IMG/VR virus record: IMGVR_UViG_3300012204_000007
Location: 32,001 to 96,000 of that record
Source of the DNA: a virus
DNA length: 64,000 nt
Strand: one strand, 5' to 3'
Positions 1-64,000 of the stretch are shown one piece after another. Each line of letters opens with the position of its first letter. Position 1 is the stretch's first letter. Made by a program: the position numbers and the translations under genes. The notes under the pieces were generated by a model. It saw only the letters and a list, made by a program, of their open reading frames with translations. It searched no databases and was not told the DNA's origin.

Positions 1-1232
1 GCAACTGCTACACAGGCTTCGCCGCCTATGTTGAAATGGGCGCGGTAGACTTTCCTCCTAGCCGCGAGCAGTTGTTCTATAATAACCGCACCAAGGCAGT
101 TATTGAGAAGGTCAGCGCAGGTCTATTTGAACTTCTGCTAAAGACAAAGTTGGATGAAGTTACTAGTGCGCCAGACCATCGGAGCGCTTGGCATCGGTAT
201 AATGCGTTATCTTACTACTTCAAGAACACAAAGGCTGCGAAGGAACTTACCTATAAAGGTGACGAGTTCGTAGACAACGTTCTGCATGATACGCGATATC
301 TGCATTGGAATCTACAGGGCATTAGCAAGATATCAGCAGGCAGTTATATTGCCTTGTCTAATATCTTCGGTATAAAGAACGATGTTGTAAGAAATAATGT
401 TATCTTTGTTACCGGCCTTGATGATGATGTTAACCCTCATGCTTCTTTTAAGAAGAAGATTAACTATTACATGACCGAGAATGGTATGTCAGCGGGACAT
501 GCCTACCTCATGAATGATGATGTTGACTCTATCTGGTTGAAGCAGGTGCCTCGTGTAACCGCTGATACCATTAAGGCTATCAAGATTCCTAGGACGCCCT
601 CTAGTGGTCCGCGTGATGTTCCTACCTATGATGTATATTCAATTGAGGCGGATGGAAATGTTAAGTACAATGCTCTTACCGCTGTGTCTGTACCGACTGG
701 TAAAAAATTGGTTTATATCAGCCCGCAGGAAATCAAGGAATCCTATAGGATGAACGGTTGTACGCCAAACGAACTCGTGAAGACTCTAGGCAAGCATTAC
801 ATTCTTGTTGTTCTGGCTAAGAACCGTTTTGATAAGTTTTTGCGTAACCACAAGGCCAGTACGGTGAGCGGTGCTTTACAGGATGTTCTAGACTCTTATA
901 TCTCGAAAATCACAAAGGTTGAGTCTACGATGGCCGGTATGCAATATGAAGAGAAGCGATTCTTCAAGGCTATTCAGGCCGACTCACTTAAGGACCCTGA
1001 CCTGCGTAAGTTGGCTATAGCAGTTCAATCAAGCACAGGTAATAAGTCAAACTATGAGAAGGCGCATAGCGTTTATCAGTTTGGTAGGCGCATAGGACTT
1101 CATTTGAAAATGCCTGAGGCCAAGCCAATATTCAGGCTTTCAGATGCCTACCCTCTGATTAACGTCGGTAGTAGGGCTCCGAGGAACCACGTAGTGCTTT
1201 ACTGTAACGCAGTATACAGCGCTAAATCGTAA
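1..1232 (+). CDS. rIIA: rIIA-like protein (5' truncated by the window edge)
   Basis: Frame is open from the window start; GAVDFPPSREQLFY matches the rIIA PSRE-x-L motif; lies directly upstream of an rIIB-like gene. Confidence 0.8.
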   Translation, partial: NCYTGFAAYVEMGAVDFPPSREQLFYNNRTKAVIEKVSAGLFELLLKTKLDEVTSAPDHRSAWHRYNALSYYFKNTKAAKELTYKGDEFVDNVLHDTRYLHWNLQGISKISAGSYIALSNIFGIKNDVVRNNVIFVTGLDDDVNPHASFKKKINYYMTENGMSAGHAYLMNDDVDSIWLKQVPRVTADTIKAIKIPRTPSSGPRDVPTYDVYSIEADGNVKYNALTAVSVPTGKKLVYISPQEIKESYRMNGCTPNELVKTLGKHYILVVLAKNRFDKFLRNHKASTVSGALQDVLDSYISKITKVESTMAGMQYEEKRFFKAIQADSLKDPDLRKLAIAVQSSTGNKSNYEKAHSVYQFGRRIGLHLKMPEAKPIFRLSDAYPLINVGSRAPRNHVVLYCNAVYSAKS

Positions 1233-1238
1233 ACATTG

Positions 1239-1282
1239 CCATGGTTGGGGTGCTTGCAATAGCACCCCAACCATGGTATACT
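1239..1282 (+). promoter_or_regulatory. Hairpin with embedded sigma70-type promoter (TTGCAA-17-TATACT) for rIIB
   Basis: 16-bp inverted repeat 1239-1276; -35 at 1254-1259 spans the loop; -10 at 1277-1282. Confidence 0.7.
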
Positions 1283-1334
1283 TGAACATAATCGAAACAA
1301 TAACAGCCGCGAAGGTGGCATACGAGAGGTAATT

Positions 1335-2174
1335 ATGAGTTTAAAGTTTAATCTTGTGCGACACGATGATTCTGCAAACATCACGGTCGTTGTCGATGGA
1401 GAGATGTTTGTTGCAGACGACCAGCATCCACTCTTTGATGAAATTATTGAGTTGGCCGTTGGTGGCTATGAGGGTGTTGTAGAATTGTTTGATACCTCTC
1501 GCCGCGTTGCTGAGCGCTTTGAAGACCTGAGCGACCGCGTGCGAGTTGCTAATTCACGAGTCTACGTAGACCAGACCGAGGTCGAAGACGCTTATACCGC
1601 GCAGGTTGTGCGTTTCTTGGAGGAAGACCTAGACGACTGGCAGCCTATTGTCAACTTTCTGGAAAAGGTCTACTCTAACACCAACGAGGATATCCGAGAG
1701 AACCTTTCTCGTTGGCTAGATGCCGAGCGCTTCACCATTCTGCCAAATGGCAATATCCTTGGGTATCGTGGTCTAAACGCCAATTATACCAGCAAGCATG
1801 CTGGGCCGGGTATCGTAAATGGTGTTGCTGTCAATGGTAACCTCGACAACAGCGTTGGCAACACTGTTGAGATGGACGCGAGCGCGGTCGAGCACAACCC
1901 GAGCGTTGGTTGTTCTGTAGGGCTACACGTTGGAACCTATGAATATGCCAAGCGTTGGGCCGGTAACGGCGTGGTGGTTAACGTCGAGGTTGACCCCCGT
2001 CATGTGCGTAGCGTTCCCTACGAGTGCAATGGTGCTAAGATGCGTGTCAGCAAGTACGTCGTGCTCGACACCGTAGCGCAGAAGTTGGTTACCGCCGTCG
2101 ATTACTCTGATTACGATTATAATGAGTATGACGACGACGATGACGATGACAATTACTATGGCTACGACTACTGA
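1335..2174 (+). CDS. rIIB: rIIB-like protein
   Basis: G-x-I-L-G-Y-R, CSVGLHVGTYEYA, V-x-V-D-P-x-x-V-x-S-V-P and KMRVSKY motifs; acidic D/Y tail; RBS GAGG. Confidence 0.9.
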   Translation: MSLKFNLVRHDDSANITVVVDGEMFVADDQHPLFDEIIELAVGGYEGVVELFDTSRRVAERFEDLSDRVRVANSRVYVDQTEVEDAYTAQVVRFLEEDLDDWQPIVNFLEKVYSNTNEDIRENLSRWLDAERFTILPNGNILGYRGLNANYTSKHAGPGIVNGVAVNGNLDNSVGNTVEMDASAVEHNPSVGCSVGLHVGTYEYAKRWAGNGVVVNVEVDPRHVRSVPYECNGAKMRVSKYVVLDTVAQKLVTAVDYSDYDYNEYDDDDDDDNYYGYDY

Positions 2175-2191
2175 GTAGTCTATAACTAAGG

Positions 2192-2234
2192 AGGGCTAGG
2201 CGAACTTGATTCGCCTAGCCCTTTCTGCTACAAT
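2192..2234 (+). promoter_or_regulatory. Terminator hairpin fused with promoter (TTGATT-17-TACAAT), leaderless start at 2241
   Basis: 13-bp stem 2192-2222 followed by TTT; -35 at 2206-2211 overlaps the loop; -10 at 2229-2234; ATG 6 nt later. Confidence 0.7.
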
Positions 2235-2240
2235 AAGAGC

Positions 2241-2450
2241 ATGAAGGTCAAGATTAAGCACGACACCAGACAGTTCCTGAACCAAGCGTGGACTTGGAAC
2301 GGTAGAGCAAAGACAATTGTTACCGGCGAGCCTCTTATTCTGGCATGTCTACTGCACACGCGCGGCACCGGTAGAGAATCAGATGATTTTAAGACCGTAC
2401 AAGAACTAATGCAAGACATTAATCTAGAAGAGGATAACAATGAAGAGTAG
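2241..2450 (+). CDS. Hypothetical protein
   Basis: ORF starts 6 nt after a -10 box and overlaps the next ORF. Confidence 0.6.
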   Translation: MKVKIKHDTRQFLNQAWTWNGRAKTIVTGEPLILACLLHTRGTGRESDDFKTVQELMQDINLEEDNNEE

Positions 2451-2649
2451 TAGATTCATCACGGTGGCAGAACTGGACGATATCCAAGAGGCTATTAACA
2501 TAATAAAGTCTTTGCGTGGCTTGAAGAATATCGTAGCAAACCCATTGGCTAAGGGCCATTCGATTACAGTGTGGGACACTAGCGATGAAATCCTCGGGTA
2601 TATCTCATATACTGATTCTGGGTACGTATTCAACCTTGACGAAAGGTAA
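2440..2649 (+). CDS. Hypothetical protein
   Basis: RBS GAGG; translationally coupled to the upstream ORF. Confidence 0.6.
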   Translation: MKSSRFITVAELDDIQEAINIIKSLRGLKNIVANPLAKGHSITVWDTSDEILGYISYTDSGYVFNLDER

Positions 2650-2694
2650 GTGCAGATTCCAGAATCGTGAGTATTTGTATGCTATAATACTCAT

Positions 2695-3135
2695 ATGAAT
2701 ATCTGTAGAATTTGTAAAGAGGCTAAGTCCGAAGATAGATTTGAATTAATTAAGGCTTCTGGTAATAGACGGAAGGTTTGTCGTGAATGCATCGCAAATA
2801 GGCGTAAAGCCAAACAAGATAATGACCCAGAGTGGAAGTTGACTCGTGCATTCACATTATTAAAGTGGAAATATGGAATCAGTAGAGAACAATATGAACT
2901 CAGATTATCTGAGCAAGGCGGCAGTTGTGCCGTCTGCAATGATGTGGTAGACTACTTATTACATGTTGACCACGACCATGATTGTTGCGAAGGCAGAGTA
3001 ACTTGTGGATTATGCATCCGCGGTTTATTGTGTATTCAGTGTAATTCTGCGATGGGAATTATGAAAGACGACCCGGTACGTCTAAGAAAGGCTGCCGATT
3101 ATTTAGAGAGGTGGCGAAGACAATCCGTATCCTAG
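2695..3135 (+). CDS. Endonuclease VII-domain (His-Me finger) protein
   Basis: KYGIS..Y...QGG.CAVC, LHVDHDH and RGLLC..CNSAMG motifs; N-terminal CxxC pairs; leaderless after TGcTATAAT. Confidence 0.85.
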   Translation: MNICRICKEAKSEDRFELIKASGNRRKVCRECIANRRKAKQDNDPEWKLTRAFTLLKWKYGISREQYELRLSEQGGSCAVCNDVVDYLLHVDHDHDCCEGRVTCGLCIRGLLCIQCNSAMGIMKDDPVRLRKAADYLERWRRQSVS

Positions 3136-3908
3136 TTTGTGGAGACACACACGGACATGCTCGTGTTATAAAGAATAAGTTGGATATTGCTAAGACGCTC
3201 GGAGCCACACATATCTTGGTGGTTGGCGACTTCGGCATGTGGCCTGGCTTTGGGGGAATACAATTTCTAGATGAGATTAACGAATACGCCCGCCCTCTCA
3301 ACATTAATATCTTTGCGCTGCCTGGAAATCATGAAGACCACGACCAGTGGGAATGGTGGGTGAACTCCACCACTGCTACTAAGGACAACCAAGGCTTTAC
3401 CTATATTCGTAGCAATTTGCTAATCTCACCAAAGGTACATAATTGGAAGTGGGGCGATAAGCGGTTCTTTATCGCTGGCGGCGCGGTATCTATCGATAGA
3501 CAGTGGCGCACCGAGGGTAAGACGTGGTGGCGTAATGAAGTTCTATCTGAAAAAGAACTGGCCAGTGTTCAAGAGTACCGGGGTCCTGATATCGACTACT
3601 TGTTTACTCATGACTGCTCAGACTACACGCCTTGGGGGTTCCGCCTTGACCCAGACCCTTCTAGCCTGGCACATAGGCTGCTCATAGACCAAGTAATCAA
3701 GGCTGTACGGCCCCGTATGCAATTCCATGGTCACATGCATCGCAAGTATGACTGGATTAATACCGCCAGCCACGATGGAGCCAGGCAGACGCAGACTTTT
3801 GGCTTGGACTGTGACGGCGAGGACAACTCGTGGGGAATCTTGGACACAGAGCATGACAGTTTCTATTGGCCGTTGCAAGCAAAAATGGTGTTTAACCCGG
3901 AAGGGTAA
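3111..3908 (+). CDS. Calcineurin-like metallophosphoesterase
   Basis: GDTHG, GDFG, GNHE, THD and HGHMH motifs. Confidence 0.9.
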   Translation: MAKTIRILVCGDTHGHARVIKNKLDIAKTLGATHILVVGDFGMWPGFGGIQFLDEINEYARPLNINIFALPGNHEDHDQWEWWVNSTTATKDNQGFTYIRSNLLISPKVHNWKWGDKRFFIAGGAVSIDRQWRTEGKTWWRNEVLSEKELASVQEYRGPDIDYLFTHDCSDYTPWGFRLDPDPSSLAHRLLIDQVIKAVRPRMQFHGHMHRKYDWINTASHDGARQTQTFGLDCDGEDNSWGILDTEHDSFYWPLQAKMVFNPEG

Positions 3909-3978
3909 ATAGTTATTTGCTTTTGTAATTTCATCATGATATACTGTTCATATGACTTTAAGAAAGGTGGTATGAATT

Positions 3979-4176
3979 ATGGCTCTATATGATGGAACTG
4001 TTGCCGACCGTTACAGCCGCGACCTAATGCAACTTACGGACACTCGTAAGCAGCGTGACTTCGACAACCAGAATGTTAATCGTCGTAACCGTAGATACGT
4101 TAACCCAGTCAACAGCACTACTGTGTCTTCTACTGGCGATAACAACCACGGTACCGTAACGCTTAGCCCAGCCTAA
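3979..4176 (+). CDS. Hypothetical protein
   Basis: Own upstream TGaTATACT promoter and RBS AAAGGTGG. Confidence 0.55.
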   Translation: MALYDGTVADRYSRDLMQLTDTRKQRDFDNQNVNRRNRRYVNPVNSTTVSSTGDNNHGTVTLSPA

Positions 4177-4195
4177 TTTATACTAGGCAGGATTA

Positions 4196-4239
4196 AACAA
4201 CCAGAGGACTTGATAGTCCTCTGGTTGTTGTGTTATAAT
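4196..4239 (+). promoter_or_regulatory. Hairpin with embedded promoter (TTGATA-18-TATAAT)
   Basis: 15-bp stem 4196-4229; -35 at 4210-4215 spans the loop; -10 at 4234-4239. Confidence 0.7.
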
Positions 4240-4272
4240 AGTAATGTACAATACAACCAGAAGGATATAAAA

Positions 4273-4509
4273 ATGATTGCTCTAACCATTGATAAGGCCG
4301 ATGGATTCGTTGCTAAGTTGCAGCGTAAGGGTATTCCAGTTCGCTGGGATGGATGGGATATGGTTTTCTTCAAGCCTGACCGCATAGCAGCAAGGCATGT
4401 TAATGGTCGCCGCTACCGTGATGAGTGGGGCTTCGAAACTGTTGTATCACCCAATAGTAATGGAAAGTGGCTTATTAACTATCGCCTAGCGCGAGGAGCA
4501 GATGCCTAA
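4273..4509 (+). CDS. Hypothetical protein
   Basis: ATG at 4273 follows RBS AAGGA; coupled to whiB. Confidence 0.65.
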   Translation: MIALTIDKADGFVAKLQRKGIPVRWDGWDMVFFKPDRIAARHVNGRRYRDEWGFETVVSPNSNGKWLINYRLARGADA

Positions 4510-4792
4510 TACCGATAAAGAACTTGAATGGTACCACCTGGCCATTTGCAAGAACATGGAAATCCGATGGTTTTATGATGACTATGAGTCAGACCCGGTA
4601 TTCGCACAGGTGATGGATAGTATATGTCTTTCTTGTCCGGTTCGCGCCATGTGTTTGCGTGAAGGTCATGAGAACAATGAATACGGCCTCTGGGGTGGAG
4701 TTTATCTGAACAATGGTAATACCGATGAGGTAAGGAACTCACACAAGACAGAAGATATATGGAAGCAGATTCGGAGCGGTATAGATGTTTGA
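4502..4792 (+). CDS. whiB: WhiB-family Fe-S transcription factor
   Basis: AIC...ICLSCPVRAMC...GLWGG, i.e. four Cys plus the G[LVI]WGG turn. Confidence 0.92.
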   Translation: MPNTDKELEWYHLAICKNMEIRWFYDDYESDPVFAQVMDSICLSCPVRAMCLREGHENNEYGLWGGVYLNNGNTDEVRNSHKTEDIWKQIRSGIDV

Positions 4793-5033
4793 TGGGCTTT
4801 ATACAGAAGAGGTCAAACGTTGTATCTACGAAGCCAAACCGCTTCTCCCAGGTGACTTTCCATTAGTAACAGAAGATAGAGAAGCGTTTATTGTTATCTC
4901 AGTACAGATGGAGCACTTTGCGTGGCGCACGGTAGAAGATAGGCTTGAGATTGCTCTGGAACTAGAGAAGTTAAGAACCGCTATTGAGAGGACTGGTATC
5001 GGATGTCTAATCGAGAAAGTATGGACAGAATAG
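4785..5033 (+). CDS. Hypothetical protein
   Basis: Overlapping start in a tightly packed operon. Confidence 0.6.
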   Translation: MFDGLYTEEVKRCIYEAKPLLPGDFPLVTEDREAFIVISVQMEHFAWRTVEDRLEIALELEKLRTAIERTGIGCLIEKVWTE

Positions 5034-5209
5034 TCTGGATTCCAGACGAGGACAACCCACGTATAGGCCATATGGGTGAAATCGTTGGGAGCATGGGTGC
5101 TTTTTATACGACCATCCGTTATGAGTCTGGCGGTATTGAATTTGAAGTATTGATGGAGAACGAAGAGTTTCAATTACTAGGAGAACTGATAGAGTATGAC
5201 AACGACTGA
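5021..5209 (+). CDS. Hypothetical protein
   Basis: ATG at 5021; operon packing. Confidence 0.55.
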   Translation: MDRIVWIPDEDNPRIGHMGEIVGSMGAFYTTIRYESGGIEFEVLMENEEFQLLGELIEYDND

Positions 5210-5441
5210 CAGCATGCTTTGCACATCATGTCGCAAGCCAAAGAATAGTCTAAAACAGAAAAAGTCAAAGGCGCTTCCTGGCATTCAGATGTACATATGT
5301 CAGGATTGTCTAGACAACAAACGTGAACCGCGCGGGTTCCTTGTGCTGGCCGGTAGAGAGCACGGTATAGACTTCATCAAATACTGGGTTAAGCCCCAGC
5401 GTTACCTTGGCGAGCCAATTACATTGAGCGAGTTAACTTAA
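5196..5441 (+). CDS. Small Zn-finger protein
   Basis: CTSC and CQDC pairs. Confidence 0.6.
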   Translation: MTTTDSMLCTSCRKPKNSLKQKKSKALPGIQMYICQDCLDNKREPRGFLVLAGREHGIDFIKYWVKPQRYLGEPITLSELT

Positions 5442-5535
5442 ACGTTGGTTCATATTTATGCAACTTTTACGTCTGCATGTATCTGCAAATAGTTTACCTT
5501 TGCATTAAAATGCAGCGTGAGGTACAATTTATGAT

Positions 5536-5973
5536 ATGAAGCAGAAGAGACTAACACCATATAAGCCCAGAACTATAGACAGGGTAGTATTTGGTATATT
5601 GGCGGTAGCGTTCGTTACCGGCGCCGCCTATCTGATTGGGCCATGGTATCTTACTGTAACAGAGGGAGCCAGGACCCCGCTCTATGCTATGATTAACAAT
5701 CATAATATCATAATATTATATGGTGTATTGTTGTTTATAGACGGGCTAGTTTTGTTATACGCTTCCGTAAGCGATGGTAATACCCGCCGATACACACATA
5801 TTGTAACCAATGGATTGTTAGTAGGATTCTTACTAAGGTTATACTCTCTGATTGGTGTATTTCTAACTCTAGATAGTTGGAAACCCCCATCATATATCTC
5901 TCAAACAGCGATTGTGCTGATAACAGGGAGTTATTGGTTGTGGGTGAGGGTGAATGCGCGAACTGCTCAATAA
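5536..5973 (+). CDS. Membrane protein (about 4 TM), possibly holin-associated
   Basis: Four hydrophobic segments; leaderless-type promoter TACAAT upstream. Confidence 0.65.
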   Translation: MKQKRLTPYKPRTIDRVVFGILAVAFVTGAAYLIGPWYLTVTEGARTPLYAMINNHNIIILYGVLLFIDGLVLLYASVSDGNTRRYTHIVTNGLLVGFLLRLYSLIGVFLTLDSWKPPSYISQTAIVLITGSYWLWVRVNARTAQ

Positions 5974-6295
5974 TCCAGGGTTCATAGCCTTGGTCGGCAC
6001 TCTCTTTGGTGGTACGGGACTAAAGATTATTGAACAGTGGCTTAACAAAGCAAAAGAGCGCTCTACCGAGGCGACCTCGATTCGTGACGAACTTCGAAAG
6101 GAAATAGACAGCCTACGCACCCAACTAAAAAGTGCGGACGAAGAAGAAAAGCGTTTAGAGATAATTGTTGAAGAGTGGCGCAGTAGGTATTATGACCTAC
6201 GAGATGAAAAACAAAAAGTAGTTACAGAACTGTCTATAACATTAGACCGTCTAAAGCACATGGAGGAACGGTATGAAAAACCACACAACAACTGA
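5954..6295 (+). CDS. Single-TM coiled-coil protein (holin-like cassette partner)
   Basis: N-terminal TM (FIALVGTLFGGTGL) followed by an E/K/R-rich heptad region. Confidence 0.65.
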   Translation: MRELLNNPGFIALVGTLFGGTGLKIIEQWLNKAKERSTEATSIRDELRKEIDSLRTQLKSADEEEKRLEIIVEEWRSRYYDLRDEKQKVVTELSITLDRLKHMEERYEKPHNN

Positions 6296-6312
6296 TACAA
6301 TGGAACAACGAG

Positions 6313-6513
6313 ATGCGTGAGTTTAAAGCCAGCGACCGCTGTGACAGATGCGGCGCTCAGGCATATCACATAGCCATTAAAAATAATTTCGAACTGTTGT
6401 TCTGTTCTCATCATTACAGAGAGAATCGAGAGGTCCTTCTAAATGATTATTGGTTGGTTGAGCCCGACCTCCCTTTTAGTGAGCCTATACCGGCAGTCGC
6501 ATACACAGAATAG
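6313..6513 (+). CDS. Small Zn-binding protein (DRCDRCGAQAY...LFC.HH type of actinobacteria)
   Basis: CxxC plus CxHH motif. Confidence 0.7.
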   Translation: MREFKASDRCDRCGAQAYHIAIKNNFELLFCSHHYRENREVLLNDYWLVEPDLPFSEPIPAVAYTE

Positions 6514-6520
6514 AGAGACA

Positions 6521-7111
6521 ATGAAATTTCAAGAACTAAACGAATATATTCCCTATGCCAGATTTGGTAAGGAAAAGTCTCTCATCATGGAGCCCTATCC
6601 AAATATTAGACTATTGCTACCCGGAAGGCATGCCGAAGATACTTCTCCTAAGGGCGGAGACTTCTGCGTGGTAGTAACCGACCCAAAGATAAACTGGAAT
6701 AATCATCAGTTCACACACGCCGGTATCTTTAATGACATTGAAGTTAAATATGAGGATAATCCAGAACTTACAAGAGCATTGATGAATGAATATCTGGAAG
6801 TTATTGTTGGCGGTAAAGAACCCAGCGCTAAGTCAATTAAAGCAATAAATCTATCCGGCATGGATGCACTAACTTTTCTATATGGTACACAATGTCTCGG
6901 AGTTGCAGAACATAGACGTTATCATATGCATGAGGCAAAGTTCGGTGGCCGCTATCTACCGTTCCGATTTGCAGCCGGTATCGCAGAGGGTCTATGGACT
7001 GCCGATATGGGCAGTGAAGTGCAAAAATATGGAAGGCCAGCAGTAGAAAGACTAGAAAAGTCAAATGGTATACCGCGCCTCACACAAGAACTGATGAATC
7101 CAACCTCTTGA
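6521..7111 (+). CDS. Hypothetical protein
   Basis: 196-aa ORF; ATG at 6521 follows the previous stop. Confidence 0.7.
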   Translation: MKFQELNEYIPYARFGKEKSLIMEPYPNIRLLLPGRHAEDTSPKGGDFCVVVTDPKINWNNHQFTHAGIFNDIEVKYEDNPELTRALMNEYLEVIVGGKEPSAKSIKAINLSGMDALTFLYGTQCLGVAEHRRYHMHEAKFGGRYLPFRFAAGIAEGLWTADMGSEVQKYGRPAVERLEKSNGIPRLTQELMNPTS

Positions 7112-7164
7112 CAACAACGCCACCATCGTGTAGGATGGTGGCACACCTACTTTAAGGAGACACA

Positions 7165-7893
7165 ATGAGCACGCTTTTTGCCTACGACCTCCGCGCAGAC
7201 GGAACTACCGACCGGGACGACTGGCTCAACCACGACTTCTACAGCAGCGCTGTCCGAACCATTGCCTACAACCGTAAGGCTAAGGAACTTTTTATCGAGT
7301 TCGTCAGCGGTGGAGCGTACGTATATGGTGATGTAGAAGAGTCAACCTATCTCTTTCTCCTTGGGAGTAAGAGCCTTGGTCGTTTCTACAGCAATCACAT
7401 TCAGGGTAACTTCGACCGCGTTCCTACAGAGAAGCCTATCTACTTGATTGCGCCGGTACTTGATGAACCGGTAAAGGAAGAGGTTGATGAGGGTAATGAT
7501 TATCTTACTACCGGCGCTGGCGCTTTGCCTACCGAGGCAGAGGGTGGGTTCCTTTTCTCACAGATTAGCCCGCTCATTGCAGACGTTGTTGACCTGAAAC
7601 CTGAGCAGAAATGGCTGACTGGTGACCTTGAACTTGAAGGCACGAACAATGTCCTTGATAGTGTTGAACTAGAAAGTTCACGATACGGTATTACTTATCG
7701 TATCACCAAGAACGATTCAGACTATAGTAATATCGACAGGGACCTTCTAGCACCACGATATGAGCCGGTATTTAATGCTCTTTCTGAGGCAGATGCTCTC
7801 GCACAGTTTGAACATGCCGTCGCCGGTATGAACGTCATCACCGGTTGGAATCTCAATATAGTCATCGAGAAGGTGACACACTACCTTGACTGA
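7165..7893 (+). CDS. KTSC-domain protein with acidic C-terminal extension
   Basis: SSAVRTIAYN...L.IEF.SG..Y.Y..V...S.G.FY...I pattern; promoter TTGACA..TAGGAT and RBS AAGGAG. Confidence 0.75.
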   Translation: MSTLFAYDLRADGTTDRDDWLNHDFYSSAVRTIAYNRKAKELFIEFVSGGAYVYGDVEESTYLFLLGSKSLGRFYSNHIQGNFDRVPTEKPIYLIAPVLDEPVKEEVDEGNDYLTTGAGALPTEAEGGFLFSQISPLIADVVDLKPEQKWLTGDLELEGTNNVLDSVELESSRYGITYRITKNDSDYSNIDRDLLAPRYEPVFNALSEADALAQFEHAVAGMNVITGWNLNIVIEKVTHYLD

Positions 7894-8224
7894 GTATAAT
7901 GTAACTAAAGAAGCAGAATTTGATGCTCTGCCATGGGATGACAACAAGATTCTAGTATTATTCACAGCGCCAACATGGTGTATACCATGTCAACGCCTAG
8001 AGCCGCACTGGAATAAGTTAAAGGACCTGTACGACAATATTATCTTTGTGACAGTTGATATGGGCTCGTTCCCCGAAGATATGGATAGTCACTGGGCCAG
8101 TGAACGCTTCAACATTCTTGGTGTGCCGCAGTTAAAGTTAGCAATGGGATATGAAATCGAGCCGGTAGATATCAAGTCTCGCGCGGTAGTTCCTTTGATT
8201 AAGGAGTTGTCGCAATATGTCTGA
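7886..8224 (+). CDS. Thioredoxin-like protein
   Basis: FTAPTWCIPC active site; cis-Pro motif GVP. Confidence 0.85.
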   Translation: MTEYNVTKEAEFDALPWDDNKILVLFTAPTWCIPCQRLEPHWNKLKDLYDNIIFVTVDMGSFPEDMDSHWASERFNILGVPQLKLAMGYEIEPVDIKSRAVVPLIKELSQYV

Positions 8225-8507
8225 TGAATTCGATGTAGTGCACCTTGATGAGGAAGAGACACAAAACGTTGTTGAGTGGGCGGTGCGAGCAGCCGCTATG
8301 GTGCTTTTGCTCAGCGATATGCCAGAGTTTGACGATGACCCAGTAGCATCAAACAAGACATATGAAAGAGTCGTTGAGTTAATGAGTGGTGATATTCCAG
8401 AGTGCCTGGTACCGTCTGCTATTACGTTAGCCAATGAGTCAGTAGCCTTTGCCGTTGAAGCAGAAGCAACAATCGAAGAGTTTAAAGCAGAACTAGACGA
8501 ACTATGA
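8217..8507 (+). CDS. Hypothetical acidic protein
   Basis: Coupled ORF. Confidence 0.6.
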   Translation: MSDEFDVVHLDEEETQNVVEWAVRAAAMVLLLSDMPEFDDDPVASNKTYERVVELMSGDIPECLVPSAITLANESVAFAVEAEATIEEFKAELDEL

Positions 8508-8707
8508 CACATTATTTGGACTATGAAGGCACGGGAGACAGCATAGACCTAGGTGAATATATGACTAGGATATGTGTATGTGGGTCTGAATGGTTCAAAA
8601 CTGTTATTCAGATAGATGAAGACTATGAGATTGCTGCATATGGCCTCGACGCAGAATGTATTGAGTGTGGTTCAAGGGTAAAATTGCCCTCTCCTGCCGA
8701 TAGGTAA
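8504..8707 (+). CDS. Small Zn-ribbon protein
   Basis: CVCGS and CIECG motifs; ATGA overlap. Confidence 0.65.
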   Translation: MTHYLDYEGTGDSIDLGEYMTRICVCGSEWFKTVIQIDEDYEIAAYGLDAECIECGSRVKLPSPADR

Positions 8708-8790
8708 AATTAAGGTAAAGAGTTGGCCCTCGGCATAACCGAGGGCCAATCTGTGCTAAACTGAATGGAAACCCTTAGGAGGGAATATAA

Positions 8791-9822
8791 ATGACATTTA
8801 AGAAGATTGTATTACCTATGTTTATGGCGTTGGGACTATCACTCGCTCTACTTGGAATAGTAAATACAGCGCCGGTAACAGCAGTAACAGCAGACTCAAC
8901 GTGTATCGGTGCGCCAGGGCCAGATGCAGCAACCGTTTACCCACAAACACGACAGTTTGTGGAGACCCAGACTTGGTGGATGCCGGGAGCCGGTCAGGTA
9001 GATGATGCCGCGACTCATCACGGTCATTCTCATCTTGGAGCATGTATCCCAGAGCGTGAGACATTGACCTCAGGAAATCTTACGATTAATGTACGTGTAA
9101 TGATGCACGATAACCCTGGAACCTTCAACTATGTTTCTATGGTGTTCAAGGGGACCGATTATGAGACTACGGTCCAAAAGTGTTATGTGCGCGCCACAGC
9201 AGAAGATTTCACCTGTCCAGGAGCATCTAGCACTGGCAAGGGAGACTTCACCTGTGCTCAGCCTGGCAACTGTGCAAGATGGTTGACATTCTCGATGCCA
9301 TTATCATTATTCAATCACTCTGGTCTTCAAGAGGTGCGTTTCCGTGGCTTCGTACCGGAGCCGAGCAGCAAGGAAATGCGTAACAACCTGAATTTCCAAG
9401 TTTATGTACAAAATGGAAAGTCGGTCTCTAATGTAACTAGAGAACCTAACTTACGCGGTAAGGGATGGTATACTCACGCACTATATTGTGAGGCTACCGT
9501 AAAGTCTGTACCGATTCCAGACGCGCCAGTATCAGGAGTCTGGTCGCCTACTCTCGAACAGACTACACACGACACCGATGCAAGTCTGCCGGTAACGCAT
9601 TCGTTCTTCACGATTGACCCTGACTTCCATGCAGTACCACCGGTAGTCGGAACAGTATTACATGATGCTGACGGCGGTTATGGACCATCTGCTTCACCAA
9701 TTGATACAACAATGCTTACCAATGGTGTACATAAGTTATACCAGAAGGTAGATTGTAGAGACGATACGCTCGGCTCTACTAATTCTGGCGTGCTAGTGGT
9801 TCCCTTTGTAGTTGCCAATTAA
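8791..9822 (+). CDS. Secreted Cys-rich beta-type protein of unknown function
   Basis: Signal peptide MTFKKIVLPMFMALGLSLALLG; RBS AGGAGG; flanked by hairpins at 8723-8749 and 9845-9869. Confidence 0.75.
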   Translation: MTFKKIVLPMFMALGLSLALLGIVNTAPVTAVTADSTCIGAPGPDAATVYPQTRQFVETQTWWMPGAGQVDDAATHHGHSHLGACIPERETLTSGNLTINVRVMMHDNPGTFNYVSMVFKGTDYETTVQKCYVRATAEDFTCPGASSTGKGDFTCAQPGNCARWLTFSMPLSLFNHSGLQEVRFRGFVPEPSSKEMRNNLNFQVYVQNGKSVSNVTREPNLRGKGWYTHALYCEATVKSVPIPDAPVSGVWSPTLEQTTHDTDASLPVTHSFFTIDPDFHAVPPVVGTVLHDADGGYGPSASPIDTTMLTNGVHKLYQKVDCRDDTLGSTNSGVLVVPFVVAN

Positions 9823-9844
9823 AATTAGACGTTGGTAAAGACTT

Positions 9845-9885
9845 AGCCCCGAGGCTTGACCTCGGGGCTTTGTCTATGTTAGACT
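9845..9885 (+). promoter_or_regulatory. Terminator hairpin fused with promoter (TTGACC-18-TAGACT)
   Basis: 10-bp stem 9845-9869 followed by TT; -35 at 9856-9861 overlaps the loop; -10 at 9880-9885. Confidence 0.65.
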
Positions 9886-9912
9886 GGTGTCACCCGAACG
9901 AGAGGAACTGTC

Positions 9913-10233
9913 ATGGATGCTTACACGATTGTAGACGAGATGCCTTTTGGTTACCGATGGGCCGTCGAAGATGAGGCTGAACTCTGGTATGTACGCCCCG
10001 AGCGTTTTGTCCAGGTCCGCGTCGGTGGTACCGATGAAGAGCCATCGACCGATATGGCAATCCAGTGGGATTGTTTTATTGAGTTTGGTCCGGACCATGA
10101 CCACGACAGCGCCGGTTGCGAAAACGCAATGGCTGCTGTTACAGATTGGCCGGTAACGAATGAGGAACGCCGTGCCATGGGTGACGACCTACTCTATCCG
10201 ACATATGACTTATTCGGCAATTGGGAGAACTGA
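9913..10233 (+). CDS. Hypothetical acidic protein
   Basis: RBS GAGGA downstream of the promoter. Confidence 0.6.
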   Translation: MDAYTIVDEMPFGYRWAVEDEAELWYVRPERFVQVRVGGTDEEPSTDMAIQWDCFIEFGPDHDHDSAGCENAMAAVTDWPVTNEERRAMGDDLLYPTYDLFGNWEN

Positions 10234-10366
10234 TGGATTGGGATACCTTCTATTTTGAGTTTTGGGTAGAGACACATGAGCCAGGCGATGAGCCCACTGA
10301 TGACGACTACCGCGAATGGCTTTTTGATAAAGCCGAACTAACTTTAGGGAATGATTGGTAAATATA

Positions 10367-10741
10367 ATGAGTAGAATTCTTATTACCGGCTCGCGTGACT
10401 GGACGGACGCGATTGCCATCAAGGTTGCATTGTGCATCCTTGAGACCACTGACAATGTATTGGTTAGTGGCGCATGTCCTACCGGCGCTGACTTTCTTGC
10501 TGAAAAAGCAGCAGAAGAACTAGGGTGGTCCGTAGAACGGCATCCAGCCGATTGGAATAAGCATGGTAGGCGCGCCGGTTTCGTTCGTAATGCTGAAATG
10601 GTGGCGCTTGGTGCAGATGCTTGTGTGGCTTTTATTAAAAACGAAAGCAAGGGTGCCAGCATGACTGCCAAACTCTCAGAGACCGCTGGTATTCTCACAT
10701 TTAGGTTTATTGCCAACTACCCGGACATTGCATTAAAGTGA
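10367..10741 (+). CDS. SLOG/YspA-like (DUF2493-type) protein
   Basis: RILITGSRDW, VSGACPTGAD, HPADW and AGFVRNAEM motifs. Confidence 0.85.
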   Translation: MSRILITGSRDWTDAIAIKVALCILETTDNVLVSGACPTGADFLAEKAAEELGWSVERHPADWNKHGRRAGFVRNAEMVALGADACVAFIKNESKGASMTAKLSETAGILTFRFIANYPDIALK

Positions 10742-11027
10742 TTCATCAAAAAGACACGCCATGTATCTGCGGTCATCTATACTACAGGCACATTATAGTC
10801 TATGACATGATGGCGCGCCAATCGATAGAACACTGCATGTATTGTGATATTTGTAGTGTATTCCGAGAAGATAATGGGAACAGCGTATGATGCGAGAGGC
10901 GACACGCCTTCTATGGCTAGAACTAACCGATTACATCTTTCGAATCGGTTGTTATTCAAAAAAAGTAGGGTCTTGACATACCGTCGCCGGTAGTATAGAC
11001 TGTGGCTACACCTAGCGAAAGGAGCCC

Positions 11028-11216
11028 ATGATGAGCGTAGAGAGACTAGTAACCATTTATGAAGTTCAAGTGGATTGTGCAGTGAGTTCTACTTGGACAC
11101 CCTATACAGGTGGTATTCAGGATATCCAGGCCAGCGACCTAGGCGTGCACATCAATTGGAACTTCGGTGCCACCTTTGTTCCGTGGTCAAACGTAGCATA
11201 CATCTTGGAGGGATGA
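11028..11216 (+). CDS. Hypothetical protein
   Basis: Promoter TTGACA-17-TAGACT and RBS AAAGGAG. Confidence 0.6.
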   Translation: MMSVERLVTIYEVQVDCAVSSTWTPYTGGIQDIQASDLGVHINWNFGATFVPWSNVAYILEG

Positions 11217-11461
11217 TGGAAACCACTAATGGAATGCGTCTCACTCTTACTCGCACCGCATGCAAGCAGGCGGTAAAGCATGGATTGACTGCTGATATCA
11301 TTCAAGAGTGTTTCGACAACCCAGTCCGCGTATCTGCCAGTAAGACACGTGACGGACAGTACCGTATCGTTAGCAAGCAAGTCTGCATCGTAGGCGTGCC
11401 GGTAAACGATACTGAGTTCCGTGGTATCACCATGTATGCGAGGGAGCACAACAATGTCTGA
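11213..11461 (+). CDS. Hypothetical protein
   Basis: ATGA overlap; RBS GGAGG. Confidence 0.6.
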   Translation: MMETTNGMRLTLTRTACKQAVKHGLTADIIQECFDNPVRVSASKTRDGQYRIVSKQVCIVGVPVNDTEFRGITMYAREHNNV

Positions 11462-11708
11462 CCTACTATATATTTATCTGACTATTGCTATTGTATTGGC
11501 TGGCGTATGTTTGGTTATGGTTATTGGTGGGGCTGTTGCCTATAGTGATACCAATAACCATAACCACAATGTAAAAGAAGATATACGCAAAGAAATGCGC
11601 AAAGCATTGGTTGTGCTTGCGGTCTCTCCGTTCTGGCCGCTGGCTCTGTGCTATGTAGTATTTATGGTTGCTCGTAAGGTCTACCTCATCGCAACCGGTA
11701 AAATCTGA
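11454..11708 (+). CDS. Two-TM membrane protein
   Basis: Two hydrophobic stretches; SPFWP motif. Confidence 0.6.
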   Translation: MSDLLYIYLTIAIVLAGVCLVMVIGGAVAYSDTNNHNHNVKEDIRKEMRKALVVLAVSPFWPLALCYVVFMVARKVYLIATGKI

Positions 11709-12172
11709 TGCCTCCAATATGGCCTAATGCGCTTTACAACAACTATGACCTATGTGATAGTTGTGGACACCAATGGCATGGCTTGGCTTGCACAACGATG
11801 CTAAAGTCAACCAACAAGTTAGGCATCGTAACCTATAGCGACCCATGTTTATGTTTAACTTCATTTAAGGAGAACTGATGATTTTCACACGCTCACTCAG
11901 CCTCATGGCAGGAATTTATACCGCTATCCTAACCGTTAGAGCATATGACAATGGGAATCGCGGTTGGGTGGTTGGGTTGGTTTGCTCACTGGTGCTTTTG
12001 AGCATCTATACTTTTGCAGGGGATAAAGAGTAATGGCATTTGGAGTTCCCGGTCTACATGAGGCTATGGCTAGGCTCGATGCGACCGAGGAAAAAATGAC
12101 GCAGTTGGTCGCAGGTATTGATAAAGTGATTGAACTGCTAGAAGAGCAAAATGAGATTCTGAGGAATAAGTA

Positions 12173-12445
12173 ATGCTTAAACCATGTGTAGAATGCGGCG
12201 GTGTAGAAGAACACACTATCAAGCCATTCTGCCCTGCGATGATAAGAGGCGCCGGTAGTAGACGTGACTTGTGCAATTCTATCTATCCACTCAACCATGG
12301 ATATAATAGATGCCAAAAGACCAAAGGCCATGAGGTCGAAGACCCTGTTTGTGTATTTGAACTTGGCCTTGATACCGGTTACCGGTATCAAGAGGAAGTT
12401 CTCTATCAAGATGCCATCCATGCTGTAAACTATGAATTGGAGTAA
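12173..12445 (+). CDS. Hypothetical Cys/His-rich protein
   Basis: ORF within the operon; several Cys and His residues. Confidence 0.5.
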   Translation: MLKPCVECGGVEEHTIKPFCPAMIRGAGSRRDLCNSIYPLNHGYNRCQKTKGHEVEDPVCVFELGLDTGYRYQEEVLYQDAIHAVNYELE

Positions 12446-12589
12446 TAATGATACCCGACCCAGAGAACCATACTTTCTTCGATGAGCAGGATGATGAATA
12501 TAGTGATGGCTCTGAGGATGATTGGTTCTTCATATTCTGTTCGGTGCTATTCATCATCTGGACCGTTTTGATTATTGCATTATTCTTGC

Positions 12590-12785
12590 TATGACATTCG
12601 ACTGGTGTGTACGTGGAGACCACAATGGTTGCAAGCGTGAGTACCGGCGCTTTTTGGTTGACCCGAAGACCAACAAGGTGGTATACTCAGACGATATGAG
12701 ATACTGCGAGTGCAAGGCGCGCGGTTGTAAATGTTATAAACCAACCAAAGACAGAACCAAGACGAGAAAGACGAGACGCAAATGA
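12590..12785 (+). CDS. Hypothetical basic Cys-rich protein
   Basis: ATG at 12590; WC..G.H..C and CEC..C.C motifs. Confidence 0.5.
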
Positions 12786-13006
12786 AAGTAACCGTTGTTA
12801 AGTATTACGACACCGATTCATATAACTCACCGCCTCCGAGAGTGGTGGCTGTAGCAAAGAGCACTTCTGCGGCGATGCGCTGGATTAAGGCCGAGGTTGA
12901 TGGTGAGCATGAGGGCTCCTACAATACCTATGCAAAGGGTCACGATGCCCAATGGTGGTTTGAATACGGTACCTTCCGTCTCGAAGAGGTTGAGGTAGTG
13001 GAATGA
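12782..13006 (+). CDS. Hypothetical protein
   Basis: ATGA-coupled. Confidence 0.6.
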   Translation: MKVTVVKYYDTDSYNSPPPRVVAVAKSTSAAMRWIKAEVDGEHEGSYNTYAKGHDAQWWFEYGTFRLEEVEVVE

Positions 13007-13323
13007 CATTTGTTGACGATATAAAAGAGTTTCTAGAAGAGAACCCCACAGACACACATGGTATTACATATTGGTTTGGTGCTACATTCGTAGAGTCTGA
13101 AACACATGACAAGCGTCGTTGGTATACTGTAGAGCATACAATCTTCAAAAAGCGTACGCTACAGTTGGAAGGCACCGACCTAGAGTGGGTCAAGGAAGAG
13201 TATGTGCTTGTGGAGCACTGTGAGCCTGCTACAGAATTGCAGGAGCGTGATGGGCTACCAGAGCCCACCGTATTTGCAGTAGAGCCTTACGAGGTCACTG
13301 AGACGAGGTACCGGCCGATATGA
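13003..13323 (+). CDS. Hypothetical protein
   Basis: ATGA-coupled; RRW...E.C.PATE.QE motif. Confidence 0.65.
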   Translation: MTFVDDIKEFLEENPTDTHGITYWFGATFVESETHDKRRWYTVEHTIFKKRTLQLEGTDLEWVKEEYVLVEHCEPATELQERDGLPEPTVFAVEPYEVTETRYRPI

Positions 13324-13634
13324 AGCCAGAGGATGCATTCACCAAGAAGAGCCTAAAGCGATACAAGAAGATTAGACGTATTGCAGACGACACATATGTC
13401 GCGCTCGGCTATAATATAATTGTCGGTAGAAAGCGCGTCGAAGATGGTAAGTCAGATATTGTCTACTTAGAGGTAAGGCGTGCACACGCCTTCAACGAGG
13501 GCTACACCAGCCATTGCTTTTGTTTTGAGTCCATGCCAACAAAGCGCGAAGTCACCCAAGTCATTAGGCTGTTGATACTGACGGCGATGAATGTCACCGT
13601 TACTACAGAAGGAGAGAAGCCATGTGGATTCTGA
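13320..13634 (+). CDS. Hypothetical protein
   Basis: ATGA-coupled. Confidence 0.55.
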   Translation: MKPEDAFTKKSLKRYKKIRRIADDTYVALGYNIIVGRKRVEDGKSDIVYLEVRRAHAFNEGYTSHCFCFESMPTKREVTQVIRLLILTAMNVTVTTEGEKPCGF

Positions 13635-13943
13635 CAGTTATCGTAACGGTATTCGGTATCGTAGTAGGTAGAGAAATAGTCAAAACAACGTTTGAAAATA
13701 GTCGCAAGACTAACTATAAAGGCATGGTTTTGTTTTCTATGTGGGTTGTTACATACGTAATATATATATGGGTGGCAATCTGATGGTCTTTATATATATA
13801 TGTATTCTGCTGATTGTATGGTTCATCATATGGCGACCCAGTATGGTCGATGCATTCAAGAATAGAAAGACCAACGACGCCGGTATAAAGCAACTAGACA
13901 ACATCGAATACATCGAAGACATTCTTAAAGAATGGAAGGATAA

Positions 13944-14150
13944 ATGAAACTTACATTAACAGGCAGCGAGTGGATGTTAGAGATTGACACCGATATCAAT
14001 AGACATGGAGTAGGAGTGACACCAATGTCGCTTACTCATCACTCCTTTCCCACTCATTACACAAGGGACGGATATCCAATGGGAATTGAATTCTTCCCAG
14101 CAGGTGAATGCGACATTGCAGGTTATTGGGTGGAGGTAGATAGCCGATGA
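13944..14150 (+). CDS. Hypothetical protein
   Basis: RBS AAGGA; coupled. Confidence 0.5.
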   Translation: MKLTLTGSEWMLEIDTDINRHGVGVTPMSLTHHSFPTHYTRDGYPMGIEFFPAGECDIAGYWVEVDSR

Positions 14151-14788
14151 ACTATACAACTGAGAATGCACAAGAATTGATTGAAGAGTGGGACTACCAC
14201 AATCGTAGGCATAACTGCTATTATGAGCAGTCTGATGATGCTGGTCCCTATGAAGAATGCCCAGCCGAACACGCGACACTGCGTGCATTCATGATGAGCA
14301 AGGGATTCCCTGTCAGTTACAAGAATGATTGGGTTCTTGGACGTGAACTAAACGAACCTAATTATAGATTGAAGAGCGAAGCAATATATGGACCAAGGCG
14401 GGTAAACTCATTGTCTACCCGCCTAAAGGAAAGTATTGAGCGTCTAGAATCCAAAGGCCACGCGGTAGAAAAGATTGAGACCCCAGAGGAACAGGAAGCC
14501 TTCGACACCGCATGGAAGACGCCTCTACGAGACAGGTACAAGCAAGTGTTGACAGACAACACGGACGCCGTGCTGAGGAATAGGGCTGAGAGGGCCAGAA
14601 ACGACGGTCAGAGCGCCGGTAGTAATGAAGTGGACCCAGGACACCATGAGTATTATAAGAGCCGTTTAGACAGCATAGAGAGTGTTCTTGTAAATGTGGT
14701 TAGAAAGTTGGACTGGATTCAAGAGCGGTTGGGCGAACTCGCGCCGGTAGTAACAGATGATGATTATAACTGGTATGACGACCTATGA
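14147..14788 (+). CDS. Hypothetical protein
   Basis: 213-aa ORF; RBS GGAGG; ATGA-coupled. Confidence 0.65.
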   Translation: MNYTTENAQELIEEWDYHNRRHNCYYEQSDDAGPYEECPAEHATLRAFMMSKGFPVSYKNDWVLGRELNEPNYRLKSEAIYGPRRVNSLSTRLKESIERLESKGHAVEKIETPEEQEAFDTAWKTPLRDRYKQVLTDNTDAVLRNRAERARNDGQSAGSNEVDPGHHEYYKSRLDSIESVLVNVVRKLDWIQERLGELAPVVTDDDYNWYDDL

Positions 14789-14931
14789 GCGCCGGTAGGA
14801 AATTTAATCAAGAAGATATTGATGAAATCATTCCCAAAATTCACGGTAACAAAGCAACTGTAGTTTGGTTTACTAATGGTCAATACTACTGCTCTTGTGG
14901 TGGCAACAATGAACTTATACTTCGTGAATAA
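14785..14931 (+). CDS. Small hypothetical protein (48 aa, not in the ORF track)
   Basis: ATGA overlap with the previous gene; translates MSAGRKFNQEDID...YYCSCGG...LRE. Confidence 0.45.
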   Translation: MSAGRKFNQEDIDEIIPKIHGNKATVVWFTNGQYYCSCGGNNELILRE

Positions 14932-14938
14932 GAAAAGA

Positions 14939-14981
14939 TTATCCACAAGATAGGTTAACCTGTGGATAAAGTTGTGGAAAA
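14939..14981. promoter_or_regulatory. Cluster of DnaA boxes
   Basis: TTATCCACA at 14939-14947, inverted TGTGGATAA at 14961-14969, and a 1-mismatch TGTGGAAAA at 14973-14981. Confidence 0.55.
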
Positions 14982-15637
14982 AGAGTTAACACCGTAAACA
15001 AAAGTAATATGTGTAAACTGTGTAGGGGATATAGTGTATTGGAAATATACAAATGCGCCAAATTTAAGCCTATTTTATGTACAATTGGCCTAATTTTATC
15101 CAAAAAAGTGTACCAATGGCCCAATATACCCAAAAATGACCCAAAACCTCATATGCCATACAAAACCGGGCCGGTAGTCAGTCTTTGTTATACTTACTAG
15201 ATATTATTATAGGGATTGACTACCGCGCCCGTTGAATATAGCATATCACAGCGTTCAATTACCATTTTGTAAGTTGAATATGACATTTGGGAAGGTTAGG
15301 TATCACTTGATGCATTAAAATAGACCATTTGATAGGGTAAAATATATACCAATACAGACCATATGGTCTGTCTCGTAATGTTTATTCTACGGATATCGTT
15401 GTTGAGTGAGGTTTTGAACCATGAGATAATCTGAATTTTCCAGGAGATTCTACGCCCTATCGTAATACTCTCTGATATAGATATGTCAATTATTTCATAA
15501 ATGACAATACTGTTCAGGAGATATATACTTTCGTCGTAATCTATTGTGATATTGTTATCTCAATTGTTTAAATGGGAAAATGTTATGGGAATTGCCCACC
15601 ACCGTAAGGTGGTGGGCAAAACCAAAGGATATAAGAA

Positions 15638-15655
15638 AAGGCCCCGAAGGGCCTT
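15638..15655 (-). terminator. Intrinsic terminator (UUCG loop, U-tract on the minus strand)
   Basis: AAGGCCC-CGAA-GGGCCTT preceded by A-rich sequence, 3 nt past the stop of 15659..15910. Confidence 0.75.
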
Positions 15656-15658
15656 GAC

Positions 15659-15910
15659 TTATGCGACTCGCAGCAGCACGTCTTCACGAGCCTCAGCCAG
15701 CGTCATGTCATAATGACCCCAGCAAGCGCACTGGTTCAGGTCACTATCGTAGTAAAGATAGTGAGTTGAAAAGGCTCGACTGGGGAATGAGTACGCGGGC
15801 TGTCTGACTACCGCCCAACCACAAAGCATGTTCTCTACCTCTTCGGCGGCCTCGTCGCGGATGAAAGCAACCAATTCACCGTGCAGGCCGGTGACAGTGT
15901 GAATGTTCAT
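15659..15910 (-). CDS. Hypothetical protein
   Basis: RBS AAGGAG; WGHYD motif; followed by a terminator. Confidence 0.7.
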   Translation of the reverse strand: MNIHTVTGLHGELVAFIRDEAAEEVENMLCGWAVVRQPAYSFPSRAFSTHYLYYDSDLNQCACWGHYDMTLAEAREDVLLRVA

Positions 15911-15919
15911 TATTACTCC

Positions 15920-16441
15920 TTAGAAGTATCGGTTGTACTCATACTGGTACTTGGTGGGCATGTCTTCTAGACTCATGGTATCACCATTCTTGGTCCAGCG
16001 CAAGGGAGTACGACCACATGGGTGATGGAAGTATACGCGCTGAGGGAGACGGTGTGCCTTGTGAACTGCCTTATCGCAGATGCAGCACGTACCAACTACC
16101 GCGTGGTCTGGACGTACTGAGGGCGTTACACACCGCTCCGGAGTGGCACCAACCTTACGGGCAACGATGCGCCAGCGAGGACCATGATGTGCCTCTGCAC
16201 CAGCAATTGCATGCGCAATCTCATGTAACACCACATCGCGGACCTCGGCGGCCGGTAGCAGAGTTACATAGTGCTTTGATAGGCTGATATTAATGGGCTT
16301 CCAGATGGTATCGTTCCACTCCTTGATGAATTGAGTTTGACCAAGCCTGGTCTTAGAATTGTCAAACTTGAACTCAAGGTGACCGACACCATGGAGAGCC
16401 ATCAGGGCCTTTGCATGCTTCTCTACCTGTCTAAGTTCCAT
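15920..16441 (-). CDS. SprT-like zinc metalloprotease
   Basis: LHEIAHA (HExxH) and HHGPRW motifs; leaderless promoter TTGACG-18-TAAGGT. Confidence 0.88.
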   Translation of the reverse strand: MELRQVEKHAKALMALHGVGHLEFKFDNSKTRLGQTQFIKEWNDTIWKPINISLSKHYVTLLPAAEVRDVVLHEIAHAIAGAEAHHGPRWRIVARKVGATPERCVTPSVRPDHAVVGTCCICDKAVHKAHRLPQRVYFHHPCGRTPLRWTKNGDTMSLEDMPTKYQYEYNRYF

Positions 16442-16523
16442 GGTGTAACCTTACCTCATATTCTCTACCGGCGTCAAGACGCTGTGTGCTTTTGCCCACC
16501 ATGTTTCACTGTTGGGCATTTAC

Positions 16524-16647
16524 AAAAGATACAACAAGGCCCGAGCATCGTCGTGGCGATGCTCGGGCCGGTATGTGAAGGTGGATTGACCGTCAAACTC
16601 CTTATGCCCTAGCCTGCCGACTGATAGGGCCACCTTCGTTATGTTGT
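16524..16647 (-). ncRNA. Candidate structured small RNA (about 120 nt)
   Basis: Promoter TTGACA-17-TACACT (16682-16654); 13-bp terminator stem 16538-16569; internal pairings GAAGGUGG/CCACCUUC and CCCUA/UAGGG; no RBS-led ORF. Confidence 0.5.
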
Positions 16648-16698
16648 GTAACAAGTGTAGCAGACGGGCGGTAGCGTGTCAACTACCGCCCGTCGTGG

Positions 16699-17049
16699 TC
16701 ACTCAGCCAGACGCTCAGCCTCAAGAGCCAGCGCGAGCAGGTCCTTGTCGAAACGACCACGCTTACCAGCCGGGTGACCGAGCAGCGCGCGGGCGTGCTC
16801 CGTGGTGACAGTGACAGGCTTGGTCGTCTTGCGACCACCCGCGAGCATCACGACATTCACGGTGATGGTCCGCTTCTCAGCCTCGGAAGCGACCACGTAG
16901 ACCTTGCTGCGGTTGGCCTTGTTGAAGGCGGCGATGATGTCCGGGTTGAGTCGGCCTCGGGTACCGGGAGCCTTGACGCCCTCGGGCTTGGCCTCGTTGA
17001 ACCACTCGCGTACGGCGCTGGCGGGAACGTTGGTCTTCTTGCTAGCCAT
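16699..17049 (-). CDS. Lsr2-like DNA-binding protein with two RGR AT-hook modules
   Basis: SAVREW...GTRGRL..DIIAAF and a second GKRGRF; RBS AAGGAG; promoter TTGACA-17-TAGAGT. Confidence 0.8.
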   Translation of the reverse strand: MASKKTNVPASAVREWFNEAKPEGVKAPGTRGRLNPDIIAAFNKANRSKVYVVASEAEKRTITVNVVMLAGGRKTTKPVTVTTEHARALLGHPAGKRGRFDKDLLALALEAERLAE

Positions 17050-17266
17050 GGTGTTTCTCCTTAGAGTTGTTGTTGGTTGGCTTATGAGTGATACTCTACG
17101 CGATTCTGGTGTTGCTGTCAAGCCTTTTGAGAAGTTTTAACCGCCGAACATGATGCCATAGACGATGGCACCGAGCATCGCAAGGACTGGCCACATGCCG
17201 ATTATGGCAAGGCCAAGACATAGACCGAGCGTTACCATGGCGGCTATTAATATGCGGTCGATACAA

Positions 17267-17635
17267 TCACCGCCTTTCTTCAATGCTGACAGTGATGAAA
17301 TTGTGAATCGTGGGGGTGTTACACATGTGGTTAGTGAGACTCACCCGACACGTGTTGCAACACTCACGCATGGAATACGTCTTACCGTCAGCATCCCGCG
17401 CGAGGTATTCCTTCTCAGGAAAGCGGAAATCATCAGGCGAGAGATAGGGAGAATCTCCATCCTTCTTGACCTCGGGAGCCTTGTCAGACTTGACTACCGG
17501 CGCGCCGGTAGTAGAATCAGAGAATCGCATACCCTCAGACTCAGCCTTAACAAGTGCCTCTTTTGCGGCATTGGAGAACTTGCCACGGCCAGGCTTAGCC
17601 AGACCCTTTGAAACGAGGTAATCACGCTTGTTCAC
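17267..17635 (-). CDS. Hypothetical protein (N-terminal GRGK hook-like motif, C-terminal Cys/His cluster)
   Basis: RDYLVSKGLAKPGRGKFS; ECCNTC...H.C; RBS AGGAGG. Confidence 0.65.
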   Translation of the reverse strand: MNKRDYLVSKGLAKPGRGKFSNAAKEALVKAESEGMRFSDSTTGAPVVKSDKAPEVKKDGDSPYLSPDDFRFPEKEYLARDADGKTYSMRECCNTCRVSLTNHMCNTPTIHNFITVSIEERR

Positions 17636-17838
17636 TTTGCCTCCTGAGGAATTGAGTAATCAAGCGGAACAACCACGACATTGTTTTCACAAATCATGGG
17701 ACCATCGTTGGCTAGGTCTCCGCTGTTATGCACATAGACAGCCTCTGGATAGGTTGCCAATCGGAAGACGGCAGGACAGCCTTCACAGAAGACGCGGTTG
17801 GAATACGGGACGTTGAGCACGAGGGTATGAAGGTGCAT
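17632..17838 (-). CDS. Hypothetical protein
   Basis: ATG at 17838 after RBS AAAGGA; GTGA overlap. Confidence 0.55.
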   Translation of the reverse strand: MHLHTLVLNVPYSNRVFCEGCPAVFRLATYPEAVYVHNSGDLANDGPMICENNVVVVPLDYSIPQEAK

Positions 17839-17905
17839 GGTGTTCCTTTCTCTTGAGATAAGCATACCCCATTGTAATGGGTATGTCCAGCCCTATGGGC
17901 TGGCA

Positions 17906-18211
17906 TCACCACCAGGGGCGAACAATAGGGTCAATGTACTCGGAGAGGTTCACGCCGTGGTCGCAGGCGACTTCCTCAGGGTCATTGCCGAGAACAAAGA
18001 AGATGAATGATGTACGACCATCGGGCAGGTCGACGTACACAATGGCCTCATCTACGTTGGTAACTAGGTCAACAGCCTCCTGCACGGAACTGACTTCCTG
18101 AGTCTCCTCTGGATTCCATGTATCGTCACCCACGCTTGTGACCTTGCAGCCCACGTTGGTGAGACCGTCAAGGATGAGAGTGATGGCTTCGCGGTCGTTG
18201 CTGGGCTTCAT
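17906..18211 (-). CDS. Hypothetical acidic protein
   Basis: RBS AAGGAG; promoter TTGTAA-17-TACGCT; VLGNDPEE...D motif. Confidence 0.7.
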   Translation of the reverse strand: MKPSNDREAITLILDGLTNVGCKVTSVGDDTWNPEETQEVSSVQEAVDLVTNVDEAIVYVDLPDGRTSFIFFVLGNDPEEVACDHGVNLSEYIDPIVRPWW

Positions 18212-18382
18212 TGAAACTCCTTGGTTCGTTTGGCTGGTAAGTACAGCGTAACAGAAAATCCCAGTGATTACAAGGCTCTATCGTAATGGGATTATATGGG
18301 ACGCGGGCAAAATGAAAATGCCCAACACGATGGTGGGCAAAACGGTAGGATATAGAAAAGCCCCGCCGAAGCGGGGCTAATC

Positions 18383-18733
18383 TTAGTCGTTAGCGCAACG
18401 AACCGGGTCGTCGGCGTCCATGCCCTGGCGATAGAGCGGAGCGCCGTCCGGGTCGGTGGCCTGAGTCCAGCCATCGGACTCATCGGCATTCCAGTCGTAG
18501 TCCCAAACCTTTCCGCACGACATGCACTCGCCGTGCAGGTCATCAATCCAGTCGAGGTCGCCACCAGTGCACCAGCGCTGGTCGCGCTCACACGGAGCCT
18601 CGCCGTCGTTGTCGTAGAAGTGGTCGGCTTCATAGTCCGCTTGCGCGTCCATGTCCAGTTGCTGCTCGAATCGCCACGCGGCGCCATCCATGATGGGCTC
18701 GCCGTCTTCGTTGGTCCATCCATAATTGCTCAT
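18383..18733 (-). CDS. Highly acidic hypothetical protein with Cys cluster
   Basis: D/E/W-rich ORF followed by the GCCCCGC-CGAA-GCGGGGC terminator. Confidence 0.7.
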   Translation of the reverse strand: MSNYGWTNEDGEPIMDGAAWRFEQQLDMDAQADYEADHFYDNDGEAPCERDQRWCTGGDLDWIDDLHGECMSCGKVWDYDWNADESDGWTQATDPDGAPLYRQGMDADDPVRCAND

Positions 18734-19007
18734 GGTGCAATCCTACTCGTCATCGTTGGGGTTGTCAAGGACCGGCACGCCATCTTCAAGATGATAACGC
18801 GGGTCATGCGTGAGGCATGAATGGGTTTCGTCTGGTGTGTCATACATATATTAATTACACTACCGTCGTATTTAAAAGTCAAGTCTTTAATGGAAATGCC
18901 CACCATCCTCCGGATGGTGGGCAAAACCGCCGGTAGGCGGTTTTGCTATTAACTGAATGCCCCTATTACAATAATGACAATGACAACAATAACAATTGCC
19001 ACCATCA

Positions 19008-19553
19008 TTACTTAATTCCCTTCTCACGTCGCCAGGTAATCCAGGTAATAGCCTGAATCTGGTTTACCGAGATACCGGCTTCGTTGGCAGCCACAGAATA
19101 CGCGGCAGCCATATCCCGATAGATGCGCTTACCAATCTTGCGTGTCTTATCGGTAAACACCTGGTTCATGGCGATATCGAATGCGTGACGGTCGATGGTG
19201 GCAATGTTTGCCTTACCATTGGTGGCAATTGCTGTTGCGAAGTTGCGTGTCTTATCCCCACGCATAACATCTAGCGGATGCTCACCGTCGAGAATGCGCT
19301 GCGCATATGCAGTATGAATACTGATATGTCCTGAGACAATGCCGGTATCGAATGCGTTACGCGCAAGTCTGACATTGAGATTCCATGTTTTGAGCGGAGA
19401 TAGCGCGGCAATAACACCGGCACCGCGCCACACATTATTAGGGGATAATTCGAGCGCGAGGTTATGAGCCTCGTTATACCAGACCATTCCGGCGGCATTG
19501 TCGTCAGCGGTGGCGCGCGCAAAGCACGCGGCGATATTCTCTGAATACGTCAT
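19008..19553 (-). CDS. Possible HhH-GPD / alpha-helical DNA-glycosylase-like protein
   Basis: G-x-K-T, TIDRHA and QAITW motifs; leaderless ATG at 19553 after TTGCGC-17-TACAAT. Confidence 0.55.
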   Translation of the reverse strand: MTYSENIAACFARATADDNAAGMVWYNEAHNLALELSPNNVWRGAGVIAALSPLKTWNLNVRLARNAFDTGIVSGHISIHTAYAQRILDGEHPLDVMRGDKTRNFATAIATNGKANIATIDRHAFDIAMNQVFTDKTRKIGKRIYRDMAAAYSVAANEAGISVNQIQAITWITWRREKGIK

Positions 19554-19716
19554 GGCACCATTGTACGCGCTAGGAGCAGACGGCGCAAGCCCCAGCGGAA
19601 ATGCCCAATAGGTAGTGATGGTGGGCAAAACCAAAATAGTATTGCGCTGGCGGCCGGTATGCCGTATTGTTGTCTTTGTCAGGGGGAACAGCCCCCAATC
19701 AGACTTAGGAGCAATC

Positions 19717-19914
19717 ATGGCTCGACGCAGGACTCGCACTGTCAGCATTCCGACCACGTTCGTTGGCACGTTCTATGACGTGCAGGCGGGTGTCTACGTT
19801 GCCACTCGCAGGGATGGCAGCCTCACCGTGGGCGCTATCAACAAGCGCGGCGTCAATGTGCAGGCTGCGGACTTGGTCATCGGTTCTGACCCGGCTGTCT
19901 ACACGGAGCACTGA
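19717..19914 (+). CDS. Hypothetical protein (inverted cassette)
   Basis: Promoter TTGCGC-17-TATTGT; RBS AGGAG. Confidence 0.6.
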   Translation: MARRRTRTVSIPTTFVGTFYDVQAGVYVATRRDGSLTVGAINKRGVNVQAADLVIGSDPAVYTEH

Positions 19915-19915
19915 C

Positions 19916-20062
19916 ATGGATGAGGTCGATGAGGTCATCCAGTCGTGGGCCATGGTAGCGGAAGTTATCTATGAGCGCAGGACGGCAGGTGACCACACTT
20001 GGTCAGGCTTCCTCAGTGAGTTTTTGACTGAGGTCGACAAGGCGCGCGAGAGCGTATCGTAA
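19916..20062 (+). CDS. Hypothetical protein (inverted cassette)
   Basis: Follows the previous stop; terminator ACCAAAACCCCAC/GTGGGGTTTTGGT directly after. Confidence 0.55.
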   Translation: MDEVDEVIQSWAMVAEVIYERRTAGDHTWSGFLSEFLTEVDKARESVS

Positions 20063-20172
20063 CCAAAACCCCACTGTAAAAGGTGGGGTTTTGGTATGTC
20101 TTTCGTAAATGCCCAGCACAAGATGTTGGGCAAAAGCGTTAGATATAAGAAAAGGGCCCGAAGGCCCTTGAC

Positions 20173-20373
20173 TTAGTCTTTATGGAGTCTGACTGTCACT
20201 GTCTGATGGAATGGAGGCTTATAGCGGTCGACGCTCCACCCAAAGAGAGAGTGCGGGTCCTCATTGACAGCGGCCATGGCGAAACCGACAATCATGTCCT
20301 CTGAAACGGCACCGATGTTTTCCACCATGACCTCGGTCACGGTCTTTCCACGGTCAATTGAACGAATGTTCAT
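20173..20373 (-). CDS. Hypothetical protein
   Basis: ATG at 20373; followed by the AAGGGCC-CGAA-GGCCCTT terminator. Confidence 0.6.
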   Translation of the reverse strand: MNIRSIDRGKTVTEVMVENIGAVSEDMIVGFAMAAVNEDPHSLFGWSVDRYKPPFHQTVTVRLHKD

Positions 20374-20374
20374 A

Positions 20375-20548
20375 TCAGAACTCCACTCGAATCTCAATGG
20401 TGCGATACCAAACGGTATCGTCCTTGGAAGCCATGATGCTGGCAACGGCGGCGATGCCCTCAGCCACGTTGTCACCTTGATAGAAAGGCATGTCCACTGG
20501 TTCCTGTGGGTTGGCGCTGGTGCTCTGGACCTTCTGAATAACTCTCAT
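20375..20548 (-). CDS. Hypothetical protein (57 aa, not in the ORF track)
   Basis: Leaderless ATG 6 nt after TTGACA-17-TAGTCT; translates MRVIQKVQSTSANPQEP...IRVEF. Confidence 0.6.
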   Translation of the reverse strand: MRVIQKVQSTSANPQEPVDMPFYQGDNVAEGIAAVASIMASKDDTVWYRTIEIRVEF

Positions 20549-20646
20549 GTCTAAAGACTACGCTCTCTAGGTGGCTGTGTCAAGTGGATATGGAAATGCC
20601 CAACACTTCGTCTGGTGGGCAAAACCGGGCCGGTAGGCCCGGTCTG

Positions 20647-20880
20647 CTAGTAGTCCACGTCCTCGAATTCGTATTCCTCATCAAACGAGGTAACGATTGT
20701 GATTGGGTCGAATGGTCCGACAGAGATGAAAGTGTGAACCGCATCTTCATCAACAATGTCGAGTTCGATAAAGTCTCCATCGTCATTGATGGAATAGATA
20801 TATCCAAGCAAGCATCCGTCATTATCGAGAAGGAAGTCATTGTTCTCGATAACGTACGCGAACACTACGTCAGTTTTCAT
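20647..20880 (-). CDS. Very acidic small protein
   Basis: D/E-rich with almost no basic residues; terminator follows. Confidence 0.6.
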   Translation of the reverse strand: MKTDVVFAYVIENNDFLLDNDGCLLGYIYSINDDGDFIELDIVDEDAVHTFISVGPFDPITIVTSFDEEYEFEDVDY

Positions 20881-21046
20881 TGGTATCCCTTACTCTCTTT
20901 GCAATGTCATGGAGCAACTTGCTAGCGTGCCGCTCGGCTGACCGAAACGAACGGAATGCTCTTGGCTTGCCATCCTTGGAAACACGAATGCCGGTATAGA
21001 GACTACGAATGTAGTATCGCCGACCGTACCTTTCTACTTCAAACAT
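20870..21046 (-). CDS. Basic small protein (58 aa, not in the ORF track)
   Basis: TAATG coupling to the upstream gene; translates MFEVERYGRRYYIRS... Confidence 0.5.
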   Translation of the reverse strand: MFEVERYGRRYYIRSLYTGIRVSKDGKPRAFRSFRSAERHASKLLHDIAKRVRDTNEN

Positions 21047-21294
21047 TAGGACACTTTGACCGTGTCTCCAACACGCACAATCTGACCGTAAAACTTACGG
21101 TTTTTGTACGGGTCGGGGCCGACGAAGTAGTGTGTTACGCCCTGAGGCATATCGACCACGCGACCGCTGTATTCGTTGCCAAAAACAGAAGTTGCTTCCA
21201 GCCTGACAAGAAAACCATTGCCCTCGGCAATAGTATCTTTGATTGCCTTTTTTGACTTGGGCCTTCCAGCGCCAATCCAGATACCTTGCGTCAT
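21046..21294 (-). CDS. Hypothetical protein
   Basis: RBS AGGAGG; promoter TTGCAT-18-TACCAT; VGPDPY..RK.Y motif. Confidence 0.7.
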   Translation of the reverse strand: MTQGIWIGAGRPKSKKAIKDTIAEGNGFLVRLEATSVFGNEYSGRVVDMPQGVTHYFVGPDPYKNRKFYGQIVRVGDTVKVS

Positions 21295-21543
21295 GATTCC
21301 TCCTAGAGTTTGGTCCACCAGAATGGTAGCACAGTGGCAAGCCACCATGCAACCACGAGCCAGGCGATTGTAAGAACAACCTTCCCGCGTGTGGTCATGA
21401 GTAAAGGCTAGCACGATTGCCCGAGATACGCAAGCGCAATCGTAATGGCAATATTCAGGGTGAAGGGCATTGTGGAAATGCCCACCACAGTGTTGGGCAA
21501 AACCAAAGGATACAAACAAACCCCGGTTTCCCGGGGCTGTTTG

Positions 21544-21771
21544 TCAGAAAGCGAACCCGAACTTGGTTCCGCTGTCGTTGCTGTCCGCCTCGACACCACT
21601 ATGCCACTCCCACCCGAGAACGGTAGCGAGCACACCAGCCGCGTGTCCGTGGTTCCATGCGGTTGACTTGGAAAGGTCGAGCGGCGTCGTACGCTGCACG
21701 CCGCCACCCTTCGCACGAATCTTTGGGGTGCCGTTCACGTTCACGTACTCAGTACGAATGATGTTGCTCAT
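21544..21771 (-). CDS. Hypothetical protein
   Basis: TAATG coupling; terminator follows. Confidence 0.65.
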   Translation of the reverse strand: MSNIIRTEYVNVNGTPKIRAKGGGVQRTTPLDLSKSTAWNHGHAAGVLATVLGWEWHSGVEADSNDSGTKFGFAF

Positions 21772-21956
21772 TAGTTCTCCTGAAAGCGTCGGTTGACATG
21801 CTTGGACTTACGGTTATACTTGGTACCCGAAGGTACCGGCGAAGTTGCGGAAGACTTACGCAATTCTATCATTGCGTCAATGTAATGGCGGTTGCCAGCC
21901 TTGCGTGACTGATTACGCCGATTCTTACCGCTCTGGCGATTGGTCCTGTTTGCCAT
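21771..21956 (-). CDS. Basic hypothetical protein
   Basis: TAATG coupling; R/K-rich. Confidence 0.6.
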   Translation of the reverse strand: MANRTNRQSGKNRRNQSRKAGNRHYIDAMIELRKSSATSPVPSGTKYNRKSKHVNRRFQEN

Positions 21957-22174
21957 TAGTCGACCGCCATTCCAATAATGCCCTCGCGCTTGAGAATACG
22001 AATCTCAGTCTCAGCGTCCTTACGTAGATTCAGAGTGGCCGCCTTAATGAAACGCTCGCGGTCAAACTGTTCATTGAATTCTCCGCACATGTCAGCAAAG
22101 TCACAGACAAGTGCGAGATTGGCGCGGTTGGCGTCGAGGGTGTGGGCGATGGCTTCAAAGTGCTTTCTGGTCAT
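21956..22174 (-). CDS. Hypothetical protein (MTRKHF...FDRERF type)
   Basis: Leaderless after TTGACT-17-TAGTCT. Confidence 0.7.
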   Translation of the reverse strand: MTRKHFEAIAHTLDANRANLALVCDFADMCGEFNEQFDRERFIKAATLNLRKDAETEIRILKREGIIGMAVD

Positions 22175-22305
22175 GGGTAAAGACTAGCCTATCGTAACAG
22201 ATGAGTCAAGTAGTGATGGGCAATGATTTGATAATGCCCACCATCAATCTTGTGGTGGGCAAAATGAGAGAATAAAAGAAAAGGGCCGGTAGGCCCTTGA
22301 CTTTC

Positions 22306-22626
22306 TCAGTATTCGCGGTCGCTCTGATAATACTGCTCTTCCCAGTAGTCACGCTCGCGCTGAGCCTCCATCATGTCGTACTCCCGTGCGGCCAGCGTCT
22401 CCCACTGCTGTTCGGTCTCGCGCTCTTCCCAGTCGAGCACGGTCTGTAGTTCGTCGCGGTCGTGTTGGGTGACGGACTCCATGTCAGACTCTGACACGTA
22501 CCGGCGAGATTCGGGGTCGGTCTGGTCGTGCTCCCACGTGGGGTGGTTGTCATCCCACTCTTCGGCGTGCGCCTGGCGCGCGGTGTTGGTACGGCTGTCG
22601 GGGTCAAAGGCTTCGATGTAGGTCAT
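22306..22626 (-). CDS. Acidic W/Y-rich hypothetical protein
   Basis: Leaderless ATG at 22626 after TTGACA-18-TACGAT; terminator follows. Confidence 0.7.
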   Translation of the reverse strand: MTYIEAFDPDSRTNTARQAHAEEWDDNHPTWEHDQTDPESRRYVSESDMESVTQHDRDELQTVLDWEERETEQQWETLAAREYDMMEAQRERDYWEEQYYQSDREY

Positions 22627-22807
22627 GTGACCATCGTACTTCACGATTCCCAGGGATGTCAAGGCCCTATCGTAATGGCGTGAAGTGGGGTGGCGGGTCT
22701 TTTGAAAATGCCCACCATCTGCATGTGTTGGGCAAAACCAAAACGCATTGAAAATACCCCGCTTGACATAGCCACTACTCCATGTCAAGCGGGGTAAGAT
22801 GGTGGGG

Positions 22808-23029
22808 TCAGACGTGCTTGAGTTCGCGCAGGGCCGCTTCGGCAATGTCGGTGCCGAACTTGTCCGCGAGGAAGATGCGCGAACCCATGAGGTCGCCCGT
22901 GCGGCGCAGGTCGCGGTACTTGCCTCGTCCGCTCGCGTACTCGACAGCGGTCAGGATGAGCGCGTTGCGCTTGGCAGCCTTGTCGGCGTGGTTGTGAAGG
23001 ACGGTGGCGGGAGTCGGGTTCTTGGTCAT
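22808..23029 (-). CDS. Hypothetical protein
   Basis: Leaderless after TTGACA-18-CATAAT; 15-bp stem terminator near 22755-22796. Confidence 0.7.
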   Translation of the reverse strand: MTKNPTPATVLHNHADKAAKRNALILTAVEYASGRGKYRDLRRTGDLMGSRIFLADKFGTDIAEAALRELKHV

Positions 23030-23209
23030 GTCTCTATTATGGGCCATGTGGGAGAGTGGTGTCAACAGATAATTTGAAAATGCCCAACAGGTGTTGGGCA
23101 AAACCCCGAGTTAGCGGGGTTTTGCGACAAAGGGCTTAGGCGATGGTAACCTAGGCACTGGCGGCGGGTATTGAATCTGCATAATTCCTCCTAATTCATG
23201 ATAACACAA

Positions 23210-23524
23210 TTACTTGCAAAGACCATGAACCGTGTAACCATAGTCCTGTGAGGTGGTTCCCTGCAATATGGCTTTATTGACAATGGCCATATTGCCGGTA
23301 TAGGTAACATCACCGTTCGGAAGGGTGACCACCGCGTGATGCGGGTAGCCATCCTTGGGCTGACAGCGCTCCATGAGCACAACGGGGCTTCCAGCAGGGT
23401 GGGGGCGCGTGTCAGCGGCAGGATTGGCCTGCGCCTGGAATGATGTGAAGGCAACATGAACCGCGAAGGCGAGAATCGCAAGAATCTTCACAATATGTGC
23501 GTCACGCTTGGTCGGCTTGTTCAT
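23210..23524 (-). CDS. Secreted or membrane-anchored small protein
   Basis: Signal-like N-terminus ending AQA; leaderless after TTGCGC-18-TAATCT. Confidence 0.65.
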   Translation of the reverse strand: MNKPTKRDAHIVKILAILAFAVHVAFTSFQAQANPAADTRPHPAGSPVVLMERCQPKDGYPHHAVVTLPNGDVTYTGNMAIVNKAILQGTTSQDYGYTVHGLCK

Positions 23525-23953
23525 ATCCCAAGATTAGCACATGTTATCGTAATCGCGCAATATAGGATACCGGGCATTCCCAAAATGCCCAACACTGCGT
23601 GTGTTGGGCAAAAAGATAATTTTCAAGCGGATTATTGACTTTATCGTAATCGTGTGATACCGGGTGCTGGGCATAGTTGGTTGCCGAAGGCAACCATTGC
23701 ATGTGCATAGGCATACTGCCGGTATGCCAGGGTGCCGCCGGTATGGTCACATACCCTCAGTACGTTGTCCCATGCATTGTTTGTCTCACAGTGTGGTCTT
23801 CCCCCAGTCCACAGAATGGACACTTTCAAACTACTTTCATGTGTTTCCGCAGGTCAGAGCGTTGCGCCCAAGTTTTTACCTTTCTGCTGGGCATATTCCC
23901 TATGCGTGTCCTACCTTGGTACTGCAACACAAACCACTACCTAGGAGCACACC

Positions 23954-24139
23954 ATGGCAAGCACAAGCGTCCCTCGGGCGGAGATTCAGCCGGGCATGAT
24001 TCTGCGCTCGACGCGGTGGAGTGAACTGCTCATCCTCAGCGCACCGAACAGTCGCGGCATGGTTCGTTGTGAAACGTACGATTCCACGGGCACGGCAATT
24101 GTCGTTGTCCTTCCCTACAAGGTCATTAGGTGGCTCTGA
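23954..24139 (+). CDS. Hypothetical protein
   Basis: RBS AGGAG; first gene of the divergent unit. Confidence 0.6.
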   Translation: MASTSVPRAEIQPGMILRSTRWSELLILSAPNSRGMVRCETYDSTGTAIVVVLPYKVIRWL

Positions 24140-24140
24140 C

Positions 24141-24653
24141 ATGTGTAACCAGACCCTCGCTCATGGTGTGACCACCGTGTGCAGCAAGGTCCGCCCGGAA
24201 TGCCACGCTCCCTCGGGCTACAGCGTCAAGGACTACAGCGCAAAGCAAGCACCCAATGGCATCGCACCCCGTGACCGTATGCGTGACGTCATCCTCGCAT
24301 TCTGGGAGTCGCAGGGGGTCGCACGTTGGGTGTCTGGCGGCAAGGGTGGGGGCGGCCGGTGGCAGGTGCGCGACATGGTGAACGGTGGCGCGGAATGGCT
24401 TCCTCTCGCTGACGGTACCGAATGGGGCAGTGGCCGTGCGCAGGTCGCAGAGTTCTCCCACATCGTGTCAACCAACAATCGTGGCGCATGGTGCGCTTGC
24501 AATCTGCTTCCTGAATCGGGAGCAACTAATGCGGCACGTGGGGAGATGAGCATTGTGACCCTCTCGCCCGGTGCACGTGCCTTGCTCGCGGCGTGGCCTG
24601 CCTACTGGACCAAACACTACGCGCGGAAGGCTTCACTCGCTCGGCTGTCCTGA
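24141..24653 (+). CDS. Hypothetical protein with degenerate HNH-like motif
   Basis: EFSHIV...RG...NL......N..RG pattern; ATG at 24141. Confidence 0.5.
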   Translation: MCNQTLAHGVTTVCSKVRPECHAPSGYSVKDYSAKQAPNGIAPRDRMRDVILAFWESQGVARWVSGGKGGGGRWQVRDMVNGGAEWLPLADGTEWGSGRAQVAEFSHIVSTNNRGAWCACNLLPESGATNAARGEMSIVTLSPGARALLAAWPAYWTKHYARKASLARLS

Positions 24654-24710
24654 CAACACTGCCCGGGGGAGCATCCGCTCCCCCGGGCCAACACTGAAAG
24701 AGAGACCATC

Positions 24711-24956
24711 ATGACTCGCTCTGCCACTCCCCCGGTCGCTGTTTGGTTCGGCGCTCCCGCCTTCCTTGACTATGACAGCCATGGTGACCTGACCCTCTGG
24801 TTGGGTGCGCCGAACAGTGCCTACCCGCGTGCGCTCATGTCACAGAACAAGTGCGACAGCACGGTGTGGGACATGCTCATGACCCTGTTCGATGCCGACG
24901 ACCTGGCCCACCTAGTCAAGCAGCGTGACGCATGGTCAAGCGTTAATGACTTCTAA
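24711..24956 (+). CDS. Hypothetical protein
   Basis: Followed by a terminator. Confidence 0.55.
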   Translation: MTRSATPPVAVWFGAPAFLDYDSHGDLTLWLGAPNSAYPRALMSQNKCDSTVWDMLMTLFDADDLAHLVKQRDAWSSVNDF

Positions 24957-24960
24957 TCCC

Positions 24961-25000
24961 ACAGGAAGCCCTCAGATTGGCTCTGAGGGCTTCCTGTTTT
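24961..25000 (+). terminator. Intrinsic terminator
   Basis: ACAGGAAGCCCTCAGA/TCTGAGGGCTTCCTGT stem followed by a T-run. Confidence 0.8.
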
Positions 25001-25331
25001 ATCTGTGGGTACCGACCCCATTGGGACCCCCCGCACGTCTCCTAGGGCCCATTCTGTGCGTCTGAGACGCCTTCCCACGTGCGCACTATCCTGTGCTGCG
25101 CATAGCGCTCTCGGGGTAGTATCATACAAGATAGATATTTTTTAACATTTACAAATATTGATATAATAGTCTAGTCTTTTTGTAGACTTTCAGCGGGACT
25201 CCATGTCCATCCCCACCGCTTGTTACACGGGGTATGATGTTTATGAATACCACACGGTGGAGAACCCACTGGGCAGTCCGGTGAATATTTCCAACAAACT
25301 TCTATAAGTTCATCGTTGTCATATATACACA

Positions 25332-25547
25332 TTACTCTTCTACCGGCCCCGGTATAAAAATATCTGGGTTGTTGTGACCCTTGTTCTCATGATGTTCATA
25401 TAGTTCGTTGGCGGTATCTTCATCAAGATGAGTTAGTATAGCCATACCAATGTCATACAGTCTCATTAGTAGTGCTATTTGAACAAGGTCTTGTTCTGAG
25501 GGCTCACTTACTAATACCGGCGGTAGTTCTTCGTTCCAGTCGTTCAC
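25332..25547 (-). CDS. Hypothetical protein
   Basis: Coupled last gene of the leftward operon. Confidence 0.6.
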   Translation of the reverse strand: MNDWNEELPPVLVSEPSEQDLVQIALLMRLYDIGMAILTHLDEDTANELYEHHENKGHNNPDIFIPGPVEE

Positions 25548-25747
25548 TCTTCATCGCTCCATTCAAATGTCATAGTACAATACATTGTAACATCTAAAGT
25601 AAATTGGTCTGTCCATGTTGTTTCTGAATCTACGTCAACCGTAGTTAGAACAGCATTTTCAGGTAGTTTTAGTGCATTGAGGGCAGCAATAATCTCTGCC
25701 TTACCGCCGCTGCCTACATTTACCTTAACGCTCTTGTGAACCCTCAC
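25544..25747 (-). CDS. Hypothetical protein
   Basis: GTGA coupling. Confidence 0.55.
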   Translation of the reverse strand: MRVHKSVKVNVGSGGKAEIIAALNALKLPENAVLTTVDVDSETTWTDQFTLDVTMYCTMTFEWSDEE

Positions 25748-26904
25748 AGTTCCTCTTTCTTGTAGTTAGAGATTTCCATGCGTGCTGCTTGAGCACTCTC
25801 TGGGTGAAGTTTCAAGATATTGACAAACTCCGCCATAGATGGGAACTTAGGTAGTTTTACTGCTACCGGCTCGTCATATACCCACAAGAACATCTCTTCT
25901 ATCTGAGAATCTATTGGCGGTAGAAGATGAATCTTCTTATCCATCCTACCGGCGCGGATAAGAGCATCGTCTAGGTTCTCAACATGATTTGTTGTCATAA
26001 ATGTCATGAGGCCGTTAGGAGTTGCTACGCCATCTAGAGCGTTGAGAAGGCCAGCCAATGTTGGGCCTGGTCCTAAGTCAGAATCTCTAGTCACACTACT
26101 AGAGAAGATATCAACATCTTCCAATAGTAGAATAGAGTTGTCTTCAATTGTATTGATAGCACTCACCAACATATTGTCATCCTTAAGTGCAGCCAGGGAG
26201 AGTGAGTATAGACTCATCTTGTACCTATGCGCAATAGCCGCCACGAGAGAGGACTTACCATTGCCAGGTGGACCATAGAACAGATAGCCTCTGTGCCACG
26301 GTGCACCGATTCTTTCGTACTTCTTCTCATTCTCAAAAAACCCGCTAATGTCATCTAGCAAAGAGTTTTTTACACCTTTCGGCAGAAAGATAGACTCAAT
26401 ATCGCGGTATGATAATGGAGACTGGCTCCAATAACTACTGGTATAGGTAAGGATATTTACCGTCTTGGTCTCCATCTTGCGCGCTTCTGTAAGTTCTTCG
26501 AACTTCTCAAGTAGCATTTCGATACCGGCGCGGGTACGACATTTGAAAATCATCTCACCCTTTGGCTTGTTACCATCGTACGAGTCAATGATAACATTGG
26601 TCTCAGGCATCGCTACAGAAATCTTATATTCGTAACCTCTATAGTTGACCTTAGAAGTACCATTTTGGTTGTAGACCTTGTGCAAGCCTATTGAGTTAGA
26701 CTCTACGCGAGTATGGTTCGTCTTGGTCTCATCGACCAACCAGCGCAGCAGTGCTGGATAGATATACGCAGAGCCATCTACGGTCATTGTATATTGAAAC
26801 CTCTCTTCGTATCTTGTTTTTAGGTCTCTAGAGAGAGACCACGCTGTGGTCGCCACACTGAGCGCAGTCGCGGCGGTAGCGAGTTTACTCTTCTTCTTCG
26901 TCAT
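25744..26904 (-). CDS. BCS1-like AAA+ ATPase
   Basis: RGYLFYGPPGNGKSS (Walker A), LLLEDVD (Walker B), LLNALDG, TTNH...LDDALIRAGRMD. Confidence 0.9.
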   Translation of the reverse strand: MTKKKSKLATAATALSVATTAWSLSRDLKTRYEERFQYTMTVDGSAYIYPALLRWLVDETKTNHTRVESNSIGLHKVYNQNGTSKVNYRGYEYKISVAMPETNVIIDSYDGNKPKGEMIFKCRTRAGIEMLLEKFEELTEARKMETKTVNILTYTSSYWSQSPLSYRDIESIFLPKGVKNSLLDDISGFFENEKKYERIGAPWHRGYLFYGPPGNGKSSLVAAIAHRYKMSLYSLSLAALKDDNMLVSAINTIEDNSILLLEDVDIFSSSVTRDSDLGPGPTLAGLLNALDGVATPNGLMTFMTTNHVENLDDALIRAGRMDKKIHLLPPIDSQIEEMFLWVYDEPVAVKLPKFPSMAEFVNILKLHPESAQAARMEISNYKKEEL

Positions 26905-27172
26905 CGCCTGTCTCTATCTCCCAAAAGTTTTCCATACGTAGCAAAGTGCCCCTGTCATCCATAGGGATAAGGTCCAACTTAATGGATGCATTTTCTCTTG
27001 TATAGTATGGTCTCGTTAGTACGTCCATCATGTCATAATCATAATCTTGACCCAACTCAATCTCTATAATGCCTGTGCGACCACATATTACTCGCTCTCT
27101 CTTGTCGTCATCAATCTCGACAAGAAAGACCTTGTATTGCTTGGTCTTAATATGCTGCAATCCATTATTCAC
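26885..27172 (-). CDS. Hypothetical protein
   Basis: GTG start with a GGAG RBS, overlapping the thyX end. Confidence 0.5.
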   Translation of the reverse strand: MNNGLQHIKTKQYKVFLVEIDDDKRERVICGRTGIIEIELGQDYDYDMMDVLTRPYYTRENASIKLDLIPMDDRGTLLRMENFWEIETGDDEEEE

Positions 27173-27938
27173 TAATATTCTCCGAATATGTCTCAAAAGC
27201 CTCTAATTGGGCAACACGCTTGCGCAGTTGCTCAAGTTCCTTGGCATCTTCGCGCCAATCGTACTTCTTGTAGGCGGCATATGTCAGGGGCATCTGCTTG
27301 GCAAATAACCTCTCGATTTCCTGAGCCACCATACGAATTTCATACAGAGCATTAGGGTCATTGCGAAGTGTAAGGAACTGCATCACATTGCGAGGGTTGG
27401 CGGTAGCATAGAACTGGGTCATAATACCGACCGGTAGCACATCTCTTGCTATCTCGCGTGCAATACCAAGCCCCAGCATCTTTTGATAAGCAAACCAAGA
27501 CTCAGTATATGCATACCTAGTTTGATTAAATACTTGTTTATATTGCTCATTATTACCAGGCTCAAATCGGTACGAACCAACTTTCCCAGTCTGGACTAGT
27601 GGTCTATCTGGTGCCGCTACATAGAATCTTGAGTCTAGTTCCTTATACCGGCCCGAGGTCTCGTTATACGACCATGTGCGGTGGCGCATAAACTCACGCG
27701 CCACAAAGATTGGAGTATCTATAAAAAAGGTGAGCGACCCGTGCTCGAATGGCGACATGTGTCGCTCGCGGTAGAGAAAGTTGATAAGCCCTTCTTGCTT
27801 ACCAGACTCAGCCAACTTTTGCTGAGCATCACTACCAAAGTTACTTACCCATGCCGCACGGCACACATCTTCGTCAGATGCATTGCTCTTTATAAGTTCT
27901 ACTGTGCTGTTTGATACAAATTTAAGTTTAGTTGTCAT
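27165..27938 (-). CDS. thyX: Flavin-dependent thymidylate synthase
   Basis: HMSPFEH, REFMRHR-x-W-S-Y-N-E-x-S-x-R-Y signature, AR.VLP. Confidence 0.95.
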   Translation of the reverse strand: MTTKLKFVSNSTVELIKSNASDEDVCRAAWVSNFGSDAQQKLAESGKQEGLINFLYRERHMSPFEHGSLTFFIDTPIFVAREFMRHRTWSYNETSGRYKELDSRFYVAAPDRPLVQTGKVGSYRFEPGNNEQYKQVFNQTRYAYTESWFAYQKMLGLGIAREIARDVLPVGIMTQFYATANPRNVMQFLTLRNDPNALYEIRMVAQEIERLFAKQMPLTYAAYKKYDWREDAKELEQLRKRVAQLEAFETYSENISE

Positions 27939-28176
27939 TATTCCTTAGGTTTTCTACTATCTCGCCAATATTGGCTCTAATCTGGTCCCATGTATATATA
28001 CTAATACCAAATACAGTTCGGCATGCAAAGCATTTGAGTTCTGGTTCTGAGTGCTGTCCGACTACGGGGACAAGTTCGCTCTGACAGTCTGGACATACTA
28101 TCACGGGAGCATCGCCATTGGCTACCGCTGAGCGGTAGACATGAATTGCAGGCCATTTGTCTTCGTCCCTCACCAA
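27928..28176 (-). CDS. Zn-ribbon protein
   Basis: CPDC and CFAC pairs. Confidence 0.65.
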   Translation of the reverse strand: MVRDEDKWPAIHVYRSAVANGDAPVIVCPDCQSELVPVVGQHSEPELKCFACRTVFGISIYTWDQIRANIGEIVENLRNNDN

Positions 28177-28379
28177 TAACCTCTTTTAATACGCTTACTA
28201 GACTTGAAATGGTACCATCGGATGGGAAAGAAATCCATCTCACCGTCAATGTTATTAGTCTTGCATATGTGCCATCTACCGCAATCAGAACATGGTATGA
28301 GAGTTCCTTTGACATAGTGTGATGGATGACCATACATTCTGCATATATGCTTTTCCGAAGGTCCTATGATATCTCTCAT
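28170..28379 (-). CDS. Hypothetical Cys/His protein
   Basis: HIC and CSDCG motifs; operon packing. Confidence 0.5.
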   Translation of the reverse strand: MRDIIGPSEKHICRMYGHPSHYVKGTLIPCSDCGRWHICKTNNIDGEMDFFPIRWYHFKSSKRIKRGYW

Positions 28380-28761
28380 AATTTAACCATAACTTCCATA
28401 AATATTAGAAAGATGCAAATGCCTACAAGCGATAATAATATTATCGCTGGCCAACTCCATCGTGTTCTCATCTTCGCCACTCTATCATCCACCATCTGTG
28501 ACCAAACCATATTTCTACACTTCTATGAAACCTGAAAACCCTAAACCAACCGTTATGATGGCTCTGTGGATACTTAAACCAAGCGGTATCAATCTTCATT
28601 AGGAAGCCTTTCAAGGAAATGGGTACCGGCTCCATCCTTCATCCATACATAGGACTTACCAAAGAGTTCGGTACGAAATAGAAACTTACATCCAGCATCA
28701 ATTAGTAGTTGCAGATATGCTAACTGTGCTTCATCCAACTGCTCATTTATCTGATTACTCA

Positions 28762-28959
28762 TCATGCACCATAGTTGTGTGGTGCGAAGTTCTTGTGGGG
28801 GGTAGTGGGACAGGTCTCATGAGTGAATGTTGCACCATCGTAGCGATGAACTAGACTGCCCTTTCGAATATATACGTTGCATTTGTAACAATACATTGCA
28901 AACGGAGCCGCGATTGTGGTGAAAGTGCTATCTACGAGCGCCTGCTCTGCGAGAGTCAT
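28762..28959 (-). CDS. Small Zn-binding protein
   Basis: CYKC...I.KG...H..C; RBS AAAGGA. Confidence 0.6.
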   Translation of the reverse strand: MTLAEQALVDSTFTTIAAPFAMYCYKCNVYIRKGSLVHRYDGATFTHETCPTTPHKNFAPHNYGA

Positions 28960-28997
28960 TGTCTTCCTTTCGGTAGGTGATGAACAACGGTACCATA

Positions 28998-29216
28998 CTA
29001 GAATGGGGGTGTCAACTCTTCTGTACTAAGGATTTCCTTGCCGGGCGTGGGGTGTCTATCACGGCTTGCACGGAGTTCATCATAACACTTCACATGTGCA
29101 AGATGTGAACCTTGCTTCTTGGTGCAGTCAAAGTAGACCAAAGTGCTGTGTGGGAACTCTTTTTTGCAGATTGCACACATTCCCGCTCTTATTGTTAATC
29201 CTGTCCATGCTGGCAA
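28998..29216 (-). CDS. Small Zn-binding protein
   Basis: CAIC...H..C, similar pattern to the neighbouring ORF. Confidence 0.55.
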   Translation of the reverse strand: MPAWTGLTIRAGMCAICKKEFPHSTLVYFDCTKKQGSHLAHVKCYDELRASRDRHPTPGKEILSTEELTPPF

Positions 29217-29438
29217 AAGAAAATCCCCTAATAACCCCTTAAGAAAAGTATTACTTCAAAGAAGTAATACTAGAACTTGTTTTATATTATATTAATATAA
29301 TATGTAACTCTTAGTTACACTCTTGTTAGTATACTTGTATTGGTGTTCTTCCTTAGGACCAATTATACACAGCATATGTCAAGTTGGCACCATTGTCAAG
29401 TTACGATAGAATAGATGTATCTAGATAGGATTTTATAA

Positions 29439-30374
29439 ATGAAGGTTTCTTTTAACCAAACTAGTTCCCCAAACGTCAGGGCTACTAATGGATATGGCTA
29501 TGCTGCCAAGATGTGCAGGGAGTCTTTGATAAGGCTTGGACATTCTGTAGATTGGCGTGACGATACCGCCGATGTTGAGATTAACTTCATTCAACCCGAG
29601 AACTGGCACTGGACGGGCCCATATCGTATAGCCTATCTTCCTTGGGAGTCTACAGGGCTGCGCGACGGCTGGTCCTCGCTGTTGAACGAGGTTGACGAGG
29701 TCTGGACGCCCTCACCAGTAATCGCACAGTGGTTTGCGGACGCTGGGGTCACCAAGAACATACGCATTTATGAGCATGGCGTAGAGAGGCTCTGGGAGCC
29801 CTATCTGAGACCGCTCGACGGCACTTTCCGCATTCTTCACCATGGCGGTGAGGCTTTGCGCAAGGGCGGTAACGAGACAATCCGCGCCTTCCTTACCAAG
29901 TTAGGCGACGAGGATGCTCAACTCGTGTTGAAGATGATTCTTCAACAGTTTAACCTCCACGACACAAAGCACATCCAACTTCTTCTAAAGAAGGTTGATA
30001 TTGATGAACTTGTTGCAATCTATCACGGATGTAGCATGTTTTGCTATCCTTCGTGGGGAGAAGGGTTTGGCCTAACTCCGTTACAGGCAATGGCGACCGG
30101 TATGCCTATTTTGATTACCGATGGCTGGGCACCATATGCCAGATTCATTCCTGAGAATAGCTTAATAAAATCTGAGTTAGTTGAGTCTCCTTGGCAGTCA
30201 CATCATCCTGGGATGATGTTCAAGCCAGATGAAGACGACCTACGAGATAAACTGCGCTGGCACTTTGATAACCGTGAATCAGAACGAGACCGCGCATTCA
30301 ATATTGCTGAAACAGTACGTTCTGAGTATGATTGGGACACACTAACAGCCGCAGCATTCGCTCATCTTATCTAA
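29439..30374 (+). CDS. GT-B (family 4-like) glycosyltransferase
   Basis: RKG and YPSWGEGFGLTPLQAMATG motifs. Confidence 0.9.
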   Translation: MKVSFNQTSSPNVRATNGYGYAAKMCRESLIRLGHSVDWRDDTADVEINFIQPENWHWTGPYRIAYLPWESTGLRDGWSSLLNEVDEVWTPSPVIAQWFADAGVTKNIRIYEHGVERLWEPYLRPLDGTFRILHHGGEALRKGGNETIRAFLTKLGDEDAQLVLKMILQQFNLHDTKHIQLLLKKVDIDELVAIYHGCSMFCYPSWGEGFGLTPLQAMATGMPILITDGWAPYARFIPENSLIKSELVESPWQSHHPGMMFKPDEDDLRDKLRWHFDNRESERDRAFNIAETVRSEYDWDTLTAAAFAHLI

Positions 30375-30458
30375 GCAAAAATTTATCTGAGTGGGTCGCC
30401 TTAGAACCCATACGCTGCTATGCTTAGAGAACCACATTTTTTACTAGGAGCGTTAAAA

Positions 30459-32408
30459 TTGAACACTATTTTGGATGAAAAGGGCATGATTAAAGACTCT
30501 TACAGGTCTTTCATTGCAGCAAGTCGTTACAGTAGATGGCTCGATGACGAAGGTCGTCGTGAGTCATGGACAGAGACGGTAGATAGATATATTAACTATA
30601 TGCATAACCATGTTAATACAAACTATACCGGCGCAATTTCTGACACATTTTGGTTAGAAGCCAGAGAGGCAATTCTTAATCATAAGGTTATGCCGTCTAT
30701 GCGGGCGCTGATGACAGCCGGTAAAGCATTGGAGCGTGAGAACCTAGCATCCTATAACTGTTCATTTATTGCAATTGATGACCCGAGGTCATTTGATGAA
30801 GCGCTTTATATCCTGATGAATGGTGTTGGTTTAGGATTTTCTGTAGAAAAAGAGCATATTGCTAAACTACCACTCGTAGATGAGCATTTTGAGCAGTCTG
30901 GCTCAACCATCGTGGTTGCAGACTCTAAGGCAGGATGGGCGCGTGGTCTGCGTGAGTTGATTGCAATGCTTTACGCTGGTCAGATTCCCAGCATTGATAT
31001 TACTAATGTTCGCCCAGCGGGAGCAAGATTGAAGACATTCGGTGGCCGCGCCAGCGGGCCACAGCCTCTAATCGACCTATTTGACTTTACTATTGATATC
31101 TTCAAGAATGCCGCCGGTAGGAAACTAACCCCAATCGAAGCACATGACATTATGTGTAAAATTGGAGAGGTGGTAGTTGTTGGTGGTGTTCGTCGCAGCG
31201 CACTTATCTCTTTGTCTGACCTATCCGACTATGATATGGCTAAATCAAAGTCTGGCGCATGGTGGGAGTCAGAGCAACAGCGGGCATTGGCCAACAATTC
31301 TGTAGCCTATTACAAGAAGCCTTCTATTGGTGAGTTCTTAACAGAGTGGGGGCATCTATATGAATCTAAGTCGGGCGAGCGCGGTATTATCAATATGGAT
31401 GGTCTTCGCAAGCACACAAATGCCCCACGTAGAGACTTATCTCAAATAATGGGCCTCAACCCTTGCGGAGAGATTCTACTACGCTCTAAGCAGTTGTGCA
31501 ACCTTACAGAAGTGATTGTTGACTCTGAGGATACACCCGCCGACCTCGTAAAGAAAATTGAAATTGCTACAACATTGGGTACCATCCAGTCTAGCCTTAC
31601 AAATTTCAAATATCTTCGAAAGGTTTGGAAAGACAACTGTGAAGAAGAACGTCTATTGGGTGTTTCTCTTACCGGGCAACTTGGACACCAGACATTGTCT
31701 GGTGCGGCAGGTATAGACTCTTTGATACATCTGCTTACACAGATGAAAGAGGTTGCTATTGACCAAAATAGAATAATTGCTGAGTCAATGGGAATTAACA
31801 TTTCCACCGCGATTACTACAGTAAAGCCTTCTGGCACTGTATCTCAGTTAACAGCCTCATCTTCTGGAATGCATCCATGGCACAATGACTATTACATTCG
31901 TTCTGTTCGTGGTGATAACAAGGACCCAATTACAAAGTTCTTAAAGGATATGGATATTCCTAACGAGCCGGATGTAACCAAACCAGGCTCAACAACTGTA
32001 TTTTATTTCCCACAGAAGGCACCAGCACATGCGCTAACACGTAATGACTTGACTGCCATTGAGCATTTGGAAATATGGAAAGCATACAAGCAACATTGGA
32101 CAGAGCATAATCCATCAGTGACAATCAGCGTACGAGAGTCGGAATGGATTGGAGTAGCAAATTGGGTATATCTTAACTGGGATGTAGTCGGCGGTATCTC
32201 ATTTTTGCCTTATAGCAACCATACCTACCGCCAGGCACCATATCAGGACTGTGACGAGTCAACATATAATCAGTTTATGGCTGACATGCCCAGCGAGATT
32301 GACTGGTCATTGCTTTCTGCATATGAATTGGAAGACACTACTACCGGCAGTCAGACTTTGGCCTGCACGTCATCGTCGTGTGAGATAGTAGACATATCAT
32401 CTAAGTAG
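30459..32408 (+). CDS. nrdJ: Class II (B12-dependent) ribonucleotide reductase
   Basis: NCSF, GGVRRSA, NPCGEI, CNL, TTVKPSGT motifs; C-terminal CTSSSC; TTG start with an AGGAG RBS; no small-subunit gene in the window. Confidence 0.9.
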   Translation: MNTILDEKGMIKDSYRSFIAASRYSRWLDDEGRRESWTETVDRYINYMHNHVNTNYTGAISDTFWLEAREAILNHKVMPSMRALMTAGKALERENLASYNCSFIAIDDPRSFDEALYILMNGVGLGFSVEKEHIAKLPLVDEHFEQSGSTIVVADSKAGWARGLRELIAMLYAGQIPSIDITNVRPAGARLKTFGGRASGPQPLIDLFDFTIDIFKNAAGRKLTPIEAHDIMCKIGEVVVVGGVRRSALISLSDLSDYDMAKSKSGAWWESEQQRALANNSVAYYKKPSIGEFLTEWGHLYESKSGERGIINMDGLRKHTNAPRRDLSQIMGLNPCGEILLRSKQLCNLTEVIVDSEDTPADLVKKIEIATTLGTIQSSLTNFKYLRKVWKDNCEEERLLGVSLTGQLGHQTLSGAAGIDSLIHLLTQMKEVAIDQNRIIAESMGINISTAITTVKPSGTVSQLTASSSGMHPWHNDYYIRSVRGDNKDPITKFLKDMDIPNEPDVTKPGSTTVFYFPQKAPAHALTRNDLTAIEHLEIWKAYKQHWTEHNPSVTISVRESEWIGVANWVYLNWDVVGGISFLPYSNHTYRQAPYQDCDESTYNQFMADMPSEIDWSLLSAYELEDTTTGSQTLACTSSSCEIVDISSK

Positions 32409-32469
32409 CGCTGTTTGCTTTTTGAGGACACCTCCCTTATACTTTGTATATAAAGGGAGGTGTTTATTT

Positions 32470-33198
32470 ATGATGAAGAGAACTACTATGGATGGTAAGA
32501 CTGTGAACCAGCGTACTTACGACATGGTAAAATTATGGGAATTCAACTGTCTAGAAGACTTGTTTGTAATTCAAGGCTCTTACAATGCTGGTGGTGTTAG
32601 TGCATCTGCTGGCACGCACGACGGTGGAGGCGCGGTAGATATAAGTGTTAGAGACCTAGGCAGTCTAAGCGCAAAGAGATGGCGCGTAAAGCAGGGCCGT
32701 CTAGCGGGCTTCGCTGCATGGTACCGCCCAACAATCTCAGGACTTTGGTCCGAGCACATTCACGCAATTGCTATCGGTGACCCAGAGATGTCTTCTGGTG
32801 CTAGAAATCAGGTAAGTGCATATTACGATGGTCGTGATGGCCTTGTTAGTAATCTAAGAGACCAAGACCCTCGTGTTAGCCCTATTCCTGTATTTCCTAA
32901 GGTCCCCTTGAAGAAGGTTTCTCTACTTACTGCGTATTGGCAGTTCAAGACTAGTAAGCCGGTATCACGATATGCTGTAAAGCGTATTCAATGGGTGCTT
33001 AACGAGAAGTTGGATGCTGGACTAACCTGCGATGGTGTGGCTGGCCCAAAGACACGTAGCGCTTACAAGCACTGGGAGACAAGAATTGGTGCTCCTGCTG
33101 CTGATGGCGTCCCAGGCAAGTATTCCCTATCTAAACTAGGTCAGGGACGTTTCAAGATGAGCGTTGTTGATTATGAAAAGTGGCTTGCAGGCAAGTAA
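32470..33198 (+). CDS. Endolysin (M15-like Zn peptidase plus peptidoglycan-binding domain)
   Basis: QGSY, SAGTHDGGGAVD and HIH motifs; C-terminal DGVAGPKT...DGVPG. Confidence 0.85.
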   Translation: MMKRTTMDGKTVNQRTYDMVKLWEFNCLEDLFVIQGSYNAGGVSASAGTHDGGGAVDISVRDLGSLSAKRWRVKQGRLAGFAAWYRPTISGLWSEHIHAIAIGDPEMSSGARNQVSAYYDGRDGLVSNLRDQDPRVSPIPVFPKVPLKKVSLLTAYWQFKTSKPVSRYAVKRIQWVLNEKLDAGLTCDGVAGPKTRSAYKHWETRIGAPAADGVPGKYSLSKLGQGRFKMSVVDYEKWLAGK

Positions 33199-33216
33199 CT
33201 ATGGTATAATAGAATT

Positions 33217-33358
33217 ATCCATAAGGATGGTTAGAGTCCCATAGAGACACGACCGGAGTATTACTCCAAAAGTGTAGGTGGATTTTGCTTACCGGAACTT
33301 TAGGATGGTTTATAATTACTGACAATACCCTCGCCTCGGCGGGGGTATTAGTCATTTT
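33217..33358 (+). ncRNA. Candidate small RNA between endolysin and the LamG gene
   Basis: Extended -10 TGGTATAAT ending at 33210; terminator 33320-33358; only 5-codon ORFs inside. Confidence 0.4.
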
Positions 33359-33383
33359 AAGCACAAACTGCTATAATCAAACT

Positions 33384-35018
33384 ATGTACCGTTATTATAT
33401 TCCTAAACGAGCACCGGTAGCATTTTGGATGTGTGATGACACAGTTCCATTCCAAGAATATTCTGGTGTTAACGCTTCCGGCGGTAAGAAAGCAGGGACT
33501 ACAGACCCAACCAAATCCGTACCGCTAGTGGCTGGTGCAGCATTCTCAAGCGTCTTCAAGTCAACGAGCATAGCACAGTTCGCTTGCAATATATTCAAGC
33601 AAGGGCTTGAGCAACGTCCGTTTGCTGTGGAGGCGTGGATTTTGCCTATTCCAAAGACCACTACTGGACCACAGCAGATTTTATCTCATGATGGTGTATT
33701 TGATGGGCTGAGTATCGACGGTAAAGTCATTAAGTTCTCTACCAACTATCTGACACAAGGAAGCGCCGCGTGCGACTTCGACCTGCAAGAGTACAAACTA
33801 GCATATGTTGTTGGGTTACACAATGCAAATCAGAATCAACTATGGGTTAATGGTGAACTGGTCGCGAGTGTCGATATTACTGACTTGCAGAAAGCAGATA
33901 CATATATTGCTACAGACGCATATTTGTATAGCGGATACACAACATCTAATCAGGAACTGGCAATCAATGCGGTTGCATTTTATACCTCTCTTTCTGGTGA
34001 GCAAATTGTGCAGAATTATATGGCGGGTGTTGATTTTATTGGTCAGTCGCGCGTAGGTCCGCAATACGATGGAACAGAGTTCACCTTGGACGCTGCTGCT
34101 GGCGCGGTCTTTCTACGTAATGAATGGGTAGACGAGACAGATTTCAATACCGGTCTGAAAGTAAATGTTGAATATGCACCAGACCAGATAAACCCGGCAT
34201 ATGATGAGACCACAGGTCTTTCCCTCGCCGGTACTTGGACTGCTGCGACACCTTTAGATGCAGGTGGCGACACCAGTATATATGGGGTATTGCTTTCATG
34301 GTCCGGTAAGAATGTAACGGTAGAAACCTCTTTGGACGGAACAACATGGACCGCAGCGACGAATGGTCGCCTAATTAGTACAATTTCCAGCGGATACAAT
34401 CCTACAAATATAGATTTACAGATTAGAGCGTCGTTTGCAGGAGGATTAGCGGTAGACCCAGCGTATTTAGAAAGTGTTACAGTTATAGGCTTCCGTAATA
34501 ATACTATTAACTCAATCGCTAATAGAACTGTAACTGTATCCAGCCCCGGAGTAATGCGTGAAGATTATGAGACCAATCTTTATAGAGATGATAATGGTAT
34601 CAGCATCAATGGTGGGACGCTGACGATTGGAACAGATACCGGTCCAGACCCCGATGTTGCGAGGACGCTTGAACTATGGATTAAACCTAAGGTCGGTACC
34701 CCAACCATCTCTGTCTCTGGAACAAAGTATAGAAATGGTGCTGCTGACGCAACGTTGCCGGTAGGAGAATGGTCATTAATTCATTATGTAGCAGCAGCAG
34801 ATATAGTGACCAATATAACTATTACAGGAGATTGCATAGTCGGTCAAGCAACACTATACCCCACACCATTGAGTGCAACTGATGTTCTGAATATTTATAA
34901 GTCTTATACCGGTGCACAAGTTATACGATTTGTTGACACAAATACCGTTGGCATCTCAGAAGCAGCGACACCAACAGCCATTTATGCACATGATTGGTCA
35001 ATAGACATGGCTGGATAG
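33384..35018 (+). CDS. LamG/concanavalin-like domain virion protein
   Basis: PVAFW..DD, FAVEAWI, LWVNGEL and TLELWIKP motifs; leaderless ATG at 33384 after TGCTATAAT. Confidence 0.8.
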   Translation: MYRYYIPKRAPVAFWMCDDTVPFQEYSGVNASGGKKAGTTDPTKSVPLVAGAAFSSVFKSTSIAQFACNIFKQGLEQRPFAVEAWILPIPKTTTGPQQILSHDGVFDGLSIDGKVIKFSTNYLTQGSAACDFDLQEYKLAYVVGLHNANQNQLWVNGELVASVDITDLQKADTYIATDAYLYSGYTTSNQELAINAVAFYTSLSGEQIVQNYMAGVDFIGQSRVGPQYDGTEFTLDAAAGAVFLRNEWVDETDFNTGLKVNVEYAPDQINPAYDETTGLSLAGTWTAATPLDAGGDTSIYGVLLSWSGKNVTVETSLDGTTWTAATNGRLISTISSGYNPTNIDLQIRASFAGGLAVDPAYLESVTVIGFRNNTINSIANRTVTVSSPGVMREDYETNLYRDDNGISINGGTLTIGTDTGPDPDVARTLELWIKPKVGTPTISVSGTKYRNGAADATLPVGEWSLIHYVAAADIVTNITITGDCIVGQATLYPTPLSATDVLNIYKSYTGAQVIRFVDTNTVGISEAATPTAIYAHDWSIDMAG

Positions 35019-35090
35019 ACCACAATGTGGACAAATCGGTTACACGGATTCTCAATTTGCCTTTAACAAAATATGTAGTACAATCAAAAT

Positions 35091-35432
35091 ATGAAGATGA
35101 AAAGTTTAGGCAAACAAGAAGTAGCAGAGGTACCGTGGGGGACCTATCTATGGCAGATGCCCAATGGTAGTTTTATTGGCGATGGTGAGGGTCATTTCCT
35201 CATGATTGAGGCTATGGAAGGCGACCAGCACCGAATGAAATTGCTAGCGGCAGCAGCACATGACTGCGGTGTTGACGAGGGTATGCCATGTTTCTTTCGT
35301 GGCAACAGAATTGTTAACGATGAAGAGTATGAAGAACAGCAACTGCGACTTAAATTTGGCCTAACTCCGGATAAAATGGATGTGGCGTCTATTAATGAGG
35401 ATAAGAGAAATGCACGCAACAGGCGTAGATGA
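35091..35432 (+). CDS. Hypothetical protein preceding the portal gene
   Basis: Leaderless; G.Y.W.MP.G motif; overlaps the portal start. Confidence 0.7.
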   Translation: MKMKSLGKQEVAEVPWGTYLWQMPNGSFIGDGEGHFLMIEAMEGDQHRMKLLAAAAHDCGVDEGMPCFFRGNRIVNDEEYEEQQLRLKFGLTPDKMDVASINEDKRNARNRRR

Positions 35433-36999
35433 TGACGATGAGCATTATGATATTGATGGCAAAGATGTAATAACACATACTGTCAACGATATCGTTGTAG
35501 AGTCAACCGACCCATTTGCTAAAGACTTTGATTTTGTAAAGTCTCTTGCTGGCGTGCATCCGAACAAGAAGAGGTCGTTAACTGCATTTCAGAAGCGCCA
35601 CGAGGGCGCGGATGGCACTTCTTCAAGCAAAATCGAAGATGACATCATCACTGGCTACAACGCCTTTGAGGTTGTGCTTCCACCATATAATCTAGACTAT
35701 CTAGCCAAACTATACGAGTTGTCGACGCCACACAAGGCGGCGGTAGATGCAAAGATGAGCAATATCGTCGGTTTAGGATATGATTTCATTCCAAGCCCAC
35801 AAACGAAGTTAAAGATGGATGGATTTGACAGTGCTAAGTCTGAGAAGTTTCAGCAGAAACTATCTAGGTTCAAAATAGACCTTTCCGACCATCTGGACGA
35901 CCTCAATGAAGAAGATACATTTACAGAAACTCTACAAAAGGTCTGGAAAGACTACGAGTCAACTGGAAATGGGTATATTGAGATTGGCCGCTCGGACACA
36001 ACCGGAGAAATCGGATATATTGGTCACATTCCATGTACGACGATGCGTATTCGCCGTCAGCGTGACGGGTTCGTTCAGATTATCGCTAATAAGGCAGTAT
36101 TCTTTAGAAACTTTGGTAAGGATGACCCAGACCCAATTGGGCACGATGCCAACCCTAACGAAATCATTCATATCAAGAAGTATGCCCCATCCAGTACATT
36201 TTATGGTGTACCGGATATTGTTGCGGCTAAGACCGCAGTCGCCGGTAATGATTTTAGTGCTAAGTTCAACCTAGACTACTTTGAGAACAAAGCCGTACCG
36301 CGCCACGTCATTATCTTGAAGGGTGCAACAATCAATCCTCGCCTAGCCAAGAACATTCTAGAGTTCTTTGAGACAGGCTTGAAGGGTAAGAATCATCGCT
36401 CTCTATTTATCCCTCTTCCGGGTGACACACCGGACAAGAAGATTGAACTTAAAATCGAGCCGGTAGAGGCTGGAATTCAAGATGCATCATTCAATAACTA
36501 TCGTAAGGCAAATATATCAGAGATTCTAATGGCTCACCGTGTTCCCGTGAACAAAGTTGGTTTGCCAGAAGGTGTATCTTTGGCGGTGGCGCGAGATGCA
36601 GATAAGACATTCAAAGAACAGGTTTGTGGTCCCGAACAAAAGACTCTTGAGAAGAAGTTAAAGAAGGTCTTTAAGGATATTCAGGGAGACCAGTTCCTGT
36701 TTGACTTCAAGTTGACTGAATTGACATTGACCGACGAGGCAACTCAGTCTCAGATTGATGAGCGTCGTATTAAGACCGGTGCTGAGACTGCTAACGAACA
36801 GCGCGCACGTCGCGGTATGCCTGCACATCCAGATGGAGACGAACTTGTTGATTTGAATGCTAAGGCAAATACATTAGCAAGCGAGAATAAAGCAAGCGGT
36901 AACCGCAGTCGTGACTCACAGCGTAGCGCCGCTGCGACAGATTCCCAGGGCGAAGCACGCAGTCCGAAAGGTGAGGGTCGTACTAACAGTACGAAATAA
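35410..36999 (+). CDS. Portal protein
   Basis: GNGYIEI.R, NEIIHIK.Y, YGVPD, FENKAVP and AHRVP motifs; upstream of protease and capsid. Confidence 0.9.
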   Translation: MHATGVDDDDEHYDIDGKDVITHTVNDIVVESTDPFAKDFDFVKSLAGVHPNKKRSLTAFQKRHEGADGTSSSKIEDDIITGYNAFEVVLPPYNLDYLAKLYELSTPHKAAVDAKMSNIVGLGYDFIPSPQTKLKMDGFDSAKSEKFQQKLSRFKIDLSDHLDDLNEEDTFTETLQKVWKDYESTGNGYIEIGRSDTTGEIGYIGHIPCTTMRIRRQRDGFVQIIANKAVFFRNFGKDDPDPIGHDANPNEIIHIKKYAPSSTFYGVPDIVAAKTAVAGNDFSAKFNLDYFENKAVPRHVIILKGATINPRLAKNILEFFETGLKGKNHRSLFIPLPGDTPDKKIELKIEPVEAGIQDASFNNYRKANISEILMAHRVPVNKVGLPEGVSLAVARDADKTFKEQVCGPEQKTLEKKLKKVFKDIQGDQFLFDFKLTELTLTDEATQSQIDERRIKTGAETANEQRARRGMPAHPDGDELVDLNAKANTLASENKASGNRSRDSQRSAAATDSQGEARSPKGEGRTNSTK

Positions 37000-37421
37000 T
37001 GCATAGGTTAGAGCATATCGCACAGGGACTCTTAAAACCAATGAACCCATATGCTTCTCTATTACTTGGACTGCTGACACTGTCATGGGGAGTTTGGATT
37101 ATTAATCCATTTTGGAGCGTATTCGGCACCGCTCAAGTCTATACTAGAGCCGCGCAGTTTGCTCCGGAGTGGGCGTGGGGAACATGGGCTACAATTTGTG
37201 GAATATCAATCTTATACGGAATTTACAAAGGCAGCGCGAGATGGCTGGCATCCTCACTAGGATTTGCTATGTGGCATTGGTTTACGGTCGCCGGTATGTT
37301 GTGGTGGGGTGACTGGCAGAACACGTCAGGCATCACATATACATTCATTGGTTGTTATACCATATTTGCATATTTGAATCTTAAGGTCAACTTCATTGGC
37401 CAGGGCATTAAGCACATATAG
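36999..37421 (+). CDS. Membrane protein (about 4 TM)
   Basis: Hydrophobic and Trp-rich; TAATG-coupled to portal. Confidence 0.7.
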   Translation: MHRLEHIAQGLLKPMNPYASLLLGLLTLSWGVWIINPFWSVFGTAQVYTRAAQFAPEWAWGTWATICGISILYGIYKGSARWLASSLGFAMWHWFTVAGMLWWGDWQNTSGITYTFIGCYTIFAYLNLKVNFIGQGIKHI

Positions 37422-37476
37422 TCTATTTGTTTGCTTAAATTTGGCGTTTAGAAAACTTTAATGATATGATACAAAC

Positions 37477-38706
37477 ATGGAATTAGTAAAGAGCCATTGG
37501 GAAGCGGATGACAACCGCATCCATCTGTCAATGCCCATTTCAAAGGTGGACCGCCAGAACCGTTTGGTTTCCGGATTTGCAACCCTTGATAACATTGATA
37601 CTTCTGATGAGATAGTTACCGCCGAGGCCAGCCGAGCAGCGTTCACACGTTTCCGTGGAAATGTTCGTGAAATGCATGAGCCGATAGCCGCCGGTAGAGT
37701 AGTTGATTTCAAAGAAGATTCCTTCTATGACTCTAAAACTGAAAAATATTATAGTGGCATTTATGCAACAGCATATATTTCGCTAGGAGCCGAGTCAACC
37801 TGGCAGAAGGTCCTAGATGGAACCCTGTCCGGCTTTTCTATTGGTGGCAGCATCAAGGAGAAGCATGTAGAGTATATTTCAGAATTAAACAAAAGTGTTC
37901 GATTCATTACTGACTATGACCTGAGTGAACTATCTCTGGTAGACAGTCCGGCCAACCAATTGGCAAATGTATTCTCAATCGTAAAGTCGGCAGATGGCGT
38001 ACTTATGAAGGGTATGGCCTCAGAAGTTCACCTAGTCAATGTTTTTTGGTGCGCAGCAGATGAAATCGCAAAGAACTCTTCGGGAGAATCAGAGACATGT
38101 CTGCACTGTGGAAAGACCATGGAGCAGATTGGTTGGTTTGAGAAGGGCAGCGACGAAGTGGTGAAGACCGCTAAGACCGTCGCAGACTTCCTTCGCAAGA
38201 GGGAGGACAATGTCGCAATAGACGTACCCGCACATGGCGAAGGGGGTGTAAAAATGACTGAAGATATTAAGAAGAATGCTGATGAAGAGGTAGTAGAAGT
38301 TGCTACCACCGAGGAAGTTGTTGAGGCAGAAACTGATGGCGTTGAAGCAGCAGCCGTAGAGGTTGTTGAAGAGGCAGCCGTAGAGCCTGACTTCGAGAAG
38401 ATGTTTGATGATTTGAAGGGTTCTGTAACCGACAGCATCAACAAGACCGTTGAGGCGGTAGAGGCAAAGGTGAGTGCAGCAACAGCGGCATTTGATGAAA
38501 AGGCTTCTGAGTTTGAAAAGTCTCTTGGAGAACTCAGCGAAAAGTTGGAGTCCATCAGAGAGCAGCGTGAGAATGTTACAAAGCGTTTAGACGCGCTTGA
38601 GAAGGCTTCTGCTATTAAGAAGTCCGGTGATGTTGAAACTACTGAGCCGGTAAAGAAAGCAAAGACAGGATTGTGGAGTGGCGCTTTCTTCGACGCTGGT
38701 GAATAA
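37477..38706 (+). CDS. Capsid maturation protease fused to an acidic scaffold region
   Basis: REMH, GFSIGG and ELSLVDSPAN motifs; C-terminal acidic coiled coil. Confidence 0.9.
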   Translation: MELVKSHWEADDNRIHLSMPISKVDRQNRLVSGFATLDNIDTSDEIVTAEASRAAFTRFRGNVREMHEPIAAGRVVDFKEDSFYDSKTEKYYSGIYATAYISLGAESTWQKVLDGTLSGFSIGGSIKEKHVEYISELNKSVRFITDYDLSELSLVDSPANQLANVFSIVKSADGVLMKGMASEVHLVNVFWCAADEIAKNSSGESETCLHCGKTMEQIGWFEKGSDEVVKTAKTVADFLRKREDNVAIDVPAHGEGGVKMTEDIKKNADEEVVEVATTEEVVEAETDGVEAAAVEVVEEAAVEPDFEKMFDDLKGSVTDSINKTVEAVEAKVSAATAAFDEKASEFEKSLGELSEKLESIREQRENVTKRLDALEKASAIKKSGDVETTEPVKKAKTGLWSGAFFDAGE

Positions 38707-38799
38707 TCAGCGAGCAAATTCTACAAGACTGACTGTACAAATGTAATACAAATACTTATAACTATGAAACACATGGTTCCCAGGAGGTGAAATAAACAA

Positions 38800-39834
38800 A
38801 TGAGTGATACTCTTATTGAAAAGGTTGTGACAACCGGTGGTATGCAGGGTACAAACCCTGTCGGTACCGGCGCACTAACCTATGCACAGGCTGACAAGTT
38901 CATTGACTACATGTGGGACTCAACAGTACTAGGTTCCCTAGTTACTACACGTCGTATGAAGGCTGTCGAGGAAGAGATTGATACAGTTGCCGTTGGCGCG
39001 CGTCTTGTACGTGGTGCTACAGAGGCTGTTGACACTGGTGAGAACGCGCTTCCTACCTTCGGCAAGTTGTCGATTACCACCAAGAAGTACCGTCTAGACT
39101 GGGAACTTTCTAGTGAGTCTTTGGAGGACAACATCGAGGGCGAAGCCTTCGAGGACCACCTTGCACGCCTTATGGCTACACAGTTGGGTAACGACCTAGA
39201 AGACATCGCCATCAATGGTGACACAACCTCTACCGTTCCCGGTATTAAGGTGGACGACGGTTGGAGGAAGCGCGCCGTTGCAGGTGCTCACGTTATCGAC
39301 CACGCTGGTAACTTGCTTAACCGCGATGCATTCAACAAGTCTCTTAAGGCTATGCCACGTAAGTACATGGCCAAGAGAAACGGGTTGAAGTTCTTCACTG
39401 GTACCAACGCAATTCAGGACTACATCTACTCTCTACAGCAGGTTGAAAGCAACTTCGTTAATCCGGAGGCGCTTGCTGCTGCTGGTATTAACCAGGCTGT
39501 ACGTACTGAGGGTCCTGCTGGATTCATTACTGGTAATGCGTTCGGGCAGAAGGTTCAGGAAGTTCCGCTATTCCTAGAGGACCGTGACGGAGACTATGAC
39601 ACCAACTCGTCTACTTCTGGTATTCAGTTGCCATCTGCGTCTATCAACCACACCGACCTATGGTTGACCTTCCCAGAGAACCTAATCTGGGGAATCAAGC
39701 GTGACGTAAAGGTTTTCCGTGAGTTCAAGATTAAGAAGGACACCGTTGAGTACACAGTCTTCACCCGTCAGGGCGTACAGATTGAGAATCTCGATGCATT
39801 CGTTGTTCTAAAAAACGTCCGTCTGGCTGCTTGA
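38800..39834 (+). CDS. Major capsid protein
   Basis: Position; ESLEDNIEG...DLEDIAINGD; strong RBS AGGAGGT; terminator follows. Confidence 0.9.
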   Translation: MSDTLIEKVVTTGGMQGTNPVGTGALTYAQADKFIDYMWDSTVLGSLVTTRRMKAVEEEIDTVAVGARLVRGATEAVDTGENALPTFGKLSITTKKYRLDWELSSESLEDNIEGEAFEDHLARLMATQLGNDLEDIAINGDTTSTVPGIKVDDGWRKRAVAGAHVIDHAGNLLNRDAFNKSLKAMPRKYMAKRNGLKFFTGTNAIQDYIYSLQQVESNFVNPEALAAAGINQAVRTEGPAGFITGNAFGQKVQEVPLFLEDRDGDYDTNSSTSGIQLPSASINHTDLWLTFPENLIWGIKRDVKVFREFKIKKDTVEYTVFTRQGVQIENLDAFVVLKNVRLAA

Positions 39835-39855
39835 TAGCAATTCTGATGTTTTACA

Positions 39856-39889
39856 CTACCGGCGGCTATCCTAGGATAGCCGCCGGTAG
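39856..39889 (+). terminator. Perfect 34-bp palindrome after the capsid gene
   Basis: CTACCGGCGGCTATCCTAGGATAGCCGCCGGTAG. Confidence 0.6.
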
Positions 39890-39939
39890 CATTATTATGA
39901 AGCATATGATATACTCACAATAATAGAAAGAGGATAATT

Positions 39940-40386
39940 ATGAGTTTTCAGAGTTTAAAGGTCGCTGAGTTGAGAGGGGTCGCTGAATTTTTCAATATTG
40001 ATGTTGTAACAGCAGACCCATCAACAGAGGCAACTAAGAAGGAGTTAATTGCGGCACTCGCCGCCGACGCCGAGCCGGTAACCTGGCAGCAGTACAATGA
40101 TATTTATTTGCCAGCGAAGGAACTAGAGGCAGCAGCACAGGTAACAGAGAATGTAGAGCCTGATGTAGTTGTAGAGCAGCCGGAGCCAAAGGTAGTAGAC
40201 CCTAACCAAAAGACTGTGCTTATTAAGTACGGGCGACAGAACCCAACGTTTGAAGTTCTTGGGTTTACATTCAGCAAGCGCCACCCATTCGCTTCCGTTC
40301 CGGAAGACGTAGCAGAGCATCTAGTTAGAAACGTTACCGGTTTTAGACTAGCACTACAATCAGAAATCACCGACTACTACGGCTGA
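39940..40386 (+). CDS. Hypothetical protein (N-terminal HeH/Rho-N-like motif)
   Basis: LKVAELR..A...TKKELIAAL; RBS AGGAGG. Confidence 0.7.
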   Translation: MSFQSLKVAELRGVAEFFNIDVVTADPSTEATKKELIAALAADAEPVTWQQYNDIYLPAKELEAAAQVTENVEPDVVVEQPEPKVVDPNQKTVLIKYGRQNPTFEVLGFTFSKRHPFASVPEDVAEHLVRNVTGFRLALQSEITDYYG

Positions 40387-40425
40387 TATTTTGTATTAGA
40401 ACCTAATAGGATATATACTGACAAT

Positions 40426-40650
40426 ATGGAAGACAATACTAAGATAGGCGTAGACGAACTTGTGGTACTAAGCAAGTTCGAAGGCGACCCTCTTCCAGAA
40501 AATGAGTTTGAAAGACTTACTATTCATAATGGTATTGTTGAATCACATTGCCGCGTTGAAGGTGGCATGCTCGTCGGGCCGGTATTAGCAGATAACCTCG
40601 TAGGAAAAGATATTGGTACCCTTATGTCGCACGATGGGGAGGTAAACTAA
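40426..40650 (+). CDS. Hypothetical protein
   Basis: Leaderless after TATACT. Confidence 0.6.
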   Translation: MEDNTKIGVDELVVLSKFEGDPLPENEFERLTIHNGIVESHCRVEGGMLVGPVLADNLVGKDIGTLMSHDGEVN

Positions 40651-41030
40651 TGCCTATTACAGACGCAGGAAGAAATCATCTATGCCAGGCTGGCATCGGC
40701 GCGGCGGTAACAGCATTTAACAATGCTAATGCTTATATTGGTGTTGGAGACTCATCAACTGCATTTGCAGCAGCACAGACAGACCTACAGGCTGCATCTA
40801 ACAAGTTGCGCAAGGCTATGGACGCAACATATCCATCCGGCGGAAGCAATGTGCTCACATTCAGGTCCACATTTGCTACCACAGACGCAAACTTTGCTTG
40901 GGCAGAATGGGGCGTGTTCAATGCTTCATCAGCCGGTACCATGCTTAGCCGTAAGGTTGAAGCACTAGGAACAAAGACATCAGCACAGACTTGGCAGTTC
41001 ACTGTCGTTTTGACTGTCACGACCGCGTAA
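40650..41030 (+). CDS. Virion structural protein
   Basis: IT.AG, IGVGD, ANFAW.EWGVFN and LGTK motifs. Confidence 0.75.
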   Translation: MPITDAGRNHLCQAGIGAAVTAFNNANAYIGVGDSSTAFAAAQTDLQAASNKLRKAMDATYPSGGSNVLTFRSTFATTDANFAWAEWGVFNASSAGTMLSRKVEALGTKTSAQTWQFTVVLTVTTA

Positions 41031-41037
41031 TAGTAGA

Positions 41038-41277
41038 TTGCCAGAGCATCCAAATGCTCGTGGCAAAAAATATGTTTTAGAACATATTTATATAATGTCT
41101 GAAAGCCTAGGAAGGCCAATTGATACTAAAAATGAATCTGTACATCACATCAATGGCGACCATGGGGACAATAGATTAGAAAACCTACAATTGCGAAAGC
41201 GCTACCACGGCAAGGGCCAGAAATGGCAATGCGGAGATTGTGGAAGCCATAACATTCTTGCATCAGAACTAGCATAA
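41038..41277 (+). CDS. HNH endonuclease (small or truncated)
   Basis: EH..IM..LGRP, VHHINGD..DNRLENL. Confidence 0.75.
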   Translation: MPEHPNARGKKYVLEHIYIMSESLGRPIDTKNESVHHINGDHGDNRLENLQLRKRYHGKGQKWQCGDCGSHNILASELA

Positions 41278-41390
41278 TGATATACTAAATAAAACATATC
41301 TTAGTTGAGGTAGGAGTTTAAAACCTAACCGCCCCACGGGAACCGTCTTGGCGTTCCCGTGGGGCGGTATTTTGTTTAAAAGGAGTAATT

Positions 41391-43523
41391 ATGGCTATTG
41401 CACAGCGCGGTTCAACAACGACCGCCACGGGCACATCGACCGCGCCCGCTGCTGCCAAGCCGACTGGCACTATCTCCACCGATATCGTTATTTTCACTGT
41501 CGCCGCAGCGGGCGGCGGAACCTTCACGCCACCGACTGGCTACACGTCGCTGTACGACACATCGGCTACAGTCACCAACCCCAAATTGCACGTCTGTTAT
41601 CGAGTGTGTGACGGAGGGGCGAACGACACGCCATCTGGTGCCACCCTCACTACGTCTGTCGCGTGGAGTGCGCAGGCAACGGCGTTCTCAGGTGTCGACA
41701 ACACTACTCCGTGGGAAACTGCGGTCTCGGCAATTGAGTATTCAGCGACTACGACTGCATGTATTGCTCCCAACGTTCCTGCGGGAGCAACCGGTAGATG
41801 GATTGTTGGCGGGGCGTCAGGAAATAGTTCGACAACAACATGGACTCCACCGACTAGCCCGAGCACATGGTCTGAGTTGTACGACCCAGGAGCAGGCAAG
41901 TCGCACACATTTGCTGTTCTTGCATCCAGTAGCGCTGCAACATCACCGACGTTTACGCAATCCGCTGCCAGAGCAGCGGCAGCATGGTCTGGTTCCCTAT
42001 TGCCTGACGCTGGTGGCACTGTATCTAAGTCTGCATCCGATACATCAAGCATAACTATTACTGAGTCTAAATCACTAGACTCATCATCTACTAGTGCAGA
42101 TACCGCTTCAATAGCGATATCTGATACATCGCAGTCACAAAGCACTTTGTCAGCGGCCGACACTGCTTCAGTAGCAGTCACAGATTCTTCATCGGTAGGC
42201 ATTATAACTGATAAATCCGCTAATGATACATCATCAATAGCAATAGCAGACTCTTCGGCGGTAGCCATACTAAATGTATTGTCTGCATCCGATACATCAT
42301 CCATTAGTATTGCAGAAGCCAAGACATTAGCGTCGTCTAGCACGAGCACAGACACTGGCTCCTTGTCAATATCAGAATCATCAAGTGTATTTGTTGCTAT
42401 CTCAGCCAGCGATACTAGTTCCATTTCTATTGCAGAGTCTACTGATATTCAAACGGTCCTGTCAGCGAGCGATACAGCATCTTTATCTATTGCTGATACG
42501 TCATCGCCCGATGTTCTATTGTCTAGAACAGATACAGCCAGCGTCTCAATTGCTGAGTCTAACTCGATACTTACGACAATCTCTGTATCAGATTCGTTCG
42601 CCGTATCTATTGCCGAGGCAAAGTCGCTAGCAGGCTCAAGCACAAGCACAGATACAGCCTCTGTGTCTGTCTCTGAGACCGCTGCAATTACAGTGGCACT
42701 ATCTGCCGCCGACACCAGCGCGATTACTGTGAGCGAAACCTCATCGGTCTCAGGCACCATGTCCGCCACAGACACAGCATCGATTGCGATTGCGGATGCC
42801 TCTGCTACTGCAATACCTCTATCAGCCACAGACACCAGTGCAATATCTATTGCCGAGACCACAGACACTGTTGTTGGCGGCGTGACTGATAAGGCTGGGA
42901 CAGATACAGCATCGATTGCAGTTTCTGAGACTACAAATGTAGTACAAATATTGTCCGCATCTGATACTAATGGGTTGCATGTCGATGAGACGGCGGCGGT
43001 AGTATCAACATCTGCAAGAACAGAATCCGCAGCAATATCAATTACTGAGTCTGTTGCGGTTCTAGTAACACTATCAGCAAGCGATACGTCTAGCATTGCT
43101 ATATCAGAGTCAGCAACACAGACTATTCTTACATCTAAGTCTGCTGTAGATATGGCATCAGTCTCTATCAACGAGGCCGTGGGAGTTACAGGAACCGTTT
43201 CTGCTTCTGATACCGGAGCAATCGCTGTATCAGAAAATACTGAATCATTTGTTCAGAGCGGTTCTCAAGACACCTCTGCAATCTCTATATCAGAGCAGTC
43301 GAGCGTAGTAGATATTGATGCTCTCCCACACGATGTTTTTGCATCTGATGAGAGTTCTATCAGTATCTCAGAGTTTAGAAAGTTGAATAACCTGAACGCT
43401 CCGGAGACAGAAGTACATATTGAAACCACTTCCGGTTCAAGTTCTGGTAGGTTTGCATCAAATACTGAAAGTGCTATAATGAGTCATATAGAAACTTCTA
43501 TAAATACTAATGTTAGGTTGTAG
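41391..43523 (+). CDS. Ser/Thr/Ala-rich repeat virion protein (putative head or neck fibre)
   Basis: About 20 tandem ~22-aa repeats of the form S-A-x-D-T-x-S-I-x-I-x-E; RBS AAGGAG. Confidence 0.75.
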   Translation: MAIAQRGSTTTATGTSTAPAAAKPTGTISTDIVIFTVAAAGGGTFTPPTGYTSLYDTSATVTNPKLHVCYRVCDGGANDTPSGATLTTSVAWSAQATAFSGVDNTTPWETAVSAIEYSATTTACIAPNVPAGATGRWIVGGASGNSSTTTWTPPTSPSTWSELYDPGAGKSHTFAVLASSSAATSPTFTQSAARAAAAWSGSLLPDAGGTVSKSASDTSSITITESKSLDSSSTSADTASIAISDTSQSQSTLSAADTASVAVTDSSSVGIITDKSANDTSSIAIADSSAVAILNVLSASDTSSISIAEAKTLASSSTSTDTGSLSISESSSVFVAISASDTSSISIAESTDIQTVLSASDTASLSIADTSSPDVLLSRTDTASVSIAESNSILTTISVSDSFAVSIAEAKSLAGSSTSTDTASVSVSETAAITVALSAADTSAITVSETSSVSGTMSATDTASIAIADASATAIPLSATDTSAISIAETTDTVVGGVTDKAGTDTASIAVSETTNVVQILSASDTNGLHVDETAAVVSTSARTESAAISITESVAVLVTLSASDTSSIAISESATQTILTSKSAVDMASVSINEAVGVTGTVSASDTGAIAVSENTESFVQSGSQDTSAISISEQSSVVDIDALPHDVFASDESSISISEFRKLNNLNAPETEVHIETTSGSSSGRFASNTESAIMSHIETSINTNVRL

Positions 43524-43548
43524 GGCACCGACTAGGTGCCGGTAGACA

Positions 43549-44514
43549 TTGAGCGAGATTAATATTGGAACCAGCCAGTTCGTATATCTTGATTTGTACG
43601 GCGGTACTGCCGACACGCTTCCAACCGCGACGGTAACGAATGACCTTGGTGTATCTAGGTCATTGGTAGTTATACAGGACACCTTGGTCGGCACAATGAC
43701 AGACCGCTATCGCGCAACCCTGAATATGGCTGACACCCAAAGAGAAGGCGAACTTCAAGTAGATTGGTCATTGACGGTAGATACCGTTCCGGTAACCAAG
43801 ACTGACTATTTTGAAGTTATTACACCCTATCTTACATATGGCGAAGTCAAGGAAATTTGGCCTAATGCTACTGATGCTGAAATAGCAGAGGTCGAGGCGG
43901 CGGTACGATTCGTTATTAATGCTCATACCGGCCAGACGTTCGGTTTTGCATCTAATAAGACCATTGTTGTTGAGGGGCACGGAGATAACTCTCTGCGTCT
44001 CCCATCTAGACTAGTAACATTGACAGGATGGTCGACACTTACAGCCAACCTTGACCCTAATGCCGTAATCATTGTAAGCGATGGATGGTATCTGAAAAAG
44101 GCTTGGGCAGACGAGTTATCCCAAATTACTAGTACATCAACCTATTGGACCGGATGGGATTCAGTTAATAGTGCTGCTCCTGGTGAGCCTGGATATGAGA
44201 AACCAAGCCATGGTCCAGTTATATCAGCACCGGGAACTAGCGGTATATCCACACCCTGGCGTGCTGGTTATCCATTTACTATTGTTGGAGACTGGGGATA
44301 TAAGACAGTACCAAATGTAGTTAGAGCAGCGGCTCGCCTATTGGTTAATGATTATGCATGTCAAGAGATTGCATATCGAGATAGATACCTAGAATCGGTT
44401 AAAGCCGCCGATTGGAGACTACAGTTCTCTTCCCGAGCATGGGAATACACCGGCAACGTTAGGGCAGACCAACTTCTATCTGAATTTGTATTGCTAGATT
44501 GGGCGGTAATCTAA
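43549..44514 (+). CDS. Head-to-tail adaptor
   Basis: Position; TPYLT, IN.HTGQ.F and GDWGY..VP..V..AA..L motifs. Confidence 0.7.
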   Translation: MSEINIGTSQFVYLDLYGGTADTLPTATVTNDLGVSRSLVVIQDTLVGTMTDRYRATLNMADTQREGELQVDWSLTVDTVPVTKTDYFEVITPYLTYGEVKEIWPNATDAEIAEVEAAVRFVINAHTGQTFGFASNKTIVVEGHGDNSLRLPSRLVTLTGWSTLTANLDPNAVIIVSDGWYLKKAWADELSQITSTSTYWTGWDSVNSAAPGEPGYEKPSHGPVISAPGTSGISTPWRAGYPFTIVGDWGYKTVPNVVRAAARLLVNDYACQEIAYRDRYLESVKAADWRLQFSSRAWEYTGNVRADQLLSEFVLLDWAVI

Positions 44515-44515
44515 A

Positions 44516-45013
44516 ATGGTAGTATGCCTGACAAGTATCCGTTTCAATATGAAGGCTGATATTCTTAGACAGTCTGTGGAAACAGAAGTATCACCGGGAC
44601 AATGGATTTTAACATCGGACCCAGACTCTAATGAAATCATTAGGGAATGGCAGTCTGGAACTACAGACCAGGGAACTCCTTCGAACATCACAGACGACCT
44701 AGAGTCATTTTCATGCATCGCTCGCAGCGTTGTTGGCAATGGTGCGCGTATCGCTGGCACGACCGAGCGTTTTGGCGAACTATACGAAGGTGTAGATTAT
44801 GTATTAATTACATTCTCATCTAGTGTGAAAATTAGTCGTAGAGACAGAATCACGAATATTAGAGATACCGCCGGTAATATTATTTGGAGAGAAGAAGAGC
44901 GTGTAGATGATGCCCCAACTGTATTCAATGTAAATGGTGTTAATCCTATCATCAGTCCTTTCGGTAAGCATATTGAGTCAATGGCACTTCTACAGAGGAT
45001 AGAGGGACAGTAA
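44516..45013 (+). CDS. Head-to-tail stopper-like protein
   Basis: Synteny and size; DRITNIRD motif. Confidence 0.55.
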   Translation: MVVCLTSIRFNMKADILRQSVETEVSPGQWILTSDPDSNEIIREWQSGTTDQGTPSNITDDLESFSCIARSVVGNGARIAGTTERFGELYEGVDYVLITFSSSVKISRRDRITNIRDTAGNIIWREEERVDDAPTVFNVNGVNPIISPFGKHIESMALLQRIEGQ

Positions 45014-45843
45014 TGTTTAATGTTAGCGCAGACCTATCTCCAATTGGCAATACTATTGCCGCTGTTCATGGCACATTGAACGCTGTAGAGGGCCAGCGGT
45101 TCAAGGGGCGTTTTGTCAACTCCACCATGAACAGCCTTCGCAAGAAGTTCATGGCTGATGCTATCGCTGCCAATATCTCTGGTGCTGCCAGCCTACAGCA
45201 TGTCTTTGAATGGCCAGACCAAGATGCTCGTGGTATTTCTACTGGTAGGCCAAGCAGCGTTCCACTTTTTATATTAACCAAGCAGGGCAGAGGCGGTAAC
45301 AAGTCGTTATCATTTAGTTTCCTTCCATCAGAGAAACAAGTGCCTCTTCCCAATCCGGCCAGGTATGGATTCAAAGAGGAGAAACTTGCATTCATGCATC
45401 GCCATGTATTTCGCATGAAGGCACTAGTTATGGAAACTCAGAGTAACGTACAAATTGCTCCGCGAAATGCAAACAAGTTGTTCATTCCTACGGCTGACAA
45501 CAAGTATGGTTATGTAATGACTAAAAAGAGCACTCTGATTAATCCTGGCGGATTGCAGTCTACTGGTGGATTCTCAAAGTTCTGGACAGCGTGGTTCGAG
45601 ACAAGAGCCCAAGAGATTCTTAATGAAAAGAGCGCAAAGGCTGCTAGCGTAATCGCAAAGACAGGTCAGAAGGTTGTTAGATATATGGCCGGTACAAAAA
45701 TCGGTGGAGTAAGCGTCGGCGGTAGGTTCGCCAGCGGTAAAGGCGTAAGTATTGCATATATTAAAGCAGAAACACGTAGAGCAGAGATGCTTGCAGAAGC
45801 AGAACTATTTGCCTATTATCCTGATGAAGACTGGGGGAACTAA
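45013..45843 (+). CDS. Neck or tail completion protein
   Basis: Synteny; LQHVFEW motif. Confidence 0.55.
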   Translation: MFNVSADLSPIGNTIAAVHGTLNAVEGQRFKGRFVNSTMNSLRKKFMADAIAANISGAASLQHVFEWPDQDARGISTGRPSSVPLFILTKQGRGGNKSLSFSFLPSEKQVPLPNPARYGFKEEKLAFMHRHVFRMKALVMETQSNVQIAPRNANKLFIPTADNKYGYVMTKKSTLINPGGLQSTGGFSKFWTAWFETRAQEILNEKSAKAASVIAKTGQKVVRYMAGTKIGGVSVGGRFASGKGVSIAYIKAETRRAEMLAEAELFAYYPDEDWGN

Positions 45844-45845
45844 TA

Positions 45846-46361
45846 ATGGTATATGAAGACACTAACGCGGTATACGCATTGAACTCATATGTTTGGAAAC
45901 TTCTAGAGGCTAACCTTGAGTGGGTAAAGTACCAGGGCATTCCTCCAATTATTCCTATTGCTCAGCAACCAGAATTCTTACAGTCTGCGAAGGCTTTCCT
46001 TATATATGGTAGTGCAAGGCACCCCTCAGACCATCTATATGCTTTGGTGACGGAAAGCATTTCATACACTATCTATGCTACTACATCAACAGAAGTCAAC
46101 AAAATAGCGAATCTGTTAGCAGATACTTTCGCTAGACAGGACGAAGCCGCAGCAGATGTGAACGAGTGGCTAGGTGTTGAAGCCATAGGACTAAGCAAGA
46201 CGCGCGGTATATCATTTGGTACTGTTCGTTCCGTGATGGTAGAAAAGGCAACACCAGCAGATGAAGAGGGCGGGTACGTCTCTGGGCTGGTCATGTTAGA
46301 GGCTAAATATGTTGAAGATAATGACACAATCCAGACTTCTGGATTCACATATACGGTATAA
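45846..46361 (+). CDS. Tail terminator-like protein
   Basis: Immediately precedes the major tail gene. Confidence 0.55.
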   Translation: MVYEDTNAVYALNSYVWKLLEANLEWVKYQGIPPIIPIAQQPEFLQSAKAFLIYGSARHPSDHLYALVTESISYTIYATTSTEVNKIANLLADTFARQDEAAADVNEWLGVEAIGLSKTRGISFGTVRSVMVEKATPADEEGGYVSGLVMLEAKYVEDNDTIQTSGFTYTV

Positions 46362-46447
46362 CAATTTTGCATTAGAATGTCAATGATGATAGTATGATTT
46401 TGAGGAAGTGCTAAATAAAATCATTACGGGAAGAGGTGACAAATTAA

Positions 46448-47116
46448 ATGGCAAACACACCAGCAGTTAATACACAGAATATCTTGGTTGGTGCTGCGTC
46501 TCTATACATTGCTAACGCTGGCGTAGTAGACCCAACACTTAAGCCTGCATTCGCTGTAGCATCTTATCGTACTACTCTAGAGGCAACTCCATGGGTCCCA
46601 GCATCTACCGATGCTTCTAGCGCAGCCGCATGGCAGGGCGTGGGATTCACACAGGAAGGCCTAGAGGTTTCATACGAGCCAAGTTATGGCGACGTTGAGG
46701 TTGACCAGTTACTAGACTCTGCTCTAGTTTTCAAGCAGAGCATGAAGGTTTCCCTAAATACCACATTGGCTGAGGCAACTCTATACAACCTAATGTTGGC
46801 ATGGGGTCAGGCGGCTTCGACTTTGACTTCAACTGCATCTGATGCAGAACTAGACGTTCAGGGAGGTTCTTTGGGTGACGCTCCTATCGAGCGTGCATTC
46901 ATCGCGGTCGGCAACGGCTCATACCTACGTAGTGGTCAGACCAACGTTTCACAATACGGTGAGCGTGTATATCACGTGTATCGTACTCTTAACGTGGAGG
47001 CTTCAACACACTCTATGAAGAGGAACGAAAGCACCGGTATTCCTGTTTCCTTCCGTGCGCTTCCGGCTTCGACTGGCTCGTACGGCAAGATTAAGGACCG
47101 TAAGAGGACTTGGTAA
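46448..47116 (+). CDS. Major tail protein
   Basis: NILVGAA, GFTQEG...Y.P....EVDQ and T.LAEATL.NL motifs; followed by a GAAA-loop terminator. Confidence 0.85.
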   Translation: MANTPAVNTQNILVGAASLYIANAGVVDPTLKPAFAVASYRTTLEATPWVPASTDASSAAAWQGVGFTQEGLEVSYEPSYGDVEVDQLLDSALVFKQSMKVSLNTTLAEATLYNLMLAWGQAASTLTSTASDAELDVQGGSLGDAPIERAFIAVGNGSYLRSGQTNVSQYGERVYHVYRTLNVEASTHSMKRNESTGIPVSFRALPASTGSYGKIKDRKRTW

Positions 47117-47245
47117 TCATCAGGTAATCCCTAGGAATTATACAGATAGGCCCCGGTACGAAAGTGTCGGGGCCTTACTGTTGCTTAAAACTTGCGCTTT
47201 AATGGACTAACCTATATAATTACATTAAGACAAACAGGAGGAACA

Positions 47246-47677
47246 TTGGCAACAGAAGTATACACCGTAGAGACCGTCATATTGCTGGACGATACGGAAG
47301 TAGAGTTAAGACCCCTTCCCATCGCTAAGTTGAGGAAGTTCACAAGATTGTGGTCAGACCATTTGAGTATGGTAAGAAAAGCCTTCGCGGCGGTAGAAGA
47401 GACAGAAGAGGAAGATGGCAAAGACAAGCCAGATGAAGACTTCTTGAATAATAAGATTACAGATGCACAGTTTGATGTTTTCATCAAGATGTGTGCGCTT
47501 GGGCTTGAGTCTCAGTTGAAGGGCGAGAAGACTGAGAAGCAGTTTCTTTCACATCTAGAAGATATTCTTGACGAGCACACAATTTACCGTATTCTAGAAC
47601 GTACTGGTGGATTGAATATGAGTGATAGCATCCCAAATCAGAAGCCCCCAGTGAATCCGGGGGCTGGGACAATCTAG
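47246..47677 (+). CDS. Tail assembly chaperone (G-like)
   Basis: TTG start with an AGGAGG RBS; between major tail and tape measure. Confidence 0.8.
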   Translation: MATEVYTVETVILLDDTEVELRPLPIAKLRKFTRLWSDHLSMVRKAFAAVEETEEEDGKDKPDEDFLNNKITDAQFDVFIKMCALGLESQLKGEKTEKQFLSHLEDILDEHTIYRILERTGGLNMSDSIPNQKPPVNPGAGTI

Positions 47678-47973
47678 ACCTTGCAGCCTTGCTAGCGGAT
47701 GCATTTCCGTTAGGAAACTGGAAGAGCATTAAAGAGATGGAAGACGTACTAACAATAGAAGAACTTTATCTCTTGATTGAAGCACAGAACCGCGCAGAAG
47801 ACAAAAGAAGACAGTTCGATGCAGCCATCCAAGGTATCGACATAAATGAGGGCAAGACAGACGAGAGTTTTGAAGCCATCAAGATGAAAGCAGAAGCCGC
47901 ACTGGCTGGAAAGGATGAAGAAAAATACGCCTTCGATTTGATTGGAATTGAAATCGATAGCGATGATGACTAA
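47632..47973 (+). CDS. -1 frameshift extension of the tail assembly chaperone (GT-like)
   Basis: Slippery C CCA AAT at 47632-47638; -1 frame open 47629-47973; GC hairpin at 47643-47665. Confidence 0.75.
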   Translation, partial: PKSEAPSESGGWDNLDLAALLADAFPLGNWKSIKEMEDVLTIEELYLLIEAQNRAEDKRRQFDAAIQGIDINEGKTDESFEAIKMKAEAALAGKDEEKYAFDLIGIEIDSDDD

Positions 47974-47975
47974 CT

Positions 47976-50900
47976 ATGCAAAATGTTGACATTCGATTTA
48001 GAGCATCGAGCAGTTTCTCCAAAGTACAGGCTGACCTAGCCGCCCTAGAGGCGCAGGCAGCCTCGCTTGGTGCTGTATTCGATAGGAACGCTAGAGTCAG
48101 AGCGCCAGCATTAGTAGACCCTCAATCATGGCAGCGCGCCACGACAGCCATTGATAGAGCCAGCAACGCATATCGTAATGCTATCTCATCTAGCGGTGTA
48201 ATGACCACCCAGCAGATTCGTGCTACTTCTGAGACAGAACGCTATACAAAGGCGCTACAGAGTCAGAAACTATCCATGCAGGATATGTGGAAGCATCGCG
48301 GTATTATGAAAGAGGTCTACCGCGACCAGTTGCGCTATCAGCGTATGACTGCTCAGTATTGGGGCACAGATGTGCAGGGCCGTGCCATTACCGATATCGC
48401 TGTTCCTAAGAGTGTGCCTAAAGACCTTGATACCATGCGTCGTAAATTGGGTATGTTCGGCAACGTCGTATCCAGCGCGAGCACCCAGGTAATTAACCTA
48501 GGTAAGAACATGCAGTGGGCCGGTAGACAGTTGACTGTTGGTTTCACATATCCCATGGTTCTGTTCGGCGCCGCCGCCGGTATGATGGCATATAAGGTTG
48601 AAGACTCTTTTGGTCAGATTAACAAAGTATATGACTATTCATCAGCAGCACTTAGAAACCAGAACGTTCTACTTAATGAACAAACCGCTCTGAGAGAAAA
48701 GTCAATGGCCATGGCAGAGACCATTGCTAAGCGCTATGGTCTGACGGTAGAGAAGACATTGGCTGTAGAGCAGGAACTTGCCGCGACCGGTCTAAAGAAC
48801 CAGCAACTATTGGCTGCAACGGCAGAGGTTCAAAGAATCTCTGCTATTGGTGATATTGACCCAAGTCAAACCACCAAGATGATTATTGCATTGCAGACTG
48901 CATTCAAACTTAAGGGACAAGAACTTACAGACACACTAAACTTTATGAACGCCGCATCTAACGCGACTTCTTTGAGCCTACAAGACATTGCCGAAGCAAC
49001 ACCGCGAGCAGCATCTGGTTTGGCTCAATTGGGTGTTAATGCACAACAAATGACAATCATGCTTGTCTCTATGCGTGAGGCTGGTGTTGATGCTGCACAG
49101 GGCGCTAACGCTCTAAAGTCAGCAACCACACGTATCTTGAATCCAGCCATTGTGCAGAAAGCAACTGATGCATATAAAAAGTTTGGTGCTAGCATCGATG
49201 TTCAAAAAATTGTTGATAGGTCAAAGGGGAATCTATTCGACTTCCTAAAAATACTGGGTCAGGCTGTAAATGCTCAAAAGGATTTGAACCAACAGCAGAA
49301 GGCTACGGCTATTGCTGCGCTCTTCGGTACTTACCAGTTCAACCGTTTGAATGCGGCTCTTGTTGACATTGGTGATGCTTATAGTGGCGTTAACAACCAG
49401 TCTGCCAAGGCAATCGCATTGCAGAAGGAGTCAAGTGAATCGCTTGCGCACATGGCTGAGGTTTCTGAAAAGGCTATGACCGAGACACCGGCAGCCAGAC
49501 TACGCAAGGCGTGGGCCGGTCTTCAAATTGAGTTGGCCGAACTAGGCAAGCCATTCCTAGCAGCAGGAGCAAGAATTCTAGAGGCTGCTTCAAAGTTCGC
49601 TGGATTCTTTAATCAAATGTCTGGATGGCAGAAGAAAGTCGCACTGGGCATTGCGGCGGTAATGGCTCTTGCTGGTCCAATAATCATGCTTGGTGGTCTA
49701 TTCCTCAACTTGGCAGGACAGTTTGGTAAGGGTATTGGCGCAATTGCTAAGTTCATCGGTATCTCTAAGTTGTTTACCAAAGAAGAGAAAGCAGCAATTC
49801 TGACAGCAGAGGCGCAAAATGCTGCCATGCAAAAACAAGAATCTGTCACTGTGACCCTTGCAGAAGAAATTAAGATTCTGTCTGCTGCATACGAGCAGGC
49901 AACGTTGTCAATGCGTGAGTTTGCCGAGATGCAAGGAATCACTGCAACGCGCACAGCAGCGACTACAGGTTTTATTGGCCCGCAGACACAAACAATCGCC
50001 GGTCGCCAATTGTCATCTCAAGAGCAAAGTTACTATGCAGCCACTTCATCTAGAAGCACCGTTGGACGTGGCGGTTCAATTTCTAATGAAAACCGCTTGA
50101 TGATGGCTCGTAACAGATTAGCATATGACTATATGCGCGCAAACAATCAAGTTGCCCGTGATGCCAGCGTAACTGAAAGACGCATAGCAAATGAGGCTCG
50201 AATTCGACAAGGCATGTCTAGAACAATTAGCGGCCAGAATATAATGATGGGCGCTATGGCTGTCTCAGCGGGTGCAATGATGATATCAGAGAATCAGACA
50301 GTTGACTCTATAGCCAAATGGACAATGATTGGTGCATTGGTTGTTCCGGCATTGATGGGCGCTGCTAAGTGGATGTCCGCAATCGCAGTGTCTGCAAGAG
50401 CCGCAGCGGCGGCTCAGTTGGTTAGTATGCGTGCTATGGCTGGTGGGTCAGCAGTATCAGCGCTTGGTACAGCAATGTCTGCTGCTAGGGCTGGTGCGAT
50501 AGGTTTCGGGGCTGCACTTAATGCTGCTCTTGGGCCTATTGGCTGGATTGCTCTTGGTTTGACCGCTGTAGTTGGAACATTTATGGTTATTAAAGACCAC
50601 AACGACAAGATTAAAGAGCAACAGGAAGAACTTCTAAAAAAGCAGATTGCTGCTAATGAAGCAATTAGAACTTCAACCGCATCTATTGCTACGAATATGG
50701 GTAAGGCTGCTGGTTCATACCAGCAAATGGCTAATATTGGTGGTGCTTCTAGTGGTGTGACTGGACCACAGTCTCAGTTGCTACAGTCATATAATTACTA
50801 TAAGAGTGAAGAGGGTCAAAAGGAAACAGCGGCACTTCAATCCAATGGTAAGTTAATTGATACTGACCAATTGATGGACAAAGTGCGCACCAAGTTCATT

Positions 50901-53900
50901 GACCTACAGGTGCTTGGTTCTGATACCGCAGAGCAAGCGAGGATTGATATTCAAGGAATGCTTACCGCCGCCGGTATGTCATCTATTGATGCAGCCAGAA
51001 TTGCAGAAGAAACATATAAGCGTCTTGGAGATATTGCGAAGATGGATTGGATTAAGCCGATTCAAGACCAAGTTATTGCACTTAACAATGTTCTTAGTAG
51101 TCCGCTATCAACAGTAGAGCATCGTAAGACACGCAGCCCTATAACTGCATTTGCTACTGAGATTGATTCTAATCAGGTTAAGTTGCTAGAACAGCAGGCA
51201 GATAAGTCTGCTGAAATCTTTAACCAGGCAATTGCAAACGCAACCTCACCGCAGCAAGCAAGAAAGTACATAGACGAATACATGAATGCTGCGTTACAAG
51301 AGTGGGACAGAGGGTTCATTACTATCTCACAATCTACTGAGACCGGAGCCGACAAAGCCCGTGAGATACTTAAGAAGTATGGTATCACTTCTGGCAAGGA
51401 GTTTGCTAAAGCATGGGCAGAGAATGCAGACTTTAAGAGTGAATTATCTGGTTTGGCGGGCAACGTAAGTACAGCCGAAATTGGTGCACAGGTCGATGCG
51501 GCCACAAAGTCTGCCGAGGTATGGGAGCGCACGGTTGTAGGAAGAATGACAAGTGCTAACGGAAACCTAGAAGATTCTATCTTGACTGTTGTCGGAGCGC
51601 TGGCTGGTTTCAATGAAGCGGCTATCGGCGTGACCTCAAAAGATGCCGCCAAGAACCTAATGGCAACCAATGCTGAATATCTAAAGTACGCAGACACGCT
51701 TGCGCAGATTAATCACCTTACTTCATTGGGCGTAGACCCAAATTCTAGCGCTATGCTTGAGTTGGAGAATCAACTAACCAGCGCCGGTAAGGCTGCCACC
51801 GAGCAGATTAATGAGTTGAATAGACGTTTTGGTTTTGTGGAAGGCAGAAACGCTACGGAGGCTCTAAATAACCTTATGAATCAGGTTACAAAGAGCACCA
51901 AGCATACCGATGATGAAGTAAAGAATGTCAATAAGCATCTCAATGCAATGCCTACCCATATTAACGTGCAAATTAAAATTGACCAAATCGGCGGTATTGT
52001 ACAGTCTGCCATGCAAGGGGTACAAGAAGATATGGCTACATCCGCTATGGATAGTTTCAACAGCGGTTGGGACTCTCGCATGAATGCTATGCAAAGCGCA
52101 CAGGACCGCGCATCCCAGGCTCTAGATAACAGGCAGCAGTCGGCACAGGATGCATTTGATGCACGCTGGGAGAGGCGCAAGGAAATGATTGATAAGGCGT
52201 ACCAGCAGCGTATCGATGCGGTACAGCGTGAAATCAATGCAGAGCAAAGAGCAGACGAGATTCGCCAGCGTATTTACGAGAAGGAAAAGGCTCGCCTACA
52301 GGCTATTGCTGATGCACAGAACACTAATATTGACTTTAATACTGCTCTTACTGAGGGCCGTCTAGATGATGCTGCCAAGTTACTTAATAATGCTGGCGTC
52401 TCTGCCGCAAATGCGCAGATGGACGCCGAGGCCGAGGCAGCACAGAACCGTTCACAGGCTCGCATCAATGCTCTTGAGAAGAAGAACGATAGGCTTGAGA
52501 AGCAGCGTGATAAAGAAATCAAGCAATTGGAGAAGATGGAAGAGCGTATGCGCAAGCATCTTGAGCGCATTCAGAATGCGCGTTCCAATGCTTTACAAAA
52601 GCAGCAAGAGGACCAGATGGCTTCATTACAGCGCCAGAGAGACTTCGAAAAGGCTATGCTTGACCAGCGTCTAGAACTATTCAAGTCTTATACTGCACGC
52701 AACCAGAAAGACCTTAAGCGCTGGATGGATGAGGTCGGACTTTCATATGATGACTTCGGTAAAGATGTTAAGGCAAAGGGCGAATCTTGGAGCACCTACT
52801 TCCAGAAGAGTTTGTCTGCACATATCCGTCAGGCTGGTACAGAAGTAATGAATGATAACATCTGGGAGAATGTTGGTAAGGGAATTGCTGCCAAGTTGCT
52901 TAAGGGCCTTGGTTTCACCGGTCTTGCAGATTTCCGTAACTTTGTACGAACGGGAACGATGAAGGCCCCCGAGGATTTGGGCGGTAAGAAGCCACCAGAG
53001 GTTCGTCACACGGGTGGTATCGTTGGTGGCATCGGCGGTCGTAATCGTGGTAATATTCCAAATACTTATAAGGGCATGCATCGCTCTGAGAGAATGGTTC
53101 GCGCACAAAAGGGTGAATATATTGTTAATAAGAACTCATCCGCCAAGCATGCAGAAATTCTAAAGTCTATTAACGATGGTTCGTTTGACCCATCACGAGG
53201 CATCCTAGGTGGTGCTATAGATTATGAATTTAATCCAAATGAAGGATTCGGTGGTCCAGGCGCATTGATTGCAGCAGCCGCAGCGGCCATGTTTGCAAAG
53301 GGTGTCGCTGGGGCTTTCCAAAATGCATACGCAGTAGGTGCAGATAAAGCAGCCAAGAATGCTGTCGGCGGTATATTCTCCGGAGCGCCAGGAACCTATG
53401 CTGGTCTTACTCTTGACGCAGAGCAGATTAAGAATGCAGCCATAATTGCTAGCGTTGGTTCTGGGATGGGAATGAGCACGCGCGACCTAGAGATTGGTAT
53501 TATGACTTCTATCACTGAGTCTATGCTTAGAAACCTATCTGGTGGAGACAGAGATTCAGCAGGTCTGTTCCAGCAACGACCTTCACAGGGATGGGGCTCG
53601 TTCGAGCAGGTTACAAATCCTAAGTATGCAGCCACTACATTCTTTAGTCGTCTAAGAAATCTTGATGGTCGCGGAGACATGTCTCCATGGATGGCTGCGC
53701 AGTCTGTACAGCGCTCTGCGTTTTCCGATGGGTCTAACTACGCCAAGTACTGGGCAGCAGCCCGCGCGATTTTCACAGGCGGTCTCACGAAGGCTCCTGG
53801 TGGTGGTAAGGGTTATGTCCCTGGTGGTGGTGGTAAGCATTGGCCAACCACACGTTCTCCATACGGAGCAATACACGATGCATATACAGGATTCCCCGCT

Positions 53901-54452
53901 GTAGACTTTAGTGTTGCAACAGGCAACCCAGCATATGCTGTTGCAGACGGTACTATTACGCGCTCACAAGACTTGGTCGGTAATGATGGTCGAGTTTCAA
54001 ATGGAGGATACTATTCATATGGTCGTGTTATTCAACTGCGTACCGACCAGGGGCCAGAAGTTCTTTATGCCCACCTTAACAGTCGCAGCGTTACCGCTGG
54101 TCAGCGAGTAAAGGGAGGTGCCATAATCGGTAGAACTGGTAACACAGGACACTCGTTTGGCTCACACCTTCACTTTGGAGCGACAAATGGACCGCTTGCA
54201 TGGCTACGAAGGGGAGGCACAATTAGATATGACAACACCCCAGCCATGCTTCACAAGGGAGAGACTGTATTAACTGACAATCTTACCAAGCAATTCAAGA
54301 ACAATGTTGCATCAGGGGGCAATGACCGGTATGATTTTACTATTGACCTTCGCGGAGCATATATCAAGGAAGATGTTGATATTGAGAAGGCCGTAGATGC
54401 CGCAATTGCTAAAAAAGAGAATAGACTTGGACGAAAGAGGATTGTTAACTAA
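47976..54452 (+). CDS. Tape measure protein with C-terminal lysozyme-like and M23 peptidase domains
   Basis: 2158 aa, Ala-rich and helical; ES...DRDSAGLFQQRPSQGWG; AVDF...YAHL...GNTG.S.G.HLHF. Confidence 0.93.
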   Translation: MQNVDIRFRASSSFSKVQADLAALEAQAASLGAVFDRNARVRAPALVDPQSWQRATTAIDRASNAYRNAISSSGVMTTQQIRATSETERYTKALQSQKLSMQDMWKHRGIMKEVYRDQLRYQRMTAQYWGTDVQGRAITDIAVPKSVPKDLDTMRRKLGMFGNVVSSASTQVINLGKNMQWAGRQLTVGFTYPMVLFGAAAGMMAYKVEDSFGQINKVYDYSSAALRNQNVLLNEQTALREKSMAMAETIAKRYGLTVEKTLAVEQELAATGLKNQQLLAATAEVQRISAIGDIDPSQTTKMIIALQTAFKLKGQELTDTLNFMNAASNATSLSLQDIAEATPRAASGLAQLGVNAQQMTIMLVSMREAGVDAAQGANALKSATTRILNPAIVQKATDAYKKFGASIDVQKIVDRSKGNLFDFLKILGQAVNAQKDLNQQQKATAIAALFGTYQFNRLNAALVDIGDAYSGVNNQSAKAIALQKESSESLAHMAEVSEKAMTETPAARLRKAWAGLQIELAELGKPFLAAGARILEAASKFAGFFNQMSGWQKKVALGIAAVMALAGPIIMLGGLFLNLAGQFGKGIGAIAKFIGISKLFTKEEKAAILTAEAQNAAMQKQESVTVTLAEEIKILSAAYEQATLSMREFAEMQGITATRTAATTGFIGPQTQTIAGRQLSSQEQSYYAATSSRSTVGRGGSISNENRLMMARNRLAYDYMRANNQVARDASVTERRIANEARIRQGMSRTISGQNIMMGAMAVSAGAMMISENQTVDSIAKWTMIGALVVPALMGAAKWMSAIAVSARAAAAAQLVSMRAMAGGSAVSALGTAMSAARAGAIGFGAALNAALGPIGWIALGLTAVVGTFMVIKDHNDKIKEQQEELLKKQIAANEAIRTSTASIATNMGKAAGSYQQMANIGGASSGVTGPQSQLLQSYNYYKSEEGQKETAALQSNGKLIDTDQLMDKVRTKFIDLQVLGSDTAEQARIDIQGMLTAAGMSSIDAARIAEETYKRLGDIAKMDWIKPIQDQVIALNNVLSSPLSTVEHRKTRSPITAFATEIDSNQVKLLEQQADKSAEIFNQAIANATSPQQARKYIDEYMNAALQEWDRGFITISQSTETGADKAREILKKYGITSGKEFAKAWAENADFKSELSGLAGNVSTAEIGAQVDAATKSAEVWERTVVGRMTSANGNLEDSILTVVGALAGFNEAAIGVTSKDAAKNLMATNAEYLKYADTLAQINHLTSLGVDPNSSAMLELENQLTSAGKAATEQINELNRRFGFVEGRNATEALNNLMNQVTKSTKHTDDEVKNVNKHLNAMPTHINVQIKIDQIGGIVQSAMQGVQEDMATSAMDSFNSGWDSRMNAMQSAQDRASQALDNRQQSAQDAFDARWERRKEMIDKAYQQRIDAVQREINAEQRADEIRQRIYEKEKARLQAIADAQNTNIDFNTALTEGRLDDAAKLLNNAGVSAANAQMDAEAEAAQNRSQARINALEKKNDRLEKQRDKEIKQLEKMEERMRKHLERIQNARSNALQKQQEDQMASLQRQRDFEKAMLDQRLELFKSYTARNQKDLKRWMDEVGLSYDDFGKDVKAKGESWSTYFQKSLSAHIRQAGTEVMNDNIWENVGKGIAAKLLKGLGFTGLADFRNFVRTGTMKAPEDLGGKKPPEVRHTGGIVGGIGGRNRGNIPNTYKGMHRSERMVRAQKGEYIVNKNSSAKHAEILKSINDGSFDPSRGILGGAIDYEFNPNEGFGGPGALIAAAAAAMFAKGVAGAFQNAYAVGADKAAKNAVGGIFSGAPGTYAGLTLDAEQIKNAAIIASVGSGMGMSTRDLEIGIMTSITESMLRNLSGGDRDSAGLFQQRPSQGWGSFEQVTNPKYAATTFFSRLRNLDGRGDMSPWMAAQSVQRSAFSDGSNYAKYWAAARAIFTGGLTKAPGGGKGYVPGGGGKHWPTTRSPYGAIHDAYTGFPAVDFSVATGNPAYAVADGTITRSQDLVGNDGRVSNGGYYSYGRVIQLRTDQGPEVLYAHLNSRSVTAGQRVKGGAIIGRTGNTGHSFGSHLHFGATNGPLAWLRRGGTIRYDNTPAMLHKGETVLTDNLTKQFKNNVASGGNDRYDFTIDLRGAYIKEDVDIEKAVDAAIAKKENRLGRKRIVN

Positions 54453-54919
54453 TGGCTGGATGGAAAGATAACCCGATTATGACCTGGGCCGGTACAAAAG
54501 TGACCGAGCACGGTAGGGCTCCATTGTCACAAAGTACAGAACGCATCGGTACTGATAAGCGTATGGCTGATGGTACCCTTCGTCGCCAATTTGTTTCAAC
54601 TAAGCGCTCGTGGCAAGTTTCTTGGGAAAACATTCCTAGCAGGAATAATATATCTGGTGCAATTACAACTGCCGATGGCGGTATGTCTGGTACAGACACT
54701 GAGGCATTCTACAATGCTAACCACGGTTCATTTAGAATGATTCTAAGGCGCGGTAGCGCAATTAATATAGCAGACCCAAACCCAGCAGAGTCAGCGCTCC
54801 CATATGAAGATACTAACTTCTACGTTGTGAATGTAATGATAACAGACTTTAGCAAGGAGGTTCGCAAGCGCGGCAAGGTGGACCTTTGGGGTATGTCTGT
54901 TACGCTTGAAGAGGTATAG
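54452..54919 (+). CDS. Minor tail protein (Dit-like)
   Basis: Follows tape measure; RMADGTLR motif; ends in LEEV. Confidence 0.7.
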   Translation: MAGWKDNPIMTWAGTKVTEHGRAPLSQSTERIGTDKRMADGTLRRQFVSTKRSWQVSWENIPSRNNISGAITTADGGMSGTDTEAFYNANHGSFRMILRRGSAINIADPNPAESALPYEDTNFYVVNVMITDFSKEVRKRGKVDLWGMSVTLEEV

Positions 54920-57900
54920 TGAAAACTAATAGCACAGTAAGAACCTCTATTACAAATAACTTAAGCGTTGATATTGGGACGGTCCTAAATGCCGAATGGC
55001 AGATGAACCGTTTCTATAGGACGGCGGTAGACAATACTCCGACCGAGGATAGCGAGGGCTATGATATTGAGTACTTTCCAATTGAGTCTATTACAAAAGC
55101 GAACCGCCCCAAGGCCGGTATTATCAAGGCTGTTGTAGGACAGGCTGTTGTTGATACAGAATATCATGATGCCGTACCGCCAGCCCGCTACTATGTAGTA
55201 AGCCATAGCGACGTATACAAGTATTGGCAGTCACCCTACAGTGCAGCACCAAGCACATTCCTGCTTACTACCTGCAAGCCTCAGGTCACCTATGTTGAAG
55301 AGAACCAAGTTTCGGGAGCAGATGTACCTCGTACTGTAAACGCAAATAAGATTTACTTTACTATTGAAAATACGTATGCGTATCCAACTGAGATAGACGT
55401 TCAGATTAAGACAACTACAGGCGGAGCATGGACTACTGTCGCTAGTGAAGTAGATTTTACAATTGGTCCGGGCGGTAAAGTAGAACTATGGTACACGGGC
55501 TCAGGTTGGACAAGCACCAAGAACCTAGCCAACTCAACTACGATATCTGCCGTACGCCTGCTTGTTAATAAGATGAACAAGGAGGCTTACTTCAATCTTA
55601 TTGAGTTGGGTGTGTCTTTAGAGTTGGACTTGTCACCTGACATGGTTTCTTGGAATGATACATTCTCTATGGGAGAGTCAGACTTCATTACTCCGCTTGG
55701 TCAGATTTCATCTAACTCTGGTCAAGTAGAGTTGTTCAACGATGCCGGTAAATACTCAAATACTAACTCTGGCAGCATCCTATATGGCTTACTAGACAAG
55801 GGAGTTATCTTCCGATGCTGGACCAAGTACGGCGCGCAGTTAGTTCAGGAATTTGAAATGTTCTCAGATACTTGGGAGGGTACCGACGACTCGGCAACAG
55901 TTGTGCTGACAGATGGAACTAAGTTCTTTATGGATGAAAAGCCTGGCGCGGTAATGTATACAAACATTTCAGTCCAAGAGGCGATTTGGCGTATATGTGA
56001 CGTTATCGGTTTTAACAATTATAAAGTCACAGCCATCGACTCGACGCCGCATTCTATGATAGATATTTTCTGGACTGACGAAGAGAAGACCGCATGGGAA
56101 ATCTTTGGTGAACTAGCGAGAGCAACCCAAACCGCTATCTACTTTGATTCGTTCGGGGTATTGCAGGTAAAGACTCGTGGCGTTGCATGGGATGATACCA
56201 GAACTGTAGATTATGATTTTATTAGAAACAGCGTGGCAGGCGGCCAGCCCTCAAATATTGTATCTCTAACAGAAGAAACACAATATGAAGCAAACAAGGT
56301 CACCATCAACTGGCAGCCAACAGGTTTCTCAGAAAGAGTAGATAATATTGTCCCGTTTGAGGTCGTATGGGAACCAGATAACGCTGTTGTATTGCGCGCG
56401 ACCGAACTAGGAAAGAACTTCCTAATTGGAGATATGACTTTGAACCTTCCTCTCAAGGAGGGTTCTACCTGGCCATGGAACGGTTATGCAAATATTGAGG
56501 GTGAGTTCATACAGTTTGATGCCAAGCGATATATTTATTATAATGCATCAGGAGTTAGAACTTCGCAGTGGGTAGTAGATTATGAAACTCAAAAGAGATT
56601 TGATGAGACCACATCTGCATCAAACATACATCTAAACCATTATACCGGTGAGTTACGTGTGAAAGAGCGCGGCCTGTGGAACACAGAAGAAAAGAACCAC
56701 CGTGTCGATATGAATGGTTGGACCAGCCGTCGTAAAAGGAATTATGGAACGGCCAACTCACCATGCTCTGGTGTTCGACTACATGCTGCCGAGTCTCTAG
56801 TTAGAGTCTCTGGACCTAAAACCTTAGATATGGATGATTACACATATCTAACACATGGCGCGGCGGTAGACCAAGGATATTACTACCTTGGAACGTCTAT
56901 GCGTATTGATAAGACTGCTCATAAGGATAAATGCGGCGGTATCTTTTTCCATGGCGCCGATGGTTACGGTACTGGATACTTCCTTGAAATTATGACTACC
57001 TCTCGCATGAGTGCAAAGATGCGTCAGTACAGAAACGAAGTATTATTCTACTCAATGAAGTCAGACGGTACCAAGAAGCACTATGGTGGCATGGAGGTTG
57101 TTCTAAAGGACAAGTCGAAGACAAATAATAATGGTGCTACTACCAATCTTGACGTTGGTGCGCGTATGGCTATTATCGAAGATAGATTCATAGATTTTGA
57201 TATCTGGTTCGAAGTGCTTGGGAATAATGACCATCGTATACAGATTTGGGCCAACGGACATTACTTGTTTGAGGCTATAGTTCCTTCTGGTTCTGGTTGG
57301 CAGCACGCGCGCTCCGGGTTGGTCGGGCTATATGCACGTGGACAGTCAAGCCTTTCATTTGATTATTTTTATGGAATTAATAATCTTGGTGTCGACCCTA
57401 TCGATGCTGAGCCATATTTTGACCGTATTGATGGGGCATACCGTGGCGACCAATCTCTGGGAGATTGGGATTATGAAGTCCGAAAGGTACGTCGAAAGAT
57501 TCGCAATAAATGGACTAAGGTCAAGTCTAAGTACAACCAGAGATTTATGGAAGAGTTCGGGCCGGTAGTTCATGAAATGCGTAGATTTGATGTTAAGTTT
57601 ACTACAGAGACACCAGTTCTAGAATCTAAACTATACTTCTCTAATACAACTCAGGCTCTATGTAGTGAGTTTAGTGGAAGCATTAGCGGCGCCGAGTTCG
57701 TCATGACAAACAAACACCGCCAGAATGCTATTATATCCGGTGATGATGAACGCACTACTATGGGTAATGGAACTATTAATCATAAACTGTTTGTTTATGG
57801 TCGCCCAGTCATCCAGAAAGATGCTCGTCAGATTACAAAAACTGATGACTGGTCACAGCGTCGACGTGGTGTGATAGATATTGAATATAATTCACAGTGG

Positions 57901-58140
57901 ATTCAGAACGAACAAGAGGCCAATAGATTCGCAGATTGGCTGACAACGCATTGGTCTCGTAGCGACACCACATTGAATGTTGAAGTATTTGGTAATCCTC
58001 TGATAGAGATTGCCGATGTAGTCAATGTTACCTACCGCCACATTAACAGTAAGTTCTATGTGATTGGGATAAACAATACCTGGGACAATGGCCTACAGAC
58101 CCAACTGACACTGCGTAAAGTATCTACAGCACTAGTGTAG
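54919..58140 (+). CDS. Minor tail / baseplate hub protein
   Basis: 1073 aa; C-terminal GNPLIEIAD.V motif. Confidence 0.75.
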   Translation: MKTNSTVRTSITNNLSVDIGTVLNAEWQMNRFYRTAVDNTPTEDSEGYDIEYFPIESITKANRPKAGIIKAVVGQAVVDTEYHDAVPPARYYVVSHSDVYKYWQSPYSAAPSTFLLTTCKPQVTYVEENQVSGADVPRTVNANKIYFTIENTYAYPTEIDVQIKTTTGGAWTTVASEVDFTIGPGGKVELWYTGSGWTSTKNLANSTTISAVRLLVNKMNKEAYFNLIELGVSLELDLSPDMVSWNDTFSMGESDFITPLGQISSNSGQVELFNDAGKYSNTNSGSILYGLLDKGVIFRCWTKYGAQLVQEFEMFSDTWEGTDDSATVVLTDGTKFFMDEKPGAVMYTNISVQEAIWRICDVIGFNNYKVTAIDSTPHSMIDIFWTDEEKTAWEIFGELARATQTAIYFDSFGVLQVKTRGVAWDDTRTVDYDFIRNSVAGGQPSNIVSLTEETQYEANKVTINWQPTGFSERVDNIVPFEVVWEPDNAVVLRATELGKNFLIGDMTLNLPLKEGSTWPWNGYANIEGEFIQFDAKRYIYYNASGVRTSQWVVDYETQKRFDETTSASNIHLNHYTGELRVKERGLWNTEEKNHRVDMNGWTSRRKRNYGTANSPCSGVRLHAAESLVRVSGPKTLDMDDYTYLTHGAAVDQGYYYLGTSMRIDKTAHKDKCGGIFFHGADGYGTGYFLEIMTTSRMSAKMRQYRNEVLFYSMKSDGTKKHYGGMEVVLKDKSKTNNNGATTNLDVGARMAIIEDRFIDFDIWFEVLGNNDHRIQIWANGHYLFEAIVPSGSGWQHARSGLVGLYARGQSSLSFDYFYGINNLGVDPIDAEPYFDRIDGAYRGDQSLGDWDYEVRKVRRKIRNKWTKVKSKYNQRFMEEFGPVVHEMRRFDVKFTTETPVLESKLYFSNTTQALCSEFSGSISGAEFVMTNKHRQNAIISGDDERTTMGNGTINHKLFVYGRPVIQKDARQITKTDDWSQRRRGVIDIEYNSQWIQNEQEANRFADWLTTHWSRSDTTLNVEVFGNPLIEIADVVNVTYRHINSKFYVIGINNTWDNGLQTQLTLRKVSTALV

Positions 58141-58175
58141 TTTGCAATATAGCCCTATTGCGCTATAATTAAATC

Positions 58176-58505
58176 ATGGCCACTGATATTTATAGAGACT
58201 TCGACCCGAACTTAACAATTCCAATCGGATTGAAAAACACTCGTATCTCAATGCTACCAGATGTTCAGCAAGACCTAGCGGAGCCAGATGCAGATATTGA
58301 TATTCAGGAAGATACTCTATCAGATGATGATAGCCAACTCGATGAAGACGAAGTCGGAGACGAGTTGGATGTTCCTGGGTCATTTACAATAATATCTCAA
58401 ACTGTTCGCACTGCGCCAGACGGTAATCAAGTTGTTGATATTGTTATTGATGTTGAAGAGGTTACCGGTGCAGTTAAATACGAAATTAGGATAGTGCCAG
58501 CATGA
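58176..58505 (+). CDS. Minor tail-associated protein
   Basis: Leaderless after TATAAT; coupled to the next gene. Confidence 0.6.
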   Translation: MATDIYRDFDPNLTIPIGLKNTRISMLPDVQQDLAEPDADIDIQEDTLSDDDSQLDEDEVGDELDVPGSFTIISQTVRTAPDGNQVVDIVIDVEEVTGAVKYEIRIVPA

Positions 58506-59338
58506 TTACAGCAGCAGGTAAGACATTTATAAAAAGATACCTAGCCGGACAGGCTGGCACTATGGTTGGTGCTATGTCCGTTGGTATTGGCGATACCGCC
58601 GCGACTCTTAATGACACTCGCATGCAATTTGAGTTTGCGCGCGTACCTGTTGCTGTTATTGACTATGATTTTGTAAACGACCAGTTGATTTTCAAAGGCA
58701 CTCTTGATGAAGAGATTGAAGGTAAAATCTATGAGGTCGGCATCTGGACGGCAGAAGTAAACTCAGCGGCCGGTAACCAAGAATCTAAATTGCTTACATC
58801 CTTTGATTCAGCAACAGAAGACTGGGGCGTAGAGACATTTGCTTCAACTAATACTCGTATCGGTGTAGACTCTATGCGTCACACGCCAGTCTTGTCTACT
58901 ACCTCATCCAATATTCTAACAGGAATCACTTTAGACCTGATTGACTATTCATCATTGGATACTTTCGTACTTGCTTATTATGTGGCGAACTCATTCACAG
59001 CCAATATCAAGGTGCGTATTCGCACCGACTCTAGCAACTACTATGAGTTTACTGTGACCTCTCCTACTACTGGTTACAAGTTCTCCACCTTCACAAAGGG
59101 CTCAGCCACCGTAGTTGGTGCCCCATCATGGGCCAATATCAATGAAATTGAGATTAGAACAACCGCTACCGCAGGCGGTACCGCATCTGTTGATTATGAC
59201 GGACTACGTATAGAAGATGTAGACTCTGTAGCACCAGAGTATGGTCTTGTTGCTCATTACATTCCAAGCGTGCCGGTAGTCAAATTGGAAGGAATCGTGC
59301 AGGATTTTGAATATGCCCTGCCGGTAACTATTAGTTAA
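58502..59338 (+). CDS. Minor tail protein
   Basis: MIT..GK..I.RYLAG and FEF.RVP motifs. Confidence 0.7.
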   Translation: MITAAGKTFIKRYLAGQAGTMVGAMSVGIGDTAATLNDTRMQFEFARVPVAVIDYDFVNDQLIFKGTLDEEIEGKIYEVGIWTAEVNSAAGNQESKLLTSFDSATEDWGVETFASTNTRIGVDSMRHTPVLSTTSSNILTGITLDLIDYSSLDTFVLAYYVANSFTANIKVRIRTDSSNYYEFTVTSPTTGYKFSTFTKGSATVVGAPSWANINEIEIRTTATAGGTASVDYDGLRIEDVDSVAPEYGLVAHYIPSVPVVKLEGIVQDFEYALPVTIS

Positions 59339-59339
59339 T

Positions 59340-62300
59340 ATGTCAAGATTATCTTTACTAGGTCTAACACCTGGCACTAACTATAAGATACAACTTCGCG
59401 CTGTAGAAGGCGACCAAGTTTCTGAGTGGAGTCGTAGATTTGACCTTGCTACTTCTATAGATGTTACACCACCAGACGTTCCCGCGTGGGCGGTAAGCAA
59501 CGACTGGGTGGTCAATGGTGACACATTTGTTGCTACCTGGCAGCCGCTTAACTTCACACTTATTCAGAATAAGGACTTTGACCATTATGAGATTGAGTTT
59601 GATGATACTGTTTCACAGACGGTAATCCACACAAATAACATCTCAGAAACATTAGACTTTGAGCATAACCGTCAGTACTTCGGTACCGCTAAAGCCGTAG
59701 TGAAGGCTCGTGTTCGTTCTGTGGATGCCGTTGGAAACGCCTCTGCGTGGAGCGCACAGAAAACTGCTACAAACCCAGCACCGTCGGCGCCAGCCTCTAT
59801 CACTGTCACGTCGCTTTATGATTCTATAAAGGTCAACTGGGCGACGGTATCAGATACTGACCTTATTGGATACAAGGTACAGGTATCGACAACCTCGTCA
59901 TCTTCTGGATTCTCTGACATTTACAACGGTCCAGATAATATGTTCATTCACGATACTATTATGTTTGTGACTGACCATTGGTTTAGAGTATACGCAGTAG
60001 ATAAGTTTGGCAGTCTTTCTACCGCCACAACGTCTGGTAGCGTGCGCCCAAAGACCTCTTTCGCAATTGATGGGGTTCCGCCTGCAACTCCTGCAACACT
60101 TACCGCTACCGGCGGTTTTGATACAACTAATCAGCAGTCATATTTTGACTTGTCGTGGTCGAGCGTTGCCGATTCAGACCTAGATGTATATATCATCAGA
60201 TATGGAACAAACGGTACTAACTGGGAGTATGTCACTGTACCTCGTGAGAACACAACATACAGGCTCTCTGTAGACCCATCAAAGAGTTATTATATTGCTG
60301 TTACCGCAAGAGACCTCTCTGGCAACCTACAGACTACATATCGTAATGCTTCTGTATATCCAGTTACCTCTACTGCTGACACATCTGCGCCATCGCAACC
60401 AGCAGCACCGACAGTAGCATCTAATACACTACAGGCTCAGATAGTGGTATCTGGAAACAAGCAGGCCGGTGGTGCTATGGAGCCTGATGTTTCATTCTAT
60501 GAAATATATGCAGGAACTAGCGCCGGGTTCACTGCCAATAATGCATCGATGCTCGGACAGATTGCGACAGGTCCAGCGATGGTATCAACATTTGATATTC
60601 CAGCATCAGGAGCATCGGGCTCAAACCAAACATGGTACTTCAAAATTATTGCTGTTGACCGCGCCGGTAATAAGTCTTCTGCATCACCAGAAGTCACTAG
60701 CAGCGTCAACCTAGTAGCCACCACAAACATCGGTGACCTTGTTGTTACCAATGCTAAAATCAACGACCTTGCTGTAAACAAGTTGACCGCTGGCTCCGGT
60801 ATCATTAACAACCTTATTGTCAAGAGCACATTGACGCTAGGAGATGCGAGCACAGACGGTATCATTCAGTCATATGACTATGTGGCTGCTACGACTGGAT
60901 TTAAGTTACAGAAGAACGCGCTAGAAATTAACTCTGGAACTATTAGAGCAGCGGCATTGGCACTGCAAATAGGGCACAACTTGATGCCGCCACTATATGC
61001 CGACTTTGAGGCTCCTGCTTCCGCATATCCAGCCAACCTGTCTACCGGTTCGCTGACTACATCTGCTTTTACCAGCGCTCAAGTAAAGTTTAACACTCAG
61101 TCTCTACTGATTACTAGCACCGCAGGCGCTGCACGTACATGGTATTTTGGTTCTAGCAGCACGGATTACAACATTCCATTGCAACCAACTACACGCTACA
61201 TAATCTCTGGATATCTTTATAATGCTACCGGTTCGATTGTTAACGGATTCTTTAGTATAAAGCAGCAAGATGCGACAATCATAAATGGTGGTCTTAGTGC
61301 ATATGCAAATACTGCGGGATGGGTTAGATATCAGAATGTAATAACTACAAACTCTGCTGCAACATCTGGCGTTTTGTCATTTACGTTAAACAGCAATGCG
61401 ACTTTCTATATAGATGGTATACAGATAGAAGAATCCACGAATGCAACTAACACTACGCCTTCGCCATGGTCGCCACCAGGCTCTACAACTATTAATGGTG
61501 CTCTTATTAAAACTGGTGCTATCCAGTCCACCGCGCTGGCATTGGATGTTAACGGAGCGACTATCGCCGGTATTCCAGCATGGAAGATTGATACCTTAGG
61601 AAACGCTGTATTTGGTGATGCATTAATTCGCGGTAGACTAATCATGGGTATCACTGGTGACTATGAAAATTCTATCAGCCCAATATATGAGGCAGATGGT
61701 ACAACCATTAAGGCTTATTACGAAGATAATACAAAATTATCTGGTATTGGCTCTATTCAGTCTTATAATTATTCACCTGGTGCTGCTGGTTGGGCTATTC
61801 GTTCAAATGGATTCGCTGAGTTTCTACAACTAAAGGCCAATAGTATTTCAGCAGACGCTATCTATGCTGTATCCCCAGACAAATTAACTCCCGGTACGAT
61901 GACGGCCGACCTCATCATTGGTACTAATATTAGGGCAATTGAAAAAGATACGCTGTATATTACATCCAAGGCACGCACATCAAACGTCGCAACCTTGACG
62001 TTATCAACATCACATAGCCGATTGGTTGGCGACCAGATTCAGGTCAAACTAGACCAGACTGTGGCGGTCGATACCACATTCGATACGCCCGGTAGTACAT
62101 TTGTTTCTATCACTGCGGTTACCGATACCACAATCTCATATTCTAATACTGGCTCCAATGTTTCTGTGACAGCGCATGCAGGAGACTCTTATGTGTATGT
62201 AGAAGGACGCTCGGTTATAGTGTCACCAGAGGGAATCACACTATTCAATAATGATGGTGTCGGTAGAGTTGTTGACCTACCAACAGACCCATTATTACCA

Positions 62301-64000
62301 GCATATTTTGCTGGCGATGTAGATGCTAACTCTCTAACTGTCCGCGATGACTTCTTGCTACAGGGAACTGGAAACGCTCTGGCTGCTGGTGGTATCTTTA
62401 CTTTGAATGCAAGCATTGTCGCGCCGGTAGGCACACCAACATTAAGTTTCTCATATGACCAAGCACAGACATGGATGGATAATACTTTCTCCTCATGGAA
62501 GTCCGGATTATGGTATGACTCTGGTACATATGTTACAACTAACGCATTCTTTGGTGGTCAGGCATTTGGCACGTCGGCGGGCGGTGCATTCCTGTTTAAT
62601 AAAGCGATGGCAGACGATGCAATTCCTAATGGTTACTCGCCCTATGGTCTTGTTAAAATTTCCGGTAAGTTCTTTGTACTCATTAATGACCAAACTGATG
62701 GTCTATGGAAGGTACGACGTTATGCCAGCACGGGAACAGGCTTTGATACCCTAGAAACCACTCTGTTTACATATGATAGACACACGACCATGGGTTGTAC
62801 CGCGACCGAATGGAAGATTGATGGATTCAATGGTTCTGCTCTAAATGACCCAGTAATTGGTACCGATGGTACCGATATCTATATTGCTAGATGCGCCAAG
62901 GGCGGTAAGATTTGGGTAGCAAAGTATAATGTTTCTGGTACATATCAGTCAGAAGTAACAACCAATATCACAGACAACCAAAATTTGAAATCATTGAATA
63001 TTGGCACATTCGACTTTGCTGCCACCAGATATGTTATTTCTACTGAGGGAAATGCAACCAAGGTTGCTAAGAACTATGTTACCAACACTTCCGGCGCGCA
63101 CCAAACAACAGAAACATGGGGAACGCCAGGCGACAGAAAGTTGTGGGGAACCTGTTATAATGGTACGCAGTTTGTAACGCTGACTCAGACCAATAGATTG
63201 TATTTCCACACAAGTGTTGCAAAGACCGGCACGAATGTTTGGTATACAAAGGGTGCTTGGTATGACGGAAATAACAGTAGAACTGTAAACATCAGTGCTG
63301 TGTCTGGAAACGGTGTAACCACGACCGTCACAACATCTACCGCTCATGGCTATGTTGCTGGCGATATTGTCTATATCGCATCATCGTTAGGTGCTGCACT
63401 TAACAGTATCTATCACACAATTGTTACCACACCGTTGACAACCACATTCACAGTTTCATCTAACTATTCTGGTTCTGCTGGTGCTGGTGGTACGGTTACC
63501 AATGAATGGGAAACCTCATTATCAAGTTATGCGACCACTACGATTACACGTAGAGCCAAGATGACTGTGTCCGCAGGCACACTTCCTGCTGGAACTGGGT
63601 CTAACATTCCTGACCGTGCTAGATTCTACTTCTCTAATACCGCAGGCGGCGCTGGTTCGTATTATAGACAGGATAACACGAACGCCAGCAGCCAACAGAC
63701 TTTCGCAACAGACCCTACCTTTTCTGGTTCTACTGGGCCACTAACCGCATTCCCAGCCGGTACGGCAGCCATCTTGCAGTCTAATAATGGAAAGATGAGC
63801 ATTACTGCTGACGGATATGCACTGTTTGGGGCAAGTACAGATGTTACTGCATCTGCTGGAAACACACCACCTCTTAGGGTTGGTAATCCAGCAGGTTCAC
63901 ACTTCCGTATTGACGGAGATGAAATTCAAAGAATGCTAGATGATACCACAGTCGGGCCAATGAGCCTGAATGCAAACGGTGGCGGTATTCGTCTTGGCAG
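59340..64000 (+). CDS. Large minor tail / receptor-binding protein with FN3-like repeats (3' truncated; absent from the ORF track)
   Basis: ATG at 59340 gives MSRLSLLGLTPGTNYKIQLRAVE; repeated R.(S/A)VD..GN.S and D..PP..P motifs; frame is consistent with the window end and runs off it. Confidence 0.8.
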   Translation, partial: MSRLSLLGLTPGTNYKIQLRAVEGDQVSEWSRRFDLATSIDVTPPDVPAWAVSNDWVVNGDTFVATWQPLNFTLIQNKDFDHYEIEFDDTVSQTVIHTNNISETLDFEHNRQYFGTAKAVVKARVRSVDAVGNASAWSAQKTATNPAPSAPASITVTSLYDSIKVNWATVSDTDLIGYKVQVSTTSSSSGFSDIYNGPDNMFIHDTIMFVTDHWFRVYAVDKFGSLSTATTSGSVRPKTSFAIDGVPPATPATLTATGGFDTTNQQSYFDLSWSSVADSDLDVYIIRYGTNGTNWEYVTVPRENTTYRLSVDPSKSYYIAVTARDLSGNLQTTYRNASVYPVTSTADTSAPSQPAAPTVASNTLQAQIVVSGNKQAGGAMEPDVSFYEIYAGTSAGFTANNASMLGQIATGPAMVSTFDIPASGASGSNQTWYFKIIAVDRAGNKSSASPEVTSSVNLVATTNIGDLVVTNAKINDLAVNKLTAGSGIINNLIVKSTLTLGDASTDGIIQSYDYVAATTGFKLQKNALEINSGTIRAAALALQIGHNLMPPLYADFEAPASAYPANLSTGSLTTSAFTSAQVKFNTQSLLITSTAGAARTWYFGSSSTDYNIPLQPTTRYIISGYLYNATGSIVNGFFSIKQQDATIINGGLSAYANTAGWVRYQNVITTNSAATSGVLSFTLNSNATFYIDGIQIEESTNATNTTPSPWSPPGSTTINGALIKTGAIQSTALALDVNGATIAGIPAWKIDTLGNAVFGDALIRGRLIMGITGDYENSISPIYEADGTTIKAYYEDNTKLSGIGSIQSYNYSPGAAGWAIRSNGFAEFLQLKANSISADAIYAVSPDKLTPGTMTADLIIGTNIRAIEKDTLYITSKARTSNVATLTLSTSHSRLVGDQIQVKLDQTVAVDTTFDTPGSTFVSITAVTDTTISYSNTGSNVSVTAHAGDSYVYVEGRSVIVSPEGITLFNNDGVGRVVDLPTDPLLPAYFAGDVDANSLTVRDDFLLQGTGNALAAGGIFTLNASIVAPVGTPTLSFSYDQAQTWMDNTFSSWKSGLWYDSGTYVTTNAFFGGQAFGTSAGGAFLFNKAMADDAIPNGYSPYGLVKISGKFFVLINDQTDGLWKVRRYASTGTGFDTLETTLFTYDRHTTMGCTATEWKIDGFNGSALNDPVIGTDGTDIYIARCAKGGKIWVAKYNVSGTYQSEVTTNITDNQNLKSLNIGTFDFAATRYVISTEGNATKVAKNYVTNTSGAHQTTETWGTPGDRKLWGTCYNGTQFVTLTQTNRLYFHTSVAKTGTNVWYTKGAWYDGNNSRTVNISAVSGNGVTTTVTTSTAHGYVAGDIVYIASSLGAALNSIYHTIVTTPLTTTFTVSSNYSGSAGAGGTVTNEWETSLSSYATTTITRRAKMTVSAGTLPAGTGSNIPDRARFYFSNTAGGAGSYYRQDNTNASSQQTFATDPTFSGSTGPLTAFPAGTAAILQSNNGKMSITADGYALFGASTDVTASAGNTPPLRVGNPAGSHFRIDGDEIQRMLDDTTVGPMSLNANGGGIRLG

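Follow-up and report, generated by a model that had tools for sequence, protein, structure and literature searches.

The window analysed here, a stretch of 64,000 nt, belongs to a soil actinobacteriophage whose linear record of 120.8 kb is 94% complete. Between 16 and 26 kb of the window the GC content is 0.51–0.54, as compared with 0.43–0.49 elsewhere; this island, situated at 47.6–57 kb of the record, coincides with an array of short intergenic palindromes and had been absent from the sequence-only reading of the region. Twenty-five of the island ORFs, one inverted pair among them, belong to the minus-strand side of the array and three to a divergent operon on the plus strand. Matches to Pfam or PHROGs are limited to a SprT-like protein (15920–16441), two Lsr2-like DNA-binding proteins (16699–17049 and 17267–17635), a DUF7178 protein (19008–19553) and a few unnamed PHROGs. 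The features are as follows:

15640–25125, no strand: GC-rich island, about 52–54% GC, with about 28 small ORFs
15593–15618, minus: palindrome copy 1, the most downstream of the array as transcription runs, at the border of GC-rich and AT-rich DNA; 11-bp stem, 4-nt loop, RNA fold -22.6 kcal/mol; terminator 15655–15638 (minus strand) immediately upstream
16493–16518, plus: copy 2, inverted with respect to the genes and the sole copy with T-rich flanks on the plus strand; terminator 16569–16538; TTGACG promoter 15 nt downstream (minus strand) leading to the leaderless ATG of the SprT-like gene
18319–18339, minus: copy 3, 21 bp, weak stem; terminator 18378–18359; additional GGGCA half-site at 18305
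18897–18923, minus: copy 4, a canonical 27-mer with 12-bp stem and a GGA triloop on the sense strand; DNA fold -14.5 kcal/mol, z -6.6
19602–19627, minus: copy 5, the twelfth to be found, with a 6-bp stem left; DNA fold -4.7 kcal/mol, z -1.8; TTGCGC-17-TACAAT-6-ATG of the DUF7178 gene 13 nt downstream
19640–20095, plus: inverted cassette between copies 5 and 6, with promoter, ORFs of 65 and 48 aa and a bidirectional terminator
20110–20132, minus: copy 6, which together with copy 5 brackets the sole plus-strand cassette; terminator 20169–20152
20597–20621, minus: copy 7; TTGACA-17-TAGTCT-6-ATG 13 nt downstream
21479–21499, minus: copy 8, 21 bp; terminator 21538–21519; promoter 45 nt downstream; extra half-site at 21465
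22235–22261, minus: copy 9, 27 bp; terminator 22298–22281; promoter 25 nt downstream; extra half-site at 22217
22668–22676, minus: second island motif, ATTACGATAG, directly upstream of a -35; further intergenic copies start at 15458, 18279, 20055, 21439, 22190, 23545 and 23642
22709–22734, minus: copy 10; terminator 22796–22755, promoter 22662–22633
23081–23100, minus: copy 11, the shortest at 20 bp; promoter 23065–23036, score 11/12
23586–23610, minus: copy 12, the array head, lying between divergent promoters (minus strand: TTGCGC at 25 nt; plus strand: TTGACT at 24 nt) with no upstream gene end
23954–24956, plus: divergent three-gene operon at the array head, including a Cys/His protein of 170 aa (24141–24653)

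The Cys/His protein keeps its place at the head of the array in the relative L055 and in a contig of an Actinomycetota MAG, and none of its 88 homologues is named; its AlphaFold model (pLDDT 91.3) gives weak, HNH-rich fold matches with Z up to 4.2, and an assignment to HNH found no support in its sequence. The second motif recurs as TTACGA(T/C)RG within or just upstream of promoter spacers in L055, L066, L063 and L079.

The palindrome TGCCCANCA-N(2–9)-TGNTGGGCA has 11 exact matches in the window, where 0.00 are expected from 100 shuffles; a looser scan for TGCCCA-N(4–25)-TGGGCA through the whole 120,830-base record added copy 5, whose left arm carries AATA on the plus strand, and found none outside 15593–23610 of the window. 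A tolerant half-site scan of the whole genome, requiring at least 17 of 20 half-site positions, returned the same 12 copies only. Thus, the twelve copies, the spacing of about 370–1,830 bp and the restriction to 15.5–23.9 kb described from sequence inspection all hold, the start-to-start distance being 372–1,826 bp. The half-sites TGCCCA and TGGGCA are intact in 24 of 24 arms, while the gap between the arms varies from 2 to 9 nt and the length of the element from 20 to 27 bp. Just two of the twelve are 27-mers and inner complementarity is mostly lost; by our own reading, stem position 7 is complementary in five copies, so that the mismatches noticed earlier are real. The A-rich flanks, described as usual, are present on the plus strand (AAA...AAA) in ten copies, the exceptions being 15593, with TT at the left, and the inverted copy 16493. 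The mean fold is -13.0 kcal/mol, as against -16.6 kcal/mol (RNA) in relatives, and several window copies scarcely fold (-4.7 to -8.7 kcal/mol) despite their invariant outer six bases. In the window and in relatives, single extra half-sites adjoin the longer promoters.

On the minus strand, a cassette consists of a variable intrinsic terminator, GGTTT, the palindrome, TTTYC, usually 13–17 nt, and TTGACA-17/18-TAnnnT-6-ATG, the last being a predicted leaderless SigA-type promoter; read along the gene strand it would run from stop codon to start codon through an A/T-rich spacer, and with the start codon 6 nt past the -10 box the mRNA would be leaderless. A hairpin of -9 kcal/mol or stronger is found within 45 nt upstream of nine window copies, and a tenth (22709) has a terminator listed by the terminator scan. 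The full promoter pattern (TTGNNN-16..19-NANNNT-5..8-ATG within 100 nt) follows eight copies, and two further promoters, those of copies 18897 and 18319, were read by eye. The proposed placing of the elements, after a terminator and ahead of the following promoter, is therefore borne out on the minus strand, as is the proposed array of self-contained units, each having its own promoter, small and mostly unannotated ORFs and its own terminator, and sharing one conserved palindrome. When nine relatives are included, 44 of 58 palindromes have an upstream hairpin, and the full leaderless pattern lies downstream of 31 of the 56 with 100 nt of downstream sequence, versus 2.2% of shuffles; in 18 of these 31 the gap from palindrome to -35 is 13–17 nt. 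The link of palindrome and promoter is independent of an upstream gene end: copy 23586 lies between divergent promoters, and the head palindrome of L055, which is homologous to it, has the same 24-nt spacing to TTGACT.

The same element occurs in syntenic arrays of soil-metagenome relatives and in the MAG contig. There, the canonical palindrome is 27 bp long. Its inner stem pairs covary (two-sided changes in 15 cells versus 4.6 in shuffles, the observed value being reached by 0 of 500; score 0.142 versus 0.066), and on the sense strand its centre reads C-GNA-G; GNA is found in 17 of 23 distinct 27-mers, TNC in one. Position 7 is an exception: across 49 distinct copies it is A-T in 27, C.T in 14, A.G in 3, C-G in 3, A.C in 1 and G.G in 1, counts which match independence, and no covariation was found. 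Of 58 copies (window plus nine relatives), 53 have sense-strand flanks rich in T, and the outer bases are conserved across genomes whose proteins are only 37–68% identical. The palindrome is not a host motif: when 185,579 species genomes were scanned, 22 of 23 loci had a single match, the 23rd being low-GC foreign DNA at the end of a contig. In other actinophage lineages, this place upstream of the -35 is taken by a different palindrome; L079 has five copies of TACCCCCTWRAGGGGGTA, each after a terminator and, in the two measured, 16 nt before a -35, which would fit a co-evolving binding protein.

We tentatively favour the reading that the palindrome is a protein-recognition or insulator site of the terminator–promoter cassette, which can also fold as a hairpin; this corresponds to an alternative in the sequence-only reading, namely a binding or hairpin site. 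Twelve copies with none expected, confined to one region and in a fixed place within the cassette, and half-sites conserved regardless of stem pairing, speak for this reading. Among the 21 of about 28 island ORFs checked against Pfam and/or PHROGs, however, no DNA-binding regulator was identified, nucleic-acid-related matches being limited to the two Lsr2-like domains and the SprT-like protease. Lsr2 proteins bind AT-rich DNA and are not known for sequence specificity. Further, the arm separation of 2–9 nt in the window is more than a rigid dimer bound to duplex DNA could accommodate, so the protein would have to bind as separate monomers or recognise a folded form, and covariation, the GNA centre, the T-rich flanks and a variant in L055 point to selection for a strand-specific hairpin rather than for duplex half-sites. 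A site centred near -64 would also be an unusual location for a repressor, and since the -35 boxes are already near consensus an activator is not obviously needed. There are comparable elements: multi-copy repressor sites are described for phiC31 and L5 (PMC4557955), Cluster O phages have a repeated 17-bp palindrome in 34 copies (PMC4351075), and PeSLs are composite promoter–terminator elements (PMC2839356, PMC4122927).

That the palindrome is purely an RNA element, either a second, fail-safe intrinsic terminator or a 3′-end stabiliser, its stem kept uniform by cassette duplication and gene conversion and its sequence unread, appears rather unlikely. The sense-strand hairpin does run into TTTY or TTTTC in the 53 copies with T-rich flanks, the inner pairs covary and the folds in relatives are strong; the L055 variants ending GGGTT-TTTTC look like improved terminators, copy 18897 is terminator-like in the terminator scan, and PeSL stem-loops have been reported as effective terminators (PMC2839356). 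However, a good terminator already lies directly upstream in the 44 copies mentioned above, and these use UUCG, GAAA or TACC tetraloops whereas the palindrome has a 3-nt centre. The head copies (23586 in the window, 999 in L055) have no upstream gene to terminate, and in copy 16493 the inversion places A's after the hairpin on the gene strand. Copy 18897 is the only one of the twelve to pass the terminator scan, and the invariance of the outer bases in copies that scarcely fold, together with their conservation among divergent genomes, also counts against a terminator.

The palindromes might instead be primarily hot spots at which homologous or template-switch exchange, possibly aided by a nuclease of the module, moves, inverts, deletes or circularises units; we consider this improbable. 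All scorable changes of gene order or orientation between window and relatives fall at palindrome-bearing junctions. In our own tally against L055, 5 of 12 shared-gene junctions are order breakpoints, 5 of 7 with a palindrome and 0 of 5 without (Fisher one-sided about 0.03), but the five stem from about two events; moreover, palindrome junctions are also operon borders, where rearrangement is tolerated anyway, so breakpoints there do not demonstrate site-specific recombination. Compared with L055 and L063, the cassette flanked by copies 5 and 6 has the reverse orientation: its promoter/5′UTR is 83% identical to L055 5336–5397, in the orientation opposite to all other matches, and its first ORF is homologous to one lying in sense orientation in L063. 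By our reading, each end of the inversion stands about 14 nt outside the palindrome next to it, with unswapped flanks, contrary to crossover within the palindromes. One promoter/5′UTR drives unrelated ORFs in the window and L055. In the MAG contig, chromosomal DNA of 71% GC, in which a luciferase-like gene is truncated, gives way to the array some 40 nt ahead of the first palindrome; for PeSLs, mini-circles and indels have been described (PMC2839356). The Cys/His protein at the array head could, from its modelled fold, provide an HNH-type nuclease, an assignment that its sequence does not support. Against hot spots stand two genes inserted within a cassette, distant from any palindrome, and the lack of enrichment of window-specific genes beside palindromes (9 of 11, versus 19 of 25 genes overall). 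Three further soil runs yielded contigs spanning copies 15593, 16493, 20110, 22235 and 23586; these run colinearly with the window and no joint was listed, though rare forms are invisible in contigs. Neither a tyrosine recombinase, a serine recombinase nor a Y1 (HUH-type) transposase was found in the 120.8-kb record when it was searched for Phage_integrase, Resolvase and Y1_Tnp, with positive controls for all three.

Quite unlikely, in our view, is that the functional form is a strand-specific DNA hairpin extruded by negative supercoiling, as at the early promoters of phage N4, and read near promoter and DnaA-box region by a protein of the module or by a factor of replication or transcription. 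Extrusion in N4 is described as requiring a C:G closing pair with 5′ G and 3′ A in a 3-nt loop (PMC4496689), which the C-GNA-G centre on one strand matches, while the phage's own RNA terminators use tetraloops; recognition of a folded stem would also explain why variable loop length is tolerated. The array end adjoins an AT-rich region with two exact TTATCCACA boxes, the sole ones in the window, as it adjoins such a region in L055 and L066. However, the GNA triloop is kept in just one of the twelve window copies, and its strand is the non-template one of the neighbouring promoters, whereas N4 shows the opposite arrangement. Nearest-neighbour DNA folding gave no difference between the strands, and a search for an N4/T7-type RNA polymerase, in which the control was silent too, gave no match.

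The integron attC core consensus is RYYYAAC/GTTRRRY, and the likening of these imperfect palindromes between gene units to attC, or to mobile palindromes of REP type on which a dedicated site-specific or HUH recombinase would act, is highly improbable and refuted as far as sequence can show: although AAC/GTT variants fit the core in 4 of 12 left arms and 6 of 12 right arms, both arms do so only in 23081 and 23586, the elements are 20–27 bp long, each unit carries its own promoter and terminator, the record has no match to the three recombinase and transposase families, and the species-genome scan yielded no bacterial genome with many copies.

The palindrome as a recognition or insulator site would thus form the conserved centre of a control cassette that recurs between the genes of an actinophage module. 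We infer binding by a protein, probably one encoded in the module, at a putative sequence-specific site roughly -50 to -77 of each promoter; as operator or insulator, the site may coordinate, or else insulate from one another, about eleven small transcription units. The dyad on the sense strand could fold as a hairpin to act as a back-up terminator, perhaps also as a supercoil-extruded structure. Order and orientation changes among relatives are found at operon borders carrying the cassettes, and as a side effect the repeated cassettes, like PeSLs, may supply short homologies there.

The sequence-only reading had reported a repeated palindrome in the early region, and this part of it was borne out: the first pattern for the element, TGCCCA..TGGGCA, gave 11 matches where 0.00 were expected in shuffled sequence, and a looser pattern applied to the full genome (a record of 120,830 bases, classed as linear, CheckV completeness 94%) returned 12 copies, all inside the window at 15593-23610. 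A tolerant scan (at least 17 of 20 half-site positions) found no degenerate extra copies in the genome. The palindromes coincide with an island of GC content 0.51-0.54 at 16-26 kb, compared with 0.43-0.49 elsewhere in the record, in which nearly all genes lie on the minus strand. This is an actinophage, whose capsid gene shares 73-75% DNA identity with those of 35 Streptomyces phages; the AAA ATPase adjoining the island is nearest to Rhodococcus and Microbacterium phage homologues, and the phage looks lytic. The island products assignable to a family are two Lsr2-like DNA-binding proteins, a SprT-like protein and a DUF7178 protein; at the thresholds used 16 of 20 island ORFs scanned matched no Pfam family, other small island ORFs tested were likewise without a named family, and no helix-turn-helix or repressor family was found among 21 island ORFs scanned (Pfam/PHROG). 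A search for sigma factors gave just one Sigma70_r4 match, below threshold and in a 48-aa frame distant from the island; in 14000-26000 no Rfam family matched at E≤0.1. Directly after the DUF7178 gene lies a very hydrophobic ORF of about 19-20 aa (18952-19011, minus strand), also present in L063, one of the soil-metagenome relatives (about 1228-1290, sense). As the island has 52-54% GC in a phage of 43-49% and encodes two Lsr2-like proteins, one idea, put forward purely as such, is that a less AT-rich, SigA-driven module might escape silencing by host Lsr2 and deliver phage mimics of it.

Soil runs from four studies contain this phage in almost identical sequence. Two pattern scans of IMG/VR yielded 42 and 2 single-site contigs and none with more than one copy besides that of the window; a metagenome scan gave 25 contigs with the element, ten of which have at least two copies. 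One of them, L055 (9.7 kb, 57.5% GC), is homologous to the island and syntenic with it, with 14 elements and proteins of 37-68% identity; another, L066, has 10 elements, and gene content differs among the window, L055 and L066. Among 185,579 species genomes no dispersed family of the element was found, and a single locus had more than one copy: the last 4 kb of a 312-kb contig from an Actinomycetota MAG (4.0 Mb), where all six exact copies of that MAG are located (15340-19838 of the locus). There, a segment of 57-64% GC, encoding homologues of three island proteins, abuts a chromosome of 68-75% GC; at the junction, some 40 nt ahead of the first palindrome, a gene for a luciferase-like monooxygenase is truncated. 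The segment may be an element that has integrated there, or a chimera of the assembly. The GC content of related modules is 54-61% on metagenome contigs, and that of the 7.8-kb locus of the MAG is 66%. Since the palindromes are found in the window, in metagenome contigs and in the MAG, they belong to a gene module which occurs in very different backgrounds. With the island as query, megablast matched none of 50,697 phage records, and distant blastn gave only two short matches to Lsr2 genes; around one of these, in Streptomyces phage Ankus, 24 kb contain no such palindromes. Related IMG/VR loci were not found from single island proteins; protein searches point to closer relatives (proteins of 91% and 90% identity) and to contigs of 108-120 kb. 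Two IMG/VR contigs, L074 and L076, carry 10 and 7 copies, respectively, of a different repeat, TTGCAA-N4-TTGCAA, in coding and non-coding contexts.

Read along the gene strand, each intergenic unit of the island consists of the stop codon, a variable G+C-rich terminator, often TATATCC, then GGTTT and the palindrome, followed by TTTYC, a short A/T-rich spacer, a TTGACA-like hexamer, 17-18 nt, TAnnnT, 6 nt and ATG. The start codon is thus the expected transcription start, which indicates that the mRNAs are leaderless and the promoters of the host SigA type; leaderless mRNA from a SigA-type promoter is typical of Actinobacteria. The variable terminators have a UUCG, GAAA or TACC tetraloop and a T-run; a terminator scan lists seven canonical ones in the window. 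When the window copies are pooled with those of nine relatives, 44 of 58 have, within the 45 nt upstream, a hairpin at least as stable as -9 kcal/mol. The full leaderless promoter pattern follows 8 of the 12 window palindromes, and two further promoters were found by eye; with the relatives included, the pattern follows 31 of 56 palindromes and 2.2% of shuffled controls, counts which derive from a looser rule with a shuffle control, a strict one (TAnnnT, -35 at least 4/6) being satisfied by 22 of 58. The gap between palindrome and -35 is 13-17 nt in 18 of the 31 promoter-bearing copies; other gaps in the window are 25, 25, 45, 45 and 46 nt (the 45 at copy 18319 judged by eye), and the longer spacers hold an extra single half-site and a second motif, ATTACGATAG. 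The head copy, 23586, has no gene end upstream and is flanked by divergent promoters, TTGCGC at 25 nt and TTGACT at 24 nt; the homologous head copy of L055 has an equal 24-nt layout toward the same divergent operon. Between the head palindrome with its TTGACT promoter and the first gene of that operon, the window has an ORF-free leader of about 300 nt (23611-23953) which contains two half-site-like strings, CTGGGCATA, at 23668 and 23888, and matches nothing in Rfam. Separately, CCTACCGGC, the complement of a GCCGGTA heptamer, occurs in loop and stem of three variable terminators adjoining palindromes (18925-18945, 20622-20640 and 22281-22298).

In its 27-bp form the element comprises the arm TGCCCAMCA, three pairs that are free in sequence yet complementary, 3 central nt and the arm in mirror image; this form accounts for 29 of 46 copies in the relatives versus 2 of 12 in the window. 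The inner triplets in 23 distinct 27-mers are CCC/GGG (11), CAC/GTG (5) and CCT/AGG, CCG/CGG and TCC/GGA (1 each). An alignment of 32 27-mers has changes on both sides in 15 cells, compared with 4.6 after shuffling (none of 500 shuffles as high), and a covariation score of 0.142 versus 0.066, with the pairing lost when the partner column is slid; kinship of the sequences can inflate these figures, although even so five different complementary triplets are hard to obtain except by pairing. Position 7 does not covary, its combinations (A-T 27, C.T 14, A.G 3, C-G 3, A.C 1, G.G 1) being those expected from independence. In 17 of the 23 distinct 27-mers the sense strand has GAA, GTA or GGA at the centre, and in one it has the complement of these; a C:G-closed GNA triloop (5′ G, 3′ A) is present in 17 of 23, mostly from the relatives, and in 1 of 12 window copies. 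Of 58 copies, 53 have T-rich flanks on the sense strand. In the window much of the inner stem has decayed: the mean RNA fold is -13.0 kcal/mol versus -16.6 kcal/mol in the relatives, and copy 19602 reaches a DNA fold of only -4.7 kcal/mol (z -1.8). TGCCCA and TGGGCA are unaltered in all 24 window arms, and arms that stay intact though the stem has decayed argue that something reads the arm sequence; something, perhaps the same factor, favours a foldable dyad with a strand-specific loop.

The best single reading of these features is that the palindrome is a putative promoter-linked recognition site. It is suggested by the fixed place upstream of the -35, by the promoters on both sides of the head copy, by the conservation of the arms whatever the quality of the stem, and by the different palindrome which another DUF7178-bearing lineage has in the same position. 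In the latter, the IMG/VR actinophage contig L079, TACCCCCTWRAGGGGGTA occurs five times, each copy 3′ of a terminator and, in the two copies measured, 16 nt before the -35; three other DUF7178-encoding actinophage contigs, L084, L106 and L078, have conserved intergenic hairpins or cassettes of their own: L084 carries CACCGCTTCGGCGGTG five times, and L106 has six copies of a cassette of some 80 nt between genes. As the motif is absent from host genomes, its recogniser should be encoded by the module. The second motif, TTACGA(T/C)RG, lies within promoter spacers or precedes the -35 by 3-4 nt; on the minus strand its copies in the region 15371-23650 start at 15458, 18279, 20055, 21439, 22190, 22668, 23545 and 23642, and it has the same positions in L055, L066, L063 and L079, clustering past the array ends. 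This is where a repressor would sit, so that two layers of control are possible and the second motif may be a second operator. The second motif was also considered, in the form TATCGTAA (16 forward, 1 reverse in the genome), as a genome-wide strand-biased signal; this was dropped, the copies outside the island being coding DNA on the coding strand.

Many near-identical intergenic sites in one genome characterize multi-site phage repressor operators, and the window palindromes share this trait. The phiC31 inverted repeats and L5 stoperators amount to 12-30 highly conserved intergenic sites per genome (PMC4557955). The L5 sites differ in being asymmetric and in acting inside transcribed regions, while those of the window lie upstream of the -35; further, the 21 island ORFs scanned yielded no candidate for a cognate repressor, in a phage that appears to be lytic. 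Also close is the 17-bp palindromic repeat TGTTCGGNNNCCGAACA of Cluster O mycobacteriophages, present in 34 copies in Corndog (PMC4351075): it too is an actinophage's invariant short inverted repeat with a variable 3-nt centre, found in many copies between small genes or near their starts, with SigA-like leaderless promoters alongside, and one gene indel is flanked by 17-bp direct repeats. However, it is spread genome-wide with fixed spacing, whereas the element described here is restricted to a single island of 8 kb, is of variable length and keeps a fixed place between terminator and promoter.

The hairpin features lend some likelihood to two rivals, a DNA hairpin extruded by supercoiling, for which the GNA triloop speaks (see below on phage N4), and a conserved back-up terminator; if the palindrome is only the latter, it is an ordinary finding. 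A hairpin followed by TTTY is present in most copies; yet the rule of the terminator scan (5 T in 8) is passed by only 1 of 12, one copy has the reverse orientation, and at the array heads no gene lies upstream for the element to terminate.

Among the closest known systems are also the PeSLs (promoter-early stem-loops) of T4-type phages, composite promoter-terminator cassettes (Arbiol et al. 2010, PMC2839356; Comeau et al. 2014, PMC4122927), and that the palindrome cassettes serve primarily for recombination is a further alternative. In PeSLs, a small motif made up of a terminator and a sigma70-type promoter is repeated between functionally uncharacterized small genes of a plastic region, the gene units are transcriptionally self-contained, the stem sequence is relatively conserved and relatives differ at the junctions. 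The window cassettes likewise repeat a sigma70-type promoter with a stem-loop or terminator between genes, and the island is a variable region of small genes without known function. PeSLs differ in belonging to T4-like phages of Gram-negatives, with the early-promoter consensus of these, while the phage studied here has Lsr2-like genes and a capsid nearest to Streptomyces phages; the window cassettes have a variable terminator as a part of its own ahead of the conserved palindrome, their mRNAs lack leaders, and the outer arms are invariant (TGCCCA..TGGGCA, with the GNA-centred 27-bp form in relatives), the PeSL stem being GGGG..CCCC. Recombination between PeSL copies yields indels and mini-circles. 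Thirteen gene families common to the window and L055 define 12 window junctions, five of which are breakpoints of gene order. The earlier proposal that the palindromes are recombination sites gains from these in so far as all five fall at palindrome junctions (5 of 7, versus 0 of 5 palindrome-free junctions; our own tally, Fisher one-sided about 0.03), but they derive from about two events and the palindrome junctions are also operon borders, so that a function in recombination does not follow. Similarly, the cassette bounded by copies 5 and 6 has the opposite orientation to its counterparts in L055 and L063, and its promoter and 5′UTR drive an unrelated ORF in L055; such breakpoints and inversion resemble PeSL-type modular shuffling (PMC2839356, PMC4122927), but the inversion ends about 14 nt beyond the palindromes on either side, the flanks are unswapped, and two genes have been inserted within a cassette. 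Nor are window-specific genes enriched beside palindromes (9 of 11, versus 19 of 25 of genes), and contigs bridging five copies in three other soil runs are colinear with the window. No rearranged joints are listed in contigs of the four soil runs over 13000-27500, in which rare forms would be invisible; one of these runs is possibly the source of the window, and gaps in the three low-depth runs are uninformative. Taken from sequence comparison, the cassettes are probably seams of mosaicism, with recombination less likely as their own function.

A more elaborate proposal, to which we give only a slim chance, joins several of these observations: strand-specific C-GNA-G DNA hairpins with a conserved stem base, extruded by negative supercoiling just before early promoters of host SigA, would be read by a module protein, whose nicking would lead to shuffling among phages of very different GC content; N4-style recognition would thus have been transplanted to actinophages, for insulating or timing a battery of early transcription units beside a DnaA-box origin. 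In phage N4, extrusion of the promoter hairpins requires a C:G-closed G-N-A triloop (PMC4496689), and the likeness extends to a conserved stem in which conserved bases stand beside free complementary ones, and to an early-type region. Contrary to N4, where stems are 5-7 bp, on the template strand and used by a virion RNA polymerase, those described here are 9-12 bp with GNA on the sense, that is non-template, strand, and ordinary SigA-type promoters follow them. A search for a virion single-subunit RNA polymerase (PF00940) gave no match and is uninformative, as its control was positive in 0 of 14 genomes. The reader might possibly be the Cys/His-conserved protein which always heads the array (24141-24653, plus strand, 170 aa); C21, H22, H107, C118 and N130 are invariant in it, and C120 and N121 nearly so. 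Its AlphaFold model (pLDDT 91.3) has I-PpoI as a weak best Foldseek match (E 0.07), and about half of 41 rows of a VIA-align comparison (Z up to 4.2) are HNH-type domains. A profile search of PDB sequences returned a single match at E 0.7, and a Pfam scan of 35 family members nothing relevant; the predicted structure gives a hint only of an HNH/His-Me nuclease. The candidate origin is an AT-rich non-coding stretch just past the last palindrome with four DnaA-box strings, the two exact ones being the only such in the 64-kb window:

14939-14947, plus strand: DnaA box, exact TTATCCACA
14961-14969, minus strand: DnaA box, exact TTATCCACA
14973-14981: DnaA box with one mismatch
15096-15104: DnaA box with one mismatch

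TTATCCACA/TATCCACA boxes are located past the last palindrome in L055 and L066 as well, and a replication origin may be attached to the module.

Integron-like and REP/RAYT readings are excluded as far as sequence can tell. Integrons encode an integrase, their attC sites are 57-141 bp long, with R″-L″...L′-R′ boxes, extrahelical bases and the core RYYYAAC/GTTRRRY on both arms, and their cassettes are promoterless and expressed from a common Pc. The resemblance which had suggested an integron-like array, imperfect palindromes between gene units with some arms fitting the core, dissolves on closer comparison: the elements are 20-27 bp, the core fits both arms in 2 of 12 copies, and the units have their own terminators and promoters, the latter complete after eight of the 12 palindromes. 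No match to Phage_integrase (PF00589) at E≤0.01 was obtained in the 120,830-base record (control positive in 14 of 14 genomes), and Resolvase and Y1_Tnp (PF01797) remained unmatched in it as well, the controls being positive for all three families. For REP/RAYT, both a Y1 (HUH) transposase match and a genome with dispersed copies are missing.

A text-word search of the literature found no description of this element. What sets it apart from PeSLs and from the multi-copy palindromes known in actinophages is a cassette of three parts in which the promoters are leaderless and the palindrome combines unvarying arms with a covarying core and a GNA centre, all within one transferable module. Genomes of actinophages are rich in lineage-specific repeated intergenic motifs, the function of which is mostly unknown, and the present one has an unusually clear anatomy of terminator, palindrome and leaderless SigA-type promoter, with covarying stems in relatives and a parallel palindrome elsewhere. 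Judged by their layout, the cassettes might serve as ready-made short, strong, self-terminated actinobacterial promoter units. The module travels, being a 53% GC island in a 45% GC phage, part of contigs of 54-61% GC, and a segment of 57-64% GC beside a chromosome of 71%. The element is a tractable case for the questions of how a phage coordinates and insulates a battery of small early genes, whether such cassettes are also seams of mosaic evolution, and whether stable GNA-loop DNA hairpins may have a regulatory role beyond phage N4.
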